A stretch of 59,997 nucleotides of DNA, filler included. It is 4 parts of 4 records of this genome, joined end to end, with 100 filler letters (N's around TTAATTAATTAA, not from the genome) between each part and the next. Parts side by side here need not be neighbours in the genome. Positions count along the whole stretch, not along the records: positions 10,252 to 26,273 come from SRR31156797_20798; 3 more parts are not named here. One strand, written 5' to 3'. Under the pieces are notes generated by a model. The model was not told the DNA's origin and did no database searches. It saw only the letters and a program-made list of their open reading frames with translations. Shown piece by piece: positions 1 through 59,997 of the stretch. Numbering within the stretch: position 1 is the stretch's first letter; each line of letters opens with the position of its first letter. Position numbers and translations under genes: made by a program.

Positions 1-242
1 TTTTCTTGTTTTTCCAACATTTCGTTTTCACCTACAATTCCAATCTCGGAAACATTATCGGCAACGGTTTGTGGAATATCATCGTCGCGTAAAAAAAGTG
101 CATCCATCGGGAAATTTTTTGCCGATGAAACCAATTTACGTTTTCCTACGGCTAAATCCACGCCGGCTTCCTGAATAAGTTGCATCGATTCTTCGTTTAA
201 CCTTCCTTTTGTTTGAATTGCAATTTTTAGTCTGTTTTCCAT
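1..242 (-). CDS. hisG: ATP phosphoribosyltransferase, N-terminal part (runs off window)
   Basis: Manual translation MENRLKIAIQTKGRLNEES...LFLRDDDIPQTVADNVSEIGIVGENEMLE, with the typical HisG IAIQxKGRL and RDDDIP motifs; absent from the ORF track. Confidence 0.93.
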   Translation of the reverse strand, partial: MENRLKIAIQTKGRLNEESMQLIQEAGVDLAVGKRKLVSSAKNFPMDALFLRDDDIPQTVADNVSEIGIVGENEMLEKQE

Positions 243-273
243 TTTATTATGATTTGTATTTTATTCTAAATTA

Positions 274-308
274 AATAAAAAAGGCCTGCCGAATTTGGCA
301 AGCCTTGT
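274..308 (-). terminator. his attenuator terminator hairpin
   Basis: On the minus strand AAGGCTTGCC-AAATTC-GGCAGGCCTT followed by a T-run, between the leader peptide and hisG. Confidence 0.8.
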
Positions 309-339
309 TTAAATATCTTATTAAGATTGGACAAAAATA

Positions 340-402
340 TTACAGCCTACCAAACGATTGGTTATATACATGATGGCCGTGATGTCCGAATCTGTTATTC
401 AT
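340..402 (-). CDS. his operon leader peptide MNNRFGHHGHHVYNQSFGRL
   Basis: 20-codon ORF with 4 His codons upstream of the terminator and hisG. Confidence 0.85.
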   Translation of the reverse strand: MNNRFGHHGHHVYNQSFGRL

Positions 403-509
403 TTTGTTTCTTTTGCTGCAAGTATAACGATTAATTTGAATTTTGCCAAAGTATGATTGTAATTATTATATTTTATAAGAATTAATTCATTTTTAGTTTT
501 ATTTTGAAA

Positions 510-533
510 TATGCAATCGATTGCATAAATTTG
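510..533 (+). promoter_or_regulatory. LacI-type operator overlapping a Bacteroidota -7 promoter element
   Basis: Perfect 18-bp palindrome TATGCAATCGATTGCATA (510-527) overlapping TAAATTTG (TAnnTTTG, 526-533). Confidence 0.65.
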
Positions 534-552
534 CTTCAAAATCTAAAACAGT

Positions 553-1659
553 ATGACTAAACTTATCTCAATTGTTCTATTAACGCTTATTTTTTCAGGT
601 TCTGTTTTTGCACAAAAAGCAGATAATGAAAAACTTTTCAAAGATTCGTATATTAAAAAAACGATGAAAAAAGCCCTTTTCTGGCAATTGAAAAATCCGA
701 AACATGAATTGTACGACTGGACAAACGGAGCTTTTTATGCAGGCGTTTTTGCAGCATATGAAACTACAGGATCAAAAAAAATATGGAAGGCGTTGTACAA
801 TATGGGCGAAGCAAATGAATGGAAACCCGGACCGCGGTTACATCACGCTGATGACCATGTTATTTGCCAGACATACATTGATATGTACCGAATTTCGGGC
901 GAGAAAAAAATGATAGAACCCTTTGTTCAAACAATGAATGAATTTATGACGACTCCTTTTGAAACCAAAGATATTGAAAAATGTACATGGTGGTGGTGCG
1001 ATGCACTGTTTATGGGGCCGGCAGCTTTTGTTAAACTTGGAATTACTTTTGATGACAAAAAATACCTTGAGTTAAATGATAAACTTTTTAAAGAATGTTA
1101 CGATTTGTTGTACGATAAAGAAGAACATTTATATGCCCGTGATATTCGATACAAATGGGATGAACCTGGTATTGACCCTATTAAAGAAGCAAACGGGAGT
1201 AAAGTTTTTTGGTCGCGCGGTAACGGTTGGGTAATGGGTGGATTGGTGCGTACTATTGCCGAATTGCCTTATGACCATAAAAACCGTGAATTTTACATTC
1301 AGAATTTTAAAGAGATGGCTGAAATAATAAAGTCGCTTCAGCAGGAAGATGGATTATGGAGAGCCAGTTTACTAGACCCGGAATCATATCCCGGAGGAGA
1401 AGCCAGTGGCTCCGGATTTTATACGTATGCATTGGCGTGGGGAATTAATAACGGTATTTTAGAAAAATCGGAATATTTACCTGTAGTAGAAAAGGCCTGG
1501 ATTGGAATGAATTCATTAATTCAATCGGATGGACATGTTGGCTGGGTACAACCAATTGGCGCCGATCCAAAAAAGAATTTCTCGGCCGAAAGCTGGGAAG
1601 TTTATGGAACGGGTGCTTTTTTATTAGCAGGCAGCGAAGTGATCCAACTAAACCATTGA
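553..1659 (+). CDS. Glycoside hydrolase family 88/105 (unsaturated uronyl hydrolase), secreted
   Basis: Signal peptide; HADD, WWWCDALFM, FWSRGNGW and GLWRASLLDP motifs. Confidence 0.9.
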   Translation: MTKLISIVLLTLIFSGSVFAQKADNEKLFKDSYIKKTMKKALFWQLKNPKHELYDWTNGAFYAGVFAAYETTGSKKIWKALYNMGEANEWKPGPRLHHADDHVICQTYIDMYRISGEKKMIEPFVQTMNEFMTTPFETKDIEKCTWWWCDALFMGPAAFVKLGITFDDKKYLELNDKLFKECYDLLYDKEEHLYARDIRYKWDEPGIDPIKEANGSKVFWSRGNGWVMGGLVRTIAELPYDHKNREFYIQNFKEMAEIIKSLQQEDGLWRASLLDPESYPGGEASGSGFYTYALAWGINNGILEKSEYLPVVEKAWIGMNSLIQSDGHVGWVQPIGADPKKNFSAESWEVYGTGAFLLAGSEVIQLNH

Positions 1660-1675
1660 AGCATTTGCTTATAAA

Positions 1676-1705
1676 TAAAAAAGGCTCCCAATCGGAGCCT
1701 TTTTT
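1676..1705. terminator. Bidirectional intrinsic terminator
   Basis: AAAAAGGCTCC-CAATC-GGAGCCTTTTT between convergent genes. Confidence 0.8.
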
Positions 1706-1723
1706 ATTTTGGTATAGAATATT

Positions 1724-2095
1724 TTATTCCGCTTTTTCAGCCTTTAATTCCAATTTACCCTCTGGAGTATCTACTGTTCCGGTCAAACTTTCTCCTTCAA
1801 CTTTAGCGGCAATTCCAATAAAACTTCCTTCCAGATATATCGAACATTTTAAAAGATTCTCTTCAAAAGTTGGTTTGTTTAATTCAATTTTTGTTCCGTC
1901 TGCAAACTGAATAACGCCGGTTAAAACACCTTCTTCTTCAGCAAAAATAAATTTACCTTTTTCGTAACCGTATGGTGCTGTAGGAGCTTCGTAGTTCCAG
2001 GTACCAATAATATCATTTTTACTACTTGTTACCGTTGCATTTACCGAACCAGTAACAAATGCAATAAATAATCCAAGAATCAATAGCTTTTTCAT
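1724..2095 (-). CDS. Secreted hypothetical protein (small beta-rich domain)
   Basis: Signal peptide; GTWNYEAPTAPYGY motif. Confidence 0.7.
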   Translation of the reverse strand: MKKLLILGLFIAFVTGSVNATVTSSKNDIIGTWNYEAPTAPYGYEKGKFIFAEEEGVLTGVIQFADGTKIELNKPTFEENLLKCSIYLEGSFIGIAAKVEGESLTGTVDTPEGKLELKAEKAE

Positions 2096-2169
2096 TTAAG
2101 TATAATTTAGGTTTTAATTTGAATTTAGTTTATAACGTTATGCTTGAATTTTAATTATTTCAATATGGT

Positions 2170-2946
2170 TTAAATTTGGCTAAAATCGGCTGGAATTAAA
2201 AATTTCTTATTCACTTTACTTACCGTATTTGCATATTCTTTTTTCGAACGCATAGAATTCCATTCCGGGCTTGCAACAAATTTTGCCCAGTTAGCTTCGC
2301 GTTCTTCCATATCTTTAAACCAAAGCAAATACGCAAGAGCTGGCATATATTGACCCGCCAATATTTGCCCGAAAAATACAGGATGCAATCCCACTTTTTC
2401 AAAAAGAGGCAATTCTTCGTTGTTAAACATTTTTACTTTTCTGATTCCTGCATCTTCGCTGTAACTTTCGTATGTTCTTAGCTCAAATAAACCACGATTT
2501 TTATCCGGAGTTTTTATCCGGGGAATTCCATCAAACGCTTCCATCAGAAATGTTTCATAACGCACAAAAACAGGATTGTCAACCGAAAGCTGATTGTAAT
2601 CTTTTGCAGCTTCCAGAAATGCAGCATCTGATTTCATGGCCTGGTTTGTTTCGTAAAAATCGGTCAGGCTTTTATGGGCATGCAAAATATATAAAACGGG
2701 TGGTTCTTCAAGGCTGTATTCGTTAAATACGCCTACTTTTGCTCCTTGTTTATTTAAAAAGGGAATAACAGCTTCAGTATAGTATTTTTTTAACTGATTC
2801 TGACCGGCGCTGCCATTTAATCGGTACACTTTTAATTCATAAAAGTCTTTTTCATTGTTTGAAAAGGGAGATGCATTTATTCCGGTTGTGGTTACCATTG
2901 CTCCGGCTGCCAGTGCCGAGTTTTTTACGAAAGATCTTCTTTTCAT
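2170..2946 (-). CDS. NIPSNAP family protein with Tat-like signal
   Basis: MKRRSFVK twin-Arg; two NIPSNAP-like repeats (YELKVY, FELRTYES). Confidence 0.85.
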   Translation of the reverse strand: MKRRSFVKNSALAAGAMVTTTGINASPFSNNEKDFYELKVYRLNGSAGQNQLKKYYTEAVIPFLNKQGAKVGVFNEYSLEEPPVLYILHAHKSLTDFYETNQAMKSDAAFLEAAKDYNQLSVDNPVFVRYETFLMEAFDGIPRIKTPDKNRGLFELRTYESYSEDAGIRKVKMFNNEELPLFEKVGLHPVFFGQILAGQYMPALAYLLWFKDMEEREANWAKFVASPEWNSMRSKKEYANTVSKVNKKFLIPADFSQI

Positions 2947-2953
2947 TTAATTA

Positions 2954-3472
2954 TTAATTTAGGTTAGTTGTGTCTTGTTCAATTTCTGTTAGCCCCGGAT
3001 ATAGCGAAATCTTATTAAAATCATCGGTATTAATTTCTAACAATTCATCATCCTCACTTTCCGCAGTGTTGCTAAAATAGACATTATAATTGGCATTTAC
3101 AGGCACAAGAATAATACATTTTTTTTCGGGCGGAACTCGAATATCCAAAAAATCGCAATAATTTTCTTCATCCCAGTAAACATCGGTGAGCATATTTACG
3201 AATAATGTGTCGGTGGTGGGATTATTTATTTTTAGTTTTTTGAATTCCTGCCCGTCGGGATATAATCCGGGATCTACTTCAAATGCAGCCAGAACAAAAA
3301 TCGATGCGATGGTCAATCCAATATCAGTAAATACATTTCCCGATCGATGTTTTTTTAATTCTTTTTGTCTTTCCTGGCTTACCGGATCGTGGAAATATTC
3401 CTGCGTGATACAAGACTGAATTAGCAAAATGGTGATAATTAGTAATATTATGAAATTAAATTTTCTGTTCAT
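2954..3472 (-). CDS. Hypothetical lipoprotein
   Basis: Start moved to MNRKFN; hydrophobic stretch ending in lipobox IQSC. Confidence 0.65.
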   Translation of the reverse strand: MNRKFNFIILLIITILLIQSCITQEYFHDPVSQERQKELKKHRSGNVFTDIGLTIASIFVLAAFEVDPGLYPDGQEFKKLKINNPTTDTLFVNMLTDVYWDEENYCDFLDIRVPPEKKCIILVPVNANYNVYFSNTAESEDDELLEINTDDFNKISLYPGLTEIEQDTTNLN

Positions 3473-3696
3473 TTTGGCTTTGTTTTGTTCAAATTTATTA
3501 ATAATAGAGTAAGTTTTTTTGAAAATAATTACATTTAACATAGTTTTTATAACCACGTTATAAATTAAATGAAGAAGAATGGTATAAAAATTGAATCTTC
3601 ATTTCGAATTCAATTAAAGAAAATAGAACTTAATAAATCTCAGAAAAAGAATACTTGAAAAAGAAAAAAATCGTTTAAAAAGAAAAATCTAAAGTC

Positions 3697-4284
3697 ATGA
3701 AACAAATCTTATTCTCAATTATCTTATTCTTTATTACTGCATCGGTTTTTGCTCAACCCATTATCGATGTTGGATTAAAAGGCGGAGTTCATAATTCAAA
3801 AATAACTGCAAACCTTGATGAGTTTACATCAGAATCGATAGTGAAATCGCATGTTGGAGCATTTGCACGGGTTGGTTATGGAAGAGTTTATGTTCAGCCA
3901 GAAGCATATTTTAGCTCAAAAGGAGGGGAGTTAAAATCGAGTTTATTACAAAATGTTACGCGTTTCGATTTTAATAATATCGATGTTCCTGTTTTATTGG
4001 GCGTAAAAGTTATAAATGGTGGATTATCGAATGTACGCGTTATGGCAGGGCCGGTTTTTAGTTTTGTTACTTCGAATGATGTGGCAGGTGATGTAGATTA
4101 TACAACACAGTATTTTAAGGATAATTATTTTGGTTTTCAATATGGAATTGGTGTTGACATCTGGAGTTTCTTCTTAGATGCCCGTATTGAGCATGGAACC
4201 AATACTATTTATGAACATCCCGGAACTGGCCTGGATTCCAAGAACCGTACCTTTTTGGTAACATTAGGTTTTAAAATTTTGTAA
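3697..4284 (+). CDS. Outer-membrane beta-barrel (porin/PorT-like family) protein
   Basis: Signal peptide; VQPEAYFS, IDVPVLLG; C-terminal LGFKIL strand. Confidence 0.8.
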   Translation: MKQILFSIILFFITASVFAQPIIDVGLKGGVHNSKITANLDEFTSESIVKSHVGAFARVGYGRVYVQPEAYFSSKGGELKSSLLQNVTRFDFNNIDVPVLLGVKVINGGLSNVRVMAGPVFSFVTSNDVAGDVDYTTQYFKDNYFGFQYGIGVDIWSFFLDARIEHGTNTIYEHPGTGLDSKNRTFLVTLGFKIL

Positions 4285-4360
4285 CAGGATATTTTCTTTA
4301 AATCTAAGGATGGATAAAAGAACCAGAAAGTAATTTCAGGTTAGTTCTAAATTGACCTTA

Positions 4361-4408
4361 TAAAAAAGAGGCCGCCTCATAAACTTATAATGAGACGGCC
4401 TCTTTTTT
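4361..4408 (+). terminator. Intrinsic terminator-like hairpin
   Basis: AAAAAAGAGGCCG..CTCAT / ATGAG..CGGCCTCTTTTTT. Confidence 0.7.
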
Positions 4409-4603
4409 AATGAATATTTTTATAATAACTAACAGAATTAAACTTATTAAAATCATCGAAATTTAAATAACTTATTTTGAACCCTTTACTAATCAGGCAT
4501 AATATAAATTGTTACTGTTTTCTTGTTCTACTAATTTCATTATGATATTTCATTGGATTAATCCATGGTTTTATCTATTTTCGGTACACTAAATTAAACC
4601 ATT

Positions 4604-6361
4604 ATGTACCGACTAATACCTTTACTTTTTCTAATTATTTTTCTGAATTCATGTACTTCCAAAAACGAAAAAAAACAGCCTAATATTATAATTATTCTTA
4701 CAGATGATCAAGGGTGGGGCGATTTAAGTATTAGCGGAAATACCAACATCTCCACACCAAATATTGACAAACTTGCTGAAACAGGCGTATCTTTCGATCG
4801 GTTTTATGTTTGTCCGGTTTGCTCTCCTACCCGTGCCGAATTATTAACCGGGCGTTATCATGTTCGGGGAGGAGTTTATTCTACATCGGCGGGAGGCGAA
4901 AGGCTCGACCTAGACGAAACAACCATTGCCGAAGTATTTAAAAAGGCCGGTTATAAAACAGCTGCTTATGGTAAATGGCACAACGGAATGCAGGCACCTT
5001 ATCATCCGAATACCAGAGGATTTGAAGATTTTTATGGATTCTGTTCCGGACACTGGGGAAATTATTTTAGTCCGATGTTGGAGCATAACGGAGAAATTGT
5101 AAAAGGCGAAGGATTTATCATCGACGATTTAACCAACCATGGTATCGATTTTATTGAAAGGAATAAAGAAAATCCATTCTTTTTATATCTGCCGTTAAAT
5201 ACACCTCATTCCCCGATGCAGGTTCCAGACAAGTATTGGGAGAAGTTTGATAACAAAGAGCTTCAAATGCTGAATAGAAATCCCGAATCGGAAAATATTC
5301 AACATACAAAAGCAGCCCTGGCTATGTGCGAAAATATTGACTGGAATGTTGGGCGAATAACTCAGAAACTTGAAGAAATGGGTCTTTCAGAAAATACAAT
5401 TGTAATTTATTTCTCTGATAACGGCCCCAACGGCTGGCGATGGAACGATGGGATGAAAGGCAGAAAAGGTTCTACCGACGAAGGAGGAGTACGTTCTCCT
5501 CTCTTTATAAAATGGCCGCAAAAACTGGATCCCGGGAAAAAAATAACACAAATTACTTCAGTAATTGATTTACTTCCAACGTTAACTGATTTGGCTGAAA
5601 TTGAAAATCAAACGGAAAAACCACTGGACGGGAAAAGTTTAAAACCTTTACTTTTAGAAGAAAATCCGGCTTGGAATGACCGTTTTATAATAAACTACTG
5701 GAGAAACAGTACCAGTGTTCGCAGTCAAAAATACAGGCTCGACAACAATGGGAATCTTTTTGATATGGAAATGGATCCAGGCCAAAATAATAATGTGGCA
5801 ATAGATTTTCCGGAAATTGTAAATCAACTTTCAGCAGCCAAAGAAAAATGGGTAAATGAAGTTTTAAATGAACTGCCTGAAACTGACACCCGAACATTTA
5901 CCATTGCCCACCCCGATTTTATCATGACTCAAATTCCGGCACGCGACGGAACAGCTCATGGAAATATTCAACGCTCAAACCAATATCCAAACTGTTCATT
6001 TTTTACAAACTGGATTAGTACTTCCGACAGTATTACCTGGGATGCCGAAGTTTTAGAAGAAGGAAATTTTGAAGTAATTCTTTATTACACCTGTTCAACA
6101 GAAAATATTGGATCGACTTATCAATTGAGTTTTCAAAATGAAAAACTGGCTTCCAAAATTACCGAAGCTCATAATCCTCCGTTAACAGGAATGGAAAACG
6201 ATCGGGATCCGAGAATTGAATCGTACGTAAAAGAATTTAAACCTGTAAATATTGGAACTATTCATCTAAAAAAAGGAACAGGAACATTAACTCTTAAAGC
6301 ACTTGAGATACCCGGAGATCAAGTTATGGATTTCCGTTTACTCATGTTAAAAAGGATTTGA
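4604..6361 (+). CDS. Arylsulfatase (formylglycine-dependent S1 sulfatase), lipoprotein
   Basis: Lipobox LNSC; TDDQG, CSPTR (CxPxR), GKWH and SDNG motifs. Confidence 0.93.
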   Translation: MYRLIPLLFLIIFLNSCTSKNEKKQPNIIIILTDDQGWGDLSISGNTNISTPNIDKLAETGVSFDRFYVCPVCSPTRAELLTGRYHVRGGVYSTSAGGERLDLDETTIAEVFKKAGYKTAAYGKWHNGMQAPYHPNTRGFEDFYGFCSGHWGNYFSPMLEHNGEIVKGEGFIIDDLTNHGIDFIERNKENPFFLYLPLNTPHSPMQVPDKYWEKFDNKELQMLNRNPESENIQHTKAALAMCENIDWNVGRITQKLEEMGLSENTIVIYFSDNGPNGWRWNDGMKGRKGSTDEGGVRSPLFIKWPQKLDPGKKITQITSVIDLLPTLTDLAEIENQTEKPLDGKSLKPLLLEENPAWNDRFIINYWRNSTSVRSQKYRLDNNGNLFDMEMDPGQNNNVAIDFPEIVNQLSAAKEKWVNEVLNELPETDTRTFTIAHPDFIMTQIPARDGTAHGNIQRSNQYPNCSFFTNWISTSDSITWDAEVLEEGNFEVILYYTCSTENIGSTYQLSFQNEKLASKITEAHNPPLTGMENDRDPRIESYVKEFKPVNIGTIHLKKGTGTLTLKALEIPGDQVMDFRLLMLKRI

Positions 6362-6372
6362 ACAGATTTATA

Positions 6373-7698
6373 TTATTTCAAATTTTTAGAAGGAATATTA
6401 TATACTGCAATTCCTGAAATTACCAGTGGAATTGAAAATATTATAAAAAGATTAGCGATCGATAAATTCATATCCGAAAGAATTCCAAAAACGGCAGGAC
6501 CTACAATTGCACCAAACCTGCCGGCGCCGGTTGCCCAACCAATTCCTGTTGTTCTAACTTCAGTATCGTAAACACGCGTTGTTGCCGGCCAATAGCCGTT
6601 GAAACCACCCTGAACAAATATCCCGATTAAAAAGGTCATAAAAAACATCAGCGCATTGCTTAATGGTAAACTTCCGTAAATAACCATAATAGCAAATGCA
6701 ATAATAAAGAACGAGAATATCAATCTTTTCAGCCTGAAATGAGCCGCCAGCCAACCTATTCCTGTACTACCAATAAATGCACCTACATTTAGCATAGTTC
6801 CCACATAAGTTGCCATTTTAAACGGCATTCCCGAATCTGTTGCAATACTCGGAACCCAGCTAATTAGCGTATATAAGGTCATAAATCCAAAAAATATTCC
6901 AATCCATAACCGAATGGTAGATCCCCGGTATTCCTTTGTAAACAATGTTTTTACAGTTGGTTGCTGAGTAACCTCCATTTCAGGAAGTTCATCGATTTCG
7001 GGCTGGCCAATTTTTTTGAAGATTTTATTGATCTTCTCCAATGCTTTTTTAGGTTGCTTCCGCCATAAATACTCAATAGATTCAGGCATGAAAATTACAA
7101 CCATTATTAACATTACAGCCGAAATTATTCCTGCCGCAAAATAAGCAAACCGCCAACCAAATTCAGGCACTGCCCATGCAGTAAAAAACCCCATAAAAAT
7201 AGCGCCAATTGGATAACCCGCCTGAACAAAACCAACAGCCAAATCTTTTCTTTTATTATTTGAAAATTCAGAAGCAATAGCAGCCATTGTGGGCAGTAAA
7301 CCGCCAATTCCCAAGCCTGCCATAAATCTTAAAAACAACAATTGATAATACCCCGTAACCATCGCTGATAAAATCATTGCCACTGCCTCTACTCCAATTG
7401 CATAAATAAATAATTTTCTTCTACCTATTCTATCGGCAATAGGTGCTACAAAAAGGCAACCTAATGTCATCCCGGCCAGTCCGGCACTAAAAATATATCC
7501 TTGTAAGGCTTTGGTTAAACCCCATTCGGCTAAAATCTCAGAACCCGTATATGAAACAACCATAACATCAATTCCGTCGTTCATATTTAAAATAAAACAC
7601 ATGATTACCACAAACACCTGAAATGCCATCATTGGTTTTTCAGCTATTAAGTCATTCAATTCTTTTTGGGTGTATTTTTTTGAAATTGATTTATTCAT
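6373..7698 (-). CDS. MFS transporter, aromatic acid:H+ symporter-like
   Basis: About 12 TMs; DGIDV in TM1, ADRIGRR, R-T-TGIGWA-G-GR motifs. Confidence 0.8.
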   Translation of the reverse strand: MNKSISKKYTQKELNDLIAEKPMMAFQVFVVIMCFILNMNDGIDVMVVSYTGSEILAEWGLTKALQGYIFSAGLAGMTLGCLFVAPIADRIGRRKLFIYAIGVEAVAMILSAMVTGYYQLLFLRFMAGLGIGGLLPTMAAIASEFSNNKRKDLAVGFVQAGYPIGAIFMGFFTAWAVPEFGWRFAYFAAGIISAVMLIMVVIFMPESIEYLWRKQPKKALEKINKIFKKIGQPEIDELPEMEVTQQPTVKTLFTKEYRGSTIRLWIGIFFGFMTLYTLISWVPSIATDSGMPFKMATYVGTMLNVGAFIGSTGIGWLAAHFRLKRLIFSFFIIAFAIMVIYGSLPLSNALMFFMTFLIGIFVQGGFNGYWPATTRVYDTEVRTTGIGWATGAGRFGAIVGPAVFGILSDMNLSIANLFIIFSIPLVISGIAVYNIPSKNLK

Positions 7699-7707
7699 TA
7701 TAATCTG

Positions 7708-8727
7708 TTATTCTGCCATTTTGATTACTATTTTGCTGTCTGTTCCCTTAGAAGCCTCTTCGAGTGCTGTTTGTAACTCGTTTAAAGGGAAAAAACGAGA
7801 CACAATAAAACCAGGATGAATAATACCTCTATCAACCAATTTAATCACTCTGTTATAATCAAACGGATGATCATAAATCAAAGAAGGAATAATACGGTTT
7901 CCTTTTCGTGAAATTAAACGGGGAGTAAAATTGGTATAAGCTTCAGACAGGCCAAGTAAAATAATCTCCGCTCCACGGGGAGCAACAGAAATAGTCATTG
8001 TTGCCGATTTTTCAGAACCTGCACATTCAAATAAAGAAATTACTTCTTCATTTTCAAAAACCTGCTCTAAATTCTGAATTGTTTCTTCGGGAGTTGAACC
8101 ACCTTTTACCAGCGTTGCCCCCATTTCAACAGCTACTTGTATTTTCGACTCAATAATTTCTGAGACCAGCACTTTAAACCCTAATTTTAATGCTATATGA
8201 GTTACAAGCAAACCAATGGCACCCAACCCGATTACTGCAATTGTATCGCCGGGTTTTGCATTCGAACGCATTAATGCCGAATAAGCTACAGTAGCAGGTT
8301 CTATGGAAACGGCATCAATAGCAGAAATTGATTCCGGCAAGGTATGGATAAACTTTCCGGGTAACGTAATATATTCAGCAAAACAGCCAGTTTCCCTGAC
8401 ACCAATTATTCTTTTGTCTTTACAAATATTTCCTTTCCCACTCCAGCATTCCGGGCAATTATGACAGGGCAGGTTGGGTTCGATAACTACTCTTTGCCCA
8501 ATTCTTTCAGGTGAAACTCCTTCGCCTATTTTCTCAATTATTCCAATTCCTTCGTGCCCGATTGTTAACGGACCTTCAACCGAATGACCGTTTTTAAACA
8601 TATGAACATCGGAGCCGCAAACTCCTACCATGGTTAACCGTACCAAAATTTCGTCTTTACCAGGTTCGGGGACCGGTGTTTTTGCCAATTCAATTTTGTA
8701 AGGTTCAATTAAAAAAGACTGTAACAT
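7708..8727 (-). CDS. Zn-dependent medium-chain dehydrogenase (sorbitol/threonine DH-like)
   Basis: CGSD, GHE, CxxCxxCx7C and GLGAIG motifs. Confidence 0.88.
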   Translation of the reverse strand: MLQSFLIEPYKIELAKTPVPEPGKDEILVRLTMVGVCGSDVHMFKNGHSVEGPLTIGHEGIGIIEKIGEGVSPERIGQRVVIEPNLPCHNCPECWSGKGNICKDKRIIGVRETGCFAEYITLPGKFIHTLPESISAIDAVSIEPATVAYSALMRSNAKPGDTIAVIGLGAIGLLVTHIALKLGFKVLVSEIIESKIQVAVEMGATLVKGGSTPEETIQNLEQVFENEEVISLFECAGSEKSATMTISVAPRGAEIILLGLSEAYTNFTPRLISRKGNRIIPSLIYDHPFDYNRVIKLVDRGIIHPGFIVSRFFPLNELQTALEEASKGTDSKIVIKMAE

Positions 8728-8914
8728 AAAATGAGCTGTTTAGAATCGACGTAACTTTATGATTATTTTTGAAAAAAACATAAAGATTAAAGCCGGTATT
8801 TTTGTTTTGGTTTATTTTAATTTGAAATCAAACAGACCCTAAAACTATAAAATATTTCAGAAACATCGATTTTTTATTTTACTTTGAAATTAAACAACCA
8901 AAAAACTTAACAAC

Positions 8915-9847
8915 ATGAAAAATAAACTAAAACTATTATTTCTTTTATTGGCATTCATTTTCACATTTCAAAACTCAATAAGTCAATCCCGGCTACCTTC
9001 CGGTTCCACTTATAAAGATGTAGTAATTGCAACGGTCAACGACATGGGAGAAGACTTTCAGCTGCGTTCTAATATTTATTTACCCGAAGAAACGTCGGAC
9101 AAACCGATACCATTGCTTTTATATATTCATGGAAATGGCGGGGCCTATAATTTTGCCAACGGTTCTACATCGTATGAACTGACCATCGAACTGGCTAACC
9201 ACGGAATTGCGGTTGCCACTGTTGATTACCGGCCAAGAACCGGTTTGCCCGAAAATATTTTCGATGTAAAAGCGTATATCCGGTTTTTCAGGGCAAATGC
9301 AGAAAAATACAATATCGATCCGGAACGCATTGGAATATGGGGTACATCACGTGGCGGAAACCTGGCTTCGATTATTGCAGCAACCGGCGACAGCCCAGAA
9401 CACGAAGGAGATATTGGTGGAAATCTCGATCAATCGAGTACGGTTCAGTTTGCAGCAATTTATTATCCTTTTATTGTTTCTCTTTCAGGTGAACAACCAT
9501 TCATCCCGTTTATGTCAGGCGTAAACCGCGAAGATTACCCGGCTATAATTGAAGCTTTTGAAAACAAAGATACTGCGAGCCCACACTGGAAAAATGTGGA
9601 GAAAATAGAATTGTGCAATACAATGAATTATATTGATAAAAACGATCCTCCGGTTTTTATCGCTCACGGAGCAAAAGATAGAGTTTGTCTGCCACAAAAC
9701 AGTTACGATCTTTATAACGCATATGTAGATGTTGAAGTTCCTGCCTGGCTGCAAATTTATTCACTTGGTCCGCATGGAACTGTTAGCACGCAAATTGAAA
9801 AAGCAACGCAGGATTGGATATTAGAAATGTTGTTGGGTTCAGATTGA
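8915..9847 (+). CDS. Secreted alpha/beta hydrolase (HSL/BD-FAE-like esterase)
   Basis: HGNGG oxyanion region, GTSRGG nucleophile elbow, HGAKD, GPHG. Confidence 0.8.
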   Translation: MKNKLKLLFLLLAFIFTFQNSISQSRLPSGSTYKDVVIATVNDMGEDFQLRSNIYLPEETSDKPIPLLLYIHGNGGAYNFANGSTSYELTIELANHGIAVATVDYRPRTGLPENIFDVKAYIRFFRANAEKYNIDPERIGIWGTSRGGNLASIIAATGDSPEHEGDIGGNLDQSSTVQFAAIYYPFIVSLSGEQPFIPFMSGVNREDYPAIIEAFENKDTASPHWKNVEKIELCNTMNYIDKNDPPVFIAHGAKDRVCLPQNSYDLYNAYVDVEVPAWLQIYSLGPHGTVSTQIEKATQDWILEMLLGSD

Positions 9848-9904
9848 AATTTAATTTTATGTGAACCAATTTGTTAACTCCTCTGTTCTTTCAAAAACGT
9901 TAAA

Positions 9905-10151
9905 ATGAAAAAAGTAACGGGTATTGGCGGGATTTTTTTTAAAACAAAAGATCCTGAAAAAATAAAAGATTGGTACAATAAAAACCTTGGGTTGGTTACC
10001 AATGAATATGGTTCTGTTTTTGAATTCCGAAGTTCTGAAACACCCGATAAAAAAGGATATTCTGTATGGAGTCCTTTCAAAGAAGACTCAGATTATTTTC
10101 AGCCATCGGAAAAAGAATTTATGATAAATTACCGGGTTGAAAACATTGAAA
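9905..10151 (+). CDS. VOC/glyoxalase family protein, truncated by contig end
   Basis: MKKVTGIGGIFFK...WY..NLG...FMINYRVEN. Confidence 0.85.
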
Positions 10152-10251
10152 NNNNNNNNNNNNNNNNNNNNNNNNNNNNNNNNNNNNNNNNNNNNTTAAT
10201 TAATTAANNNNNNNNNNNNNNNNNNNNNNNNNNNNNNNNNNNNNNNNNNNN
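10152..10251. other. Artificial contig linker
   Basis: N-run with TTAATTAATTAA (stops in all frames); base composition changes across it. Confidence 0.98.
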
Positions 10252-10448
10252 GACTGACCTTTGGTGAACATTGTGAAAAAATTTCAACTCTATATGAGTT
10301 TGCGTTACACACAAAAATTGAATGTAATTTGATAAATTAACACAATGTTCATGAGAAATTTGGGTTGTCGGTCACTATCTGTCCTACCACCTATGCTAAG
10401 GTGGTTTTCAATAGAGCAAACACATATTCGATTTTTAAGGAGAACATC

Positions 10449-10613
10449 ATGGCATATGTTTTTTTACTGATCGTGCTGCTGGTCGTTGCAGCGATCTATG
10501 GTGACAGAAAGGTGGAACGGATCAAAACCCGTAAAGGCTGGCTGAAAATAAATCGATGCAGCGAGCGGGGCATTACCTTTGGCTTTCAGCCATTTAACAG
10601 CTGCAAATTTTAG
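10449..10613 (+). CDS. Small single-TM hypothetical protein
   Basis: AAGGAG RBS before ATG; MAYVFLLIVLLVVAAIYG hydrophobic N-terminus. Confidence 0.55.
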   Translation: MAYVFLLIVLLVVAAIYGDRKVERIKTRKGWLKINRCSERGITFGFQPFNSCKF

Positions 10614-10765
10614 ATAGCAGTCCCCTGGATTTCTTGGACAATCCTGGCACGGCAGCCCGCTGTTGCACCAGGTTAGTCCCTATATTGCCTCCTTCCCGAA
10701 AAACAAGGAGATTTTATGGTAAAATGCGTTGTTGTTGTGCTTCTTTTCTGCTCCCCCTCTCTTGA

Positions 10766-11458
10766 TTGGCAGCCTGGGGTGAGCCGGGAACCGCAGCATG
10801 CCTGGATATTGCCGAGATATATCTGAAAACTGGCGAACCGCAAGTCGCCCTTGCCTGGATAGAACGTGATAGGGCCCCAGGCTCTTTTGAAGAAGACAAG
10901 CGCAATCTGCTTCTGCAGACCATTTACACGAAGCTTGGTGAACCTGATAAGGTCACGGAAATTGCCTGGAAACGTTTTCGCAGCTACCGTTCTCTGCCTG
11001 ATTTGGAAGAATTGCTTACGGTAATCGGTGCAGAGAAGAAAGAAGCGGTTATTGCAGAACAGGCTCAAGAAATTCTAGCAAACAAAAGATTCAACACCTC
11101 AGACGCCAAGTTTCTCCTGGAAACCGGTTGCCTTGACCAGGCCAAAAACTATCTTCTGCAATCTGTCGAACAAATTGATGGTGTTTTTTATGGTTCTCTC
11201 CTTCCCCTTGCTACAGCCATGGAAAAAGCAGGACGCCATCTCGCTGCCTCCATGCTTTATCGCGCCTTACTTGACTCTATTCTTAAAAGAGGGCAGACCA
11301 AGACATATCCTCATGGTGTCCGTTACTTGAAAAAACTTGATAAGCTGGCCTCAGCTGTGAGCAACTGGCAGAGGTTTTCCAATCATAAAATCTACAAGGA
11401 AGGACTCAAACAGGACCATGGTCGTAAATACAGCTTCTGGGGTAAATACGATACGTAG
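10766..11458 (+). pseudogene. DUF6880-like helical protein, probably 5'-truncated
   Basis: LYRALLDSIL...YPHGVRYLKKL...HGRKYSFW C-terminus; TTG start with no clear RBS. Confidence 0.5.
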
Positions 11459-11696
11459 GCCACCTGCATTCTCCATTTTCTGACGAATACCTCTCGCATC
11501 TTTATTTTAAGATATGCGGTAAAGTTAAAATAACATCAAAACGTATTTTATCTTTGAGGCGTGCAGGATGAAACGAGACCCCTTCGCCAAATACATAAAT
11601 ATTTCAACAGTAGAAGAAAAAGCCCTGCCTTTATCCCCTCTTCGCTGCCGCCGATTCCTTCCTTAAATGAACGTCGGAGCTGTACAGCAAGTCCGA

Positions 11697-12272
11697 TCAA
11701 CCAAACTGTAAGCCGCAATCAGGGCATTTTGACGAAGTAGGTTCAAAACGAGTTGAACAAGCTGGACAGACAACTGTTTCCATATCGGTATTAAATACTG
11801 CCCCGGCTCGTGCAAGATCATCACTGGTGAGGCCGGTGGACTGGATATAATCTCTTCTTATAATCTCCATTGCTCTCTCAGCATCCGCAACTTTAACCTT
11901 CAACTGAAGGTCGGGCCCACCTCAGCCCTTTGAAGCGCTGTCACCGAAAAGAAGAGAGGGGACATACTCTGCTTTCAAAAGATGCTGTAGTGATTTGAGC
12001 GAATTCATTTTCCCGCTATGAATAGTAACCAGTTCATCCTCCATAGAAATTTTCATGGAACGTGGTGCCGAATTGGTTTCCTGCTGCATAAGCATTGTCA
12101 ATTTATCTGAGCCTGACAAAAGTGGGACAGCACAGGTTACGCATGTTTCGATTTCTGCTCGATACTCATCCCCACATTTTGGGCAGTAATTACAATCTAT
12201 ATCAACATTGTATTGATTGTTATCTGCCGCTTTCTTGCTTGATTTGCCAAGGCCGAATAATTTCCGAAACAT
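11697..12272 (-). CDS. Probable selenoprotein (191 aa, Sec117) with two CxxC..CxxC zinc ribbons
   Basis: The two track ORFs are in frame, separated only by TGA at 11922-11924 (SKG-U-GGPDLQLKVK); SECIS-like hairpin downstream. Confidence 0.8.
11896..11921 (-). promoter_or_regulatory. Bacterial SECIS-like element
   Basis: After the UGA: GGTGGGCCCG-ACCTTC-AGTT-GAAGGT; 6-bp stem, G-containing apical loop starting 16 nt after the UGA. Confidence 0.7.
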
Positions 12273-12745
12273 ATTGTATTGAACCAGGTTGAATTTATAT
12301 TTATTGGTTGCTCATTATCTAAGAATAATCATCTGAGCGTTAATGCAAAACAGGTACAAAGAAAAGAAAAGTCGTACAGAAGTACCATCGAGATATCAAA
12401 CATTCAAGCGTTCAGTGAAAGCCCTTGTATTTATCGTTTAAAAGCAGACACATACACAATGCCGCCTTTTCCATTACGAGCTGTTAAACAACGTCCGCCT
12501 AACCATGAAGGATAAAACGTGACGTGTCCACAGCTTTCAGCATACATGAAAATAGCCCTAATTTAAATTTGATAGCCAACGAAGAGGACTGCTCTTCATC
12601 GAATATAAATTTGAAATTAAGGGTAGGTGATGGTACTACTTTAACTATCTGAATTTACAGACACAAACCGTAAAGAACAATGTGGTATGTCCTCTAGGTA
12701 CTTCTTGGGTGCTATCTAAATAAATCAATCGTTAAGGGAAGTCTC

Positions 12746-13684
12746 ATGAAAAAGCAGTTAGTGAAGTTACTTGTCTGCCCTATTTGTCTGCCAATTGAAT
12801 TTCCGTTAACCGCAGATATCGTAACTGAAACCAATGGCGATATTGAGACCGGCAGCCTTACCTGCCCTTCCTGTATGTCATCCTTTCCAATTGTTGATGG
12901 AATTGCCAATCTGGATCCAAGGCATGCCCCGGCTGCAATGGCCGGTAATAAATATGAAACAGATACAGTAGTAGCCTCCTATCTCTGGAGCCATTTTAGT
13001 GAGCTCATGGGGGATGAACAGAGTTCCAAGGCTTATTCCACATGGGCTGGGTTAATGAAACCCGATGGAGGTATTTCCCTGGATGTAGGAGGGGCTGTGG
13101 GACGTTTTTCCTTTGAAATGAGTGAACGTTCCGACCTCGCTATAGGAGTCGATAACTCGGTGGCATTTATCCGGGCAGCTCGTCAGCTGATGAAGGAGAG
13201 AGCGATAACTCTACGCATCAAGGATGAAGGACATAGTACTAAAGACTTTCCCATAAAATTACCTGATCGTTTTAATAGCGAAAAGGTGGAATTCATTGTT
13301 GCAAATGCACTGGCCTTACCTTTTCGCGAGGACGGCATAAGCTCATTTTCCTCACTCAACCTGGTGGATAAAGTTCCTTCGCCGATGAAGCATCTGCAGG
13401 AAATGAATAGGATAGTACGAAAAAAGCATGGGCAATTCTTACTTTCAGATCCCTTCTCCTGGTCGGAAGATGCCGCACCGGTTGAAGAGTGGCTGGGTGG
13501 CCAACCTGATGGCCCGTACTCAGGTAAAGGCATTGAGAACATAAGCAGACTTCTACAGGATTCCAAAGGAGAACTGCAACCTCCATGGAGGGTGAGTGAG
13601 CCGGATAAGGTATGGTGGAAGATCCGCACTCATACCAACCATTATGAACTCATACAGAGCTGCTTTATCCATGCTGAAAGGTAG
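12746..13684 (+). CDS. Trm112-like zinc ribbon fused to a class I SAM methyltransferase resembling the OvoA C-terminal N-methyltransferase
   Basis: LLVCPIC...LTCPSC...FPIVDGIANL; then YETD..SYL..HF, LDVGGAVGRFSFE, NLVDK, SDPFSW..EEWLGG. Confidence 0.8.
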   Translation: MKKQLVKLLVCPICLPIEFPLTADIVTETNGDIETGSLTCPSCMSSFPIVDGIANLDPRHAPAAMAGNKYETDTVVASYLWSHFSELMGDEQSSKAYSTWAGLMKPDGGISLDVGGAVGRFSFEMSERSDLAIGVDNSVAFIRAARQLMKERAITLRIKDEGHSTKDFPIKLPDRFNSEKVEFIVANALALPFREDGISSFSSLNLVDKVPSPMKHLQEMNRIVRKKHGQFLLSDPFSWSEDAAPVEEWLGGQPDGPYSGKGIENISRLLQDSKGELQPPWRVSEPDKVWWKIRTHTNHYELIQSCFIHAER

Positions 13685-13712
13685 TTGAAAACTGTTACTA
13701 CAGGAGTAAACA

Positions 13713-15770
13713 ATGATTCACGATACTATTTGTCGCCTCTGTTCCTCATGCTGCCCTATCGAGGCAGAGGTTCAAGAGGGACGTTTGATTGCGGCCTGGA
13801 GAAAATCGTTTCTTGAAGCAGATAAACGACGGGTTTGTCCCAAGCTCAATCACGCGCCTGATATTGTCTATTCGGATCAGCGACTAAAAACACCACTGAT
13901 CAAAGAAGAGGACGGTAGTTTTCGAGAGGCGAACTGGGAAGAAGCTCTCAACAAGGTAGCCCGGATGATGAAAAGGCATAAAAGCAATTCCGGTCCGGAA
14001 TCTGTTGCCTGGTTGCGTGGTATGGCTGCCGATTGGGGCGCACCCTGGGACTATCCCAACCGCTTAATGCATTGCTTCGGTTCTCCCAATACCATTGGAA
14101 ACGGTTCAATCTGTTTTGTGGCCCGTGATTTTGCCCATACCTATACCTATGGGTCCATGGCTTTTCCGGAAGCAAAGAATGCTAAATGTATCATCGTTTG
14201 GGGAAAACAGGACGGTAATACGGCTTTAGGTGCAGCAGAGGGGATTGCACATGCTCAGGCAAACGGGGCAACATTGATTGTTGTCGATCCGGTTAAAACA
14301 CGTTTGGCTGCAAAAGCTGACTTGTGGCTTCAGATAAAACCGGGCCATGATCCATTGCTGGCAATGGCCATGATCCATGAAATTATCCAGCAGGACTGGT
14401 GTGATACGGACTTTATTGAAAAGTATACCACCGGCTTTGATAAACTGAGAGCCATTGCTTCCGACTATTCTCCAAAGATTGTCGCCGAGGATATCTGGTT
14501 GACTGCTGAGCAGATTACGGAGGCAGCTCGTCTGTATGCTACTACCAAACCAGCCTCGATCGTGGACGGTAACGGGCTGGATATGCATCGTGAAGTGTTT
14601 GATTCCACGCGCTCAGTGGCTATGCTCAGGGCAATTACCGGCAACCTGGACGTACAGGGTGGAGATGTGATTCCACAACCGGTTCCGGTCCGCAATATCC
14701 AGATGAAGGAGAGGTTGGCAGAGGAGAGCGAGCCGATTACACGTGATTATCCCCTTTTCAATACATTCAGTGAAACCTGGGGTAATCAGGTTCAGGGCTG
14801 TATCATCAACGCAATTCTGGAAAAGGAACCGTACCCGCTGAAAATGGTAGTAGTTCAGTCCGGCAACCCTCTTGTGACCATGGCGGATTCCACCCGAACA
14901 AGACGTGCATTTGAGCAGGTGGAATCTCTGGTTGTAATCGATATGTTTATGACAGAGACTGCAAAGCTTGCTGATGTTGTCCTTCCTGCTTCGAGTTGTT
15001 TTGAAAAAACGCAGTTAAACAGGTCTTCAATCAGGAATAATCCCATAATCCTACAAGATGAAGTGATTAAGCCGCTCCATAGTTCCTGGCCGGATTGGAA
15101 GATTGTTTTTGAACTGGGAAGACAGCTCGGGTTTACAGAGGAGTTCCCTTGGCAATCGGCAGACGAGGCAATTGATTATCAGCTTGAGCCTACCGGTGTC
15201 ACTGTTTCGGCATTGCGTGAAAATCCCAATGGCATGAGGATAGAGGAACTTCGATATAAGAAATATGAACAGGATGGGTTTGCGACCCCTTCCGGCAAGG
15301 TAGAGTTTTTTTCCAATCGGCTCAAGGAAGTAGCTTTACCTGCAACACCACTGCAAAATGGACTTGAAAATCCTATCAGTTTCTGCGATCAGGCAAACGA
15401 ATTTCCAATGATTGGTATAAGCGGTGCCCGTGATATCCGATTCACCAACTCGCAATTTTTTACCATTACCAGTTTAAGGGAAAAAGGGGCAAGCTGCGGT
15501 GTTGATATCCATCCTGATGATGCTGAAAAACTCAATATAAGCGAAGGGGCACAGGTAGCCATTGTCACCCCAAAAGGAAAGATTGAAATGGAGGCCCGAT
15601 TTTCAACTATTGTACGGCCAGGATCCGTCCGGCTCGCATGGGGATGGGGTGATTACAGACCGGAAAAAGGCCTCAACTTACTGACAGAGGATGGAAAGCG
15701 CGGGGCTGTTACCGGTACATCCACATGTCGATCTTTTATGTGTCGAGTGGAGCCATTGATGGACTTTTAA
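13713..15770 (+). CDS. Molybdo/tungsto-bis-PGD enzyme (acetylene hydratase/DMSO reductase superfamily), cytoplasmic
   Basis: CRLCSSCC..C [4Fe-4S] motif, RLKTPL, ETAKLADVVLP, TPSGKVEF, molydop-binding C-domain; no Tat signal; AGGAG RBS. Confidence 0.9.
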   Translation: MIHDTICRLCSSCCPIEAEVQEGRLIAAWRKSFLEADKRRVCPKLNHAPDIVYSDQRLKTPLIKEEDGSFREANWEEALNKVARMMKRHKSNSGPESVAWLRGMAADWGAPWDYPNRLMHCFGSPNTIGNGSICFVARDFAHTYTYGSMAFPEAKNAKCIIVWGKQDGNTALGAAEGIAHAQANGATLIVVDPVKTRLAAKADLWLQIKPGHDPLLAMAMIHEIIQQDWCDTDFIEKYTTGFDKLRAIASDYSPKIVAEDIWLTAEQITEAARLYATTKPASIVDGNGLDMHREVFDSTRSVAMLRAITGNLDVQGGDVIPQPVPVRNIQMKERLAEESEPITRDYPLFNTFSETWGNQVQGCIINAILEKEPYPLKMVVVQSGNPLVTMADSTRTRRAFEQVESLVVIDMFMTETAKLADVVLPASSCFEKTQLNRSSIRNNPIILQDEVIKPLHSSWPDWKIVFELGRQLGFTEEFPWQSADEAIDYQLEPTGVTVSALRENPNGMRIEELRYKKYEQDGFATPSGKVEFFSNRLKEVALPATPLQNGLENPISFCDQANEFPMIGISGARDIRFTNSQFFTITSLREKGASCGVDIHPDDAEKLNISEGAQVAIVTPKGKIEMEARFSTIVRPGSVRLAWGWGDYRPEKGLNLLTEDGKRGAVTGTSTCRSFMCRVEPLMDF

Positions 15771-15788
15771 GAAGACAGCTCTACTTTG

Positions 15789-16130
15789 TTATAGGTCAAG
15801 AAGATCAACTCCTCTTTGGCGACACAAGTCGCGGAGGCTTGATCCGAGATCTCGTTTTAACTTTCCATACAATACTTTCTGCCGATATTTCGGTGCCATC
15901 ACTGCATGGTATTTGTAATCCCGTCTTACGCGAGATTAACGTTCCCATGCATGTATAGGTTCTTCCTCCAAATTTACCCTTTGACGGGGCTATCTTCGGA
16001 GGGAAAACCGGTCTCTATTTACCCCGCAGCGGCAGAACCTTTCCGGGCCCTCCAGTAGAAGCGGAGGGCTTATGGATAACTAAACATCCATCCCCTGAAC
16101 TACCCAGTGTCACTTGCATGTGGTAGTCTA
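15789..16130 (-). mobile_element. tnpA: IS200/IS605 tnpA relic (5' fragment 15789-15952) with probable left-end hairpin
   Basis: Minus strand reads RVRRDYKYHAVMAPKYRQKVLYGKLKRDLGSSLRDLCRQRGVDLLDL*, matching the Y1 transposase N-terminus; GGAGG RBS; ACTACC..GGTAGT inverted repeat near 16099-16127. Confidence 0.75.
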
Positions 16131-16550
16131 CCTGCAGGCAAGTGGCGCTCCCTTCAGTCTGACACTATCAGCTGACAATAATATTGCAATTGAAGCGGAA
16201 AATAATGATTAGCTGTTCAAATAAATTGTTGATATGATTTAACTCCAGATAAAAGGGGGAGTAATTAATCGCAAGGACCTGTACTCTTTCTCCAGGCGAT
16301 TTTACTTTTTTGTTTCGCTATTAGTTCCCCTTCGTCTGGTCAGGCCGAGGACCGTGACACGTATAGATGCTCAAACCCACATAAATGTACCCTCATTCTC
16401 AATGATTTGTCGAATCGATATGCAACTCATGTCTCTCAATACAGGGCTATGCAGTTTCAAAAAGAAAAGGCCCCAGGCAGGTGGATGATAACTCATTTAT
16501 CTTTTCCCCCGACATTGTGTCGTTAGTACCAAGTCTTCTATACTATTTGA

Positions 16551-17195
16551 CTACTGTTCAAGCAGTCCACTCAGTACCTGCTTATAGACATCGACCGGCT
16601 GTGCACCAACCAGTGAACTTGAATTATTGAAAACCATTGTGGGGACGGCTGACACACCAAGTCCTTTCCACTTCTTTTCATGAGCTTGGACCTGACTCCT
16701 AACAGTAACATCATCCAGACGTACCAGTGCCTCTTCGACGTTTAAGCCTATGCTTTGCAGCTCCTGCGCGAGGACCTTTCTGTCGGCTACATTTTTTCGC
16801 TCACTGAAACACGCTTTGAATAACCGCATTTTCAGTTCGGTTTGTTTGCCCGCTTCTTTAGCGTAATCAAGCAGGATGTGCAGGTCTTGGGTATTCACCA
16901 TCCTAAACCCATCAAAAAAATCAAAGGTAAAACCCAACTCCGCTCCAAGTGCAGTAATCTGTCCTAGTGTACGCCGGCTGTCATCGGGAGTAGTGCCGTA
17001 TTTTCTCGCTATATGGTCATGCACTTCTTCTCCTTCCTCGGGCATGTAGGAATTGAGTTGAAATGGGTGCCACTCTATCTCCACCTGATCTTCGATTTCC
17101 ATCTCAGAGATAGCTTGCGCCACACGTTTGTAGCCAATAACACACCAGGGACAAACAACGTCCGATATTATATCTAGCTTAATTTTATCCTTCAT
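16551..17195 (-). CDS. DsbA-family (FrnE-like) oxidoreductase
   Basis: SDVVCPWC, PFQLN, GVSAVPT and GAQP motifs. Confidence 0.9.
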   Translation of the reverse strand: MKDKIKLDIISDVVCPWCVIGYKRVAQAISEMEIEDQVEIEWHPFQLNSYMPEEGEEVHDHIARKYGTTPDDSRRTLGQITALGAELGFTFDFFDGFRMVNTQDLHILLDYAKEAGKQTELKMRLFKACFSERKNVADRKVLAQELQSIGLNVEEALVRLDDVTVRSQVQAHEKKWKGLGVSAVPTMVFNNSSSLVGAQPVDVYKQVLSGLLEQ

Positions 17196-17590
17196 AATCA
17201 AACCTTTACTCTTTTTAATCACACCCCCAACTGCTGATAGTAATCGTCAACCATCCCTTGGATGTGTGCTTTGCACTCACGCCCTTCTCACTTTGCTACC
17301 CAGGCAGGCCAACCATTACACAGTTATCGAAGAAACCTTGGATTGCCGCTTCAAATTGTTTTGCCAACTCATCGGAAAACAGGAAAAACCACCTGTTTAG
17401 TGCGTTGACTATGATCATGGTTAAAACCGGTCGGCCGTCTTCTATGATATAAATTGAAATAATCACTTATAGTTATCACTGACTTAAAAGCTCTAATTGC
17501 AATTCAGCGGAGCATAAAATGAAATTCCTGCATACCATGGTCAGGGTAAGAGCCATCGGCTTCTATGGAAAATAAGGGGACTGGTAAATA

Positions 17591-18289
17591 TTACCGTTGC
17601 GAACCAACACTCTTGCAAGCGGTCTCAGAGTTATCCTGAGGCACCTGCAGGTGTCTTCGATCATTGATTCTTTCGACCTGGAAACCAGCACCGTCTTTAT
17701 AAAGAACATTTAAAGCAGCCGTGCCCTGTCGCAACTCGCGAAATTGATTAAGGGAGATATTGGAAGCAAAGCATAACAGGGAAACAATAACAAAATTGTG
17801 TGAACAGATCAGCAGGGTGCTGCCTGGTGCATAAGGCTTGGAAATCCTCATCAAGGTGTCAACAGCCCTTTGCTGGACATCTTCTAAGCTCTCCCCGCCA
17901 GGCATTTTCAAACCTGCAGGGTTCTTTTCCCATACCTCCCGAAAATCAGGATACCGCTCTCCCCATTGCTTTGCCTCCATCCCCTCAAAGTCACCGAGAT
18001 CCATCTCCTTCAACCCAATTTCCTTTATCAGTGCGGTTGGGGGGTGATATCTGGCGACATGACAGGCCATGCCAACCGTCCGTTGCAAAGGACTCGAATA
18101 TATTGCGGTTATATCCTCATTTTTTAATGCCAATGCTAAAGCTCGAGCCTGCTTTACCCCGTTGGAGTTAAGCGGTATATCACTGCGCCCCTGAAAACGG
18201 TGGAGTCGATTCCATTCGGTTTCACCATGTCGGACCAGCAGGATCCGGACACCTGGCATTTGAGGAGTTTTCACTTTTACAGCTTTCAT
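17591..18289 (-). CDS. Histidine phosphatase family protein (CobC/GpmB-like)
   Basis: RHGETEWN, SSPLQR, E-DLG-FEG and GGES motifs. Confidence 0.88.
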   Translation of the reverse strand: MKAVKVKTPQMPGVRILLVRHGETEWNRLHRFQGRSDIPLNSNGVKQARALALALKNEDITAIYSSPLQRTVGMACHVARYHPPTALIKEIGLKEMDLGDFEGMEAKQWGERYPDFREVWEKNPAGLKMPGGESLEDVQQRAVDTLMRISKPYAPGSTLLICSHNFVIVSLLCFASNISLNQFRELRQGTAALNVLYKDGAGFQVERINDRRHLQVPQDNSETACKSVGSQR

Positions 18290-18311
18290 GACTATTACAA
18301 CGTATACAAGA

Positions 18312-19475
18312 TCATCTTATTTCCAGGGTATGGTTTCCTTCAAAAAAAGGATCCTTTTGCAAAACTGCCTCCAAAGGATTCTCGTACCATGGGCTTGTGA
18401 AGTGCCGCTCGATGATGTTTCCAGGAACATCGTCAACCTTCTCATACTGCCACTGAGGATTATTATCCTTGTCCACCAACAGAGCTCTTACCCCTTCCGG
18501 AAAATCTCCATGCCTGGTGCACTGTATTGATATCACCAACTCCATCTGAAAAACTTCTCTCAAGGATAAATGCTTACCACGCTTTAACTGCTGGTAAACA
18601 ATATGTGCAGTTACCGGGCAACCTGATTGTAAAGTTGATTGGGCCTTGCTCAACCATTTGTTATGACTTTCCATGGATTGGATTTTTTCGGCAATAGCCG
18701 CACAAGAGCCTGCATCGGTTGCCTGCTGAATCCAATCATAGAACTCACGACAATGAGAGACAGGCAATGCAACCTGATTTTGTTTTTCATGCCGACGACA
18801 CACCCGACTCACTACATCATGGTCAGCTGTGAGGTCGCCACTGAGCCCCTGCCGAAGTAATTCATCTAGTAATGAGTCCTTCTGCCCATGGCTGATAAAA
18901 CGATCAGCCATACCCACAAACAGTGCGTCAGCACCATTAATATGGGCTGCGGTCATCCCAAGGAACAACCCTATGCGTCCCGGCATACGATTTAATATCC
19001 AGGTACCTCCTACATCAGGGTATAAACCGATATTCATTTCCGGCATGGCAATACGGGATTTTTCCGTTACAATGCGATGAGAACAACCCGACATCAAACC
19101 AACCCCGCCGCCCATCACGATACCATGCCCCCAGCAGATGATGGGTTTGGGGTATTTATGGATCAAGTAATCCAGGTGGTACTCTTTTAAAAAAAAGTTC
19201 TCAGCATACTCATTGATGACATCAGCTCCGTTTTTCAACATGGAATCATAGAGTTTACGAATATCCCCACCGGCACAAAAAGCTTTATCTCCTACTGAAT
19301 CGAAGAATACTGCAACAACATTATCGTTATCTTTCCACGCAAGAAATTTCGCATGCAGCAACTCGATCATTTCAAGGCTGAGTGAATTCAATTTCCTTTC
19401 TGCGTTCAAGGTTGCGCGGCCAACGAGCATACCATTTGAGCAACAGAGTTCTTCAAACAATACAGGTGGATTCAT
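18312..19475 (-). CDS. 3-hydroxyisobutyryl-CoA hydrolase-like crotonase
   Basis: AFCAGGD, GIVMGGG, AMPE..IGLYPDVG, DFPEGVRALLVDKD..P.W. Confidence 0.88.
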   Translation of the reverse strand: MNPPVLFEELCCSNGMLVGRATLNAERKLNSLSLEMIELLHAKFLAWKDNDNVVAVFFDSVGDKAFCAGGDIRKLYDSMLKNGADVINEYAENFFLKEYHLDYLIHKYPKPIICWGHGIVMGGGVGLMSGCSHRIVTEKSRIAMPEMNIGLYPDVGGTWILNRMPGRIGLFLGMTAAHINGADALFVGMADRFISHGQKDSLLDELLRQGLSGDLTADHDVVSRVCRRHEKQNQVALPVSHCREFYDWIQQATDAGSCAAIAEKIQSMESHNKWLSKAQSTLQSGCPVTAHIVYQQLKRGKHLSLREVFQMELVISIQCTRHGDFPEGVRALLVDKDNNPQWQYEKVDDVPGNIIERHFTSPWYENPLEAVLQKDPFFEGNHTLEIR

Positions 19476-19903
19476 TACACTCTCTATTAATATTCCTTAC
19501 CGATTTTCAACCCCAGATGAAGGGCATCTCCATTAAGTTGAACAACGCCCTTGGGTTCCAGGTGCTGATGATACTTTCTTTTGATTACTTTCAAACTATT
19601 GTTCCTTCTTATATAGCTTACAACTCACAGATTCTTTTACAAGGTTGACGGGAAGAGTGTTGTAGTATTTGCTACACCTGTATAACTGAGTGGAAGGTGT
19701 AAACTGGACCATCATCTATTGTCTATCCTAAAAAACGTCAATTCATGAAAAAATAATCTAATACAAACTTGACCCGGGTGGTTGCGGTAGACTGCAAAGA
19801 GGATGTTATTTAAGCACACATTCATCTTAAAAATTGATCATTATGGCAAAAGAGGGGAAAATCAGTTTTATCCCTACCAATAATTGATTCAAAACTTGAT
19901 CTC

Positions 19904-20851
19904 ATGATAATAAGCGCAAGCCGGAGAACTGATATACCTGCATTTTACTCTGAGTGGTTTATGAATAGGCTCAGACAAGGGTTTGTTTATACTCAAAATC
20001 CATTTAACAAAAGATTGATCTCAAAAGTTTCCCTTTCTCCTGATCGAATTTCATGCATTGTTTTTTGGACCAAAAATCCTGAAAATTTATTGAAACATTT
20101 ACCTGAAATAAATCGAATGGGGCATGAATACTATTTCCATTTTACCCTCACTTCTTATGACTCAGGTATTGAGGGAAGTGTCCCTAAAAAAACTACAGTT
20201 ATAGAAACTTTTAAAAGGCTAGCAGAGCAAGTTGGAAATGAAAAAATAATATGGAGGTACGATCCGGTTTTTTTGACGAACAAATATGATATTCCATACC
20301 ACCTGAAATGGTATGAATATCTGGCCAAACAACTTAATGGCCATACTACCAAATGCATATTCAGCTTTCTCAACATGTACAAAAAATGCGAAAAAAACCT
20401 TAAGGATGTTTATATCCATACATTGAGTGATGGGCACAAAAGCTATCTAGTAAAAAATTTTCACAGTATTGCCCAATCATGCTCTATAAGCCTGGAAGCA
20501 TGTGCTCAAGAAGAATGTTTTGAGGAAATTGGGGTCTCCCAAGCAAAATGCATAGACCACAATCTGGTCTCAACGTTGAATTGCAGGCAACTGTTTTACC
20601 CAAAAGATAAAAATCAACGTAAGCATTGTGCTTGTGCTACCAGTGTGGATATAGGAGCATACAATACATGTAAAAATTTTTGCTTATACTGTTACGCAAA
20701 CAGTAGCAGGAAATCAGTATTGAATAACACTGAAGCCCATAATGTGAATTCTCCTCTTCTTATCGGTTTTCCCAGCGGCAAAGAAAAAATTATAGACAAA
20801 AAAGTTATTGGCGGCAAAGGTGTGCAACTACAACTCTTTAGCAAAAGATAG
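19904..20851 (+). CDS. DUF1848 family protein
   Basis: MIISASRRTDIPAFY, FWTKNP, WRYDP, DIGAYNTC..C.YCYA. Confidence 0.92.
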   Translation: MIISASRRTDIPAFYSEWFMNRLRQGFVYTQNPFNKRLISKVSLSPDRISCIVFWTKNPENLLKHLPEINRMGHEYYFHFTLTSYDSGIEGSVPKKTTVIETFKRLAEQVGNEKIIWRYDPVFLTNKYDIPYHLKWYEYLAKQLNGHTTKCIFSFLNMYKKCEKNLKDVYIHTLSDGHKSYLVKNFHSIAQSCSISLEACAQEECFEEIGVSQAKCIDHNLVSTLNCRQLFYPKDKNQRKHCACATSVDIGAYNTCKNFCLYCYANSSRKSVLNNTEAHNVNSPLLIGFPSGKEKIIDKKVIGGKGVQLQLFSKR

Positions 20852-20902
20852 CATGGTCTTGATTAGATCCGACCGACCGATCAAAATCAATTATCGGGTA
20901 GA

Positions 20903-21028
20903 CGGGAACGTGCCTCCAGTTTCATGTCACACATTTTTGGCATGCGAGTGTATGGCTGCCAACAGAGTTATGAAGAGCGTACACGTCAGGGTTTGAAAGA
21001 AGGGCTCCCTTGGCTGCGCCGGGATTAA
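20903..21028 (+). pseudogene. C-terminal remnant of a TetR paralog
   Basis: RERASSFMSHIFGMRVYGCQQSYEERTRQGLKEGLPWLRRD* aligns with the end of the TetR at 23205-23777. Confidence 0.8.
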
Positions 21029-21429
21029 GGCGTAGTGAACTCAGCCTTAACCAGGAAGCAGCTGAGGCATTCACCTTGACCAGACTTGAACAAACACTCA
21101 AATAAATATTGACAAAAACTTGCCCCTAGTTTACTTGGGTCATTCATTCAAGCAAAATAACTGACAAAGGCATTTCCCCTCTTCAACTTGAGCAAAAGCA
21201 GGAACTTGAAAATGCATGTCAAAGTTGATGAACAGAACAAAAACACTTCTACAAAGGAAAAGGGATCCGGGGGATGTCATCAACACCCACGCTGGTGCGG
21301 AACACTGGGTAAAAAAGGTGAGAGATGAGCCGCTGGTTCTGCAGGCGTCCCTCATCAAAACCAACTAAAAAAAACTACTAAGGAAGCTGGACCATATATT
21401 AACGTTGACATCAATACCTGGAGGAACAG

Positions 21430-21924
21430 ATGCTGCCAGAAGAAATGAGGGAAAAAGCGATAGGATTATTTTTAAAACGACTGCATTGCAGTCAGGTTAT
21501 CGCCTCAGTTGGATTGGAAAAAATGTCCATTGATGACCCCTCGGTCATTAAGGCACTGGGATCTTTTGGAGGAGGTATCGGTGGTACCGGCAACATTTGC
21601 GGAGCCTTGGTGGGAGCCGTCAGTACCATTGGTACTCTGTACAGTCGAGGTAGTCTGGAAGAAAAAGAGAATCCTCGGATGTGGGCTGCAACAAAGAAGG
21701 TCATGAAAAATTTCGAGGAGCTGACCGCAGTTCACGGCGGCATCAACTGCTGTCAGATAGCCCGAGTCGACTGGATGGACCGAGAGCAGGTGAAAGATTT
21801 TTACGGTAATCCTGAAAGCCGTAGGCAACATTGCATTGCAGTCGTTGGTGATACAGCCAAAGCACTGGGCGAACTGCTGGAGCAGGAAGCGGAGCGAACC
21901 GCCGAAAAAAAAGCCACTAAATAA
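21430..21924 (+). CDS. C-GCAxxG-C-C family putative redox protein
   Basis: HCSQ, FGGGIG..GNICGALVGA, NCCQI, HC; GGAGG RBS. Confidence 0.88.
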   Translation: MLPEEMREKAIGLFLKRLHCSQVIASVGLEKMSIDDPSVIKALGSFGGGIGGTGNICGALVGAVSTIGTLYSRGSLEEKENPRMWAATKKVMKNFEELTAVHGGINCCQIARVDWMDREQVKDFYGNPESRRQHCIAVVGDTAKALGELLEQEAERTAEKKATK

Positions 21925-21998
21925 ATAATTACCACGTGACAGTTCTCCCCGTGCAGGAAACCAAAGCAGTCTTTGATCAAGGCTGCTTTTTTCATAAG

Positions 21999-22136
21999 AG
22001 CATTACCGGCTATTCCTGCCTGTACAAGATCCTCAACTTCTTTGAACAGAACGGAAACAACTCCAGGTGGTCTATTTGCTACAGACTCCTTTTTCATTGC
22101 ACTCAAGTTTCCCTGTAAAGTCATGACAACCTCCAT
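21999..22136 (-). pseudogene. N-terminal fragment of a peroxiredoxin-like (AhpC/TSA) protein
   Basis: MTLQGNLSAMKKESVANRPPGVVSVLFKEVEDLVQAGIAGNAL resembles the helical N-extension of this family; no thioredoxin domain follows. Confidence 0.45.
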
Positions 22137-22170
22137 GGATGTATGCACTTGCCTGCCTTGAGTCAAAAGG

Positions 22171-22515
22171 TCATATGGTAAGCAGCTTCTCATCTTCCTT
22201 TAAGATGTCAGTTAAAGGACCGGCCTGATAAATAAGTTCAATATCCAATCCTTCCAATATCTCACTTACACCAAGTTGGTCAGCACAGGCCTTGCAGGCG
22301 GTAATATGCACGCCTTCGAGCTTGGCTTCCTCAATAAGTTCCTGCACCGCTCTATTTTCACTTACCAGTTTGGCGGTGGCCCCTCAAACAATAATAGAAA
22401 CCTCATCCCATAGATCGGCCTTCTTGGAATGGATCGCATACATAAAAACCATCTTCTCTGCTGTAATATAGTTGTCGTTGGTCCACAGGATGTTCAATTT
22501 ATTTTTCGCTGACAT
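22171..22515 (-). pseudogene. DsrE-family protein interrupted by in-frame TGA (22384-22386)
   Basis: MSAKNKLNILWTND..KMVFMYA..WDEVSIIV*GATAKLV...ACKACADQLGV...LLTI; frame continues cleanly past the TGA. Confidence 0.75.
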
Positions 22516-22580
22516 GTCCCCTACTCCCTTTATTTGGTTTGAATGTTGACCAGGAGCTTCCCCGCTTGTCCTGAGTCCAC

Positions 22581-22799
22581 TCACTTTACAGTTTTCCGGC
22601 CCGTTCTATCCAGCACATCTATGATTACTCGATCTGTGTTGCCGTTTTTTATGGGACTTCCTGATATGCCTATTATCCCCCCCCCCAGAATATCACCCAA
22701 AACAAGATTTACAGCCTCTTCGGGGTACTTAGAAACATTTAACGCTTTCATTTCGGCAAGTTGCTCTTTAAGCGACACTCTATGCTCCTTATTGCTCAA
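22581..22799 (-). pseudogene. Second short fragment resembling a peroxiredoxin-like N-terminus
   Basis: VSLKEQLAEMKALNVSKYPEEAV after TAAGGAG RBS; remainder diverges. Confidence 0.3.
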
Positions 22800-22844
22800 T
22801 CGAAATACTCTTTTTCACTTTACCTAATTGAAAACCTCTAAAAG

Positions 22845-23143
22845 TTGAATAGACATTCAAAATAGCTCTAGCGAAATCCCCCGTCAACAACTTTCTTGAT
22901 CGATCATTCAAAATGAGATTTTTCCCCATACTATGCACCTTATGTAGTACTCAAGAAACAAAGCAAATGAAGGTAAGCCGGCAAACGACTTAATCATACC
23001 TGACACAAACAAAAAACACCTAAACATTTGATATAAAACAAATAAAGAAAAAGGGATTACTACCAATGACTAAGCCGGACTGGATAGCTAACCCAATCAC
23101 CGCTAGTTACCCATTGAAGGCATTTATTTGAGTGATTACTCAA
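22845..23143. promoter_or_regulatory. Three TetR-type operators TTGART-N4-AYTCAA
   Basis: TTGAATAGACATTCAA (22845), TTGATCGATCATTCAA (22896), TTGAGTGATTACTCAA (23128) in the divergent intergenic region. Confidence 0.65.
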
Positions 23144-23204
23144 TAATATATGGTATAGTTCTTCTGAGTTCGGAATCTCAACATAAGGCACAGAGGTAAA
23201 AATA

Positions 23205-23777
23205 ATGGCAAGGGCGCAGTTTGAGAGAAACGAGGTTATCGACAAATCCATTCAACTTTTCTGGCAAAAAGGCTTCAACGCTTCCTCAATGGAACAGGTT
23301 GTAAAGGCAACCGGCCTCAAACCTGGATCAATCTATTATTCCTTTGGTAATAAGGAAGCCTTGTTCCAAGAATCGCTTGAGAGCTACGCCAGGAAGCGTA
23401 CTGCCCATATGCACAAGGTCTTGGATTCTGCCCCAAGTGTCGGGGAAGGGATATGTACTATCCTTGAAGGGGTTATAGAAGAATCAACCAACGAAGATTA
23501 TTGCAGTTGCTTTCTCATAAAGACGCGGCTTGAATTGGCAGCTGAAGATAATGACCTGTATAATTACGCCTCAGCAAAGCTAGATGAAATAGAAGCACTT
23601 ATTGAGAGCTACCTGAAAAAGGAGTTCAGTCCAAAAGTGAGTAAAAGACGTGCTACCAACGTCATGTTACACATTTTTGGGGTAAGAGTTTATGGCTATC
23701 GCCAAGGGTCTGCAGACCGCATGCGCCAAGGTTTGAGAGAAGGGTTACCCTGGCTTCCCTGGAAAAAAGAGGCTTGA
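23205..23777 (+). CDS. TetR/AcrR family transcriptional regulator
   Basis: LFWQKGFNASSM..VVKATGLKPGSIYYSFGNKEALF HTH. Confidence 0.93.
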   Translation: MARAQFERNEVIDKSIQLFWQKGFNASSMEQVVKATGLKPGSIYYSFGNKEALFQESLESYARKRTAHMHKVLDSAPSVGEGICTILEGVIEESTNEDYCSCFLIKTRLELAAEDNDLYNYASAKLDEIEALIESYLKKEFSPKVSKRRATNVMLHIFGVRVYGYRQGSADRMRQGLREGLPWLPWKKEA

Positions 23778-24070
23778 TTTTTTGGTAAGGGGGACTCCCC
23801 CCACCAACCTCTTTCCTTGAGTATAAGCAACAGTGGCTGAGTAACAGAATTAGCAAGAACAGCAGAAAGACACAGGGAAACTTCGCCTATACAGCGTGTG
23901 GCGACAACGATCAGTTCATTTTTTTACTAACAGAACTCTCCAGTTAAATCAGAGAATGAAAGGCTGAGACCAAGCCTGTCTGCTATTGAAGCTTCACCAG
24001 GACACCTCCCCTCCTCCTTTTGATCATATTTTATGCATTGGTTACTCATGGAATAATATTCCGGCCCTCC

Positions 24071-24703
24071 TCAGTTTGTTAACGCGAACTGACACTGCTG
24101 CGTCTTTTTGAGAACCTGTACCAACGCATCAGTATCTTGAGTACAGGTGTCGTTGATTGTTACTGCCTCTATCTGTTCCAATAGCCATGGCCTGGTCTGG
24201 AAATAAGTCATAATTGTCTTAGCGCTTATCCTTACACCCTTGCGAAGTATTTCCCCTCCCCGGGCTCTGGCAATATAGTTAAACAATTTGAGACTAATGG
24301 TTATTTTTTCCCCAGTCGTTTTCCCCTCTCCATTCCCAGGGGTGGCGGCTTCAGAGGAGGAGTGGATGCTGCCCTTTCTGAACATAGCCCCCATAACACC
24401 GAGACCCGGTACTACAGCAGAAAGTGCAATTACAGCACCAGGTTCCGTCAAGGGAGTGAAAACGTCCTCCACCGGTTCACCATTAATCAGAATTGTCTGC
24501 ACTTCCTTTTCAATGTATTCGGCTGTAAACCCAGGGATATTTTCAAGGAATGTGAGTAATGGCACCCCGCTTTTGGTTTCGACCTCGAAACTTGATTGGA
24601 GAATGGCTGCAAACTTTTCTATCACATCGTGGCTAAGTTGCAGGGTAATGACAGGGATATCCGCACTTGTTGGCATATTTTTGCGAGTCGTTGTTGTTTT
24701 CAT
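24071..24703 (-). CDS. Conserved hypothetical protein (possible ubiquitin/MoaD-like segment)
   Basis: YIEKEVQTILING.PVED...VIALSAVVPGL.GAMFRKGS; AGGAAAG upstream. Confidence 0.6.
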   Translation of the reverse strand: MKTTTTRKNMPTSADIPVITLQLSHDVIEKFAAILQSSFEVETKSGVPLLTFLENIPGFTAEYIEKEVQTILINGEPVEDVFTPLTEPGAVIALSAVVPGLGVMGAMFRKGSIHSSSEAATPGNGEGKTTGEKITISLKLFNYIARARGGEILRKGVRISAKTIMTYFQTRPWLLEQIEAVTINDTCTQDTDALVQVLKKTQQCQFALTN

Positions 24704-24878
24704 TGTCTCTTTCCTAATAGGGTATAGAAGTGGTCGAAAAACCTGCCACACAACCTTCTGCGACACTTGTCCACGTATTTCCTGTCACTTACCCAGCAAA
24801 ATCGATCAAACACTAGTTTTCTTGAAGTTGCGACAAAGGGGTAGCCATTGGAGCATGTTACCAGCTGTCGACGATTAC

Positions 24879-26033
24879 CTATGCCTGTCTGATGAACAAT
24901 GCCTGCTTCCATTGTACTAAAGCTATTGCTGCCAGGATCAAGAAGGCTATGCCCCACAGCGCTAAGGTGAAAGAACCGGTCCTGTCATAACAAAATGCTG
25001 CAACAAGCGGTGCCACTGCACCGGGAATGTTTGCGGAAAAAAGCCAACCATAGGTAGTGGCAACGCTCTGCGCCCCCCAAATACGAGCTACAGCTCCAGC
25101 ATACAGCACCAGCACGCCACCATAGTTAAATCCTGCAAGGGATGAAAAAATCATCAACCCAGTGGTGGAAGAAAGAATAGAGTCCGCAGCCATCAGCAAC
25201 ACTGCTTGGGCGAAAAGGTTCACCTGGATTACATTTTTTGTCGAAAATCTGTCAAAAAACGCTCCCCATGTAACCCTGCCCACAGCATTCGCTATGGCAA
25301 AAAGGGCAACTGCCGTGACTCCGGCACCACTATTAGCCCCGGTAAAAAGTTCTTTAATGTTTGCATTTACAGCAAACCCTGCCGCAAGACCGGCAGACAT
25401 GGCAAAATAGAGGATGAGGAAGGCATTATTGGTAATGGTTTCTTTAATCGGTGCAGGCTTAGGTTGCACAGCAGTACTTTCTTTAGGGTTCACCATAAAG
25501 AACCCGGCACTGACCGTAAGCAGAAAAAAGGCTATTCCGAAAAATTTGAACATACCAAAGGGAGTTGCTCCCCCGGCAATCAAGGAGCCTGCTATCTTGC
25601 TTACCAGCGCTGCCCCACCGCCGAAACCGGACACTGCAATCCCGGTAACCAACCCCTTTTGTCGAGGAAACCATTTCATACAGGTCGATATCGGTACAAT
25701 ATAGGCTATCCCTGCACCTACTCCTGCTAGTACGCCGTTTCCCATAATCGTTAAGTTAAAGTTGGTCAGGCCGAAAGATCCTAATATCCACCCGGAAGCA
25801 AAAAGTGTTCCGCCGAGCATCGCTGAAAAACGTGGCCCTATTTTATTAAGAATAAGGCCTGAGACGACCATGGTTGCAGGAAATACAAAATAAAATACCG
25901 AAAACGGTACCTGTGCTGCAGCTTGAGAAAGTCCAAGCAGCTCTTTTATATCATGAACATAAACAGACCAGGAATAGGTGGCCCCAAGGCATAATTGCAT
26001 GATCAGAGCTGAAATTATAACAAGATACCGCAT
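24879..26033 (-). CDS. MFS transporter, oxalate:formate antiporter-like
   Basis: LCLGATYSWSV, KWFP..KGLVTGIAVSGFGGG, NAVGR motifs. Confidence 0.85.
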   Translation of the reverse strand: MRYLVIISALIMQLCLGATYSWSVYVHDIKELLGLSQAAAQVPFSVFYFVFPATMVVSGLILNKIGPRFSAMLGGTLFASGWILGSFGLTNFNLTIMGNGVLAGVGAGIAYIVPISTCMKWFPRQKGLVTGIAVSGFGGGAALVSKIAGSLIAGGATPFGMFKFFGIAFFLLTVSAGFFMVNPKESTAVQPKPAPIKETITNNAFLILYFAMSAGLAAGFAVNANIKELFTGANSGAGVTAVALFAIANAVGRVTWGAFFDRFSTKNVIQVNLFAQAVLLMAADSILSSTTGLMIFSSLAGFNYGGVLVLYAGAVARIWGAQSVATTYGWLFSANIPGAVAPLVAAFCYDRTGSFTLALWGIAFLILAAIALVQWKQALFIRQA

Positions 26034-26273
26034 GAGTGACCTCTTATATAATAGTGTTATCCTTTCCTTGCGCTTCATAAATACTTACTGAGTGATCTAC
26101 AGTAAGTAAACGATACGTAGCCAAAGGGACAATCTATAATTGAACCAAACACATCAGTTCTTTTAGCAACCAACAGCAGCTTAAGCCTGCATTTTGTCTT
26201 TCATTTCATTTACAATGGGCCGAGCCCGGCAAGCATCAAGAAAGGGCTCTCCCTCAAAGAAGGGGGATGAAAA

Positions 26274-26373
26274 NNNNNNNNNNNNNNNNNNNNNNNNNNN
26301 NNNNNNNNNNNNNNNNNTTAATTAATTAANNNNNNNNNNNNNNNNNNNNNNNNNNNNNNNNNNNNNNNNNNNN
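26274..26373. other. Artificial contig linker
   Basis: N-run with TTAATTAATTAA. Confidence 0.98.
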
Positions 26374-26374
26374 A

Positions 26375-26719
26375 GGAAGTAACAGTGGAATTTATCTTCG
26401 TGGTCGTCACGAGCTTCAGATCGAGGACTCGAAAGGGAGAGCCGATGCAGTTAGCATTGGGGGAATCTATGGGTTTATAGCCCCGTCTGTAAACGCGGCT
26501 AACCCTCCGGGAGAATGGCAAACGTATGAGATTACACTTGTTGGCCGACATGTAAGTGTTGTGCTTAACGGCATTGAGGTAATTTCAAATCGACCAATTC
26601 CCGGAATTACAGGAGGCTCGCTTGACAGTAATGAAGGAGAGCCCGGACCAATTATGATTCAGGGAGATCATGGGCCGGTTGAATTCAGGAAGTTTGTAAT
26701 TACACCTTCAGTGAACTAA
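26375..26719 (+). CDS. DUF1080 / 3-keto-disaccharide hydrolase-like, C-terminal part
   Basis: Manual translation GSNSGIYLRGRHELQIEDS...GEWQTYEITLVG...GPIMIQGDHGPVEFR; absent from the ORF track. Confidence 0.88.
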   Translation, partial: GSNSGIYLRGRHELQIEDSKGRADAVSIGGIYGFIAPSVNAANPPGEWQTYEITLVGRHVSVVLNGIEVISNRPIPGITGGSLDSNEGEPGPIMIQGDHGPVEFRKFVITPSVN

Positions 26720-26805
26720 TTCGAATCAGAAAGATTTATGCGCAAAAAGTAGAAAAAACAAGATTATATAAATCGGATTACAGCCTCTTACAACCTGGGG
26801 GCTAC

Positions 26806-26842
26806 ATAAAACAAGAGGTCAGAAAAAGGCCTCTTGTTTTAT
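26806..26842. terminator. Bidirectional terminator hairpin
   Basis: ATAAAACAAGAGG / CCTCTTGTTTTAT inverted repeat between convergent genes. Confidence 0.75.
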
Positions 26843-26907
26843 GCCCGTATTTTTAAACGAATCTCCTTTTACCGGAATAACGAAGCATGTATTATTGTTC
26901 ATTGATA

Positions 26908-27933
26908 CTAAATCCGGATCAGGCTAAACAGCTCCAACGAACTTTCCTTTCCTCTTAGCTTTACAGTATCAATTTTTTCTGCTAAAAACTCATTTTCGAG
27001 ATTAAGCTGTTTTAGCAAAGAGCCAGAAACAATTAAATCTCGATTATACACTTTGCATTGTTCCTGAATACGGGCACTTGTATTTAGTACATCCCCATTA
27101 TACACAATTTCCCTTTTTATATCACCAATTTGAGCACTAATTACCTCACCCACATGAACTCCTGCTTTAAATTTGGGTATATCTCCATATTTCTCACGAT
27201 AATATTTTCGGTTACTATACACCTTTTCCTGAATTTTATAGAAAATTTTAAGACAGTTGGATTTTTTAAGTCCTTCTTTTGTTCTCCAACTAAATACTAC
27301 CTCATCTCCAACATATTGGTAAATTTCAGCATTAGTAGAACGCACCGGTTCTGATATCTCATGAAAAAAATCATTCAGCAATGAATAATATCTTACAAGA
27401 CCAAGTTTTTCCGCTATCGTAGTAGATGATTTTAAATCCAAAAACATAAAAATTCTGTGCTCTGATGTAGGTTTTCTATACTTTCCCAATAAGAACTTCC
27501 AAAGGACTCTTTCTCCTAAAAGAAAGTTTACCTGGATATAAAAAGAAAATATTATAAATAGTAGTAAAGCATAGATGTTAAGGATCAACTGTATCTTACC
27601 AAACATTATTCGAAAAAAATCTTCTAATTGCATACCTTGCAATAATCCGGTTACGAGGGCCAGAATTCCGGTTACAAAATTAATGACAAACAGATAAACC
27701 AGTGCTTTAACAAATATGGCAAGCAATAGTGGAAGTTGTAGAAACTTTTTTCTTAATCCTGAAAAAATAAAAAGTTCAATAAACCCAAACACAGCTCCCA
27801 AAGAAACACCAACTAAGAATGCGCTGTGATCCAGACGCTGTTCGTGAAGCAATTGAAAGATGATACCGGCAAGTATTCCAAATATGCTAAACTCACCAAG
27901 AAGTCTTATTTTAAAGGCAAAGGTAGGATTCAT
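26908..27933 (-). CDS. Membrane-anchored class III adenylate/guanylate cyclase
   Basis: About 4 TMs; FMFLDLKSST, YVGDEV, GDVLNTSARIQ, LRGK. Confidence 0.9.
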   Translation of the reverse strand: MNPTFAFKIRLLGEFSIFGILAGIIFQLLHEQRLDHSAFLVGVSLGAVFGFIELFIFSGLRKKFLQLPLLLAIFVKALVYLFVINFVTGILALVTGLLQGMQLEDFFRIMFGKIQLILNIYALLLFIIFSFYIQVNFLLGERVLWKFLLGKYRKPTSEHRIFMFLDLKSSTTIAEKLGLVRYYSLLNDFFHEISEPVRSTNAEIYQYVGDEVVFSWRTKEGLKKSNCLKIFYKIQEKVYSNRKYYREKYGDIPKFKAGVHVGEVISAQIGDIKREIVYNGDVLNTSARIQEQCKVYNRDLIVSGSLLKQLNLENEFLAEKIDTVKLRGKESSLELFSLIRI

Positions 27934-28150
27934 GGTTAATTGGTTTAAATATTACAAGTTGACCATTTTAAAATCATATATTGGCGCAAAGTCCAACTTC
28001 GGCAAATCCCGGTTTTTTGGTTTTATAAGAATGGTATAATGTGTTATAAATTAGAAAAATAGGCTAATAGTTCTTTTGCACAGATAAAAGAATAATGAAA
28101 AAACCAGGACAGGCTTTTAATTTAAGTTCATAAAAGGTTCTGCAACAAAA

Positions 28151-29263
28151 TTATTCAAGATTGTTTCTAACACATCGTATATTAAAACCATAGTTTTTAT
28201 CTTCGATATTCCGTCCCACATCGCTTTTGTAATACATAAAACTTCTTATCCATGAACTCCCTGTTGATACTTCGGTTGCGGTCCAGAAACTAACCGAAAA
28301 CCCGGTATAGCCATAATTACCCCTGTCGGGATAACGGGCTCCGCTTGGTACTACCGAAAATCCAGAAGAATTTGTCGATTCGTTTCCTGCATCCCAGCGT
28401 GGATGTTTTGCCGGATAGGTTGCTATAATTTTCATTTGTGCTCCCTGGTCTGAGCCCCTGACATCGGTGTCTTTACTTGCGGCTTCGCTCATCCCTAATG
28501 TCATTTCCAGTCGTCTCCATTCTTCATCGCTTGCAATATGCCAACCTTCAGGTGCTAATTTCCTGTCGTCGTTTACTGCATACCAGTTGTAAAGAAGACC
28601 ATAAGCATTAATGATGCTGGTATCTGAGTCAAAGCCATCAATTTTCTCGTGAGGATAAAAACCATAAGCACCATAGTTAATCGAACCCCATTCTTCATCA
28701 GAGATGTTGGATTTAATCTTAGTTCCATCGCAATAGCTTGTTACTTTTAAGTTCTCCAGCATCCATTCATCACCACCGTAAATCATGGTTTCATACACAT
28801 TACCATCAATATCAGTTACCGTGCCTCTAATCCCGTCTTCATCAATGGTTGTAAAGGTTAATTGTTTGCTGTAGTAAATGTTGTTTTCGGCTTTAGCATA
28901 AGCCCTAACAATGTATTTTGTTTTTGTTTGAAGCCCATTCAGTTGGTGCATATTTTCTTCTGTAATCACGGATGGGGTATAGGTGCCACTTGCATTCTCT
29001 AAGGTAATGCTGTCGGCAGTATTGCTCCATATAAATCCTAGTGTATTAATCAAATCTGTTTCTTCATCATCAATCTCAATTTGTACAACAACATTTGTCT
29101 GGTTTATTCTTATTAAATCAAATTCCGACATGTCGATTTGGGGTAAATCGCCCTCGCAATCGCAAGGCAGATCTTCACATTCGTTGCTACAGCTTGAAAA
29201 GAAAATAAGTGGCAGTATTATTAATAGGTATATTAAAGGCAAGTTAACGCTTAAGTCTTTCAT
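28151..29263 (-). CDS. Lipoprotein with FN3-like and FISUMP (Fib_succ_major) domains
   Basis: Lipobox FSSC; VRAYA; DIDGNVY..WMLENL, YGLLYNWYA, PEGWH, GFNIRCVR. Confidence 0.85.
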   Translation of the reverse strand: MKDLSVNLPLIYLLIILPLIFFSSCSNECEDLPCDCEGDLPQIDMSEFDLIRINQTNVVVQIEIDDEETDLINTLGFIWSNTADSITLENASGTYTPSVITEENMHQLNGLQTKTKYIVRAYAKAENNIYYSKQLTFTTIDEDGIRGTVTDIDGNVYETMIYGGDEWMLENLKVTSYCDGTKIKSNISDEEWGSINYGAYGFYPHEKIDGFDSDTSIINAYGLLYNWYAVNDDRKLAPEGWHIASDEEWRRLEMTLGMSEAASKDTDVRGSDQGAQMKIIATYPAKHPRWDAGNESTNSSGFSVVPSGARYPDRGNYGYTGFSVSFWTATEVSTGSSWIRSFMYYKSDVGRNIEDKNYGFNIRCVRNNLE

Positions 29264-29690
29264 GCTAAATTTATTAAATCATTTAAAGCTCCGCTAATAT
29301 AGTGAAATCAAAGAATTGTTTCAAAATGGCTTATCAAGTAATGCGTATATAAGTCTGCATTCTCAAATGATAGAAGGAATACGATTGAAAAGATGATTTG
29401 TGTTTTGGAGTTTTGTTGCTTGTGTTATTATAAATGAAGGTGGAATTTTATTATTAGACATACTGATTATTTGAGAATATTTGGTGGTTAAGTATTTTAA
29501 TATTACACAAATATCTAGGCTTAAAAAGAAAAAATCATTACTGAATCCAAATGGTTTTGTAGTAAGAAAATTATTTTATTTTTGTTAGATTATGTAAATG
29601 AATCTCTATAACTCATATTAAGAATGATATTGGGCTTATAGCAAGCTTTAGTGTTATAGGCGAAATTGATATCCCTGAAAATATCTATCT

Positions 29691-31613
29691 ATGAAAATTA
29701 TTTTGGTCTGTATTGTTATAATTCTTGCAAGTTCATTTTGCTTATATTCTCAAAAGAAAAATAACCCGGGCACTGAAGAAATAAAAACGGCAAAAGATTT
29801 AAAGGAGAAGTTCCCGGATGATGAAGTTGCTTTGGAAATAAGTAGGGATTACGTGACCTTCGGTTTTAATAAGAAGACAAAAAAGGTAACGGTTGAACAT
29901 CAGTTAGCAGAATTACTCATTAACCTGGGAGTGCGATCCGATATTCAGAGGTATTGCTTCTATGACGAGGAATCAACAATAGATGAGTTTAAAGTTTTAT
30001 ATAAGAATAATCGCCCAACAAATTATTATATCAGAGATGAAGCATACTCAGGAGAAGAACTGTTTCATGTAGACTCAAGAGTAAAATACGTTAATCTTGA
30101 TTTTCCGGTACAGGGATACCAATATAATATAACACAAAGAAAGAATTACAAAGATATCAAATACTTTAATGTTCTTTATTTTAATGATGTTTTGCCTACT
30201 GCCAGGAAAGAGATTAAGATTGAAGTTCCAAATTGGTTAAATGTTGAATTAAAGGAAATAAATTTTGAAAATTGTAATATAAAAAAGGAAGTTATTGATA
30301 AACAAGAAGCAAACGCAAAAATATATACTTATACTCTCTCAAATATTAACGCTGTATACAAAGATAAAAACGCACCGGGCCCAACCTATATTTATCCTCA
30401 CATTTTATTGCTTGCAAAATCATACCAAAGAGAAGGAAAAAAAGAACTAATCTTTAACTCAACTCAGGATTTATACAATTGGTATAAGTCATTAACAGAA
30501 AGCTTGAACAATGATAATTCTGCTTTTAAGGGACAAGTGGAAGAGTTAACGAAAGATGCCGAAACTGATATTGAGAAGATAAAAAGTATTTATTACTGGG
30601 TTCAGGATAATATACGATATATCGCATTTGAAGATGGAATTGCAGGTTTTAAACCCGATGAAGCATCCAATGTGTTCACAAAACGCTATGGTGATTGTAA
30701 GGGAATGGCTAATCTGACCAAACAAATGCTAGTAGAAGCAGGCTTTGATGCCAGGTTAACCTGGATTGGAACGAAAAGGGTAGCTTATGATTATTCTATC
30801 CCTTCTTTGGTTGTTGATAACCATATGATTTGTACTCTTTTTTATGATGGTAAACCTTTCTTTTTAGATGCTACAGAAAAATTCAATGCATTTGGTGAAT
30901 ATGCAGACCGTATTCAAGGGAAACAAGCATTAATAGAAGATGGAGATGATTTTATATTACTACAAGTGCCTTCTGTTGATGGAAGTTTTAATAAGGAAAG
31001 AATGGATTATGATTTTGTTTTAGATGGAGAAAACCTGGTTGGTTCCTCTACTAAAAAGTACTATGGAGAAAATAGAACTAGTTTGCTTAGTTATTTGCAT
31101 TCGTTAAAAAATGATAAAAAGGAAGATTTTCTGGAATGGTTCTTAAATAATGGAGATAGTAATATTAAAGTATCCGAAATTGAAACATCTGATTTACAAA
31201 ATAGAGAACTAACTTTAAGTTTTTCCTATAACATCTTATTAAAAAACAAGGTTGCTACTTTTGGTGATGATCTATATCTCGATATTGAATTTGATAATCA
31301 ATTTGTTGATTTTAGTCTTAAGGAGAGAAATACAGATTATGTATTTAATTTTAAACAAAAATTGGAATCTGCTACAACCATAAAAATTCCAGCCAATTAT
31401 ACTATCTCTCAATTGCCAGAAAATTTAACGTTTTCAAATGAGAATTTTGATGTTTTTATCAATTTTCTGAGCGATGAAAATTATATCACTTATGAAAAAG
31501 AGATTTATATAAAAAGATCAAAAATATGTACTACTGATTTTAAAGAATGGGATGAACTTATCTCTAGTGTCAATAGCATTTATAATCAACAAATAATTTT
31601 AAACAGAAACTGA
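29691..31613 (+). CDS. DUF3857 + transglutaminase-like domain protein
   Basis: WVQDNIRYIAFE, GDCKG, NHMIC, FLDAT (Cys-His-Asp triad). Confidence 0.88.
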   Translation: MKIILVCIVIILASSFCLYSQKKNNPGTEEIKTAKDLKEKFPDDEVALEISRDYVTFGFNKKTKKVTVEHQLAELLINLGVRSDIQRYCFYDEESTIDEFKVLYKNNRPTNYYIRDEAYSGEELFHVDSRVKYVNLDFPVQGYQYNITQRKNYKDIKYFNVLYFNDVLPTARKEIKIEVPNWLNVELKEINFENCNIKKEVIDKQEANAKIYTYTLSNINAVYKDKNAPGPTYIYPHILLLAKSYQREGKKELIFNSTQDLYNWYKSLTESLNNDNSAFKGQVEELTKDAETDIEKIKSIYYWVQDNIRYIAFEDGIAGFKPDEASNVFTKRYGDCKGMANLTKQMLVEAGFDARLTWIGTKRVAYDYSIPSLVVDNHMICTLFYDGKPFFLDATEKFNAFGEYADRIQGKQALIEDGDDFILLQVPSVDGSFNKERMDYDFVLDGENLVGSSTKKYYGENRTSLLSYLHSLKNDKKEDFLEWFLNNGDSNIKVSEIETSDLQNRELTLSFSYNILLKNKVATFGDDLYLDIEFDNQFVDFSLKERNTDYVFNFKQKLESATTIKIPANYTISQLPENLTFSNENFDVFINFLSDENYITYEKEIYIKRSKICTTDFKEWDELISSVNSIYNQQIILNRN

Positions 31614-31620
31614 AAACTGT

Positions 31621-33789
31621 ATGAAAAAAACAGCATTTATTGCCATCATTCTGATATGTTTTATTAATACAATTGGACAAACAAAGTACGAATCAGAAGC
31701 GAAAGATTTTTTCTGGGGAGATGGTGATCGATATAAAAATTCTTCTGAGATACCGGAAAAATGGGCAAATGAATCAGCTGTAATTTTGTACAAGAATGTA
31801 AACTATGAATTTCGGAAATTTGTAAAAAATGTGACTTATAAATCGTCAATTAGAAAACGAATAAAGCTGTTGGATAATGCCGCTGTTGAAGATTTTTCAG
31901 AATTTTATTTCACTAAAAGATTCAATTCGACTAAAGGGAGAGGATTTACTTTCAGAAGAGGTAGTAACGTGGTTGGAGTTAAAGTAGTAAAGCCTGATGG
32001 GACGGAAATTGAAATAAATGTTGACGAAGATGCAGTTGAAGTTGATGGTCAAATGAAGGTTCCTATTAAGAATCTGGAAGTTGGAGATATCATTGATTTT
32101 TACTTGTATGTTGTAGAGCCATTCAAGTCTGTATATGCATTTAGTTTTGATCCTGTTGAAACCATTTTAGGTGAAGAATATCCAATTGTAGACATGAAGC
32201 TTCATATTGATACTGAAAATGATTTTTTCATCAATTTTAACAGCTATAATGGAGCACCCGAATTAGTTCAATTATCTACAAGTAATGGTTTGAAAAGACA
32301 GTATGAATTAGTGGCTAATGACCTTGAAAAAAGTGAGTATAAAATGTGGTTTTACCCTTTGGTTGAATTGCCTTCATTTAAGTTTCAGGTATATTTTGCA
32401 AGAACTGGGAATCTTGAGGAAAAAGTAACGGCTTTCCTTCCCGAAAAGCAGGAAATAATAAAGGAGAGTGTTTCAAAGGAAGAAGTACTTGAGTTGTATA
32501 AAAGCCGAATTAAACCAGCTAATAATTCTTTAGATCTTAAAACTTTTTTAAAAGATAAAACTTTTCGTAATGATTCCGAAAAGGTTGCAGCGGCATATTA
32601 CTATATGCGACATTATTATTTTACCCGTTATATTGAAGCTTTCTTTATTGAAGATGCAAGTATAATGCCGAATCCATATGCACAGTATGGATCATTCCCT
32701 GTAATTATTCAAAATCAACGGCAATTTATTCGATATTTCACGGAGTTTTTGAAAGAGCAAAAAATTAAATATAACATTATAGCATCTAAAAGACGTTTTG
32801 ATGGTTCTATTGAAGACTTATTGATAGAAAAGAATATAAATTTACTATTAAAAGTCTACACCGAAGAACCATGCTACCTGAGTTACTTTGGACCGCATAC
32901 AAGTATCAATCAATATACGCCGCTTATTGAGAATACTGACGCGTACTTTATGAGCTCTTCCAAAAATAAAATTGATGGGATCAGAACGGAGAAAATTCCA
33001 ATGTCAAACTGTCTGCAAAATGTATCGAAAAAGAAGCTAACTCTTGTAATTGATGAAGATTTTTCGGGAATTGCTATAGCAATAAAAAACAATTATAAAG
33101 GTCACCTTAAAACTGATTCTCAGTATGAGAAACTTGTTTTCACAGACTATGTTTATGAGGATTATGAAAAGTATGGTACTAAGCCATTCATGGAGCTTCT
33201 TAAAAAGAAGTCTAGGCTTAAATACCAAAACGAATTTGATGCTATAAAACTAAAGGTCAAGGAAAAACAGAAGGAGCAGTTTGAGGAGGCCGTAAAAATG
33301 GAGTTTGACTTTAGTGAAATAGAAGGATATGATTATAAAATAGAAAATACAGGCCGTTATGATTTTGATTCTTACTTTAGTTACTCAGAACATTTTAAGG
33401 TGAAAAATGCATTAATAAAAAAGGCTGGGTCTAATTATATTCTTGAAATTGGAAAGCTGATCAGCCATCAAGTTGATCTCAATGAAAAACAACGCAGCAG
33501 AAAAGCCAATATACATATGGACTATCCTCGAACTTTTATCAATGAAATTTGCCTGAATATTCCTAAAGGATATACCGTTATTGGTATTGACAAATTAGAA
33601 AAGGCAGTGGATAATTCAACTGGATCTTTTATTAGTAGTGTTACTTTAAAAAATGATACTTTACTCATAAATACTACAAAAAAATACAAGAATAATTTCG
33701 AACCCAATAGGAATTGGGATCTAATGATAGACTTTTTAGATGTTGCACATCAATTTACGAATGAAAAAATCTTACTTAAAAAAATCTAA
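31621..33789 (+). CDS. DUF3857-domain protein, partner of the upstream gene
   Basis: Signal peptide; ESAVIL, RIKLLD, NLEVGDIID, IPKGYTV. Confidence 0.8.
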   Translation: MKKTAFIAIILICFINTIGQTKYESEAKDFFWGDGDRYKNSSEIPEKWANESAVILYKNVNYEFRKFVKNVTYKSSIRKRIKLLDNAAVEDFSEFYFTKRFNSTKGRGFTFRRGSNVVGVKVVKPDGTEIEINVDEDAVEVDGQMKVPIKNLEVGDIIDFYLYVVEPFKSVYAFSFDPVETILGEEYPIVDMKLHIDTENDFFINFNSYNGAPELVQLSTSNGLKRQYELVANDLEKSEYKMWFYPLVELPSFKFQVYFARTGNLEEKVTAFLPEKQEIIKESVSKEEVLELYKSRIKPANNSLDLKTFLKDKTFRNDSEKVAAAYYYMRHYYFTRYIEAFFIEDASIMPNPYAQYGSFPVIIQNQRQFIRYFTEFLKEQKIKYNIIASKRRFDGSIEDLLIEKNINLLLKVYTEEPCYLSYFGPHTSINQYTPLIENTDAYFMSSSKNKIDGIRTEKIPMSNCLQNVSKKKLTLVIDEDFSGIAIAIKNNYKGHLKTDSQYEKLVFTDYVYEDYEKYGTKPFMELLKKKSRLKYQNEFDAIKLKVKEKQKEQFEEAVKMEFDFSEIEGYDYKIENTGRYDFDSYFSYSEHFKVKNALIKKAGSNYILEIGKLISHQVDLNEKQRSRKANIHMDYPRTFINEICLNIPKGYTVIGIDKLEKAVDNSTGSFISSVTLKNDTLLINTTKKYKNNFEPNRNWDLMIDFLDVAHQFTNEKILLKKI

Positions 33790-33871
33790 CTAGTAGGTTG
33801 TATATAAGATCTTTGGTGTTATTTACATCGGTTTGTTACTATTGCTCTGAATTAATGCTTCTTGTGAAGTT

Positions 33872-36628
33872 TTATCCCGTACTTCCCATCGCATTTGCAA
33901 TTGCATTAACGGATAGAAGCAACTGATTAAGGATTTTATTTTTGTTATCTGTATTAGAGGTTTTTCTCCATTTGTCAAGATAGAAAACCTGGTACTTGTG
34001 CAATTCTTTTAGAGCCTCGGCACGTAGTTGTGTTGAGAAATAATGGTTTTTACGTCTCTCCTGCATTGAGCGTCCCAGTAATTCATTCATCAGTTCTTGT
34101 GTTTTTTGGAGTTCTTTTAACAGCATATTTAGAATTGTAGAGCGTGTTTGCTCGTCTTTTACAAGGCTGGCATAGAGTGCCATAATTTCCTTGTCAGTAC
34201 TGGCCAAGCTGGTGTCAATATTTGTGAAAATATACCTGATGAACTGGTTTTTAGGTAGTAATTCTTTAAGCCTTAAATATTTATCAGGATGCTCCTTTTT
34301 CATTTTTTCAAGGGTGCTGCCAACCCCGTACCAGCTGGTAATGTGGTACCTGGATTGCCCCCAGCTAAATACCCATGGAATTGCACGTAAATCGGCAAAT
34401 GTTCTTTTCCCTGTTCTTCGGGCAGGTCTCGATCCTATCTTGCTCTCTTCAATAATGTCGATTGGAGTAGCCTGTTGGTAATAATCAAGAAAATATTTAT
34501 TGTTAAGTAAGCTGGAATATTCAATATGACTTTCATGACCAAGAAATTCCATTATGTCGGAAATATGTTCGTTGTTTTCTTCTGAATTCTGGTGCAATAT
34601 TGTATTTAAGGTATTTCCAGCCATCATTAATTCAAGGTTATAAACGGCATTGATTTTATTGGCGTATTTTTTTTCAATGGTTTCTCCTTGTTCTGTAATT
34701 TTTATCTGACCAGAAAGTGTTCCGTCAGGAAGTGAGCGCAGAAACCAATGAACCGGTCCTGCTCCCCGACTTATAGAACCTCCTTTACCGTGAAAAAACT
34801 TGATTTGTATACCGTATCTTTTTCCAATTTTTATAATCTCTTTTTGTGCTTTATACAGGTACCAGGCACTGGCAAATATTCCCCCATCTTTGTTACTGTC
34901 GCTGTAACCGATCATTATTTCCTGAGTTTTTGCAGCGAGGTTTCTGGTTTTTCTTTGGTATTCCAGGCTATTTTGTACCTCGGGGTAACTAAAATATTCT
35001 TCCAGAATTGAAGGACTATCGATCAGGTCTTGAATGGTTTCGAAAAGCGGAACGACATGAAGTTTAACAATCATGGTTTTTTCGAAAAGTGTAAGTCCGG
35101 CTTCGCGAGCAAGTAGGTAAATAGTTAACAAGTCGTTGGCACTTTTGGTCATGCTTACAATTAACGATCCCAGTGCATAGATCGAATATTTTGAAATGTG
35201 TTTATTTAAGGTATTTAAACAGGCAATGCTACTTCTCGATTCATTTTTAAGGTTAGTGTGATTTCGCGTAAACGGTCGGGCCGAACGCAATTCCTGCTTA
35301 AGAAGATTCCTTTTATTTTCACTGGTTTTTAAATTAACAATCTTATTTAGTGGTGCCGATTCCTGAATAAGTTGTTCAAGGGCCCGATTATAATACTGAC
35401 TATTCTGACGGATGTCTAATTCAGCAATATGAAATCCAAAAGTTTTAACCAGCTGCAACGATCGGTTTGCACAATTGTAAGCCAGATCATGAAACCTTTC
35501 ATCCAGTAAAGTTTGTTTTAAAAGCTCAAGGTCTGCAATTAGTTGTTTTGAATGCCTGTATGTTCCTTTTTTGTTTTCAAGTGAAGGGAAAAAGGGAGAT
35601 TTGCTTTCGAGAGGTAATTTATTTATTAGAAGAAGAACCATTAATTTGAAGGCTTCGTTTCTCGATGAGGCAACAATATTTTTAACTTCATTTCCGTTCT
35701 CTGCTATTATCTCTTTAAATCGTTCTGTTGCATGCTTTGGTAGCTTTTGAATGTCAAAGTAGAAACTTAAATCTTCTGCTAGCTGTAATAGTTCTTTTTT
35801 TACGATTAACAAGGCATTTTTGCGGAGATTCTGTAGGGTTGATTGTGTGACCTCCGCAGTTACCAAAGGATGGCCGTCGCGGTCGCCACCTATCCATGTA
35901 CCAAACTTAAGTGTTGGAAAATTATTGGAATGAATAAGGTTTTCTGAGTTAAATCCGGAAAACTGCCAGGCCTGTATTAACCTACGGTTTAATAGCTGTA
36001 ATACTTCCGGGAAAACATTAACAAAATAGTGGTTTACATTTTCCAATTCTGTTTCAACAGTAGGTTTCTGGAGGTAATATTCATCAATGTGCCAAATGGT
36101 AGAAATTACTTTTTTTATTTCATTCCTGTTTTCCTGAAGTTCGTATGAATTATACATCGAGTTTTCTCGTTTTACAAGAAGAAGGTATAGTTCCCTGTAT
36201 TTTTTTAATACCACTGGGCGTTTTGCTTCTGTTGGATGTGCTGTCAGTACTGGATGGATTGAAATATTTTTTAAGGTTTTAAGGATTTCGCCTTCTGTTT
36301 TTCCTTTTTCTTTTAACAGTTTTATGCTGTCGGACCAGAGTCCGTTTATCGAAGAGAGATCATTTAACTCTTCCGTTTTTCTCCTTTGTTGAACGGCGCC
36401 ATTTGTTTCTGCCAGGTTTAGCAGCTGAAAACAAATGGAAAACATACGAAAGTGGTTTTGAGTAAACTGATTGTCGTTTTCGTTATAAACTCTACCTATC
36501 CAGGGCATAGAGTTAGAGAGTTCATTCTCATCGTTTTCAAGTAAAACCTCTTTAAAACATTCCAATAACAATTCAAGATCGAAATAAGGTTTCCCTAACT
36601 GCTTTTTTAACGTTTCAATATGCGACAT
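33872..36628 (-). CDS. ppc: Phosphoenolpyruvate carboxylase
   Basis: VLTAHPTE, WIGGDRDG, VPLFETI.DL, IMIGYSDSNKDGG, LRAIPWVFSW. Confidence 0.95.
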   Translation of the reverse strand: MSHIETLKKQLGKPYFDLELLLECFKEVLLENDENELSNSMPWIGRVYNENDNQFTQNHFRMFSICFQLLNLAETNGAVQQRRKTEELNDLSSINGLWSDSIKLLKEKGKTEGEILKTLKNISIHPVLTAHPTEAKRPVVLKKYRELYLLLVKRENSMYNSYELQENRNEIKKVISTIWHIDEYYLQKPTVETELENVNHYFVNVFPEVLQLLNRRLIQAWQFSGFNSENLIHSNNFPTLKFGTWIGGDRDGHPLVTAEVTQSTLQNLRKNALLIVKKELLQLAEDLSFYFDIQKLPKHATERFKEIIAENGNEVKNIVASSRNEAFKLMVLLLINKLPLESKSPFFPSLENKKGTYRHSKQLIADLELLKQTLLDERFHDLAYNCANRSLQLVKTFGFHIAELDIRQNSQYYNRALEQLIQESAPLNKIVNLKTSENKRNLLKQELRSARPFTRNHTNLKNESRSSIACLNTLNKHISKYSIYALGSLIVSMTKSANDLLTIYLLAREAGLTLFEKTMIVKLHVVPLFETIQDLIDSPSILEEYFSYPEVQNSLEYQRKTRNLAAKTQEIMIGYSDSNKDGGIFASAWYLYKAQKEIIKIGKRYGIQIKFFHGKGGSISRGAGPVHWFLRSLPDGTLSGQIKITEQGETIEKKYANKINAVYNLELMMAGNTLNTILHQNSEENNEHISDIMEFLGHESHIEYSSLLNNKYFLDYYQQATPIDIIEESKIGSRPARRTGKRTFADLRAIPWVFSWGQSRYHITSWYGVGSTLEKMKKEHPDKYLRLKELLPKNQFIRYIFTNIDTSLASTDKEIMALYASLVKDEQTRSTILNMLLKELQKTQELMNELLGRSMQERRKNHYFSTQLRAEALKELHKYQVFYLDKWRKTSNTDNKNKILNQLLLSVNAIANAMGSTG

Positions 36629-36942
36629 AATTATTCTAATAGGATTTAACAGGTAACTAAAAGATAACAATTAAAACGGAAAAAAGTAAGAAGAGATTAT
36701 ATGTACTTTTTAAAAATAGTTGTAAAAGAGAGTTTGATGAGGTGAGGTATGGTGCTGGTAATGAGCAATGTGTTGAGATGTTATTGCGGAGTAGAAAAAT
36801 AATAAATGTGTTCCAATCATTGATCCACAAAGTACTATTTTAGTCGGTTTGTATTCTCCACATAAAAAAGAAGAGACATGCAAAGATGTTTTTTGTGATA
36901 AAAAATACAAAATTGCTCTAGCTTACTTGTTGAGGCAAATTT

Positions 36943-37140
36943 CTAGTTCTTTCCAAAAATTTTTTGCGAAGTTATCTTGTTTGCAGAAATTGCTTGAAAC
37001 AAATACATAAAAACCTCTTTGTTAACCATCTCGTCTTGCGTGGGGGCCAGGAATTTTGATCCATATTTGTAGATGTACGCCGTACTAACCAACGACAGGC
37101 TTTCCAGTTCTTTTCTTGATTTGTTTGTGTAGCGTCCCAT
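36943..37140 (-). CDS. Small hypothetical protein
   Basis: 65-aa ORF with a plausible start; no family recognised. Confidence 0.35.
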   Translation of the reverse strand: MGRYTNKSRKELESLSLVSTAYIYKYGSKFLAPTQDEMVNKEVFMYLFQAISANKITSQKIFGKN

Positions 37141-37289
37141 AACAACACCTTTTGAAGTTTAATATAAAATTACAATATGCTTGGTGATAATATGGAAAGT
37201 TAAAACCTGAAAGAGAATATGAAACGTGCTGAAAATTAGGTAGGAGCTTATGGTTTGCTAGGTAATATTTGATGGTTGATTACCAGTTT

Positions 37290-37658
37290 TTATGCATATC
37301 GTCTCATTTTTTTTGCCTTTTTGTTTAAGAAAACATGTGCTTCTCCATAAGATTGAATCTGTCTGTTGGTGTTTAAGATTCGAAAGGATGGTTTTGGGTG
37401 ATCAACATTTTCGGCAAAAATTACGGGTTGGTTTAAGCGATTATTGACCGAAATAATGGTTTCTGTTTCGTAATCGTATTTAAAATCCTTGTGTTCTGCA
37501 AAAACAAATTCGAGCCCTGAACGCCCATATTCAATTTCGTAAAAGCGTGAGAAAACAAGATAAATTTTTCCATTTGGCATTCCATAATAATGAGCAGGAA
37601 AGGCTGTTGGAAGGTACGAAGCAGAGGTTTTATGGATGAGTTTTGCAATAACGTTCAT
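37290..37658 (-). CDS. Hypothetical protein
   Basis: 122-aa ORF, AT-rich Bacteroidota-type start context. Confidence 0.6.
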   Translation of the reverse strand: MNVIAKLIHKTSASYLPTAFPAHYYGMPNGKIYLVFSRFYEIEYGRSGLEFVFAEHKDFKYDYETETIISVNNRLNQPVIFAENVDHPKPSFRILNTNRQIQSYGEAHVFLNKKAKKMRRYA

Positions 37659-37885
37659 AGCTAAAGTTTTAATGTTTCATTTGCTGTATTATGAAATGGC
37701 TGGCTCTCGAAAATACCTGAACCATCTCATGCATCTGAAATTCATCATAAACTTACTCCTCTGTGTAAGTTCGTTTGGGTAATAAAAATAAATTAACGTC
37801 CTCCTTCATTAATATATTCCCCAAAGTGCCCAAAGGTAACCTTGTTAAGTCTTTGTAATCAGTCTTCTGCCTTTGTATTTGATCG

Positions 37886-38230
37886 CTATCGAATAATATC
37901 ACTAAAAAATACAGCGTTGGTAAAAAGTTTGCTGGTGCCCAACCAGGTTCCTCTAAAATTCATGTTGTCATAAAAGTTGATCAGTTTGCCTTTGCCCACT
38001 TTTTGAACGGCAACAACCGGAGCGTCTTTCAAACGATTAATGTTGGCTTCCGATACCCAGCCGCTAAGGTATGGACTGGAAGAGAATTTTACAGGTTCTG
38101 CATACTTTATACCTAAAGGTTGGGCAACCATGTTGGTGGTTTTAAAAATGGCCAGTTTTTTTGTACTATAGCCATAACACAATGGATGAGTATAATCCAA
38201 TTCTGCTTCAAAAATTGCCCCGCTTATTCG
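37886..38230 (-). CDS. C-terminus of an M14-type zinc carboxypeptidase-like protein (partial)
   Basis: GAIFEAELDYTHPLCYGY...YLSGW...NFRGTWLGTSKLFTNAVFF. Confidence 0.7.
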   Translation of the reverse strand, partial: RISGAIFEAELDYTHPLCYGYSTKKLAIFKTTNMVAQPLGIKYAEPVKFSSSPYLSGWVSEANINRLKDAPVVAVQKVGKGKLINFYDNMNFRGTWLGTSKLFTNAVFFSDIIR

Positions 38231-38330
38231 NNNNNNNNNNNNNNNNNNNNNNNNNNNNNNNNNNNNNNNNNNNNTTAATTAATTAANNNNNNNNNNNNNN
38301 NNNNNNNNNNNNNNNNNNNNNNNNNNNNNN
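38231..38330. other. Artificial contig linker
   Basis: N-run with TTAATTAATTAA. Confidence 0.98.
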
Positions 38331-39237
38331 TTGCCAAAGAGTCCCAGTAAGGTACGCATTTATATATAAACATCGCACAGACTACTCTGTTACAAGACTT
38401 TGCTCAGTTATGCGTGTGCATCCTAGCGGTTACTACTCTTGGGTACAAGAGCCTAAGAGCAAGCGTCAGAAGCGTGATGACTATTTAACGGGACTCGCAA
38501 AACAGTTTTGGATAGAGAGCGGTGGAGTGTACGGTTACCGTAAGATACATACTGATCTCAGAGAATCAGGTGAGTTCTGCGGTAAAAATCGTGTGCACAA
38601 GCTTATGAAACTTGCCGGAATTAAGTCTCAGGTGGGCTACCGTAAACCAAGATATTCTAAAGGTAAAGTTGCCAATATAGCAGATAATTATCTTCAGCAG
38701 GATTTTGAAGTATCCGAGCCTAATAAGGTTTGGGTAACAGATATTACCTATATCCGCACTTATGAAGGCTGGTTATATCTGGCAGTCGTGATAGATTTAT
38801 TCTCTCGTCAGATTATCGGCTGGTCAATGCAGCACCGGATGCATTCAGATATCGTTTTAAAGGCTCTTCTGATGGCTGTATAGCGCAGAAAGCCGGACAG
38901 TAATGTGATTATTCATTCTGACCAAGGAAGTCAGTATACTAGCTCTGAATGTCAAAGCTTTCTGAAGACACACAATCTAACCTGTAGCATGAGCAGGAAA
39001 GGTAACTGCTACGATAATGCAGTAGCAGAGAGCTTCTTTCAACTACTAAAACGTGAGCGTATAAAGCGGAAGATTTATAAAAGCAGAGAAGAAGCAAGTC
39101 GAGACATCTTTGATTATATTGAGATGTTTTACAATCCAATTAGGCGTCACGGAAACAATGGAAATCTATCTCCGGTTGAATTTGAAAAGAAGTATGCTAT
39201 AAACAAGAAAAGTGTCTACTAATTCAGTGGCGATTCA
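38331..39237 (+). mobile_element. IS3-family element (end of orfA, orfB, right end); orfB has an in-frame TAG at 38881-38883
   Basis: WVTDITY, DLFSR, HSDQGSQY, DNAVAESFF DDE motifs; ends ...GTGTCTACTAATTCAGTGGCGATTCA. Confidence 0.92.
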
Positions 39238-39268
39238 TACTTGCTGATTAAAATAAACCGTTTCCAAC

Positions 39269-39306
39269 TAGGTGAATTTACCTAAGTTACATGGAGTATT
39301 CACCTA
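39269..39306 (+). promoter_or_regulatory. Tandem NarL/LuxR-type binding boxes
   Basis: TAGGTGAATTTACCTA near-palindrome plus a degenerate copy 22 bp later. Confidence 0.5.
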
Positions 39307-39452
39307 GTTAGACTATGATGTATTAAATTGCCTTTAATACTAGATATATATAGCGATATATGTGAGATTGCTTTAGTTGATCAATATGTTGTAAATACTA
39401 ATATAAATAGTATATTAAGAGTTATGAATAATACATAGGCAAGAGGGAAATC

Positions 39453-40112
39453 ATGGAAAAGCACTCAGTATTTATTATTGATGATCACGCCCTAGTTAGA
39501 GAAGGGTTAGCTATGGTTGTAAATCAAGAACCAGACATGGAAGTATGCGGTTCTGCAGATGACGGCCCTTCTGCACTTAATATGTTGTTTGATATTGAAC
39601 CAAGTCTCTCAATAGTAGACCTGTCTTTGACAACTTCGGATGGTCTGGAGGTTGTTAAGGCTATAAAAGCCAGATACCCAAATGTTTTTGTTCTAGTTCT
39701 ATCTATGCGTGAAGAACTAGTTTTTGCTGAAAGATGTGTTCGTGCAGGAGCATCAGGCTATGTTATGAAGAGTGAAGAACCAACAGTTGTAATCAAGGCA
39801 CTCAGGCACATCTTAAAGGGGAAGATATATTTTAGTGAAAGGATGACAGAATATATCCTAAATAAAGCTATGAATGTGAAGGATTGTAGCGACAAAGACG
39901 TTGTGGAGGCTCTTACAGATAGAGAATTCCAAGTTTTTCAGATGATTGGAAACGGTTTCACTTCCAAGCACATTGCAGAGAAACTGAACCTGAGCGTGAA
40001 GACTATAGATGCTTTTCGCGAGAGTATGAAACATAAATTAGGTCTTAAGAACGCAAACGAACTCTCTCAATATGCTATCAAGTGGGCACACTATCAGGAT
40101 GTTATAATCTAA
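39453..40112 (+). CDS. NarL/FixJ (LuxR-HTH) response regulator
   Basis: IIDDH, VDLSL, GASGYVMK, LTDREFQV..IAEKLNLSVKTI. Confidence 0.93.
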   Translation: MEKHSVFIIDDHALVREGLAMVVNQEPDMEVCGSADDGPSALNMLFDIEPSLSIVDLSLTTSDGLEVVKAIKARYPNVFVLVLSMREELVFAERCVRAGASGYVMKSEEPTVVIKALRHILKGKIYFSERMTEYILNKAMNVKDCSDKDVVEALTDREFQVFQMIGNGFTSKHIAEKLNLSVKTIDAFRESMKHKLGLKNANELSQYAIKWAHYQDVII

Positions 40113-40675
40113 GTTAAATAAACGCTTAATAGACTAGAGCTACTAGAGTCGTGTAGGTAATTTCATGTACATGTTCTAGGTAAATCTTACCAAATCATAC
40201 GGTACTTGCCCCTATTATAAATCTTATCTCATAATGCTATTTTAATATATAAATACCCTTCTACCACACGTGGGTATACTCCAACTAATGGCGAAAGTGT
40301 AGAATCCTCGTTTTTATGGTTTCGCCTTTTTTATGAAAGGGGGGATTAAATCTGCTGGCAGCCTTTTTTATTACATATAAAGAATGGAAGAAAATGTCTG
40401 ATATGCTATCTGATATTTTTAAACAATATATAGCATTTCTTGACATTGGCAGATATAGGAATTCTTACATTAGGTTTAAGGAATGGGACCTCTTTATCTA
40501 GTGAAATTAATCCTACTCCCTAGGATAGGGGGAGTGAGTTATCTCCGTCCCCCTACCCTATATGTTTTAAGAAGATGATAAGGAAATGTTTGTGACTACA
40601 ACGTCCATATGAGCGTATTACAACCATGATGATGTCCATCAGTACACATATAGTCCGTTTCTAGCCTAATGAGCT

Positions 40676-40843
40676 TTTCCAAATGTGATATTTACATCTT
40701 ATTTTACGACTAAAGGGAAGAATGGCACCGGGCTCGACTTAGCTATTACTAAAGAGATTGTTGAGAATATGATTACAGGAGTTTGTTTTACTATCATTTT
40801 CGACAATGTATCTGAGGTGTCGCAGATAGTGAATGCAATATAA
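40676..40843 (+). pseudogene. Histidine kinase HATPase_c remnant
   Basis: IFTSYFTTKGKNGTGLDLAITKEIVENM..GVCFTIIF; degenerate F and G2 boxes; no start codon. Confidence 0.7.
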
Positions 40844-40858
40844 ATTAAGGAGGAAGAG

Positions 40859-41197
40859 ATGAAGTGTAGAGAACTCTGGGGGAGGTATCTGGATCATTTA
40901 AGTGTTAATGCAGCATATGATTTTATATTGAGCTGTAAGGTATGCCTACCTCTGATAGTGCTTGTTTGCAGTGTTGTATTTTATATAAAGTATTTGCCAG
41001 AAATGGGTGTAACAAGCACTGTATCTAGAGGTTTTTTCAGTGTGATACTTGGTGTTGGTATGTCAGTTTTTACTATGCCGTTACTTATTATCGGTATAGT
41101 TGCTGTTGGTATGCTCATCAGGTTCGTGAGAGATGTTAAAAACGGTACATGTTTTTTATGCACATGGTTTAAAAGTAAGCGAGACATATCCAGCTAG
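40859..41197 (+). CDS. Small membrane protein
   Basis: AAGGAGG RBS; two hydrophobic segments. Confidence 0.55.
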   Translation: MKCRELWGRYLDHLSVNAAYDFILSCKVCLPLIVLVCSVVFYIKYLPEMGVTSTVSRGFFSVILGVGMSVFTMPLLIIGIVAVGMLIRFVRDVKNGTCFLCTWFKSKRDISS

Positions 41198-41600
41198 TAC
41201 TCTCAACTTTCCCAGCACCTCTTTTAAGGTCTGTGAAACAAGTCATAGGTTTTAAAATGGAGTAATAATAAACTGAGATAAGAGTGTGTATTGTGAATAA
41301 GTAAATTGTTACATTTTCCATTAGCATATTATTAAAAGTAATGATAGGATTTTGTCTCGTTATCATTATGTGTTATATATATGCTGAAGTTCTAATAGAA
41401 ACTCACAGAAGTTCGTGTCAACAATTTCAAAATATAAGCTGAATAGTGGTATGGCATTTTTAGTTTATTTATTTCAGATGCAAATGCTGTATATTCTGAT
41501 TCAAGACCATCTCTGGTTAAGCCTCCTAGTATAATACACAGGCTTGCATCACTGTGATGCCTGTTGGCGTGAGAAATGGCTTGAGACAGCTTGGACTTAG

Positions 41601-42020
41601 CCTGTTCGTTTTTATCAGGCTGCGCTGGGGGCAGGAGCCTTCTGCAATGATGGAAAGATCGAAGTGAGCACGCAGTCAGCTCCGGAAAAGAGCCTTTTTA
41701 ACCTTGGCTATTCTCTTAGGAAACCTACACATTTACACACTGATATGGTGAATTATTTATTACAGCATAAAATTGCTTACAGGATGATTGGTTCAGGAAC
41801 CCTTGGGCTGGTTGAGATCGCCTGCGTCAGAGCGGAAGGTTTCCATGAGGCTCACCTCAATAGCTGGGATGCCCTTGCTGGGCTTTTATTAATTCAGGAA
41901 GCCGGAGGCATCTGTACGCCTTTTACGTCTCCGGATTTCGTTTTATACGAAGGGAGGGTTACTGTTGTAAATAGTGTGATGTCAGAGTGGATTTCCCTTA
42001 TCGGCGAGATGTCCGATTAA
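41601..42020 (+). pseudogene. Inositol monophosphatase family, 5'-truncated
   Basis: AALGAGAFCN, RMIGSGTL, WDALAGLLLIQEAGG; N-terminal DPIDGT half missing; upstream in-frame TAG. Confidence 0.75.
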
Positions 42021-42024
42021 ATTT

Positions 42025-42288
42025 TTACTTATATCTTAATTTCATTGATAGGATTATGAAACTGAGTGTGAATGTCACCGCATTTGCGATAATAACAGGA
42101 AAATCTTTTATCAGTAAACCGTATATCAGCCAGAGAAATGTGCCTAGAGAAAATATTATATACATGGTCAGCGAAATATCCCTTGTCCGCTTTGTGCTGA
42201 TGATTCTTATCGCTTGTGGAAGAAAAGCCGCTGTAGTGCATATTGCTGCGGTCAAACCTATCAGAGAGACTAGCTTAATTTCAATCAT
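42025..42288 (-). CDS. SemiSWEET / PQ-loop sugar transporter
   Basis: TTAAFLPQ, TRDISL.MY, LWLIYG, PVIIAN. Confidence 0.9.
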   Translation of the reverse strand: MIEIKLVSLIGLTAAICTTAAFLPQAIRIISTKRTRDISLTMYIIFSLGTFLWLIYGLLIKDFPVIIANAVTFTLSFIILSMKLRYK

Positions 42289-42443
42289 TCTATATCTCCG
42301 TTTCTGAGTTATCCGGGCTAATGTCTAATCGTTATTATAACCTCAACAGCTTGTCAGTAGAATAAAATATTGGGATGTAGCTATAAATGAAAAATTTGGT
42401 TCTATTTTTATTTAAACTTACCGATAAAAATCAATTTTAATTA

Positions 42444-42478
42444 TTGACAAATGTTTATTAATAACGATAATCAATATC
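42444..42478 (+). promoter_or_regulatory. Sigma70 promoter overlapped by a Fur-box-like site
   Basis: TTGACA (42444) with GATAAT (42466); AATAACGATAATCAATATC matches 16/19 of GATAATGATAATCATTATC. Confidence 0.65.
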
Positions 42479-42568
42479 AAATACCGTTTCAGAGGATCCA
42501 GAATCCCTAAATCTTAGTTTGAGACTTATTTATGATTTTAAACGGATTAATGATTTTGGAGGACGCTG

Positions 42569-43516
42569 ATGCGTATTATTTTGTCAATTGTTGCCATCCT
42601 TTCTATGATTGTTTCTACAGCTTTTGCTGAGCCAGTTAAGCCTTTAGGTCCGCTATACGGTTCCACCGGGACAGTTTTCAAGCCGGGGCAGTTTGCCACT
42701 ATTTTCAAATATGAATCCTTTGAGCAGGAGAATTATTACGATGATAATGACAAGAAGGACTACGACAGCTCGGAAATAAATGGTGCAACTAAAAAGCAGG
42801 TAACTAAATATAAAACTACTTTCAGATACGGTGTTATGCCTAGGTTTGACATACGTTTTGTAGCGAATATTGTTGAGAAAGAGCTAGACCGTCACTCGGC
42901 GAAAAAAACACCCGCCGGTGTTAAACATATCTATCTGAGTGATGATAATTCAGGTTTTGCGGATTCACTCATTATGGGGCGTTATCAGCTTATGTCACAG
43001 AAAGCCGGCGCACCTTTCTTCCTCGCTTTTGGGGCGGGTGTGAAGATACCTACCGGCTCCACTAATGCTAAGGACAGCAACGATAAGCTTGCACCTGTTT
43101 TTCTTCAGAACGGAACAGGCTCTTGGGACCCTAAGCTTGAGCTTGGCTTATCAAAAGTGATGAACAGATTCCGTCTGGACAACCATGTAATGTATACCTT
43201 TAACAGAGAGGGTAAGCAGGATACTAAAAAGGGGAACTGCTTCAGATATAATGTTTCCGGTTCATACGCTGTAAGTAGAATTATCGATCTACAGCTTGAA
43301 CTTTTTGGTAAATTTCAGGAAAAGACTGAGATTGATGGAGCCGAAGTTGATAACACAGGTTTCCAGAAGCATTACATCATTCCAGGTATAAAATTTAAAT
43401 TCGGAAATAAGGCACACTTTGGTGTCTCTGTACCTTATGTTTACCATCGTAAGACAAATGGCGAGCAGCTTATGGAAGAGAAAATCATAGCTGCAAAGCT
43501 TGCACTCTTCTTTTAG
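42569..43516 (+). CDS. Outer-membrane beta-barrel transporter (MetA-pathway/SphA-like)
   Basis: Signal peptide; SGFADS, GVKIPTGS, GTGSWD; C-terminal Phe. Confidence 0.7.
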   Translation: MRIILSIVAILSMIVSTAFAEPVKPLGPLYGSTGTVFKPGQFATIFKYESFEQENYYDDNDKKDYDSSEINGATKKQVTKYKTTFRYGVMPRFDIRFVANIVEKELDRHSAKKTPAGVKHIYLSDDNSGFADSLIMGRYQLMSQKAGAPFFLAFGAGVKIPTGSTNAKDSNDKLAPVFLQNGTGSWDPKLELGLSKVMNRFRLDNHVMYTFNREGKQDTKKGNCFRYNVSGSYAVSRIIDLQLELFGKFQEKTEIDGAEVDNTGFQKHYIIPGIKFKFGNKAHFGVSVPYVYHRKTNGEQLMEEKIIAAKLALFF

Positions 43517-43525
43517 GGAGCTGAT

Positions 43526-44419
43526 ATGAGATTATTACTACTGTTCACTATAATTTTATTTAGTGTAAACAGTTTTGCATACGACATTTCGCTATCCTAC
43601 TCTCCTGTGACAACAGCTCTTTTGAAAGCTTCAAAGGAGAGCGGGGCTTCTGTATCTTTTCATCAGAAGGCTGGGGATGCACTTGTCAAGCTGGTGAAAA
43701 AGCAGGTCGATATGGCTGTTGTTCCTCTCTTTTTGGCAGCAAAGCTCAAAAATGACGGTGAAGATATTTCAGTTATAAATACTATTTTTGGAGATATGCT
43801 GTTCATTTTAAATAACGACGGTAAGGTGAATAACCTACAGGATCTTTCCGGCAGAAAGCTGTATATAGGAAAGGGGAACGGTCCTCTGAATTTGTTTCCT
43901 AAAGTGCTTATCGAAAAAGCAGGGCTAGGGGGCAAGGTTGAGCTTGTCGGCTCCACAGCGACACAGATAGCACAGCTTGCAGCTTCCGGTAAAGCAAGGG
44001 CATCCGTTCTCAGAGAGCCGCTTGTAACTATGGTTATGTCTAAAAATGAATATCTTAAAAAGTCTATTAACTTCCAGACAGAGTGGAGCAAACACTTTGG
44101 AGGGAGGTTCATTCAGGCTGCTCTTGTTGTCAGGAGTGATTTTGCTGAATCTAATCCAGATGTTATCGCTGATTTTCAAAAGAGACTCGCTGCTGCTGAT
44201 GAGTGGGTTAGAGATGAGCCTGCAAGCGCCGCACAATTCTTTGTGAAAGAGAGCGGAAGGGGTAAGGCCAAACTGATTGAAAAATCTATTAAATCTATGA
44301 AGCCGAGGGTTGAAAGACCTGATAAGAAAGAGGTTATGGATTTCATCGCATTACTGCTTAAATATTTTGGCAAGCATGTCGGTGGGAAGATGCCGAACGA
44401 TGACTTTGTAATCGAATAG
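43526..44419 (+). CDS. ABC substrate-binding protein (SsuA/TauA/NMT1-like)
   Basis: Signal peptide; LQDLSGRKL, LREP, LVVRSDFAESNPD. Confidence 0.8.
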   Translation: MRLLLLFTIILFSVNSFAYDISLSYSPVTTALLKASKESGASVSFHQKAGDALVKLVKKQVDMAVVPLFLAAKLKNDGEDISVINTIFGDMLFILNNDGKVNNLQDLSGRKLYIGKGNGPLNLFPKVLIEKAGLGGKVELVGSTATQIAQLAASGKARASVLREPLVTMVMSKNEYLKKSINFQTEWSKHFGGRFIQAALVVRSDFAESNPDVIADFQKRLAAADEWVRDEPASAAQFFVKESGRGKAKLIEKSIKSMKPRVERPDKKEVMDFIALLLKYFGKHVGGKMPNDDFVIE

Positions 44420-44427
44420 CCTCATTT

Positions 44428-45159
44428 ATGAAATATACGATCTTTTCTGTAATTTTGCTTATTCTGGCATGGAAGGTGGCAGGTTTTTTTACGCCTGCCA
44501 TTATCCTGCCGCCGCCAGAAACCGTGCTCGCTTCTATCTGGGAGCAGACAATTGACGGCACTCTGCTTAAATCATTAGCTCTGACAGGCGGGCGTGTGGT
44601 TATAGGTTTTACGGCAGGTCTGCTGATAGGAACCAGCTCAGGCTTTCTTGCGGGTATTAACGAGAAATTCTACAGGCTCACAAAGCCTTATATCGCAATG
44701 ATGCAGTCTGTACCTAGGTTGTCGTGGATACTTATTGCAACATTCTGGTTTGGGCTCACCCCAACTGTTGTGATATTTCTGGTTACGATCACTGTGATTC
44801 CGTACTTTTATGTAAATGTCTCAGAATCAGTTAGATACACGGATAAACAGATGCTTGAGGTTGCTAAAATATATAGCATCAGACCTTTCGACAGGTTTAC
44901 GGATATTTACCTCCCTGCCGCCATGGGACCTATAATGACAGCATCATCTATGGCTCTCTCTATAAGCTGGAAAGCCGTTATTATGGCAGAGCTTTTGAGT
45001 GTTCCTGATGGGTTGGGGGCAGAGATGTCTATAGCTCAGAGCAATATTGATATGCCGGGGATTCTCGCATACACCATCGTCGTTGCTGTGATGGCTTGGG
45101 TGAGTAATACAATTCTGACTAATAGCTTTGATAAGTATTTTGAAAGGTGGAAGGGGTAG
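44428..45159 (+). CDS. ABC permease (SsuC/TauC-like)
   Basis: LPPPETV, SWKAVIMAELL..DGLG. Confidence 0.88.
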   Translation: MKYTIFSVILLILAWKVAGFFTPAIILPPPETVLASIWEQTIDGTLLKSLALTGGRVVIGFTAGLLIGTSSGFLAGINEKFYRLTKPYIAMMQSVPRLSWILIATFWFGLTPTVVIFLVTITVIPYFYVNVSESVRYTDKQMLEVAKIYSIRPFDRFTDIYLPAAMGPIMTASSMALSISWKAVIMAELLSVPDGLGAEMSIAQSNIDMPGILAYTIVVAVMAWVSNTILTNSFDKYFERWKG

Positions 45160-45854
45160 TGCTGAAAAGTTTAACTTTCTCATACGACAGCTTGGTTTAT
45201 GAAGATATTTCTATGGATACGGCTCAGGGGATAACAGCCATCGCAGGTCAGTCGGGCTGTGGTAAAACAACACTCCTGCGTACTATTGCGGGGCTGATCA
45301 CACCTGATTCCGGAAGTGTCGGCACTGTTGGTAAGGTTGGGATGGTGTTTCAGGAGCCGAGGCTCTTCCCTTGGTTTACGGTGGAGAGAAACCTAAAGTC
45401 AGTTCTGAAATCTTTGCATTTATCAAAAGCTGAAATGGATAAAAGGATAGATTCAGCACTTAAGACAGTCGGTTTAGAAGAATATAAAAAACATTTCCCA
45501 TCAGAGCTTTCAGGCGGGATGAAGATGCGTGTCTCAATCGCCAGAGCTTTGGTTTACGAATCGGAGACTCTTCTCCTTGATGAACCTTTCAACGGGCTTG
45601 ATGTATCTTCTAAAAAGAATATTATCCAGCTTCTTAGAAGTCTTGCCGAAGATGGTCTGAGGATGGTTTTTGTGAGTCATATACCGGAGGATATTATAGA
45701 TATCGCAGATATGATTTATATCTTATCCCCGAGACCAGCAAGAGTTATCGACAGTTTTGAAAACACTCTGCTTAAAAGCAAAAGGTATAAAAGACAGCAG
45801 AGGGAAATAATGATAAACCGTATAAAGTCAAGTCTGGGCGTTAGTAGTTACTAA
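45147..45854 (+). CDS. ABC ATP-binding protein (SsuB/TauB-like)
   Basis: GQSGCGKT, LSGGMK, LLLDEPF. Confidence 0.92.
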   Translation: MEGVVLKSLTFSYDSLVYEDISMDTAQGITAIAGQSGCGKTTLLRTIAGLITPDSGSVGTVGKVGMVFQEPRLFPWFTVERNLKSVLKSLHLSKAEMDKRIDSALKTVGLEEYKKHFPSELSGGMKMRVSIARALVYESETLLLDEPFNGLDVSSKKNIIQLLRSLAEDGLRMVFVSHIPEDIIDIADMIYILSPRPARVIDSFENTLLKSKRYKRQQREIMINRIKSSLGVSSY

Positions 45855-45961
45855 GTCTCAAACAGTAAAATACTAATTAATTCAGCAATCTCCCAACTAT
45901 TCTCTGTATTTTCAAATTTTATGGTTCATAATAACTTATAAGAAAATATTGGAGATAAATT

Positions 45962-46921
45962 TTGGACTGGTCAGCAATTAATACAATAGTATCCGGTGGT
46001 AAAGCTGCTGAGATTTCGAGTGAATTAGATATTTCAGATGTTACCGGCAGTGATTACCGCTGGCTGCATTTAAACTGGAACGACGAAGATGCAAAAAACT
46101 GGTTGATGAATGACTCCGGCATGGATGAGCTGATTTGCGAACAGCTACTTGCTGACGAGACGAGACCGAGAACAACTATATACCCTGACGGACTGCTTAT
46201 TAATCTAAGAGGGGTTAATCTGAATGAAAACTCAGACCCTGAGGATATGCTATCTGTAAGGTTGTTTGTTACTGATAAAACAGTGATAACTGTCATAGTT
46301 AGAAAAGTCAAAGCTATAGATGACATCAGTAGCGAGTTGGCAAGCGGAGACGGTCCTGTTGATACGAGAGATTTCATATGCCGTATTCTCGAGCTGCTGA
46401 TTAATCGGGCAGAACCTGTTATCAACAAGCTGAGAGAAGATTCTATCGATATCGAAAATCTTATCCTTGATGATGGTGAGATTGTTAATCGTGACACTGT
46501 TGTCGAAATCAGAAGAGTTGTAGTCAATTTTCTTAGATATTTCATCCCTCAGAAGAACGCAGTTGCAAAACTTATGGTATCAAATAAGTTTTTTTCACAT
46601 GAAGATAAAGAGTATCTTGAAGTGAGCTTAAACAGCTTGAAACGCTTTTTAGAAGAGCTTGAGCTGATAAATGAACGATGCTATATGCTCAATGATGAGA
46701 TAAGAATATTAACTACTGAAAAGTTGAATAGAAATATGTATCTTTTATCTGTAATTACGGCTATATTCCTTCCTCTCGGGTTTCTGACAGGTCTATTTGG
46801 TATTAATCTTGGCGGGATCCCCGGAGCGGAATACAAGTGGGGATTCTGGTTGTTCTTTTCACTGGTTTCTGTGCTTGTGCTGATACAGCTGGTTTTACTC
46901 AGAAGGAATAAGTGGTTTTAA
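45962..46921 (+). CDS. zntB: Zinc transporter ZntB (CorA family)
   Basis: ETRPR, LRGVNLN...PEDMLSVR, GLFGIN motif plus two C-terminal TMs. Confidence 0.85.
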   Translation: MDWSAINTIVSGGKAAEISSELDISDVTGSDYRWLHLNWNDEDAKNWLMNDSGMDELICEQLLADETRPRTTIYPDGLLINLRGVNLNENSDPEDMLSVRLFVTDKTVITVIVRKVKAIDDISSELASGDGPVDTRDFICRILELLINRAEPVINKLREDSIDIENLILDDGEIVNRDTVVEIRRVVVNFLRYFIPQKNAVAKLMVSNKFFSHEDKEYLEVSLNSLKRFLEELELINERCYMLNDEIRILTTEKLNRNMYLLSVITAIFLPLGFLTGLFGINLGGIPGAEYKWGFWLFFSLVSVLVLIQLVLLRRNKWF

Positions 46922-46936
46922 TACAGGAGCACTTAC

Positions 46937-47803
46937 ATGATCTTAAATAACGATATAGTCATAAGGATACTCATTACATTAGTAGTGTTGCTTATACTGC
47001 TTGTACTTCGGTATCTATCCATATCTTTAGTTAGGAAAAAACACTACGCCAACAATGATATGAAGATGCGGGCCGTTGTATTTACCAGAAGGGTCTTCTT
47101 TCTGATTATAATTTTTTCTATAACTTTTATATGGCTTACACAGCTTAGAAATTTCGCTTTTTCGATAGCAGCGATAGCTGTTGCCGTGGTCATTGCGACT
47201 AAGGAAGTTATTTCGTGTATCATAGGCGGACTTGTTAAAAGCTATTCTCAATCTTTTAAAATTGGCGACAGAATAGATATAGGCGGTTTTAGAGGTGACG
47301 TCGTAGATATTGATATCCTCTGTACAAGCCTTCTTGAGATCGGTCCCGGGAACAGTGCACATCAATATACCGGCAGGTCGATAAGTATACCTAACAGTAT
47401 ATTTCTATCTAAACCTGTAATAAATGAAACCTATACAGATGATTATATTCTGCATGTTTTTACTATACCAATAAGCTCTACGTCAAATTGGAAAAGGGCG
47501 GAAAAGATTCTTTTGGAAGTGTCCAATCAGATAGTTGCAGACTATCTGGATGATGCGAAAAGACATATGGAGAAGTTAGGCAATAAAACCGGTATAGAAA
47601 GTCCGAGTGTAGAGCCACGTGTTTCAATAGTTGTTGCGGATATTAAGAAGTATAACCTGCTGGTCAGGGTTCCTGTACCGTCCCGAAGAAAAGGGAAAAT
47701 AGAGCAGGCTATAATCAGGCAATTTCTTGAAAACTGGAAGAATTCGAAAGATACTTCTAGGAATACTGAGGAGGCAGAGCTTAATGAAGACACTGGGGCT
47801 TAG
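46937..47803 (+). CDS. MscS-family mechanosensitive channel
   Basis: FKIGDRI, GDVVDI, IPNS. Confidence 0.85.
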   Translation: MILNNDIVIRILITLVVLLILLVLRYLSISLVRKKHYANNDMKMRAVVFTRRVFFLIIIFSITFIWLTQLRNFAFSIAAIAVAVVIATKEVISCIIGGLVKSYSQSFKIGDRIDIGGFRGDVVDIDILCTSLLEIGPGNSAHQYTGRSISIPNSIFLSKPVINETYTDDYILHVFTIPISSTSNWKRAEKILLEVSNQIVADYLDDAKRHMEKLGNKTGIESPSVEPRVSIVVADIKKYNLLVRVPVPSRRKGKIEQAIIRQFLENWKNSKDTSRNTEEAELNEDTGA

Positions 47804-48221
47804 CGATAGGCTGGATTTTCCTGAGCTTGGGCTGTCAGATATCAGCGTCAAAATTGACACAGGAGCATATACCTCTTCGATACACTGCCACGAAATTACA
47901 GATTTCGAAGAAGATGGTGTGATGAAAGTATCTTTTTGTCTCCTTGACCCTGAGCACGAAGATTATTGTAAAAATAAAATCATTAAAGATGTTTATAAAG
48001 TTAGAAAAGTGAAAAGTTCTAACGGGCAGATAGAAAAAAGATTTTCAATAAAGAGCAAGGTTAAGATTTATCGAAAACTATACTCTATTGAATTAACTTT
48101 AACTGATAGGCGTGATATGAAATTTCCTGTGTTACTGGGGCGAAAGCTACTCAGCCGGAAGTTTCTAGTAGATGTATCACAAAAGAACTTATCTTATAAT
48201 AACAATAAGGAACTAATATGA
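47784..48221 (+). CDS. RimK-associated retropepsin-like protease (RimB-like)
   Basis: [38 protein letters not shown]. Confidence 0.85.
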
Positions 48222-49120
48222 AGATTGCAGTTTTATCAAGAAAAGAGTCGTACTATTCTACACAAAGGCTTCTGGAAGCGGGCAGAAATCGTGGGCATGA
48301 GATGGAACTAATTGATTATATTAAATCGCACATGATTATCGGTGATGGCGAGACAGATATATTTATTGGAAGTGATCAAAAGAACTATATAGACGCTGTT
48401 ATCCCTAGGATTGGTGCATCTAAGACATTTTACGGTTCGGCGGCAGTGCGTCAGTTTGAGATGAGCGGTGTTTACTCTATTAATCCGTCACTTGCCATTG
48501 TCAGAGCGAGAGATAAGCTGAGGAGCCTTCAGATTCTTTCCAAGCATAAAGTAAGAATTCCAAAGACAGCTTTTGCATGTACACCGGAGAGCGTTAATTC
48601 GATCATATCCAGCGTTGGCGGGCCTCCTGTTATCATAAAACTGCTGGAAGGAACACAGGGGATAGGTGTTGTATTAGCTGAGACACAAAAGGCTGCGAAG
48701 TCTGTAGTTGAGGCTTTTTACGGTTTAAAAACAAATATACTCCTGCAGGAATTTATAAAAGAAGCTAAGTCATGTGACATCAGGACAATCGTTATAGGTA
48801 ATAAGGTTGTTGCCTCTATGATGCGCCGGGGTGACGAATCTGATTTCAGGTCAAATCTGCACAGAGGCGGTGTCGGTGAAAAGATTACACTTACAAAAGA
48901 GGAGAGAGCTACAGCCATTGCAGCCGCTAAGGCTATGAATCTCCCTTTCTGCGGAGTAGACATGCTCAGGTCTGATTCTGGACCTATGGTTCTTGAGGTA
49001 AACTCATCCCCCGGACTTGAGGGTATCGAAAAGACTACCGGTGTTGATGTAGCAGATAAAGTTATTGAATTTATAGAATCTGACATACTTAAAAATAAGA
49101 AAGACAAGGTTGGAGCCTAG
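48218..49120 (+). CDS. rimK: RimK ATP-grasp alpha-L-glutamate ligase
   Basis: [46 protein letters not shown]. Confidence 0.93.
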
Positions 49121-49126
49121 CCTTAC

Positions 49127-50158
49127 ATGAAAAATAGTATTTTAAATTTCAACGGAGAAGAGATACTTCCGGGCACATTTAAAACGATCGAGCTGAAGGT
49201 ATCGAAGCTATACAACCATACGGATGTTAATATCCCTGTCCATGTTCTCCATGGTAAATCAGAAGGACCGTCAGTATTTGTAACTGCGGCGATTCATGGC
49301 GATGAGATAAACGGTACAGAAATAATCAGAAGATTGATGAAGTATAAAGTTCTCAATAGGCTTAAAGGGACTTTGTATGCTGTCCCTATTGTGAATGTTT
49401 TCGGTTTTTTAGCCAGATCAAGATATATGCCTGACAGAAGGGATCTTAACAGATTATTCCCCGGTGATAAGAAGGGTTCTCTCGGCGGCAGGATAGCAAA
49501 TATATTGTCAAAAAATATCATTGACAGGTGTGATTTAGGTATTGATTTACATACAGCTTCAAACCACAGGTCGAATCTGCCTCATATCAGAGCGTGCTGT
49601 GTGAATGAAGAGATGAAAGAGATAGCTAAGTCATTCGGGGCTCCGATTGTTGTGAATACTGATACAAGAGACGGCTCTCTCAGAGCTTACGCAGCGGAAC
49701 AAGAGATTCCTATACTTTTATATGAAGCAGGCGAGGCTTTACGTTTTGATGAAGCATCTATTCAGTTGGGCGTAAAGGGCGTTATTTCTGTTATGAGGCA
49801 TATAGGTATGTTGCCAAAGCTCTCTAACAGAAGAGCAACTGCCAAAGAGACACTCTTTATAGAGAGAACAACATGGGTAAGGTCGCCCTCCAGCGGAACT
49901 ATTTCGAGAAAGCTCAAGATTGGCAGCTCTGTTGTCAAAGGAGATTCATTAGCCGTTGTTGTTGATCCTTTTTCGGATTACGAAGAGGTTATTGTATCGC
50001 CTGTCGAGGGAGTTATTATAGGTTGTTCAAACCTTCCGCTCATACATGAAGGAGAAGCACTCTTTCATATCGCCCTCACAGAGAAGAGCAAGGATACGAT
50101 GGAAATTATCGAGGAGAGCCTTTCGGTGGAAGATTTTGATCTGCCCAACGGGAACTAG
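49127..50158 (+). CDS. Succinylglutamate desuccinylase/aspartoacylase family (M14-like)
   Basis: AAIHGDEING, DLNRLFPG, DLHT, YEAGE. Confidence 0.9.
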   Translation: MKNSILNFNGEEILPGTFKTIELKVSKLYNHTDVNIPVHVLHGKSEGPSVFVTAAIHGDEINGTEIIRRLMKYKVLNRLKGTLYAVPIVNVFGFLARSRYMPDRRDLNRLFPGDKKGSLGGRIANILSKNIIDRCDLGIDLHTASNHRSNLPHIRACCVNEEMKEIAKSFGAPIVVNTDTRDGSLRAYAAEQEIPILLYEAGEALRFDEASIQLGVKGVISVMRHIGMLPKLSNRRATAKETLFIERTTWVRSPSSGTISRKLKIGSSVVKGDSLAVVVDPFSDYEEVIVSPVEGVIIGCSNLPLIHEGEALFHIALTEKSKDTMEIIEESLSVEDFDLPNGN

Positions 50159-50404
50159 TAACTACATCGTTTTTAGCACATAACTCTGCACATAGGCTTG
50201 TTTACAATCTTTACAATAAAATGATTATAGACATATGTTCCTTATAATATTCTGAATTTTGTACTTATATCGAAACAGTTTTAATCGTCAGTTCAGCAAT
50301 ACCCATTAATAGTGTTATAATTTAATATGCAACACTTAATACCCAAATAGACACACTATTAAGTGCTTAGTGACCTTTTAGTACGCTTTTGCAAGGAGCT
50401 TATC

Positions 50405-51784
50405 ATGAGCGGAGGCAAACTATATCTTGAGGAGCGGAAGCTCATCAAAAGGTGGAAAGGTCCTTGGCCAGTGTTGGCCAATCTCCTATTTATCTCAATA
50501 ATTTTCTACAGCACCTGGTGGATATTTCAAGATCCTAGAGGTGTAATGCGCATGTACACCCCTTTTGTGGGCTACATGTGGTGCAGATGGCTACTCATAA
50601 TGTTTATATGGGTGGCGTACATCTTCAATTTCTGGCCGTTCAAAAAGAGCTGGCTGGATTCAACCCATCCTATCGCCAAAGGAATTGTCCTCACCGCATT
50701 TTCTGTTGTGATCTTCCTCGGTGTACTCAAACTTTTTTTCACAGGACTTTTAGGTAATTTCGCAATTGCTTATTTCAGCCCTGATCAGCTTGTAAAGCTC
50801 GGACTGACCGAGTTTTATGCTGAAGAGTACGCAGCGCAGGCGATCCTCATGTTTGCGGCGATAGCATCATGGCTCAGCCCTGCATGGGTTGTAGCGGCGG
50901 AGAATGCACCATGGCAGAATCTGAAACAGCCTGTTAAGGGTTTCAGTGTGCTTATGCTGACATTTTTCCTGAGTGTGATCATATACTTTGTAACCATGCA
51001 CTCACATATGGCGATACTATTTTATCCATGGCAGGAGTACACAGCGATAGCTCCACCTTACTGGCAGAGCTTTGCAAATACCGTACACGGTAACTTTCAT
51101 ATAGCATGGATAATGTGTGCAACGGTAATTGTCTGGCAGTATGAGACAATATGGGAGAGATTTCCTTTCAGCCTTATCAAAACCGACTGGCTGAGGCGTG
51201 TATCTGCATTTTTCGGAATCTTCCTCATAGCTGTTGCTCTCTCATTTTTCCTCTATTTCGCACAGGAGCTTGTATGGGGTCCTGCGATCAGAGGAACAAG
51301 AAGGCTTATGTCTCCGGACTGGCGCTGGCTTCACGTTGGCGAGATGGCTATCTTCTGGCTTGTTCCGGCACTCTTTATGTATATGTATGTCGGTAATTGG
51401 CCAAAAAAATTCAGCACACCTGTTAATGTGTTCATCCGCACTGCGCTTTCAATAGCTCTTGCGGTAGCTCTCTATGTCGTTTACTACAAAACATCACACC
51501 TCTTCCTCGGAACACAGAAAGGTATGTCTCACCCACAGCAGTTCCCTATGATACCTATGATCTGGCTTATCAATATATTCCTTATCAATCATTGGTTTAT
51601 GGACGGCTGGCCGGGCTGGAAACTTGTACCTAACGAAGTTGCACAGGAGACTCCGGAGGCTTCGGCTTCATGGAATCCTCGCTTTGCACTCGGGCTTTTC
51701 ACAGGAACAGCAATAGGCGTAGCTCTTTACTTCGTAGCTGTTTACTCAATACCTGTGCTGAGCGGTATACAACTCATTAAGTGA
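50405..51784 (+). CDS. Uncharacterised Trp-rich multi-pass membrane protein
   Basis: AAGGAG RBS; about 11 hydrophobic segments; recurring (W/F)P motifs. Confidence 0.75.
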   Translation: MSGGKLYLEERKLIKRWKGPWPVLANLLFISIIFYSTWWIFQDPRGVMRMYTPFVGYMWCRWLLIMFIWVAYIFNFWPFKKSWLDSTHPIAKGIVLTAFSVVIFLGVLKLFFTGLLGNFAIAYFSPDQLVKLGLTEFYAEEYAAQAILMFAAIASWLSPAWVVAAENAPWQNLKQPVKGFSVLMLTFFLSVIIYFVTMHSHMAILFYPWQEYTAIAPPYWQSFANTVHGNFHIAWIMCATVIVWQYETIWERFPFSLIKTDWLRRVSAFFGIFLIAVALSFFLYFAQELVWGPAIRGTRRLMSPDWRWLHVGEMAIFWLVPALFMYMYVGNWPKKFSTPVNVFIRTALSIALAVALYVVYYKTSHLFLGTQKGMSHPQQFPMIPMIWLINIFLINHWFMDGWPGWKLVPNEVAQETPEASASWNPRFALGLFTGTAIGVALYFVAVYSIPVLSGIQLIK

Positions 51785-51801
51785 TCCTCTGGAGGGTTAA
51801 A

Positions 51802-52965
51802 ATGTCTGAAAGTAACATATCCCGCAGGGATTTTATAAAAGGCACCCTCACAGGTGTCGGCTTAGGAACTCTTGCCTCCATGGGGTTATTCTCCTACTCA
51901 GATATGAGAAAGGCGTTTCTGCCTCAGGTTACAAGGCTTGGAACTGACTTTGGCGTTTGCAAGAATGTTAAGGTCACAAATATATCAGAAACAAGCTGGT
52001 TTGATAACGCCACCCTTATGGGTGATATAAAAGGCGCAGGCGGACTGCTTGTTAACCAATACGATTATAACTGGGCACCTTTCGGCAATGGTAAAGGTCT
52101 CGCAAAAGGCTCTTATCAGGAGGGGATTGACGCTATTAAGCAATATCTGCCACACGATCTTGAAACAGCATGGAAGGTTGCCAAAGAGAAGTGCGTTCAT
52201 CCAGATAACGCCGGTGGCTATGCCGCTCTTATAGAAGTTGAAGAGATGAATGGCAAGAAGCATAAATATCTCCTCGACTCCGGCTGGTCATACGAATGGA
52301 TGGACAAATGCTTTAAACGTGAAGGGATAGATAAGATGCTCGCAAAAGGCGAAATAGAGGCACTTATCATCTCCCACGAACACTTCGACCATTTCTGGGG
52401 ACTACCTGTAACGATGAAATATGCACCTGAAATCCCTATCTATGTACCTAAAGGCTTTTACAAAGAGGGCTTCCAGTACATAAAAGATTCAGGGCATAAA
52501 GGCGAAGTGCACATTGTAGAGAAAGGGCTGAAGAAGATGATCCCGGGCATGGCGACATATGTATTTGACGTACCTATCATCTGCCGTGTTTTCGGTGAGC
52601 AGTCCGTATATTTTAACGTTCAGGACAAAGGACTCGTGAGCGTTACTGGGTGCTGCCATCAGGGTATCATCAAGTTCGCAGACACAGCTTTCCGTGAGCT
52701 GAAGTATGAGAATGATCAGATGTACGGAATCTACGGCGGTTTGCACATTTCGCCGTTTGACGACTGGGATCCAAAGTATGACGATCTTGTTATTTCACTG
52801 GGTAAGTGGGATTTCAAGAAAGTCGGATGCAACCACTGTACTGGTATTCTCACTGCTAAAAAGTTTATAGATGCAGGCTATCCTGTTATCGAAGGCAGTG
52901 CGAGATACCGCTCCAAAAGCAACGTTTACCTCGGTAACGGAGACCAGATACAGTTTGGAGCATGA
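51802..52965 (+). CDS. Tat-exported MBL-fold metallo-hydrolase (COG1237-like)
   Basis: SRRDFIKG; LLDSG, SHEHFDH, GCCH, GGLH, HCTG; GGAGG RBS. Confidence 0.85.
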   Translation: MSESNISRRDFIKGTLTGVGLGTLASMGLFSYSDMRKAFLPQVTRLGTDFGVCKNVKVTNISETSWFDNATLMGDIKGAGGLLVNQYDYNWAPFGNGKGLAKGSYQEGIDAIKQYLPHDLETAWKVAKEKCVHPDNAGGYAALIEVEEMNGKKHKYLLDSGWSYEWMDKCFKREGIDKMLAKGEIEALIISHEHFDHFWGLPVTMKYAPEIPIYVPKGFYKEGFQYIKDSGHKGEVHIVEKGLKKMIPGMATYVFDVPIICRVFGEQSVYFNVQDKGLVSVTGCCHQGIIKFADTAFRELKYENDQMYGIYGGLHISPFDDWDPKYDDLVISLGKWDFKKVGCNHCTGILTAKKFIDAGYPVIEGSARYRSKSNVYLGNGDQIQFGA

Positions 52966-52984
52966 TAACCTCATTCAATCCACA

Positions 52985-53011
52985 GGCACCGGGGTTTTGG
53001 GCTCCGGTGCC
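52985..53011 (+). terminator. GC-rich intergenic hairpin
   Basis: GGCACCGG / CCGGTGCC with only a weak U-tract. Confidence 0.45.
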
Positions 53012-53030
53012 GCTATTTATATAGACAGCT

Positions 53031-54734
53031 ATGATTGATATAAAAAAAATATATCCGAGTGAGCCGGAACTCAGCCTGAATTACTTCAACGGACTCATCC
53101 GCAGTATCTTTATGAAATCCTGCTTTAATATCAATGTGAAGCGCACTCTCGGCTTTGTCGGGTTCTATTCTAATTATACCCAGCCAGAGGGCTGGACTGT
53201 GAAAACCCTATATAATAAAGGTGTTTACGGGGTAGTTGTTAAATCTTTTCTCGAAGAGAGCGGCGCCTATATGTGTACTTTAAAGCTGAAATATTTCCCT
53301 GATGCTGACGAGAAACTTTTGGATAGTTTTTCAATAGCGGAGATACTCATTACAGATAGGGGAGACTATTCGGATATGGTACGTGATTTCGCTTCTATTC
53401 CTACTTTAGACGAGCTGTTTGATATAGGTGAGCTCATACTGACGATTGATAAAGACGCTTTGAACCTGTCGCTGAAAGCTGAAACCTGCTCAAAGACGAT
53501 CATTAAAGAAGGTTTATACATTAAAAATGAAGACGGCTTAAAAGAGCTGGTTTCGCCAATGGGGACAGACAGAAATCTGAATACATTTGAAGTTGCAAAG
53601 CCGTTCTTCAGATCATTCGCAGGAGCCTTAAACTACAGCCTTGAAATGCCTGCCATTATGTTTAGCGAAATGGAATCAGAGTCATCTGCACTGTTAATAA
53701 GCGGGAAGGATGATGATAAACAGATAAACGACAGTGAGTGCAGAAAGAGAGAGCTTAGCTTCACTTACGGAAGAGGCGAACCTTTGAACCTGTCTGAATA
53801 TGAAGTAGTTGTAAGAAGTGGTTGGTGGGATGAAAAGTCGGCAGATGAGAATAAGATAATGGACAATCGTCCTCGGATGCTCATCATTTCCGGCTTTCTA
53901 GGCAGTGGTAAAACAACATTTATAAAAAAGCTGATAGAGCATGAAACAGATAAAAACAGATTCGTAGGCATCATCCAGAATGAGGCGGGGGAGACAGGGC
54001 TGGACGGATATCTGGTCGATTATGATTATTCCATGGTTCAGATAGACGACGGTTGTGTCTGCTGTTCGCTTTCGGGGCAGTTGAAAGCCGCTGTTGGAGA
54101 ATTGTCAAAAGAGCGTGTGCCGGACACTATTATCCTCGAAACCAGCGGTATAGCAAACCCTATGAACCTTATTGATGATGTAAAAGATCTGAAAGAGGTG
54201 GTGCGTTTTGACAGTGTGACCACTATTGTTGATGCATCAAATGCAGGTGGATTGCTGGCTGGTAGTGACTTGATGCAGGACCAGGTTCGTGCGGCAGACA
54301 TCCTAGTTTTAAATAAAGTCGATCTCGCCACCGAAGACAATATCAGCAGTCTGGTTGAAACCCTACACGGCATTAACCGTGATGCACTTCTCATTAAAGC
54401 TGTGAATGGTGATACAAATTTTTCTGTTTTATACGGAAACGAGCGTGGGGATGATTTCACGGCGAAGATAGAGGACTGCAACGGCTCCACCCATACCCAT
54501 GAGCATATATCCGCAAGAAAGATTGAGCTTCCGCACACATTAACAGAAGAAGAGCTGAAAGAGATTATAGAGAAAGAGGCTAAAGGTGCTTTCCGTGTGA
54601 AGGGGATAATTGATATCGCCGGAGCTGATGAGCCTGTTGTTGTGCAGGGGGTTCAGGGGAGAGTTGAGCTTATAAAAACTGACCGTACTCCACCGCCAGA
54701 AAGGTTTATAGTTGTAATAGGAAGAGGTGTTTAG
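53031..54734 (+). CDS. COG0523/CobW G3E GTPase metallochaperone with long N-terminal extension
   Basis: GFLGSGKTT, CVCC, ETSG, NKVD, HTHEH, CobW_C-like RVKG. Confidence 0.87.
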   Translation: MIDIKKIYPSEPELSLNYFNGLIRSIFMKSCFNINVKRTLGFVGFYSNYTQPEGWTVKTLYNKGVYGVVVKSFLEESGAYMCTLKLKYFPDADEKLLDSFSIAEILITDRGDYSDMVRDFASIPTLDELFDIGELILTIDKDALNLSLKAETCSKTIIKEGLYIKNEDGLKELVSPMGTDRNLNTFEVAKPFFRSFAGALNYSLEMPAIMFSEMESESSALLISGKDDDKQINDSECRKRELSFTYGRGEPLNLSEYEVVVRSGWWDEKSADENKIMDNRPRMLIISGFLGSGKTTFIKKLIEHETDKNRFVGIIQNEAGETGLDGYLVDYDYSMVQIDDGCVCCSLSGQLKAAVGELSKERVPDTIILETSGIANPMNLIDDVKDLKEVVRFDSVTTIVDASNAGGLLAGSDLMQDQVRAADILVLNKVDLATEDNISSLVETLHGINRDALLIKAVNGDTNFSVLYGNERGDDFTAKIEDCNGSTHTHEHISARKIELPHTLTEEELKEIIEKEAKGAFRVKGIIDIAGADEPVVVQGVQGRVELIKTDRTPPPERFIVVIGRGV

Positions 54735-54880
54735 GTGATTTATGGTGTGTGTTTAACAGTATTGTTTAATAATGATACTAAAAAAATCTCTTTTACTTTC
54801 GAGTAATTGTGATAGTATAGTTATTATTGACATATGTCGATAACTTGTAGTCTGAAATAAATATTGTGCAGGAACTTTTT

Positions 54881-55099
54881 ATGACAAAGATATTTTCTGG
54901 CATCGTTCGTTTCTATTATAACGGATTTAAGTCTATGACAGTAGGTAGGACTCTTTGGAAGATCATTTTTATCAAACTTGCAATTATGTTTCTTGTGTTG
55001 AAACTCTTCTTTTTTCAGGGATTTCTTAGCTCCAAGTTTGATGATGATGTTCAGAAGTCTGAGTATGTCACGGATCAGATAACAAATATAAATAAGTAG
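54881..55099 (+). CDS. DUF4492 family protein
   Basis: FYYNGFKSMTVGRTLWKIIFIKLAIMFLVLKLFFF, directly upstream of cydA. Confidence 0.85.
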   Translation: MTKIFSGIVRFYYNGFKSMTVGRTLWKIIFIKLAIMFLVLKLFFFQGFLSSKFDDDVQKSEYVTDQITNINK

Positions 55100-55111
55100 T
55101 AAGGAGTTATT

Positions 55112-56650
55112 ATGAATGAAGCAGATCTGGCGTTAGTGGACTGGTCGAGAGCCCAGTTTGCGTTGACAGCTATGTATCACTGGCTTTTTGTTCCTCTCAC
55201 ACTGGGACTGAGCTTTCTGTGTGCTTTTTACGAATCTATTTACGCCAAAACAGGCGACGAAAAATGGAAGCACATCACAAAATTCTGGATGACACTGTTC
55301 GGTATCAACTTTGCGATAGGTGTTGCAACAGGTCTCATTCTGGAGTTTGAGTTTGGTACAAACTGGTCGAACTACTCGTGGATAGTTGGTGACATTTTTG
55401 GTGCACCGCTTGCGATAGAGGGGATAGTAGCATTTTTCCTTGAGGCTACATTTTTTGCTGTGATGTTTTTCGGATGGGAACGTGTCAGCAAAAGATTTCA
55501 CCTCTTCGCCACATGGATGGTTGCCATAGGTTCAAACCTTTCAGCTCTCTGGATCCTCGTTGCAAACGGCTGGATGCAGAACCCTGTGGGGATGAAATTT
55601 AATCCTGATACGGCTAGGTTTGAGATGGAGAATTTCTGGGCTGTTATATCTAACCCTGTTGCTATCTCAAAATTTACGCACGCATCAACATCTGGATTCC
55701 TTTATGCATCACTTTTTGTAGTAACTATATCGTCATATTATCTGATAAAGAAGCGTCACATCGAAATGGCTAAAAAATCTATTGTCGTTGCGGCGGTTTT
55801 CGGGCTTGTGTCCTCGGGGATGGTAGCTTTTACTGGTGACGAGGCAGCATACGAGGCTGCGCAGGTTCAGCCTATGAAGCTGGCAGCTTTCGAAGGACTT
55901 TATGAAGGTGAGGATGCGGCGGGTATTGTTGCGCTCGGCATACTTAATCCTTATAAAAAGCCGGGTGACGGTAAGGATGCTTTCCTCTTTGAAGTTAAAA
56001 TACCGAAGCTTCTCGCTCTTCTCGCAAACAGGGATACGAGCAGCTTTGTTCCGGGGATAGACGATCTTGTTTATGGTAATGATGAAAAAGGTATCATCGG
56101 AGCAAAGCAGAAAATATTGCTCGGTAGAGAATCCGTAATAGCTCTGGCTGAGTATAAAGCTGCCAGAAAAGCTGGCGATGAATCAGGCGCAGAAGCCGCA
56201 CTGGCAAAATTCAGAGAGAATGAAAGATATCTCGGCTTCGGGTATCTTGATAAGCCTGAAGATGCTGTGCCGCCTGTGGGGCTTTCTTTTTACGCCTTTC
56301 ACGTGATGGTAGCTGCGGGGACTTTCTTTCCTATACTCTTTCTCCTGTTTCTTTTTTATGCAGTTAAAGGGAGCCTGGCGGAGAAGAAGTGGGTTCTGTA
56401 TCTTGGCGTTATAAGCCTGTTTATGGGGCTTGCGGCGTCTCAGTCCGGATGGATAGTTGCAGAGGTCGGCAGACAGCCGTGGGCTATTAACGAATTTCTC
56501 CCTGTGGGCGTGGCAACGTCTAATATTTCAGTAGGAAATGTTCAGGTGACATTTTTTATGTTTTTAGCACTCTTCACGGCACTGCTTATTGCAGAGATAA
56601 AGATTATGCTTAAACAGATCAAAAACGGATTTGAGGAGGAGCACTCATGA
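55112..56650 (+). CDS. cydA: Cytochrome bd ubiquinol oxidase subunit I
   Basis: RAQFALTAMYHWLFVP, FEFGTNW, QPMKLAA.EG, EVGRQPW. Confidence 0.96.
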   Translation: MNEADLALVDWSRAQFALTAMYHWLFVPLTLGLSFLCAFYESIYAKTGDEKWKHITKFWMTLFGINFAIGVATGLILEFEFGTNWSNYSWIVGDIFGAPLAIEGIVAFFLEATFFAVMFFGWERVSKRFHLFATWMVAIGSNLSALWILVANGWMQNPVGMKFNPDTARFEMENFWAVISNPVAISKFTHASTSGFLYASLFVVTISSYYLIKKRHIEMAKKSIVVAAVFGLVSSGMVAFTGDEAAYEAAQVQPMKLAAFEGLYEGEDAAGIVALGILNPYKKPGDGKDAFLFEVKIPKLLALLANRDTSSFVPGIDDLVYGNDEKGIIGAKQKILLGRESVIALAEYKAARKAGDESGAEAALAKFRENERYLGFGYLDKPEDAVPPVGLSFYAFHVMVAAGTFFPILFLLFLFYAVKGSLAEKKWVLYLGVISLFMGLAASQSGWIVAEVGRQPWAINEFLPVGVATSNISVGNVQVTFFMFLALFTALLIAEIKIMLKQIKNGFEEEHS

Positions 56651-57777
56651 TAGGCAGTCTTGATATGACAATACTACAGATTATATGGTGGCTGATAGTA
56701 AGCGTTGTGGGGGCACTCTTTCTCTTTATGACATTTGTTCAGGGTGGTCAGACAATGATATGGCAGACCGCAGGGACAGAGGATGAAAAAACTCTGCTGA
56801 TAAATTCACTCGGGCGTAAATGGGAGCTTACTTATACGACACTTGTACTCTTTGGCGGAGCGCTCTTTGCGGCTTTTCCAAAGTTTTATGCGACCAGCTT
56901 CGGCGGGGCATACTGGGTGTGGATAATAATACTTTTCACATTTATCATTCAGGCGGTTAGCTATGAATACCGTAAAAAGCCGGATAATTTCCTTGGCAAT
57001 AAAACCTATGAACTGTTTCTGCATATAAACGGTTTTCTCGGCATACTGCTTATAGGTGCGGCTGTGGGGACATTTTTCACCGGCTCAAACTTTGTGCTCA
57101 ATGAGTATAATCAGGTCAGCTGGACTCACCCATTCAGAGGGCTTGAGGCAGCATTTTCACTTTTTAACCTGAGTGTCGGTCTGTTCCTTGTGTTTAATGC
57201 AAGGGTTCTTGGCGGTATGTATCTTATTAACAGTATAGATTTTTCATCAGCGCCTACTCTTGAGACCAAGCTGAGGAAACTGGTCGCTGTCAGCTTTATC
57301 GCTGAGCTGCCGTTTCTGCTTTATGTTTTGATCAGCATGGTGTTCATGAAGGGATTTGCTGTGGATGCTTCCGGCGTAGTCACCCTTGTGAGTGGAAAAT
57401 ATCTAAGCAACCTACTACAGCCTGTTAACCTGATACTACTGCTGTCAGGGTTGGTTTTAGTGATTTATTCAGTCTACATTACTGTGCTTAAAAAGAGCGA
57501 TAAAGGTATATGGGCTGGCGGACTTGGGACGGTTTTTGTGGGACTTGCGGTGTTTTTTCTGGCTGGCTATAACGGCACAGCTTTTTATCCATCCAAGACA
57601 GACCTGCAATCAAGTCTTACTATATTTAACGCTTCATCAAGCCACTTTACGCTTGTTGTGATGACATATGTTGCTCTTATTGTTCCTTTTGTACTGGCGT
57701 ATATCAGCTATACGTGGAAACAGATGAACAGCAGTAAGATCACTATGAAAGAAGTGCTCGAAGAAGAGTCATATTAG
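56647..57777 (+). CDS. cydB: Cytochrome bd ubiquinol oxidase subunit II
   Basis: Overlaps the cydA stop; WELTYTTLV.FGGALFAAFP..Y; SLTIFNASSS. Confidence 0.94.
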   Translation: MIGSLDMTILQIIWWLIVSVVGALFLFMTFVQGGQTMIWQTAGTEDEKTLLINSLGRKWELTYTTLVLFGGALFAAFPKFYATSFGGAYWVWIIILFTFIIQAVSYEYRKKPDNFLGNKTYELFLHINGFLGILLIGAAVGTFFTGSNFVLNEYNQVSWTHPFRGLEAAFSLFNLSVGLFLVFNARVLGGMYLINSIDFSSAPTLETKLRKLVAVSFIAELPFLLYVLISMVFMKGFAVDASGVVTLVSGKYLSNLLQPVNLILLLSGLVLVIYSVYITVLKKSDKGIWAGGLGTVFVGLAVFFLAGYNGTAFYPSKTDLQSSLTIFNASSSHFTLVVMTYVALIVPFVLAYISYTWKQMNSSKITMKEVLEEESY

Positions 57778-57788
57778 GAGATGAAATT

Positions 57789-57881
57789 ATGGAATTGTTA
57801 TTGATAATATTCTATATCGGATCTGTTTTTGTTTCATATTACGGAGCGGTTTATTTCCTTAAAAAATCAGGACTCCTGTAA
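57789..57881 (+). CDS. Small single-TM cytochrome bd subunit (CydX/CydS/CydY-like)
   Basis: AGGAG RBS; MELLLIIFYIGSVFVSYYGAVYFLKKSGLL (30 aa) between cydB and the terminator. Confidence 0.7.
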   Translation: MELLLIIFYIGSVFVSYYGAVYFLKKSGLL

Positions 57882-57891
57882 ATAAATTTTA

Positions 57892-57922
57892 AAGGCTGTC
57901 TGGGGTAACTCAGGCAGCTTTT
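57892..57922 (+). terminator. Terminator after the cyd operon
   Basis: AAGGCTGTCTG-GGGTAACT-CAGGCAGCTTTT. Confidence 0.65.
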
Positions 57923-58245
57923 ATCGTTTAAATCAGCTCAGAAATCTTGAAATGTGATAAAGCTATTCATCTGTTTATTTAAACCTGTCTATAGTTTAGC
58001 CTTGCTGGTTTGGAGTGTTAATAAGATAGCAGCAAACTAGTTTAGAGGTTGTTTAATCATTGCTTATTCCTGACAATTGCTTGAAATAAAAACTTTTATC
58101 CATGTCGAATTAATATTACTTACTAATGTTTACAGCTCTACTCTTAGTATGTCAACTTCCTGACAACTATCGCAATAGTCGATGGAAAAGCCATGACTGC
58201 TTAAGGTTAATATAGGGATACTTTAATTTTAGTGAGGTTGACAAT

Positions 58246-59997
58246 ATGGATTTACGCAAGTTATTAATCATGACTTTAACAATTGCCACAGCGGCATTTG
58301 CTATTGTAGCATGTGACGGTTCCGATTCTAACTCCTCAAGTGACCCTACAGTAATCTCGGGTACTGTAAGTGATGGCCCTATCCAGAATGCGAGAGTATA
58401 TCTCGACCTGAATCTTAATAGTGAGTTTGATGAGGGCGAGCCATCTGCAATGACAGATGAAAATGGTGAGTATTCTATTGAATGTAGTGACACAGTATGT
58501 GCAGCGGGCACAAGTCACTTCATAGTTGCTGAAGGTTCAGCAGCACTTGGAACAGTAGACCCTACAGATAACGGTAGCACAGCTCTTGACTTCGTTATGT
58601 TCGTAGGTGCTTCAGTTAGCACTGTTGGCGAAGAGGTTGAAGAAGACATTAACCCTGCATCTTTTATCGGCTTCCTTAAAGAGCTCGACGAAGACTACTC
58701 TTCAATTAATCTCTCAGTTTTCGAAGATCTTATGGCTATAGATACTTCATCTGTAGACGCTACAACGATCTTTCAAAATCAGATTATGAACAAAAAAGAG
58801 CAGTTTCAAAATGCGTACACAAATATTTCTGCTGATGTAGCAGGCGACTATGCTTCTACTGCTGCTGCAGCGATAGGAAAAACAATAGTATTCGAAGGTG
58901 TTGACGCTCCTGAGACAGATGCTGAAAAGCGTGCTGTAACTGCCTCAAGCAAAGTAACTATTCGCGGTAAAGAGTATGATATCGCTTATAACACTATCCT
59001 TAGAAGCGGACAGACTCCTACTGGCGATACAGGTGTTTTCGGTCGTATGTACGATAAAGACGGAAACGTAATCCTTAATGATGATGCAACAGAGTTCATC
59101 TCTAACTCTAACGACTTCGCATCTCTTATAAAAGGAACAGACGATAACCTTTACATGGTTTCTCACTTCGAGAACTCACCAGGTGCTATCTATATCACAG
59201 CTCTCTCACAGGACACTGAGACTGGTCAGCTTACAGCAACTAAGACTCAGCCTATCGATTACTCAAACGTAAATGGCGGCTGGGTACACTGTGCTGGTAG
59301 TGTTACTCCATGGGGAACACACCTCGGTTCTGAAGAGTATGAGCCGGATGCAAAGAATGTTGACCCTACTACAGGTAAATTCAACGACTATTACGGCATG
59401 ACTATCGCAAAATATTTCGGTCTTGACCCTGATGGTACAGGTACCGGATACTTCAGCGATCTTAATGTTTACGATTACGGATGGCAGATAGAGGTTAGTG
59501 TAACAGACTTCGATAACGTAGAAGTTGTTAAACACTACACAATGGGTCGTGTTGCTCACGAGCTTGGCTATGTAATGCCTAACCAGAAGACTGCATACAT
59601 CTCTGACGACGGAACAAACGTTGGTCTCTTCCGTTTCGAAGCAGATACAGCAGGCGACCTTAGCTCTGGTACTCTTTACGTTGCTAAATGGAACCAGACA
59701 AGCGCAGAAAACGATGGTGCTGCTACTATCTCATGGATCAGCCTTGGAAGCGCAACTAATGCTGAAATCAAGACTTATCTTGATAGCGATACAGCGTTCA
59801 CAGATATTTTCAACACAGAAGATCCTGTTGACGATGCCTGTCCTACAACTGGATTTACTTTTGTAAATACTACAACAGGTAAAGAGTGTCTTCAGGTTAA
59901 AACAGGAATGGAGAAGGCTGCTTCCCGTCTTGAAACTCGCCGTTACGCTGCTATGATGGGCGGTACAACAGAGTTCAGAAAGATGGAAGGTATCACA
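58246..59997 (+). CDS. phoX: PhoX-family (DUF839) alkaline phosphatase lipoprotein, runs off window
   Basis: Open frame with no stop; lipobox IVAC; HCAGSVTPWGTHLGSEE, MGRVAHE, YISDDG, GTLYVAKW, ETRRYAA, RKMEG; absent from the ORF track. Confidence 0.85.
   Translation, partial: MDLRKLLIMTLTIATAAFAIVACDGSDSNSSSDPTVISGTVSDGPIQNARVYLDLNLNSEFDEGEPSAMTDENGEYSIECSDTVCAAGTSHFIVAEGSAALGTVDPTDNGSTALDFVMFVGASVSTVGEEVEEDINPASFIGFLKELDEDYSSINLSVFEDLMAIDTSSVDATTIFQNQIMNKKEQFQNAYTNISADVAGDYASTAAAAIGKTIVFEGVDAPETDAEKRAVTASSKVTIRGKEYDIAYNTILRSGQTPTGDTGVFGRMYDKDGNVILNDDATEFISNSNDFASLIKGTDDNLYMVSHFENSPGAIYITALSQDTETGQLTATKTQPIDYSNVNGGWVHCAGSVTPWGTHLGSEEYEPDAKNVDPTTGKFNDYYGMTIAKYFGLDPDGTGTGYFSDLNVYDYGWQIEVSVTDFDNVEVVKHYTMGRVAHELGYVMPNQKTAYISDDGTNVGLFRFEADTAGDLSSGTLYVAKWNQTSAENDGAATISWISLGSATNAEIKTYLDSDTAFTDIFNTEDPVDDACPTTGFTFVNTTTGKECLQVKTGMEKAASRLETRRYAAMMGGTTEFRKMEGIT

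Follow-up and report, generated by a model that had tools for sequence, protein, structure and literature searches.

A conserved gene pair for an OvoM/OvsM-like methyltransferase and a stand-alone metallopterin enzyme, with a possible role in anaerobic thio-imidazole synthesis

The methyltransferases OvoM and OvsM and OvoA's C-terminal domain (OvoA-C) act on 5-thio- or 5-selenohistidine, according to PMC11030361. As presented there and in PMC12631010, the known routes to 5-thiohistidine, ovothiol and ovoselenol all run through O2-dependent non-haem-iron enzymes. MES is an ergothioneine synthase of Caldithrix abyssi that depends on a metallopterin (Beliaeva & Seebeck 2022, PMC9516567). It is described in that report as the sole Mo enzyme known for C-S bond formation, and the same source predicts that some orphan molybdoenzymes might sulfurise heterocycles.

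The window analysed here is a 59,997-nucleotide stretch of four contigs with N44-TTAATTAATTAA-N44 spacers between them, and the gene pair lies within the 16-kb contig at positions 10252-26273. Gene 1 (P0001; 12746-13684, + strand) encodes 312 residues in which a Trm112-like zinc ribbon is joined to a putative OvoM/OvsM-like SAM-dependent N-methyltransferase (assigned by ORF call, translation, Pfam, NCBIfam, PDB and Foldseek). We call this methyltransferase and its family MT. Gene 2 (P0002; 13713-15770, + strand) encodes a 685-residue cytoplasmic bis-MGD Mo/W enzyme with an N-terminal 4Fe-4S motif, called Mo1 (assigned by ORF call, translation, Pfam and PDB). By ORF coordinates the genes are separated by an operon-like spacer of 28 nt (13685-13712, + strand), exactly as in the two-gene operon of the first-pass annotation. 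The two tblastn matches in related loci are mostly ~10 to 60 nt apart. The pair is a genuine two-enzyme module, uncharacterised so far; no publication describing it was found in the literature.

Residues 2-52 of gene 1 (12749-12901, + strand) match Pfam Trm112p (PF03966, E 7e-8), NCBIfam Trm112_arch (E 7e-12) and PDB 6zxw_H (E 1.5e-8). They hold C11, C14, C40 and C43, which are the only invariant cysteines among the 16 members of alignment A1; the methyltransferase domain has no conserved catalytic Cys set. Pfam finds Methyltransf_11/25/31 downstream, and the Pfam and NCBIfam matches bear out the proposed fusion of ribbon and methyltransferase. The methyltransferase domain spans residues 70-305 (12953-13660, + strand), as placed by TIGR04345, alignment A1 and PDB alignments. 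NCBIfam TIGR04345 (ovoA_Cterm) matches at E 1.4e-25 over model positions 1-235 of 242, with a score of 90.3 bits that is under the curated cut-off of 170 bits; sister clades reach 112-114 bits. The next methyltransferase family in NCBIfam reaches E 3.6e-4 only. A sequence search of the PDB gave OvsM 9bxh (1.5e-16), the C-domain of OvoA 8khq (4.3e-16) and OvoM 9bxl (1.7e-14) as top solved relatives. With a structure model of mean pLDDT only 70.8, the top 10 Foldseek rows were all OvoA, OvsM or OvoM (TM 0.73-0.78 for the stand-alone enzymes), followed by nicotinamide N-methyltransferase, four to five logs weaker.

The motifs first read as OvoA-like (YETD..SY..H, D.G.AVGR.SFE, EG, NL.D, PFSW...WLGG and IR) are seen in the OvsM, OvoA and OvoM alignments, including motifs outside the SAM site. 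Y70-E71, Y79, D113.G.AVGR120, E161-G162, N205-L-x-D208, P236-F-S-W239 and W249-L-G-G252 are invariant in all 16 members. By HMM, PDB sequence search and modelled fold, gene 1 falls in the OvoA-C/OvoM/OvsM superfamily, and it has no specific relatives besides these three. Features of tRNA, rRNA or release-factor methyltransferases were not found in gene 1. It has 747 homologues, the best 120 of which share 60-75% identity and are nearly all 310-313 residues long.

Mo1 matches Pfam Molybdop_Fe4S4 (PF04879), Molybdopterin (PF00384) and Molydop_binding (PF01568), and its chain ends after the last of these. Its Fe-S cysteines begin at residue 7, which leaves no space for a Tat signal, and neither the contig neighbours nor small ORFs in the flanking gaps encode an Fe-S, membrane or desulfurase partner. 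The protein sequence and the neighbour survey confirm the initial description of an enzyme with no Tat signal, no Fe-S or membrane partners and no fused cysteine desulfurase. The view that Mo1 is unlikely to be respiratory also stands, as it is cytoplasmic, stand-alone and outside every curated respiratory reductase model. All of its NCBIfam scores are far under the cut-offs, with PhsA and Fdh-alpha the best (PhsA NF012032, 280 bits where the cut-off is 694). Its best PDB matches are acetylene hydratase 2e7z (2.2e-66) and then PsrA 2vpw (5.9e-60).

We compared the cysteine columns of 60 Mo1 sequences with those of 9 MES, 6 sister-clade metallopterin enzymes (Mo2, discussed below) and 126 cluster representatives nearest to Mo1. 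The 4Fe-4S cysteines C7, C10, C14 and C42 (13731-13838, + strand) are conserved in all three families and in 90-96% of the representatives. C13, within the same stretch, is present in 100% of Mo1 and 2% of the representatives. It lies two residues beyond Ser11, which aligns with Asp13 of acetylene hydratase, the catalytic residue of that enzyme beside its second Fe-S cysteine. Two further Mo1-specific cysteines, C363 (14799-14801) and C429 (14997-14999), bound a stretch at 14799-14999 (+ strand); the first occurs in 100% of Mo1 and 2% of the representatives, the second in 93% and 6%. Column conservation suggests a role for both. Cys134 (14112-14114, + strand), the predicted Mo/W ligand, aligns with the Cys in acetylene hydratase's ligand loop (GSPN...C) and with its counterpart in the MES-like fusion, and is invariant in Mo1, Mo2 and MES.

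Mo1 adjoins MT in 70 of 77 informative loci, drawn from the best 80 of 172 genome relatives. Mo1 orthologues (at least 52% identity) occur in 13 of 401 Desulfobacterota genomes, and MT is directly adjacent in 13/13. None of these 13 has Mo1 only. The orthologues adjoining MT share 52-80% identity, and both counts support the expected conservation of the pair. No third gene is conserved beside it across 80 related loci, and no conserved sulfur-donor gene was found near it. The pair occurs in sulfate-reducing and related bacteria (Desulfobulbales, Syntrophales and relatives). Cultured hosts are Desulfopila sp. IMCC35008, Desulfogranum mediterraneum DSM 13871, Desulfobulbus elongatus DSM 2908 and Syntrophus buswellii DM-2. 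Syntrophus also has other TIGR04345-like paralogues, sub-threshold and in unrelated contexts.

Some lineages carry MT only. These are nested inside the Mo1-associated clade of the tree and represent secondary losses of Mo1. Both a Mo1 orthologue and the OvoA N-domain are absent from 5/5 MT-only genomes tested, so MT must serve some function in the absence of Mo1. Retention of MT after Mo1 loss is a poor fit with a pathway in which the Mo enzyme acts first and the methyltransferase last. The occurrence of MT-only but not Mo1-only genomes fits a Mo enzyme that depends on the MT product. The pair had been expected in anaerobes lacking OvoA, but it is not restricted to them. Among five pair-holding genomes tested, one, that of Desulfogranum mediterraneum, also encodes a full, canonical OvoA, whose N-domain scores over the cut-off and whose locus is distant from the pair. 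EgtB exceeded its cut-off in 0/5 genomes tested. EgtD (PF10017) is present in 36 of the 401 Desulfobacterota genomes and in 0/13 of those with Mo1.

Is Mo1 an MES-like enzyme? Its C7, C10, C14, C42 and C134 align with the metallopterin cysteines of MES, but enzymes in this branch of the DMSO-reductase family have these features in general. The window's Mo1 is 27% identical to an MES module; phmmer scores it at 228 bits against acetylene hydratase, 209 against MES and 206.5 against PsrA. For the tree and the signature residues, MES was represented by 9 EgtD-linked fusions from Desulfobacterota. In the tree, MES, Mo2 and solo forms group together with support 100, whereas Mo1 makes up a clade apart from them; 109 of the 126 nearest representatives are nearer to Mo1 than any MES-like sequence. 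Of 75 MES/Mo2 signature residues, the window's Mo1 has 5; the family mean is 6.7, and the nearest relatives have 6.7 +/- 3.7. The separate clade, the equal distances and the lack of signature-residue excess rule out Mo1 as an MES orthologue. The proposal of an MES-like metallopterin enzyme finds no specific support in Mo1, which is about equally far from MES, acetylene hydratase and PsrA.

A sister clade of the MT family (SH-aLRT 100) differs in its partner. Here a 736-residue stand-alone Mo2 is encoded directly downstream of a Trm112-fused MT, in 6/6 genomes and in 42 of 47 informative metagenome loci. From end to end, Mo2 shares 47% identity (681 bits) with the metallopterin module in a Mo-desulfurase fusion that neighbours EgtD and has the MES architecture. 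Mo2 itself is an MES-clade enzyme without a fused desulfurase. All full-length Mo2 ORFs (33/33) end in a basic linker and LGC[V/G/A]G. It is plausible that this tail is a swinging persulfide arm in place of the C-terminal Cys of MES, which PMC9516567 gives as essential. Another MT-family clade has a B12-radical SAM enzyme as its neighbour instead, together with an M19 dipeptidase. The pairing of MT with Mo2 gives independent, family-level support to the first-pass idea of an anaerobic OvoA-type methyltransferase working with a stand-alone metallopterin enzyme. That architecture is present with an MES-clade enzyme in the sister clade; the MES-likeness of the window's own Mo1 is the part that finds no support.

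We propose, with a probability of roughly 0.35, that the two genes work together as a single functional unit, an O2-independent two-enzyme route to a small N-methylated heteroaromatic, the likeliest product being a methylated thio- or seleno-histidine of the ovothiol/ergothioneine class. A thio- or seleno-imidazole product is plausible for this pair. MT would place a methyl group onto an imidazole nitrogen, and Mo1, with its Cys134-ligated bis-MGD and one 4Fe-4S cluster, would functionalise a ring carbon. In the favoured chemistry a Mo(VI)=S species would hand over its sulfur, a mechanism already put forward for MES, with sulfur supplied in trans, possibly via the Mo1-specific C13, C363 and C429. 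Methylation may be the first step, as when EgtD acts before MES, and this order agrees with the gene order and the gene-loss pattern. The conserved pairing, the identity of MT, the Mo2 parallel and the loss pattern count for this pathway, as do Mo1's retention of the Cys ligand and Fe-S cysteines, its lack of a signal peptide, of a redox partner and of the Asp13 equivalent, and its three lineage-specific conserved cysteines. Mo1's lack of a fused desulfurase, on which sulfur delivery in MES depends (PMC9516567), and of the Mo2 tail count against it. So do Mo1's place outside the MES clade, its few signature residues and its equal closeness to acetylene hydratase and PsrA, the sub-threshold TIGR04345 score and the Syntrophus paralogues, the MT-only lineages, the MT clade with a B12-radical SAM neighbour, the OvoA of Desulfogranum mediterraneum and the lack of a conserved sulfur-donor gene near the pair. 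A broader reading seems to us doubtful: that one MT family recruited two unrelated metallopterin lineages, Mo2 and Mo1, and possibly the B12-radical SAM enzyme too, to make N-methylated thio-/selenohistidines anaerobically. The products would match ovothiol in an oxygen-free setting or be a new regioisomer, and Mo1 would then be a second independent invention of Mo/W-mediated C-S or C-Se formation.

The strongest rival keeps the two-enzyme module but has Mo1 perform sulfur-free chemistry (hydroxylation, hydration or reduction, with a soluble ferredoxin or thiol-disulfide couple) on the MT product or its precursor. The end product would be an N-methylated heterocycle or some other small metabolite, but not a thio-imidazole. 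We rate this rival as probable as our own proposal. Mo1's nearest relatives form a large unnamed set of ~690 residues and 33-46% identity, with ~150 cluster representatives of unassigned function nearer to Mo1 than acetylene hydratase is; some are fusions with further domains, among them an FNR-like reductase and a 4Fe-4S dicluster, and these are ordinary redox enzymes. The absence of a signature-residue excess and the best curated scores to PhsA and Fdh-alpha point the same way. Soluble single-subunit enzymes of the molybdenum family can act without an encoded partner, as do assimilatory nitrate reductases, so partnerless operation also suits such an enzyme. The resemblance of the gene 1 fold, next after the OvoA type, to nicotinamide N-methyltransferase makes a non-histidine heteroaromatic substrate possible. 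Set against this, the same MT family is paired with an MES-clade enzyme in the sister clade, and gene 1's specific relatives, as characterised in PMC11030361, all use 5-thio- or 5-selenohistidine. The Mo1-specific cysteines suit a persulfide relay equally well as a redox couple.

Detoxification or volatilisation of a metalloid or chalcogen (Se, Te, As or sulfide), with Mo1 reducing an oxyanion or polysulfide and MT methylating the reduced species, is improbable. The best named matches of Mo1 include PsrA and PhsA, gene 1 has weak NCBIfam matches to ArsM-type models (E 0.003-0.013), and the host lineages, judged from record titles, are from sulfidic sediments. However, gene 1 matches TIGR04345 better than any ArsM model by over 20 orders of magnitude, its methyltransferase domain lacks a conserved catalytic Cys set, and related loci conserve no ars, sel or transporter gene next to the pair. 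Least probable is that MT modifies a macromolecule (tRNA, rRNA or protein) like Trm112-activated methyltransferases, with Mo1 a mere co-transcribed neighbour or acting on an unrelated target: the Trm112-like domain, the several lineages that keep MT without Mo1 and the rRNA methyltransferase RlmA among weaker Foldseek matches favour it, but the strong gene 1 matches are all small-molecule imidazole N-methyltransferases, each Mo1 orthologue found adjoins MT, and metallopterin adjacency arose or was kept in two separate MT clades with two unrelated Mo lineages.

If the thio-/seleno-histidine route that we favour is correct, thio-imidazole redox metabolites would extend to strictly anoxic, sulfidic habitats. 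It would also provide a second enzyme lineage for the study of Mo/W-mediated heterocycle sulfurisation. Even with different chemistry, the pair defines a testable two-gene unit with cultured hosts available.

Compared with known systems, gene 1 is closest in sequence and fold, by a wide margin, to OvoA-C/OvoM/OvsM (TIGR04345; PDB 8khq, 9bxl-n, 9bxh-k). It shares their unusual D.G.AVGR SAM loop and C-terminal P[FY][ST]W...W[LI]GG. It differs in sharing ~20-30% identity with them and in its extra N-terminal Trm112-like ribbon, and its family is a clade of its own in the tree, apart from a true OvoA C-domain. Unlike these enzymes, it has no fused or co-encoded non-haem-iron sulfoxide/selenoxide synthase but an adjacent Mo/W enzyme. 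The N-terminal 59 residues match Trm112, the eukaryotic and archaeal methyltransferase activator, with its four invariant cysteines; here the ribbon acts as a domain in cis, on the same chain as a small-molecule-type methyltransferase.

Mo1 resembles acetylene hydratase (2e7z, 228 bits) in the order of its domains, its Fe-S motif and the loop with the Cys ligand, and is likewise soluble and partnerless, but has Ser11 at the position aligned to Asp13. PsrA (2vpw) is its second-best solved relative and PhsA (NF012032) its best NCBIfam model, both of which handle sulfur at the Mo centre. Unlike Psr/Phs, Mo1 lacks a Tat signal, and its neighbourhood has no genes for Fe-S or membrane subunits of the PsrB or PsrC kind. 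Like MES, it is cytoplasmic and of the bis-MGD type, has four Fe-S cysteines and uses a Cys as predicted metal ligand, and as with MES and EgtD, its gene lies just downstream of one for a SAM-dependent histidine-type methyltransferase. Unlike MES, it has no fused PLP desulfurase, and its neighbour is an OvoM-like methyltransferase rather than EgtD.

The two genes lie as the first-pass annotation had placed them, on the same strand at 12746-13684 (312 aa) and 13713-15770 (685 aa), separated by a 28-nt gap. Gene 1 encodes a Trm112-like zinc ribbon (residues 2-52, with C11, C14, C40, and C43 invariant) followed by a class I methyltransferase domain. This domain spans positions 1-235 of the 242 in the NCBIfam model ovoA_Cterm (TIGR04345) at E 1.4e-25 and 90 bits, a score below the curated cut-off of 170 bits. 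The next-best methyltransferase family in NCBIfam has E 3.6e-4. Among all solved structures, OvsM, the OvoA C-domain, and OvoM provide the sole methyltransferase matches below E 1e-5. An AlphaFold model of moderate quality (mean pLDDT 70.8) was searched with Foldseek. Its ten best rows are OvoA, OvsM, and OvoM (E 1e-12 to 4e-11), with a TM of 0.73-0.78 against the stand-alone enzymes OvsM and OvoM, and nicotinamide N-methyltransferase follows at 2e-7. The OvoA-type motifs that had been recognized from the sequence hold up, being invariant in the 16 members of our family alignment (A1) and common to OvsM and OvoA. The methyltransferase most likely acts on a ring nitrogen of a histidine-like imidazole. 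A search for longer, fused relatives of the methyltransferase returned none at E ≤ 0.001, which is weak evidence given that the search was word-based. In Syntrophus there is a second TIGR04345-like paralogue of ~370 aa (101-115 bits; locus L118, 6564-7679, and locus L119, 7110-8216). It lacks the zinc ribbon, and its neighbors are unrelated or without Pfam matches.

We put the probability that gene 1 and gene 2, the molybdenum/tungsten enzyme Mo1, form a real, selected two-enzyme unit at about 0.9. A genome scan with alignment A1 as the query found 172 methyltransferase relatives, where a single-protein query had given none, and the best 80 of the 172 were kept as loci. Three of these were uninformative because contig ends lay too near the gene. 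A Mo1 orthologue (56-80% identity) adjoins the methyltransferase in 70 of the remaining 77, in nearly all cases immediately downstream and in the same orientation. Irregular cases among the 70 are a convergent arrangement (L063), a 5' fragment only (L041), and an apparent frameshift (L031). Mo1 is absent in seven loci (L029, L035, L037, L038, L053, L067, and L073). No third gene is kept beside the pair across the related loci examined.

The same association appears in 401 evenly sampled Desulfobacterota genomes. Full-length members of the methyltransferase family (39-75% identity) are present in 36 and Mo1 orthologues (at least 52% identity, two candidates per genome scored) in 13, and all 13 adjoin the methyltransferase. 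Methyltransferase-only genomes exist, but no Mo1-only genome was seen among the 13 Mo1-positive ones. Five methyltransferase-only genomes were searched whole; the best Mo1-like match is 33% identical, and no OvoA N-domain was found in them. In a quick IQ-TREE phylogeny of the methyltransferase (LG+G4, 104 rows), the Mo1-associated clade has an SH-aLRT of 85. The methyltransferase-only cases are nested within it and thus represent secondary losses of Mo1. Two gammaproteobacterial (Thiotrichales-type) loci have an intact methyltransferase, with Mo1 cut to a 176-aa fragment in L041 (1317-1847) and missing in L029. This suggests that Mo1 decayed after transfer in these lineages. The sulfate reducer Desulfogranum mediterraneum encodes a canonical full OvoA besides the pair (G164:C16:41816-43891, locus L140), a 711-aa frame whose two domains score 685 and 343 bits. 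EgtB scored above cut-off in none of five genomes tested.

The pair sits on the contig at 10252-26273, one of four joined by N44-TTAATTAATTAA-N44 spacers (10152-10251, 26274-26373, and 38231-38330). This contig has a G+C of 0.42-0.48, against 0.30-0.38 for most of the flanking contigs, which encode lipoprotein-signal and sulfatase-type proteins. Because base composition and gene content both differ, the bin may mix contigs from different organisms. For both proteins, the nearest relatives come from Desulfopila sp. IMCC35008 and Desulfogranum mediterraneum, with amino acid identities of 75% for the methyltransferase and 79-80% for Mo1, which assigns this contig, by protein similarity, to a member of the Desulfobulbales. 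The genes flanking the pair encode a DUF6880 fragment, a small zinc-ribbon protein, a DsbA-like protein, a histidine phosphatase, and an enoyl-CoA hydratase, with no Fe-S, membrane, or desulfurase partner among them. The gaps flanking the pair yielded no convincing small partner ORF, Rfam gave no riboswitch or RNA leader match on the contig at E ≤ 1, and promoter and terminator consensus counts were at or under shuffle expectation. Also on this contig are two genes at 19904-20851 and 21430-21924, encoding a DUF1848 protein and, second, a C_GCAxxG_C_C putative redox protein. Neither is kept near the pair in related loci.

Mo1 contains Molybdop_Fe4S4, Molybdopterin, and Molydop_binding domains, and it has no Tat signal since its Fe-S cysteines begin at residue 7. 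Against curated reductase and dehydrogenase models every score is far under cut-off. Among solved structures, Mo1 comes closest to acetylene hydratase (2.2e-66, 228 bits), followed by PsrA (5.9e-60). At the position aligned to Asp13, the catalytic residue of acetylene hydratase, Mo1 has Ser11. ESM Atlas returned only generic names ('acetylene hydratase / anaerobic dehydrogenase family'). An exhaustive HMMER search with Mo1 gave 13,521 homologues. Once Mo1 orthologues are set aside, the closest cluster representative has 46% identity and the others, of ~690 aa, do not exceed 38%; some relatives carry fused reductase or Fe-S modules. Relatives of ~1100 aa were considered as candidates for MES, the metallopterin-dependent ergothioneine synthase, and were rejected as FNR-type reductase fusions. 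Seven paralogues of Mo1 (33-36% identity) have heterogeneous neighbors, and no ORF in their loci matched the methyltransferase query. A complex prediction for Mo1 with the methyltransferase scored 0.00, run without controls or our alignments, and bears neither way on binding.

The first-pass annotation had cited MES as a precedent for the metallopterin enzyme. NCBIfam has no MES model. A reference for comparison came from an EgtD search of the 401 genomes (EgtD in 36). Adjoining one EgtD is a 1166-aa fusion of a Mo module with a NifS-type desulfurase, the architecture by which Beliaeva & Seebeck define MES (PMC9516567). Mo1 does not group with this enzyme. The two are 27% identical, and phmmer gave 209 bits for the fusion, whereas the 150th-best representative scored 283 bits. 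A FastTree of 160 sequences places nine MES fusions, the Mo2 enzymes described below, and four solo forms in one clade (support 100) and Mo1 in a separate one. Every MES-like row lies farther from Mo1 than do 109 of the 126 nearest representatives. We also defined a MES signature of 75 columns, with at least 93% conservation across MES and Mo2 but less than 25% among the representatives. Mo1 from the window holds 5 of the 75, with a Mo1 family mean of 6.7 and 6.7 ± 3.7 for the representatives. T127 and G129, which lie in the loop preceding the ligand Cys134, are among those present. A specific likeness of Mo1 to MES is thus not supported. Mo1 has lineage-specific conserved cysteines, C13 and C363 in 100% of the family and C429 in 93%, each found in 2-6% of representatives.

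A MES-like enzyme does occur beside this methyltransferase family, in other genomes. We examined the neighbors in 20 of the 23 genomes with the methyltransferase but not Mo1. In a sister methyltransferase clade, 39-42% identical to that of the window, a 736-aa stand-alone metallopterin enzyme, Mo2, lies directly downstream. Over its full length, Mo2 shares 47% identity (681 bits) with the MES fusion's Mo module. Its clade (68-100% identity, frames of ~740 aa) is present in 6 of the 401 genomes, in all six beside the methyltransferase, the match being split at a contig end in one (G366). The pair is at 6079-9254 in L137, and recurs in L135, L136, L138, L139, and L141 and in metagenome loci L163-L227. 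A metagenome scan with the Mo2 alignment gave 67 loci, of which 15 lacked the Mo2 5' end, 4 had <300 nt upstream, and 1 was not Mo2. The methyltransferase is directly upstream in 42 of the 47 informative loci (gap 14-143 nt) and absent there in 5. A basic linker and LGC[V/G/A]G close every one of the 33 full-length Mo2 ORFs. This conserved ending suggests a mobile cysteine arm that would substitute for the C-terminal relay cysteine of MES. That cysteine is given as essential in PMC9516567. Three remoter stand-alone MES-like genes (40-44% identity to Mo2; G173:C54:44915-47047, G319:C29:9270-11438, and G030:C296:3095-5167) each have one in-frame TGA or TAG, which could be selenocysteine or a break. 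No methyltransferase-related neighbor was found at four such remoter genes, whose neighbors have unrelated functions.

A third methyltransferase clade, 40-47% identical to that of the window, has other partners (L120-L125, L130, L131, and L134). A B12-binding radical SAM gene (670-690 aa; best NCBIfam match ApyD-like, below cut-off) is upstream in seven loci, and in six a gene for a Peptidase_M19 dipeptidase follows the methyltransferase directly. One further, divergent Peptidase_M19 gene is in a Mo2 locus. An Aminotran_5-type gene lies close by in L123, with a homologue in L134.

Since one methyltransferase family is joined either to a MES-clade enzyme or to Mo1, the two arrangements sharing gene order and spacing, the unit is best read as having one step swapped by non-orthologous replacement. 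What it makes is less certain. The first-pass annotation had proposed an oxygen-independent route to a methylated thio- or seleno-histidine. The Mo2 pairing lends this real but indirect support, and of the two pairs, that with Mo2 may have the better claim to an anaerobic methyl-thiohistidine pathway. Mo1, however, lacks the MES-specific features, the methyltransferase persists where Mo1 was lost, one host carries canonical OvoA as well, and no sulfur donor is encoded near the pair. We therefore hold a thio- or seleno-imidazole product only tentatively for Mo1. It could equally be that Mo1 does sulfur-free chemistry on a methylated metabolite. Metalloid detoxification by the pair and methyltransferase action on a macromolecule are both very improbable. 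Our literature search found no description of a methyltransferase and metallopterin route to ovothiol-type compounds; that orphan molybdoenzymes may sulfurize heterocycles is a speculation made in the MES paper (PMC9516567).

In one possible reaction order, the methyltransferase would act first and the Mo enzyme would then functionalize the product, as with EgtD followed by MES. This order fits the gene order and the occurrence of methyltransferase-only but no Mo1-only genomes (n = 13); the reaction order of OvoA is a poorer fit to both. On the other side, OvsM is described as inactive on free histidine (PMC11030361). Mo2 differs in architecture from MES. Fused MES frames (962-1192 aa; Mo module and NifS-like desulfurase) are in 25 of the 401 genomes, all EgtD-positive (for example L116, 69-4516, and L146-L153). 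In this sample, fused MES always occurs together with EgtD, whereas Mo2 stands alone with a Trm112-fused methyltransferase.
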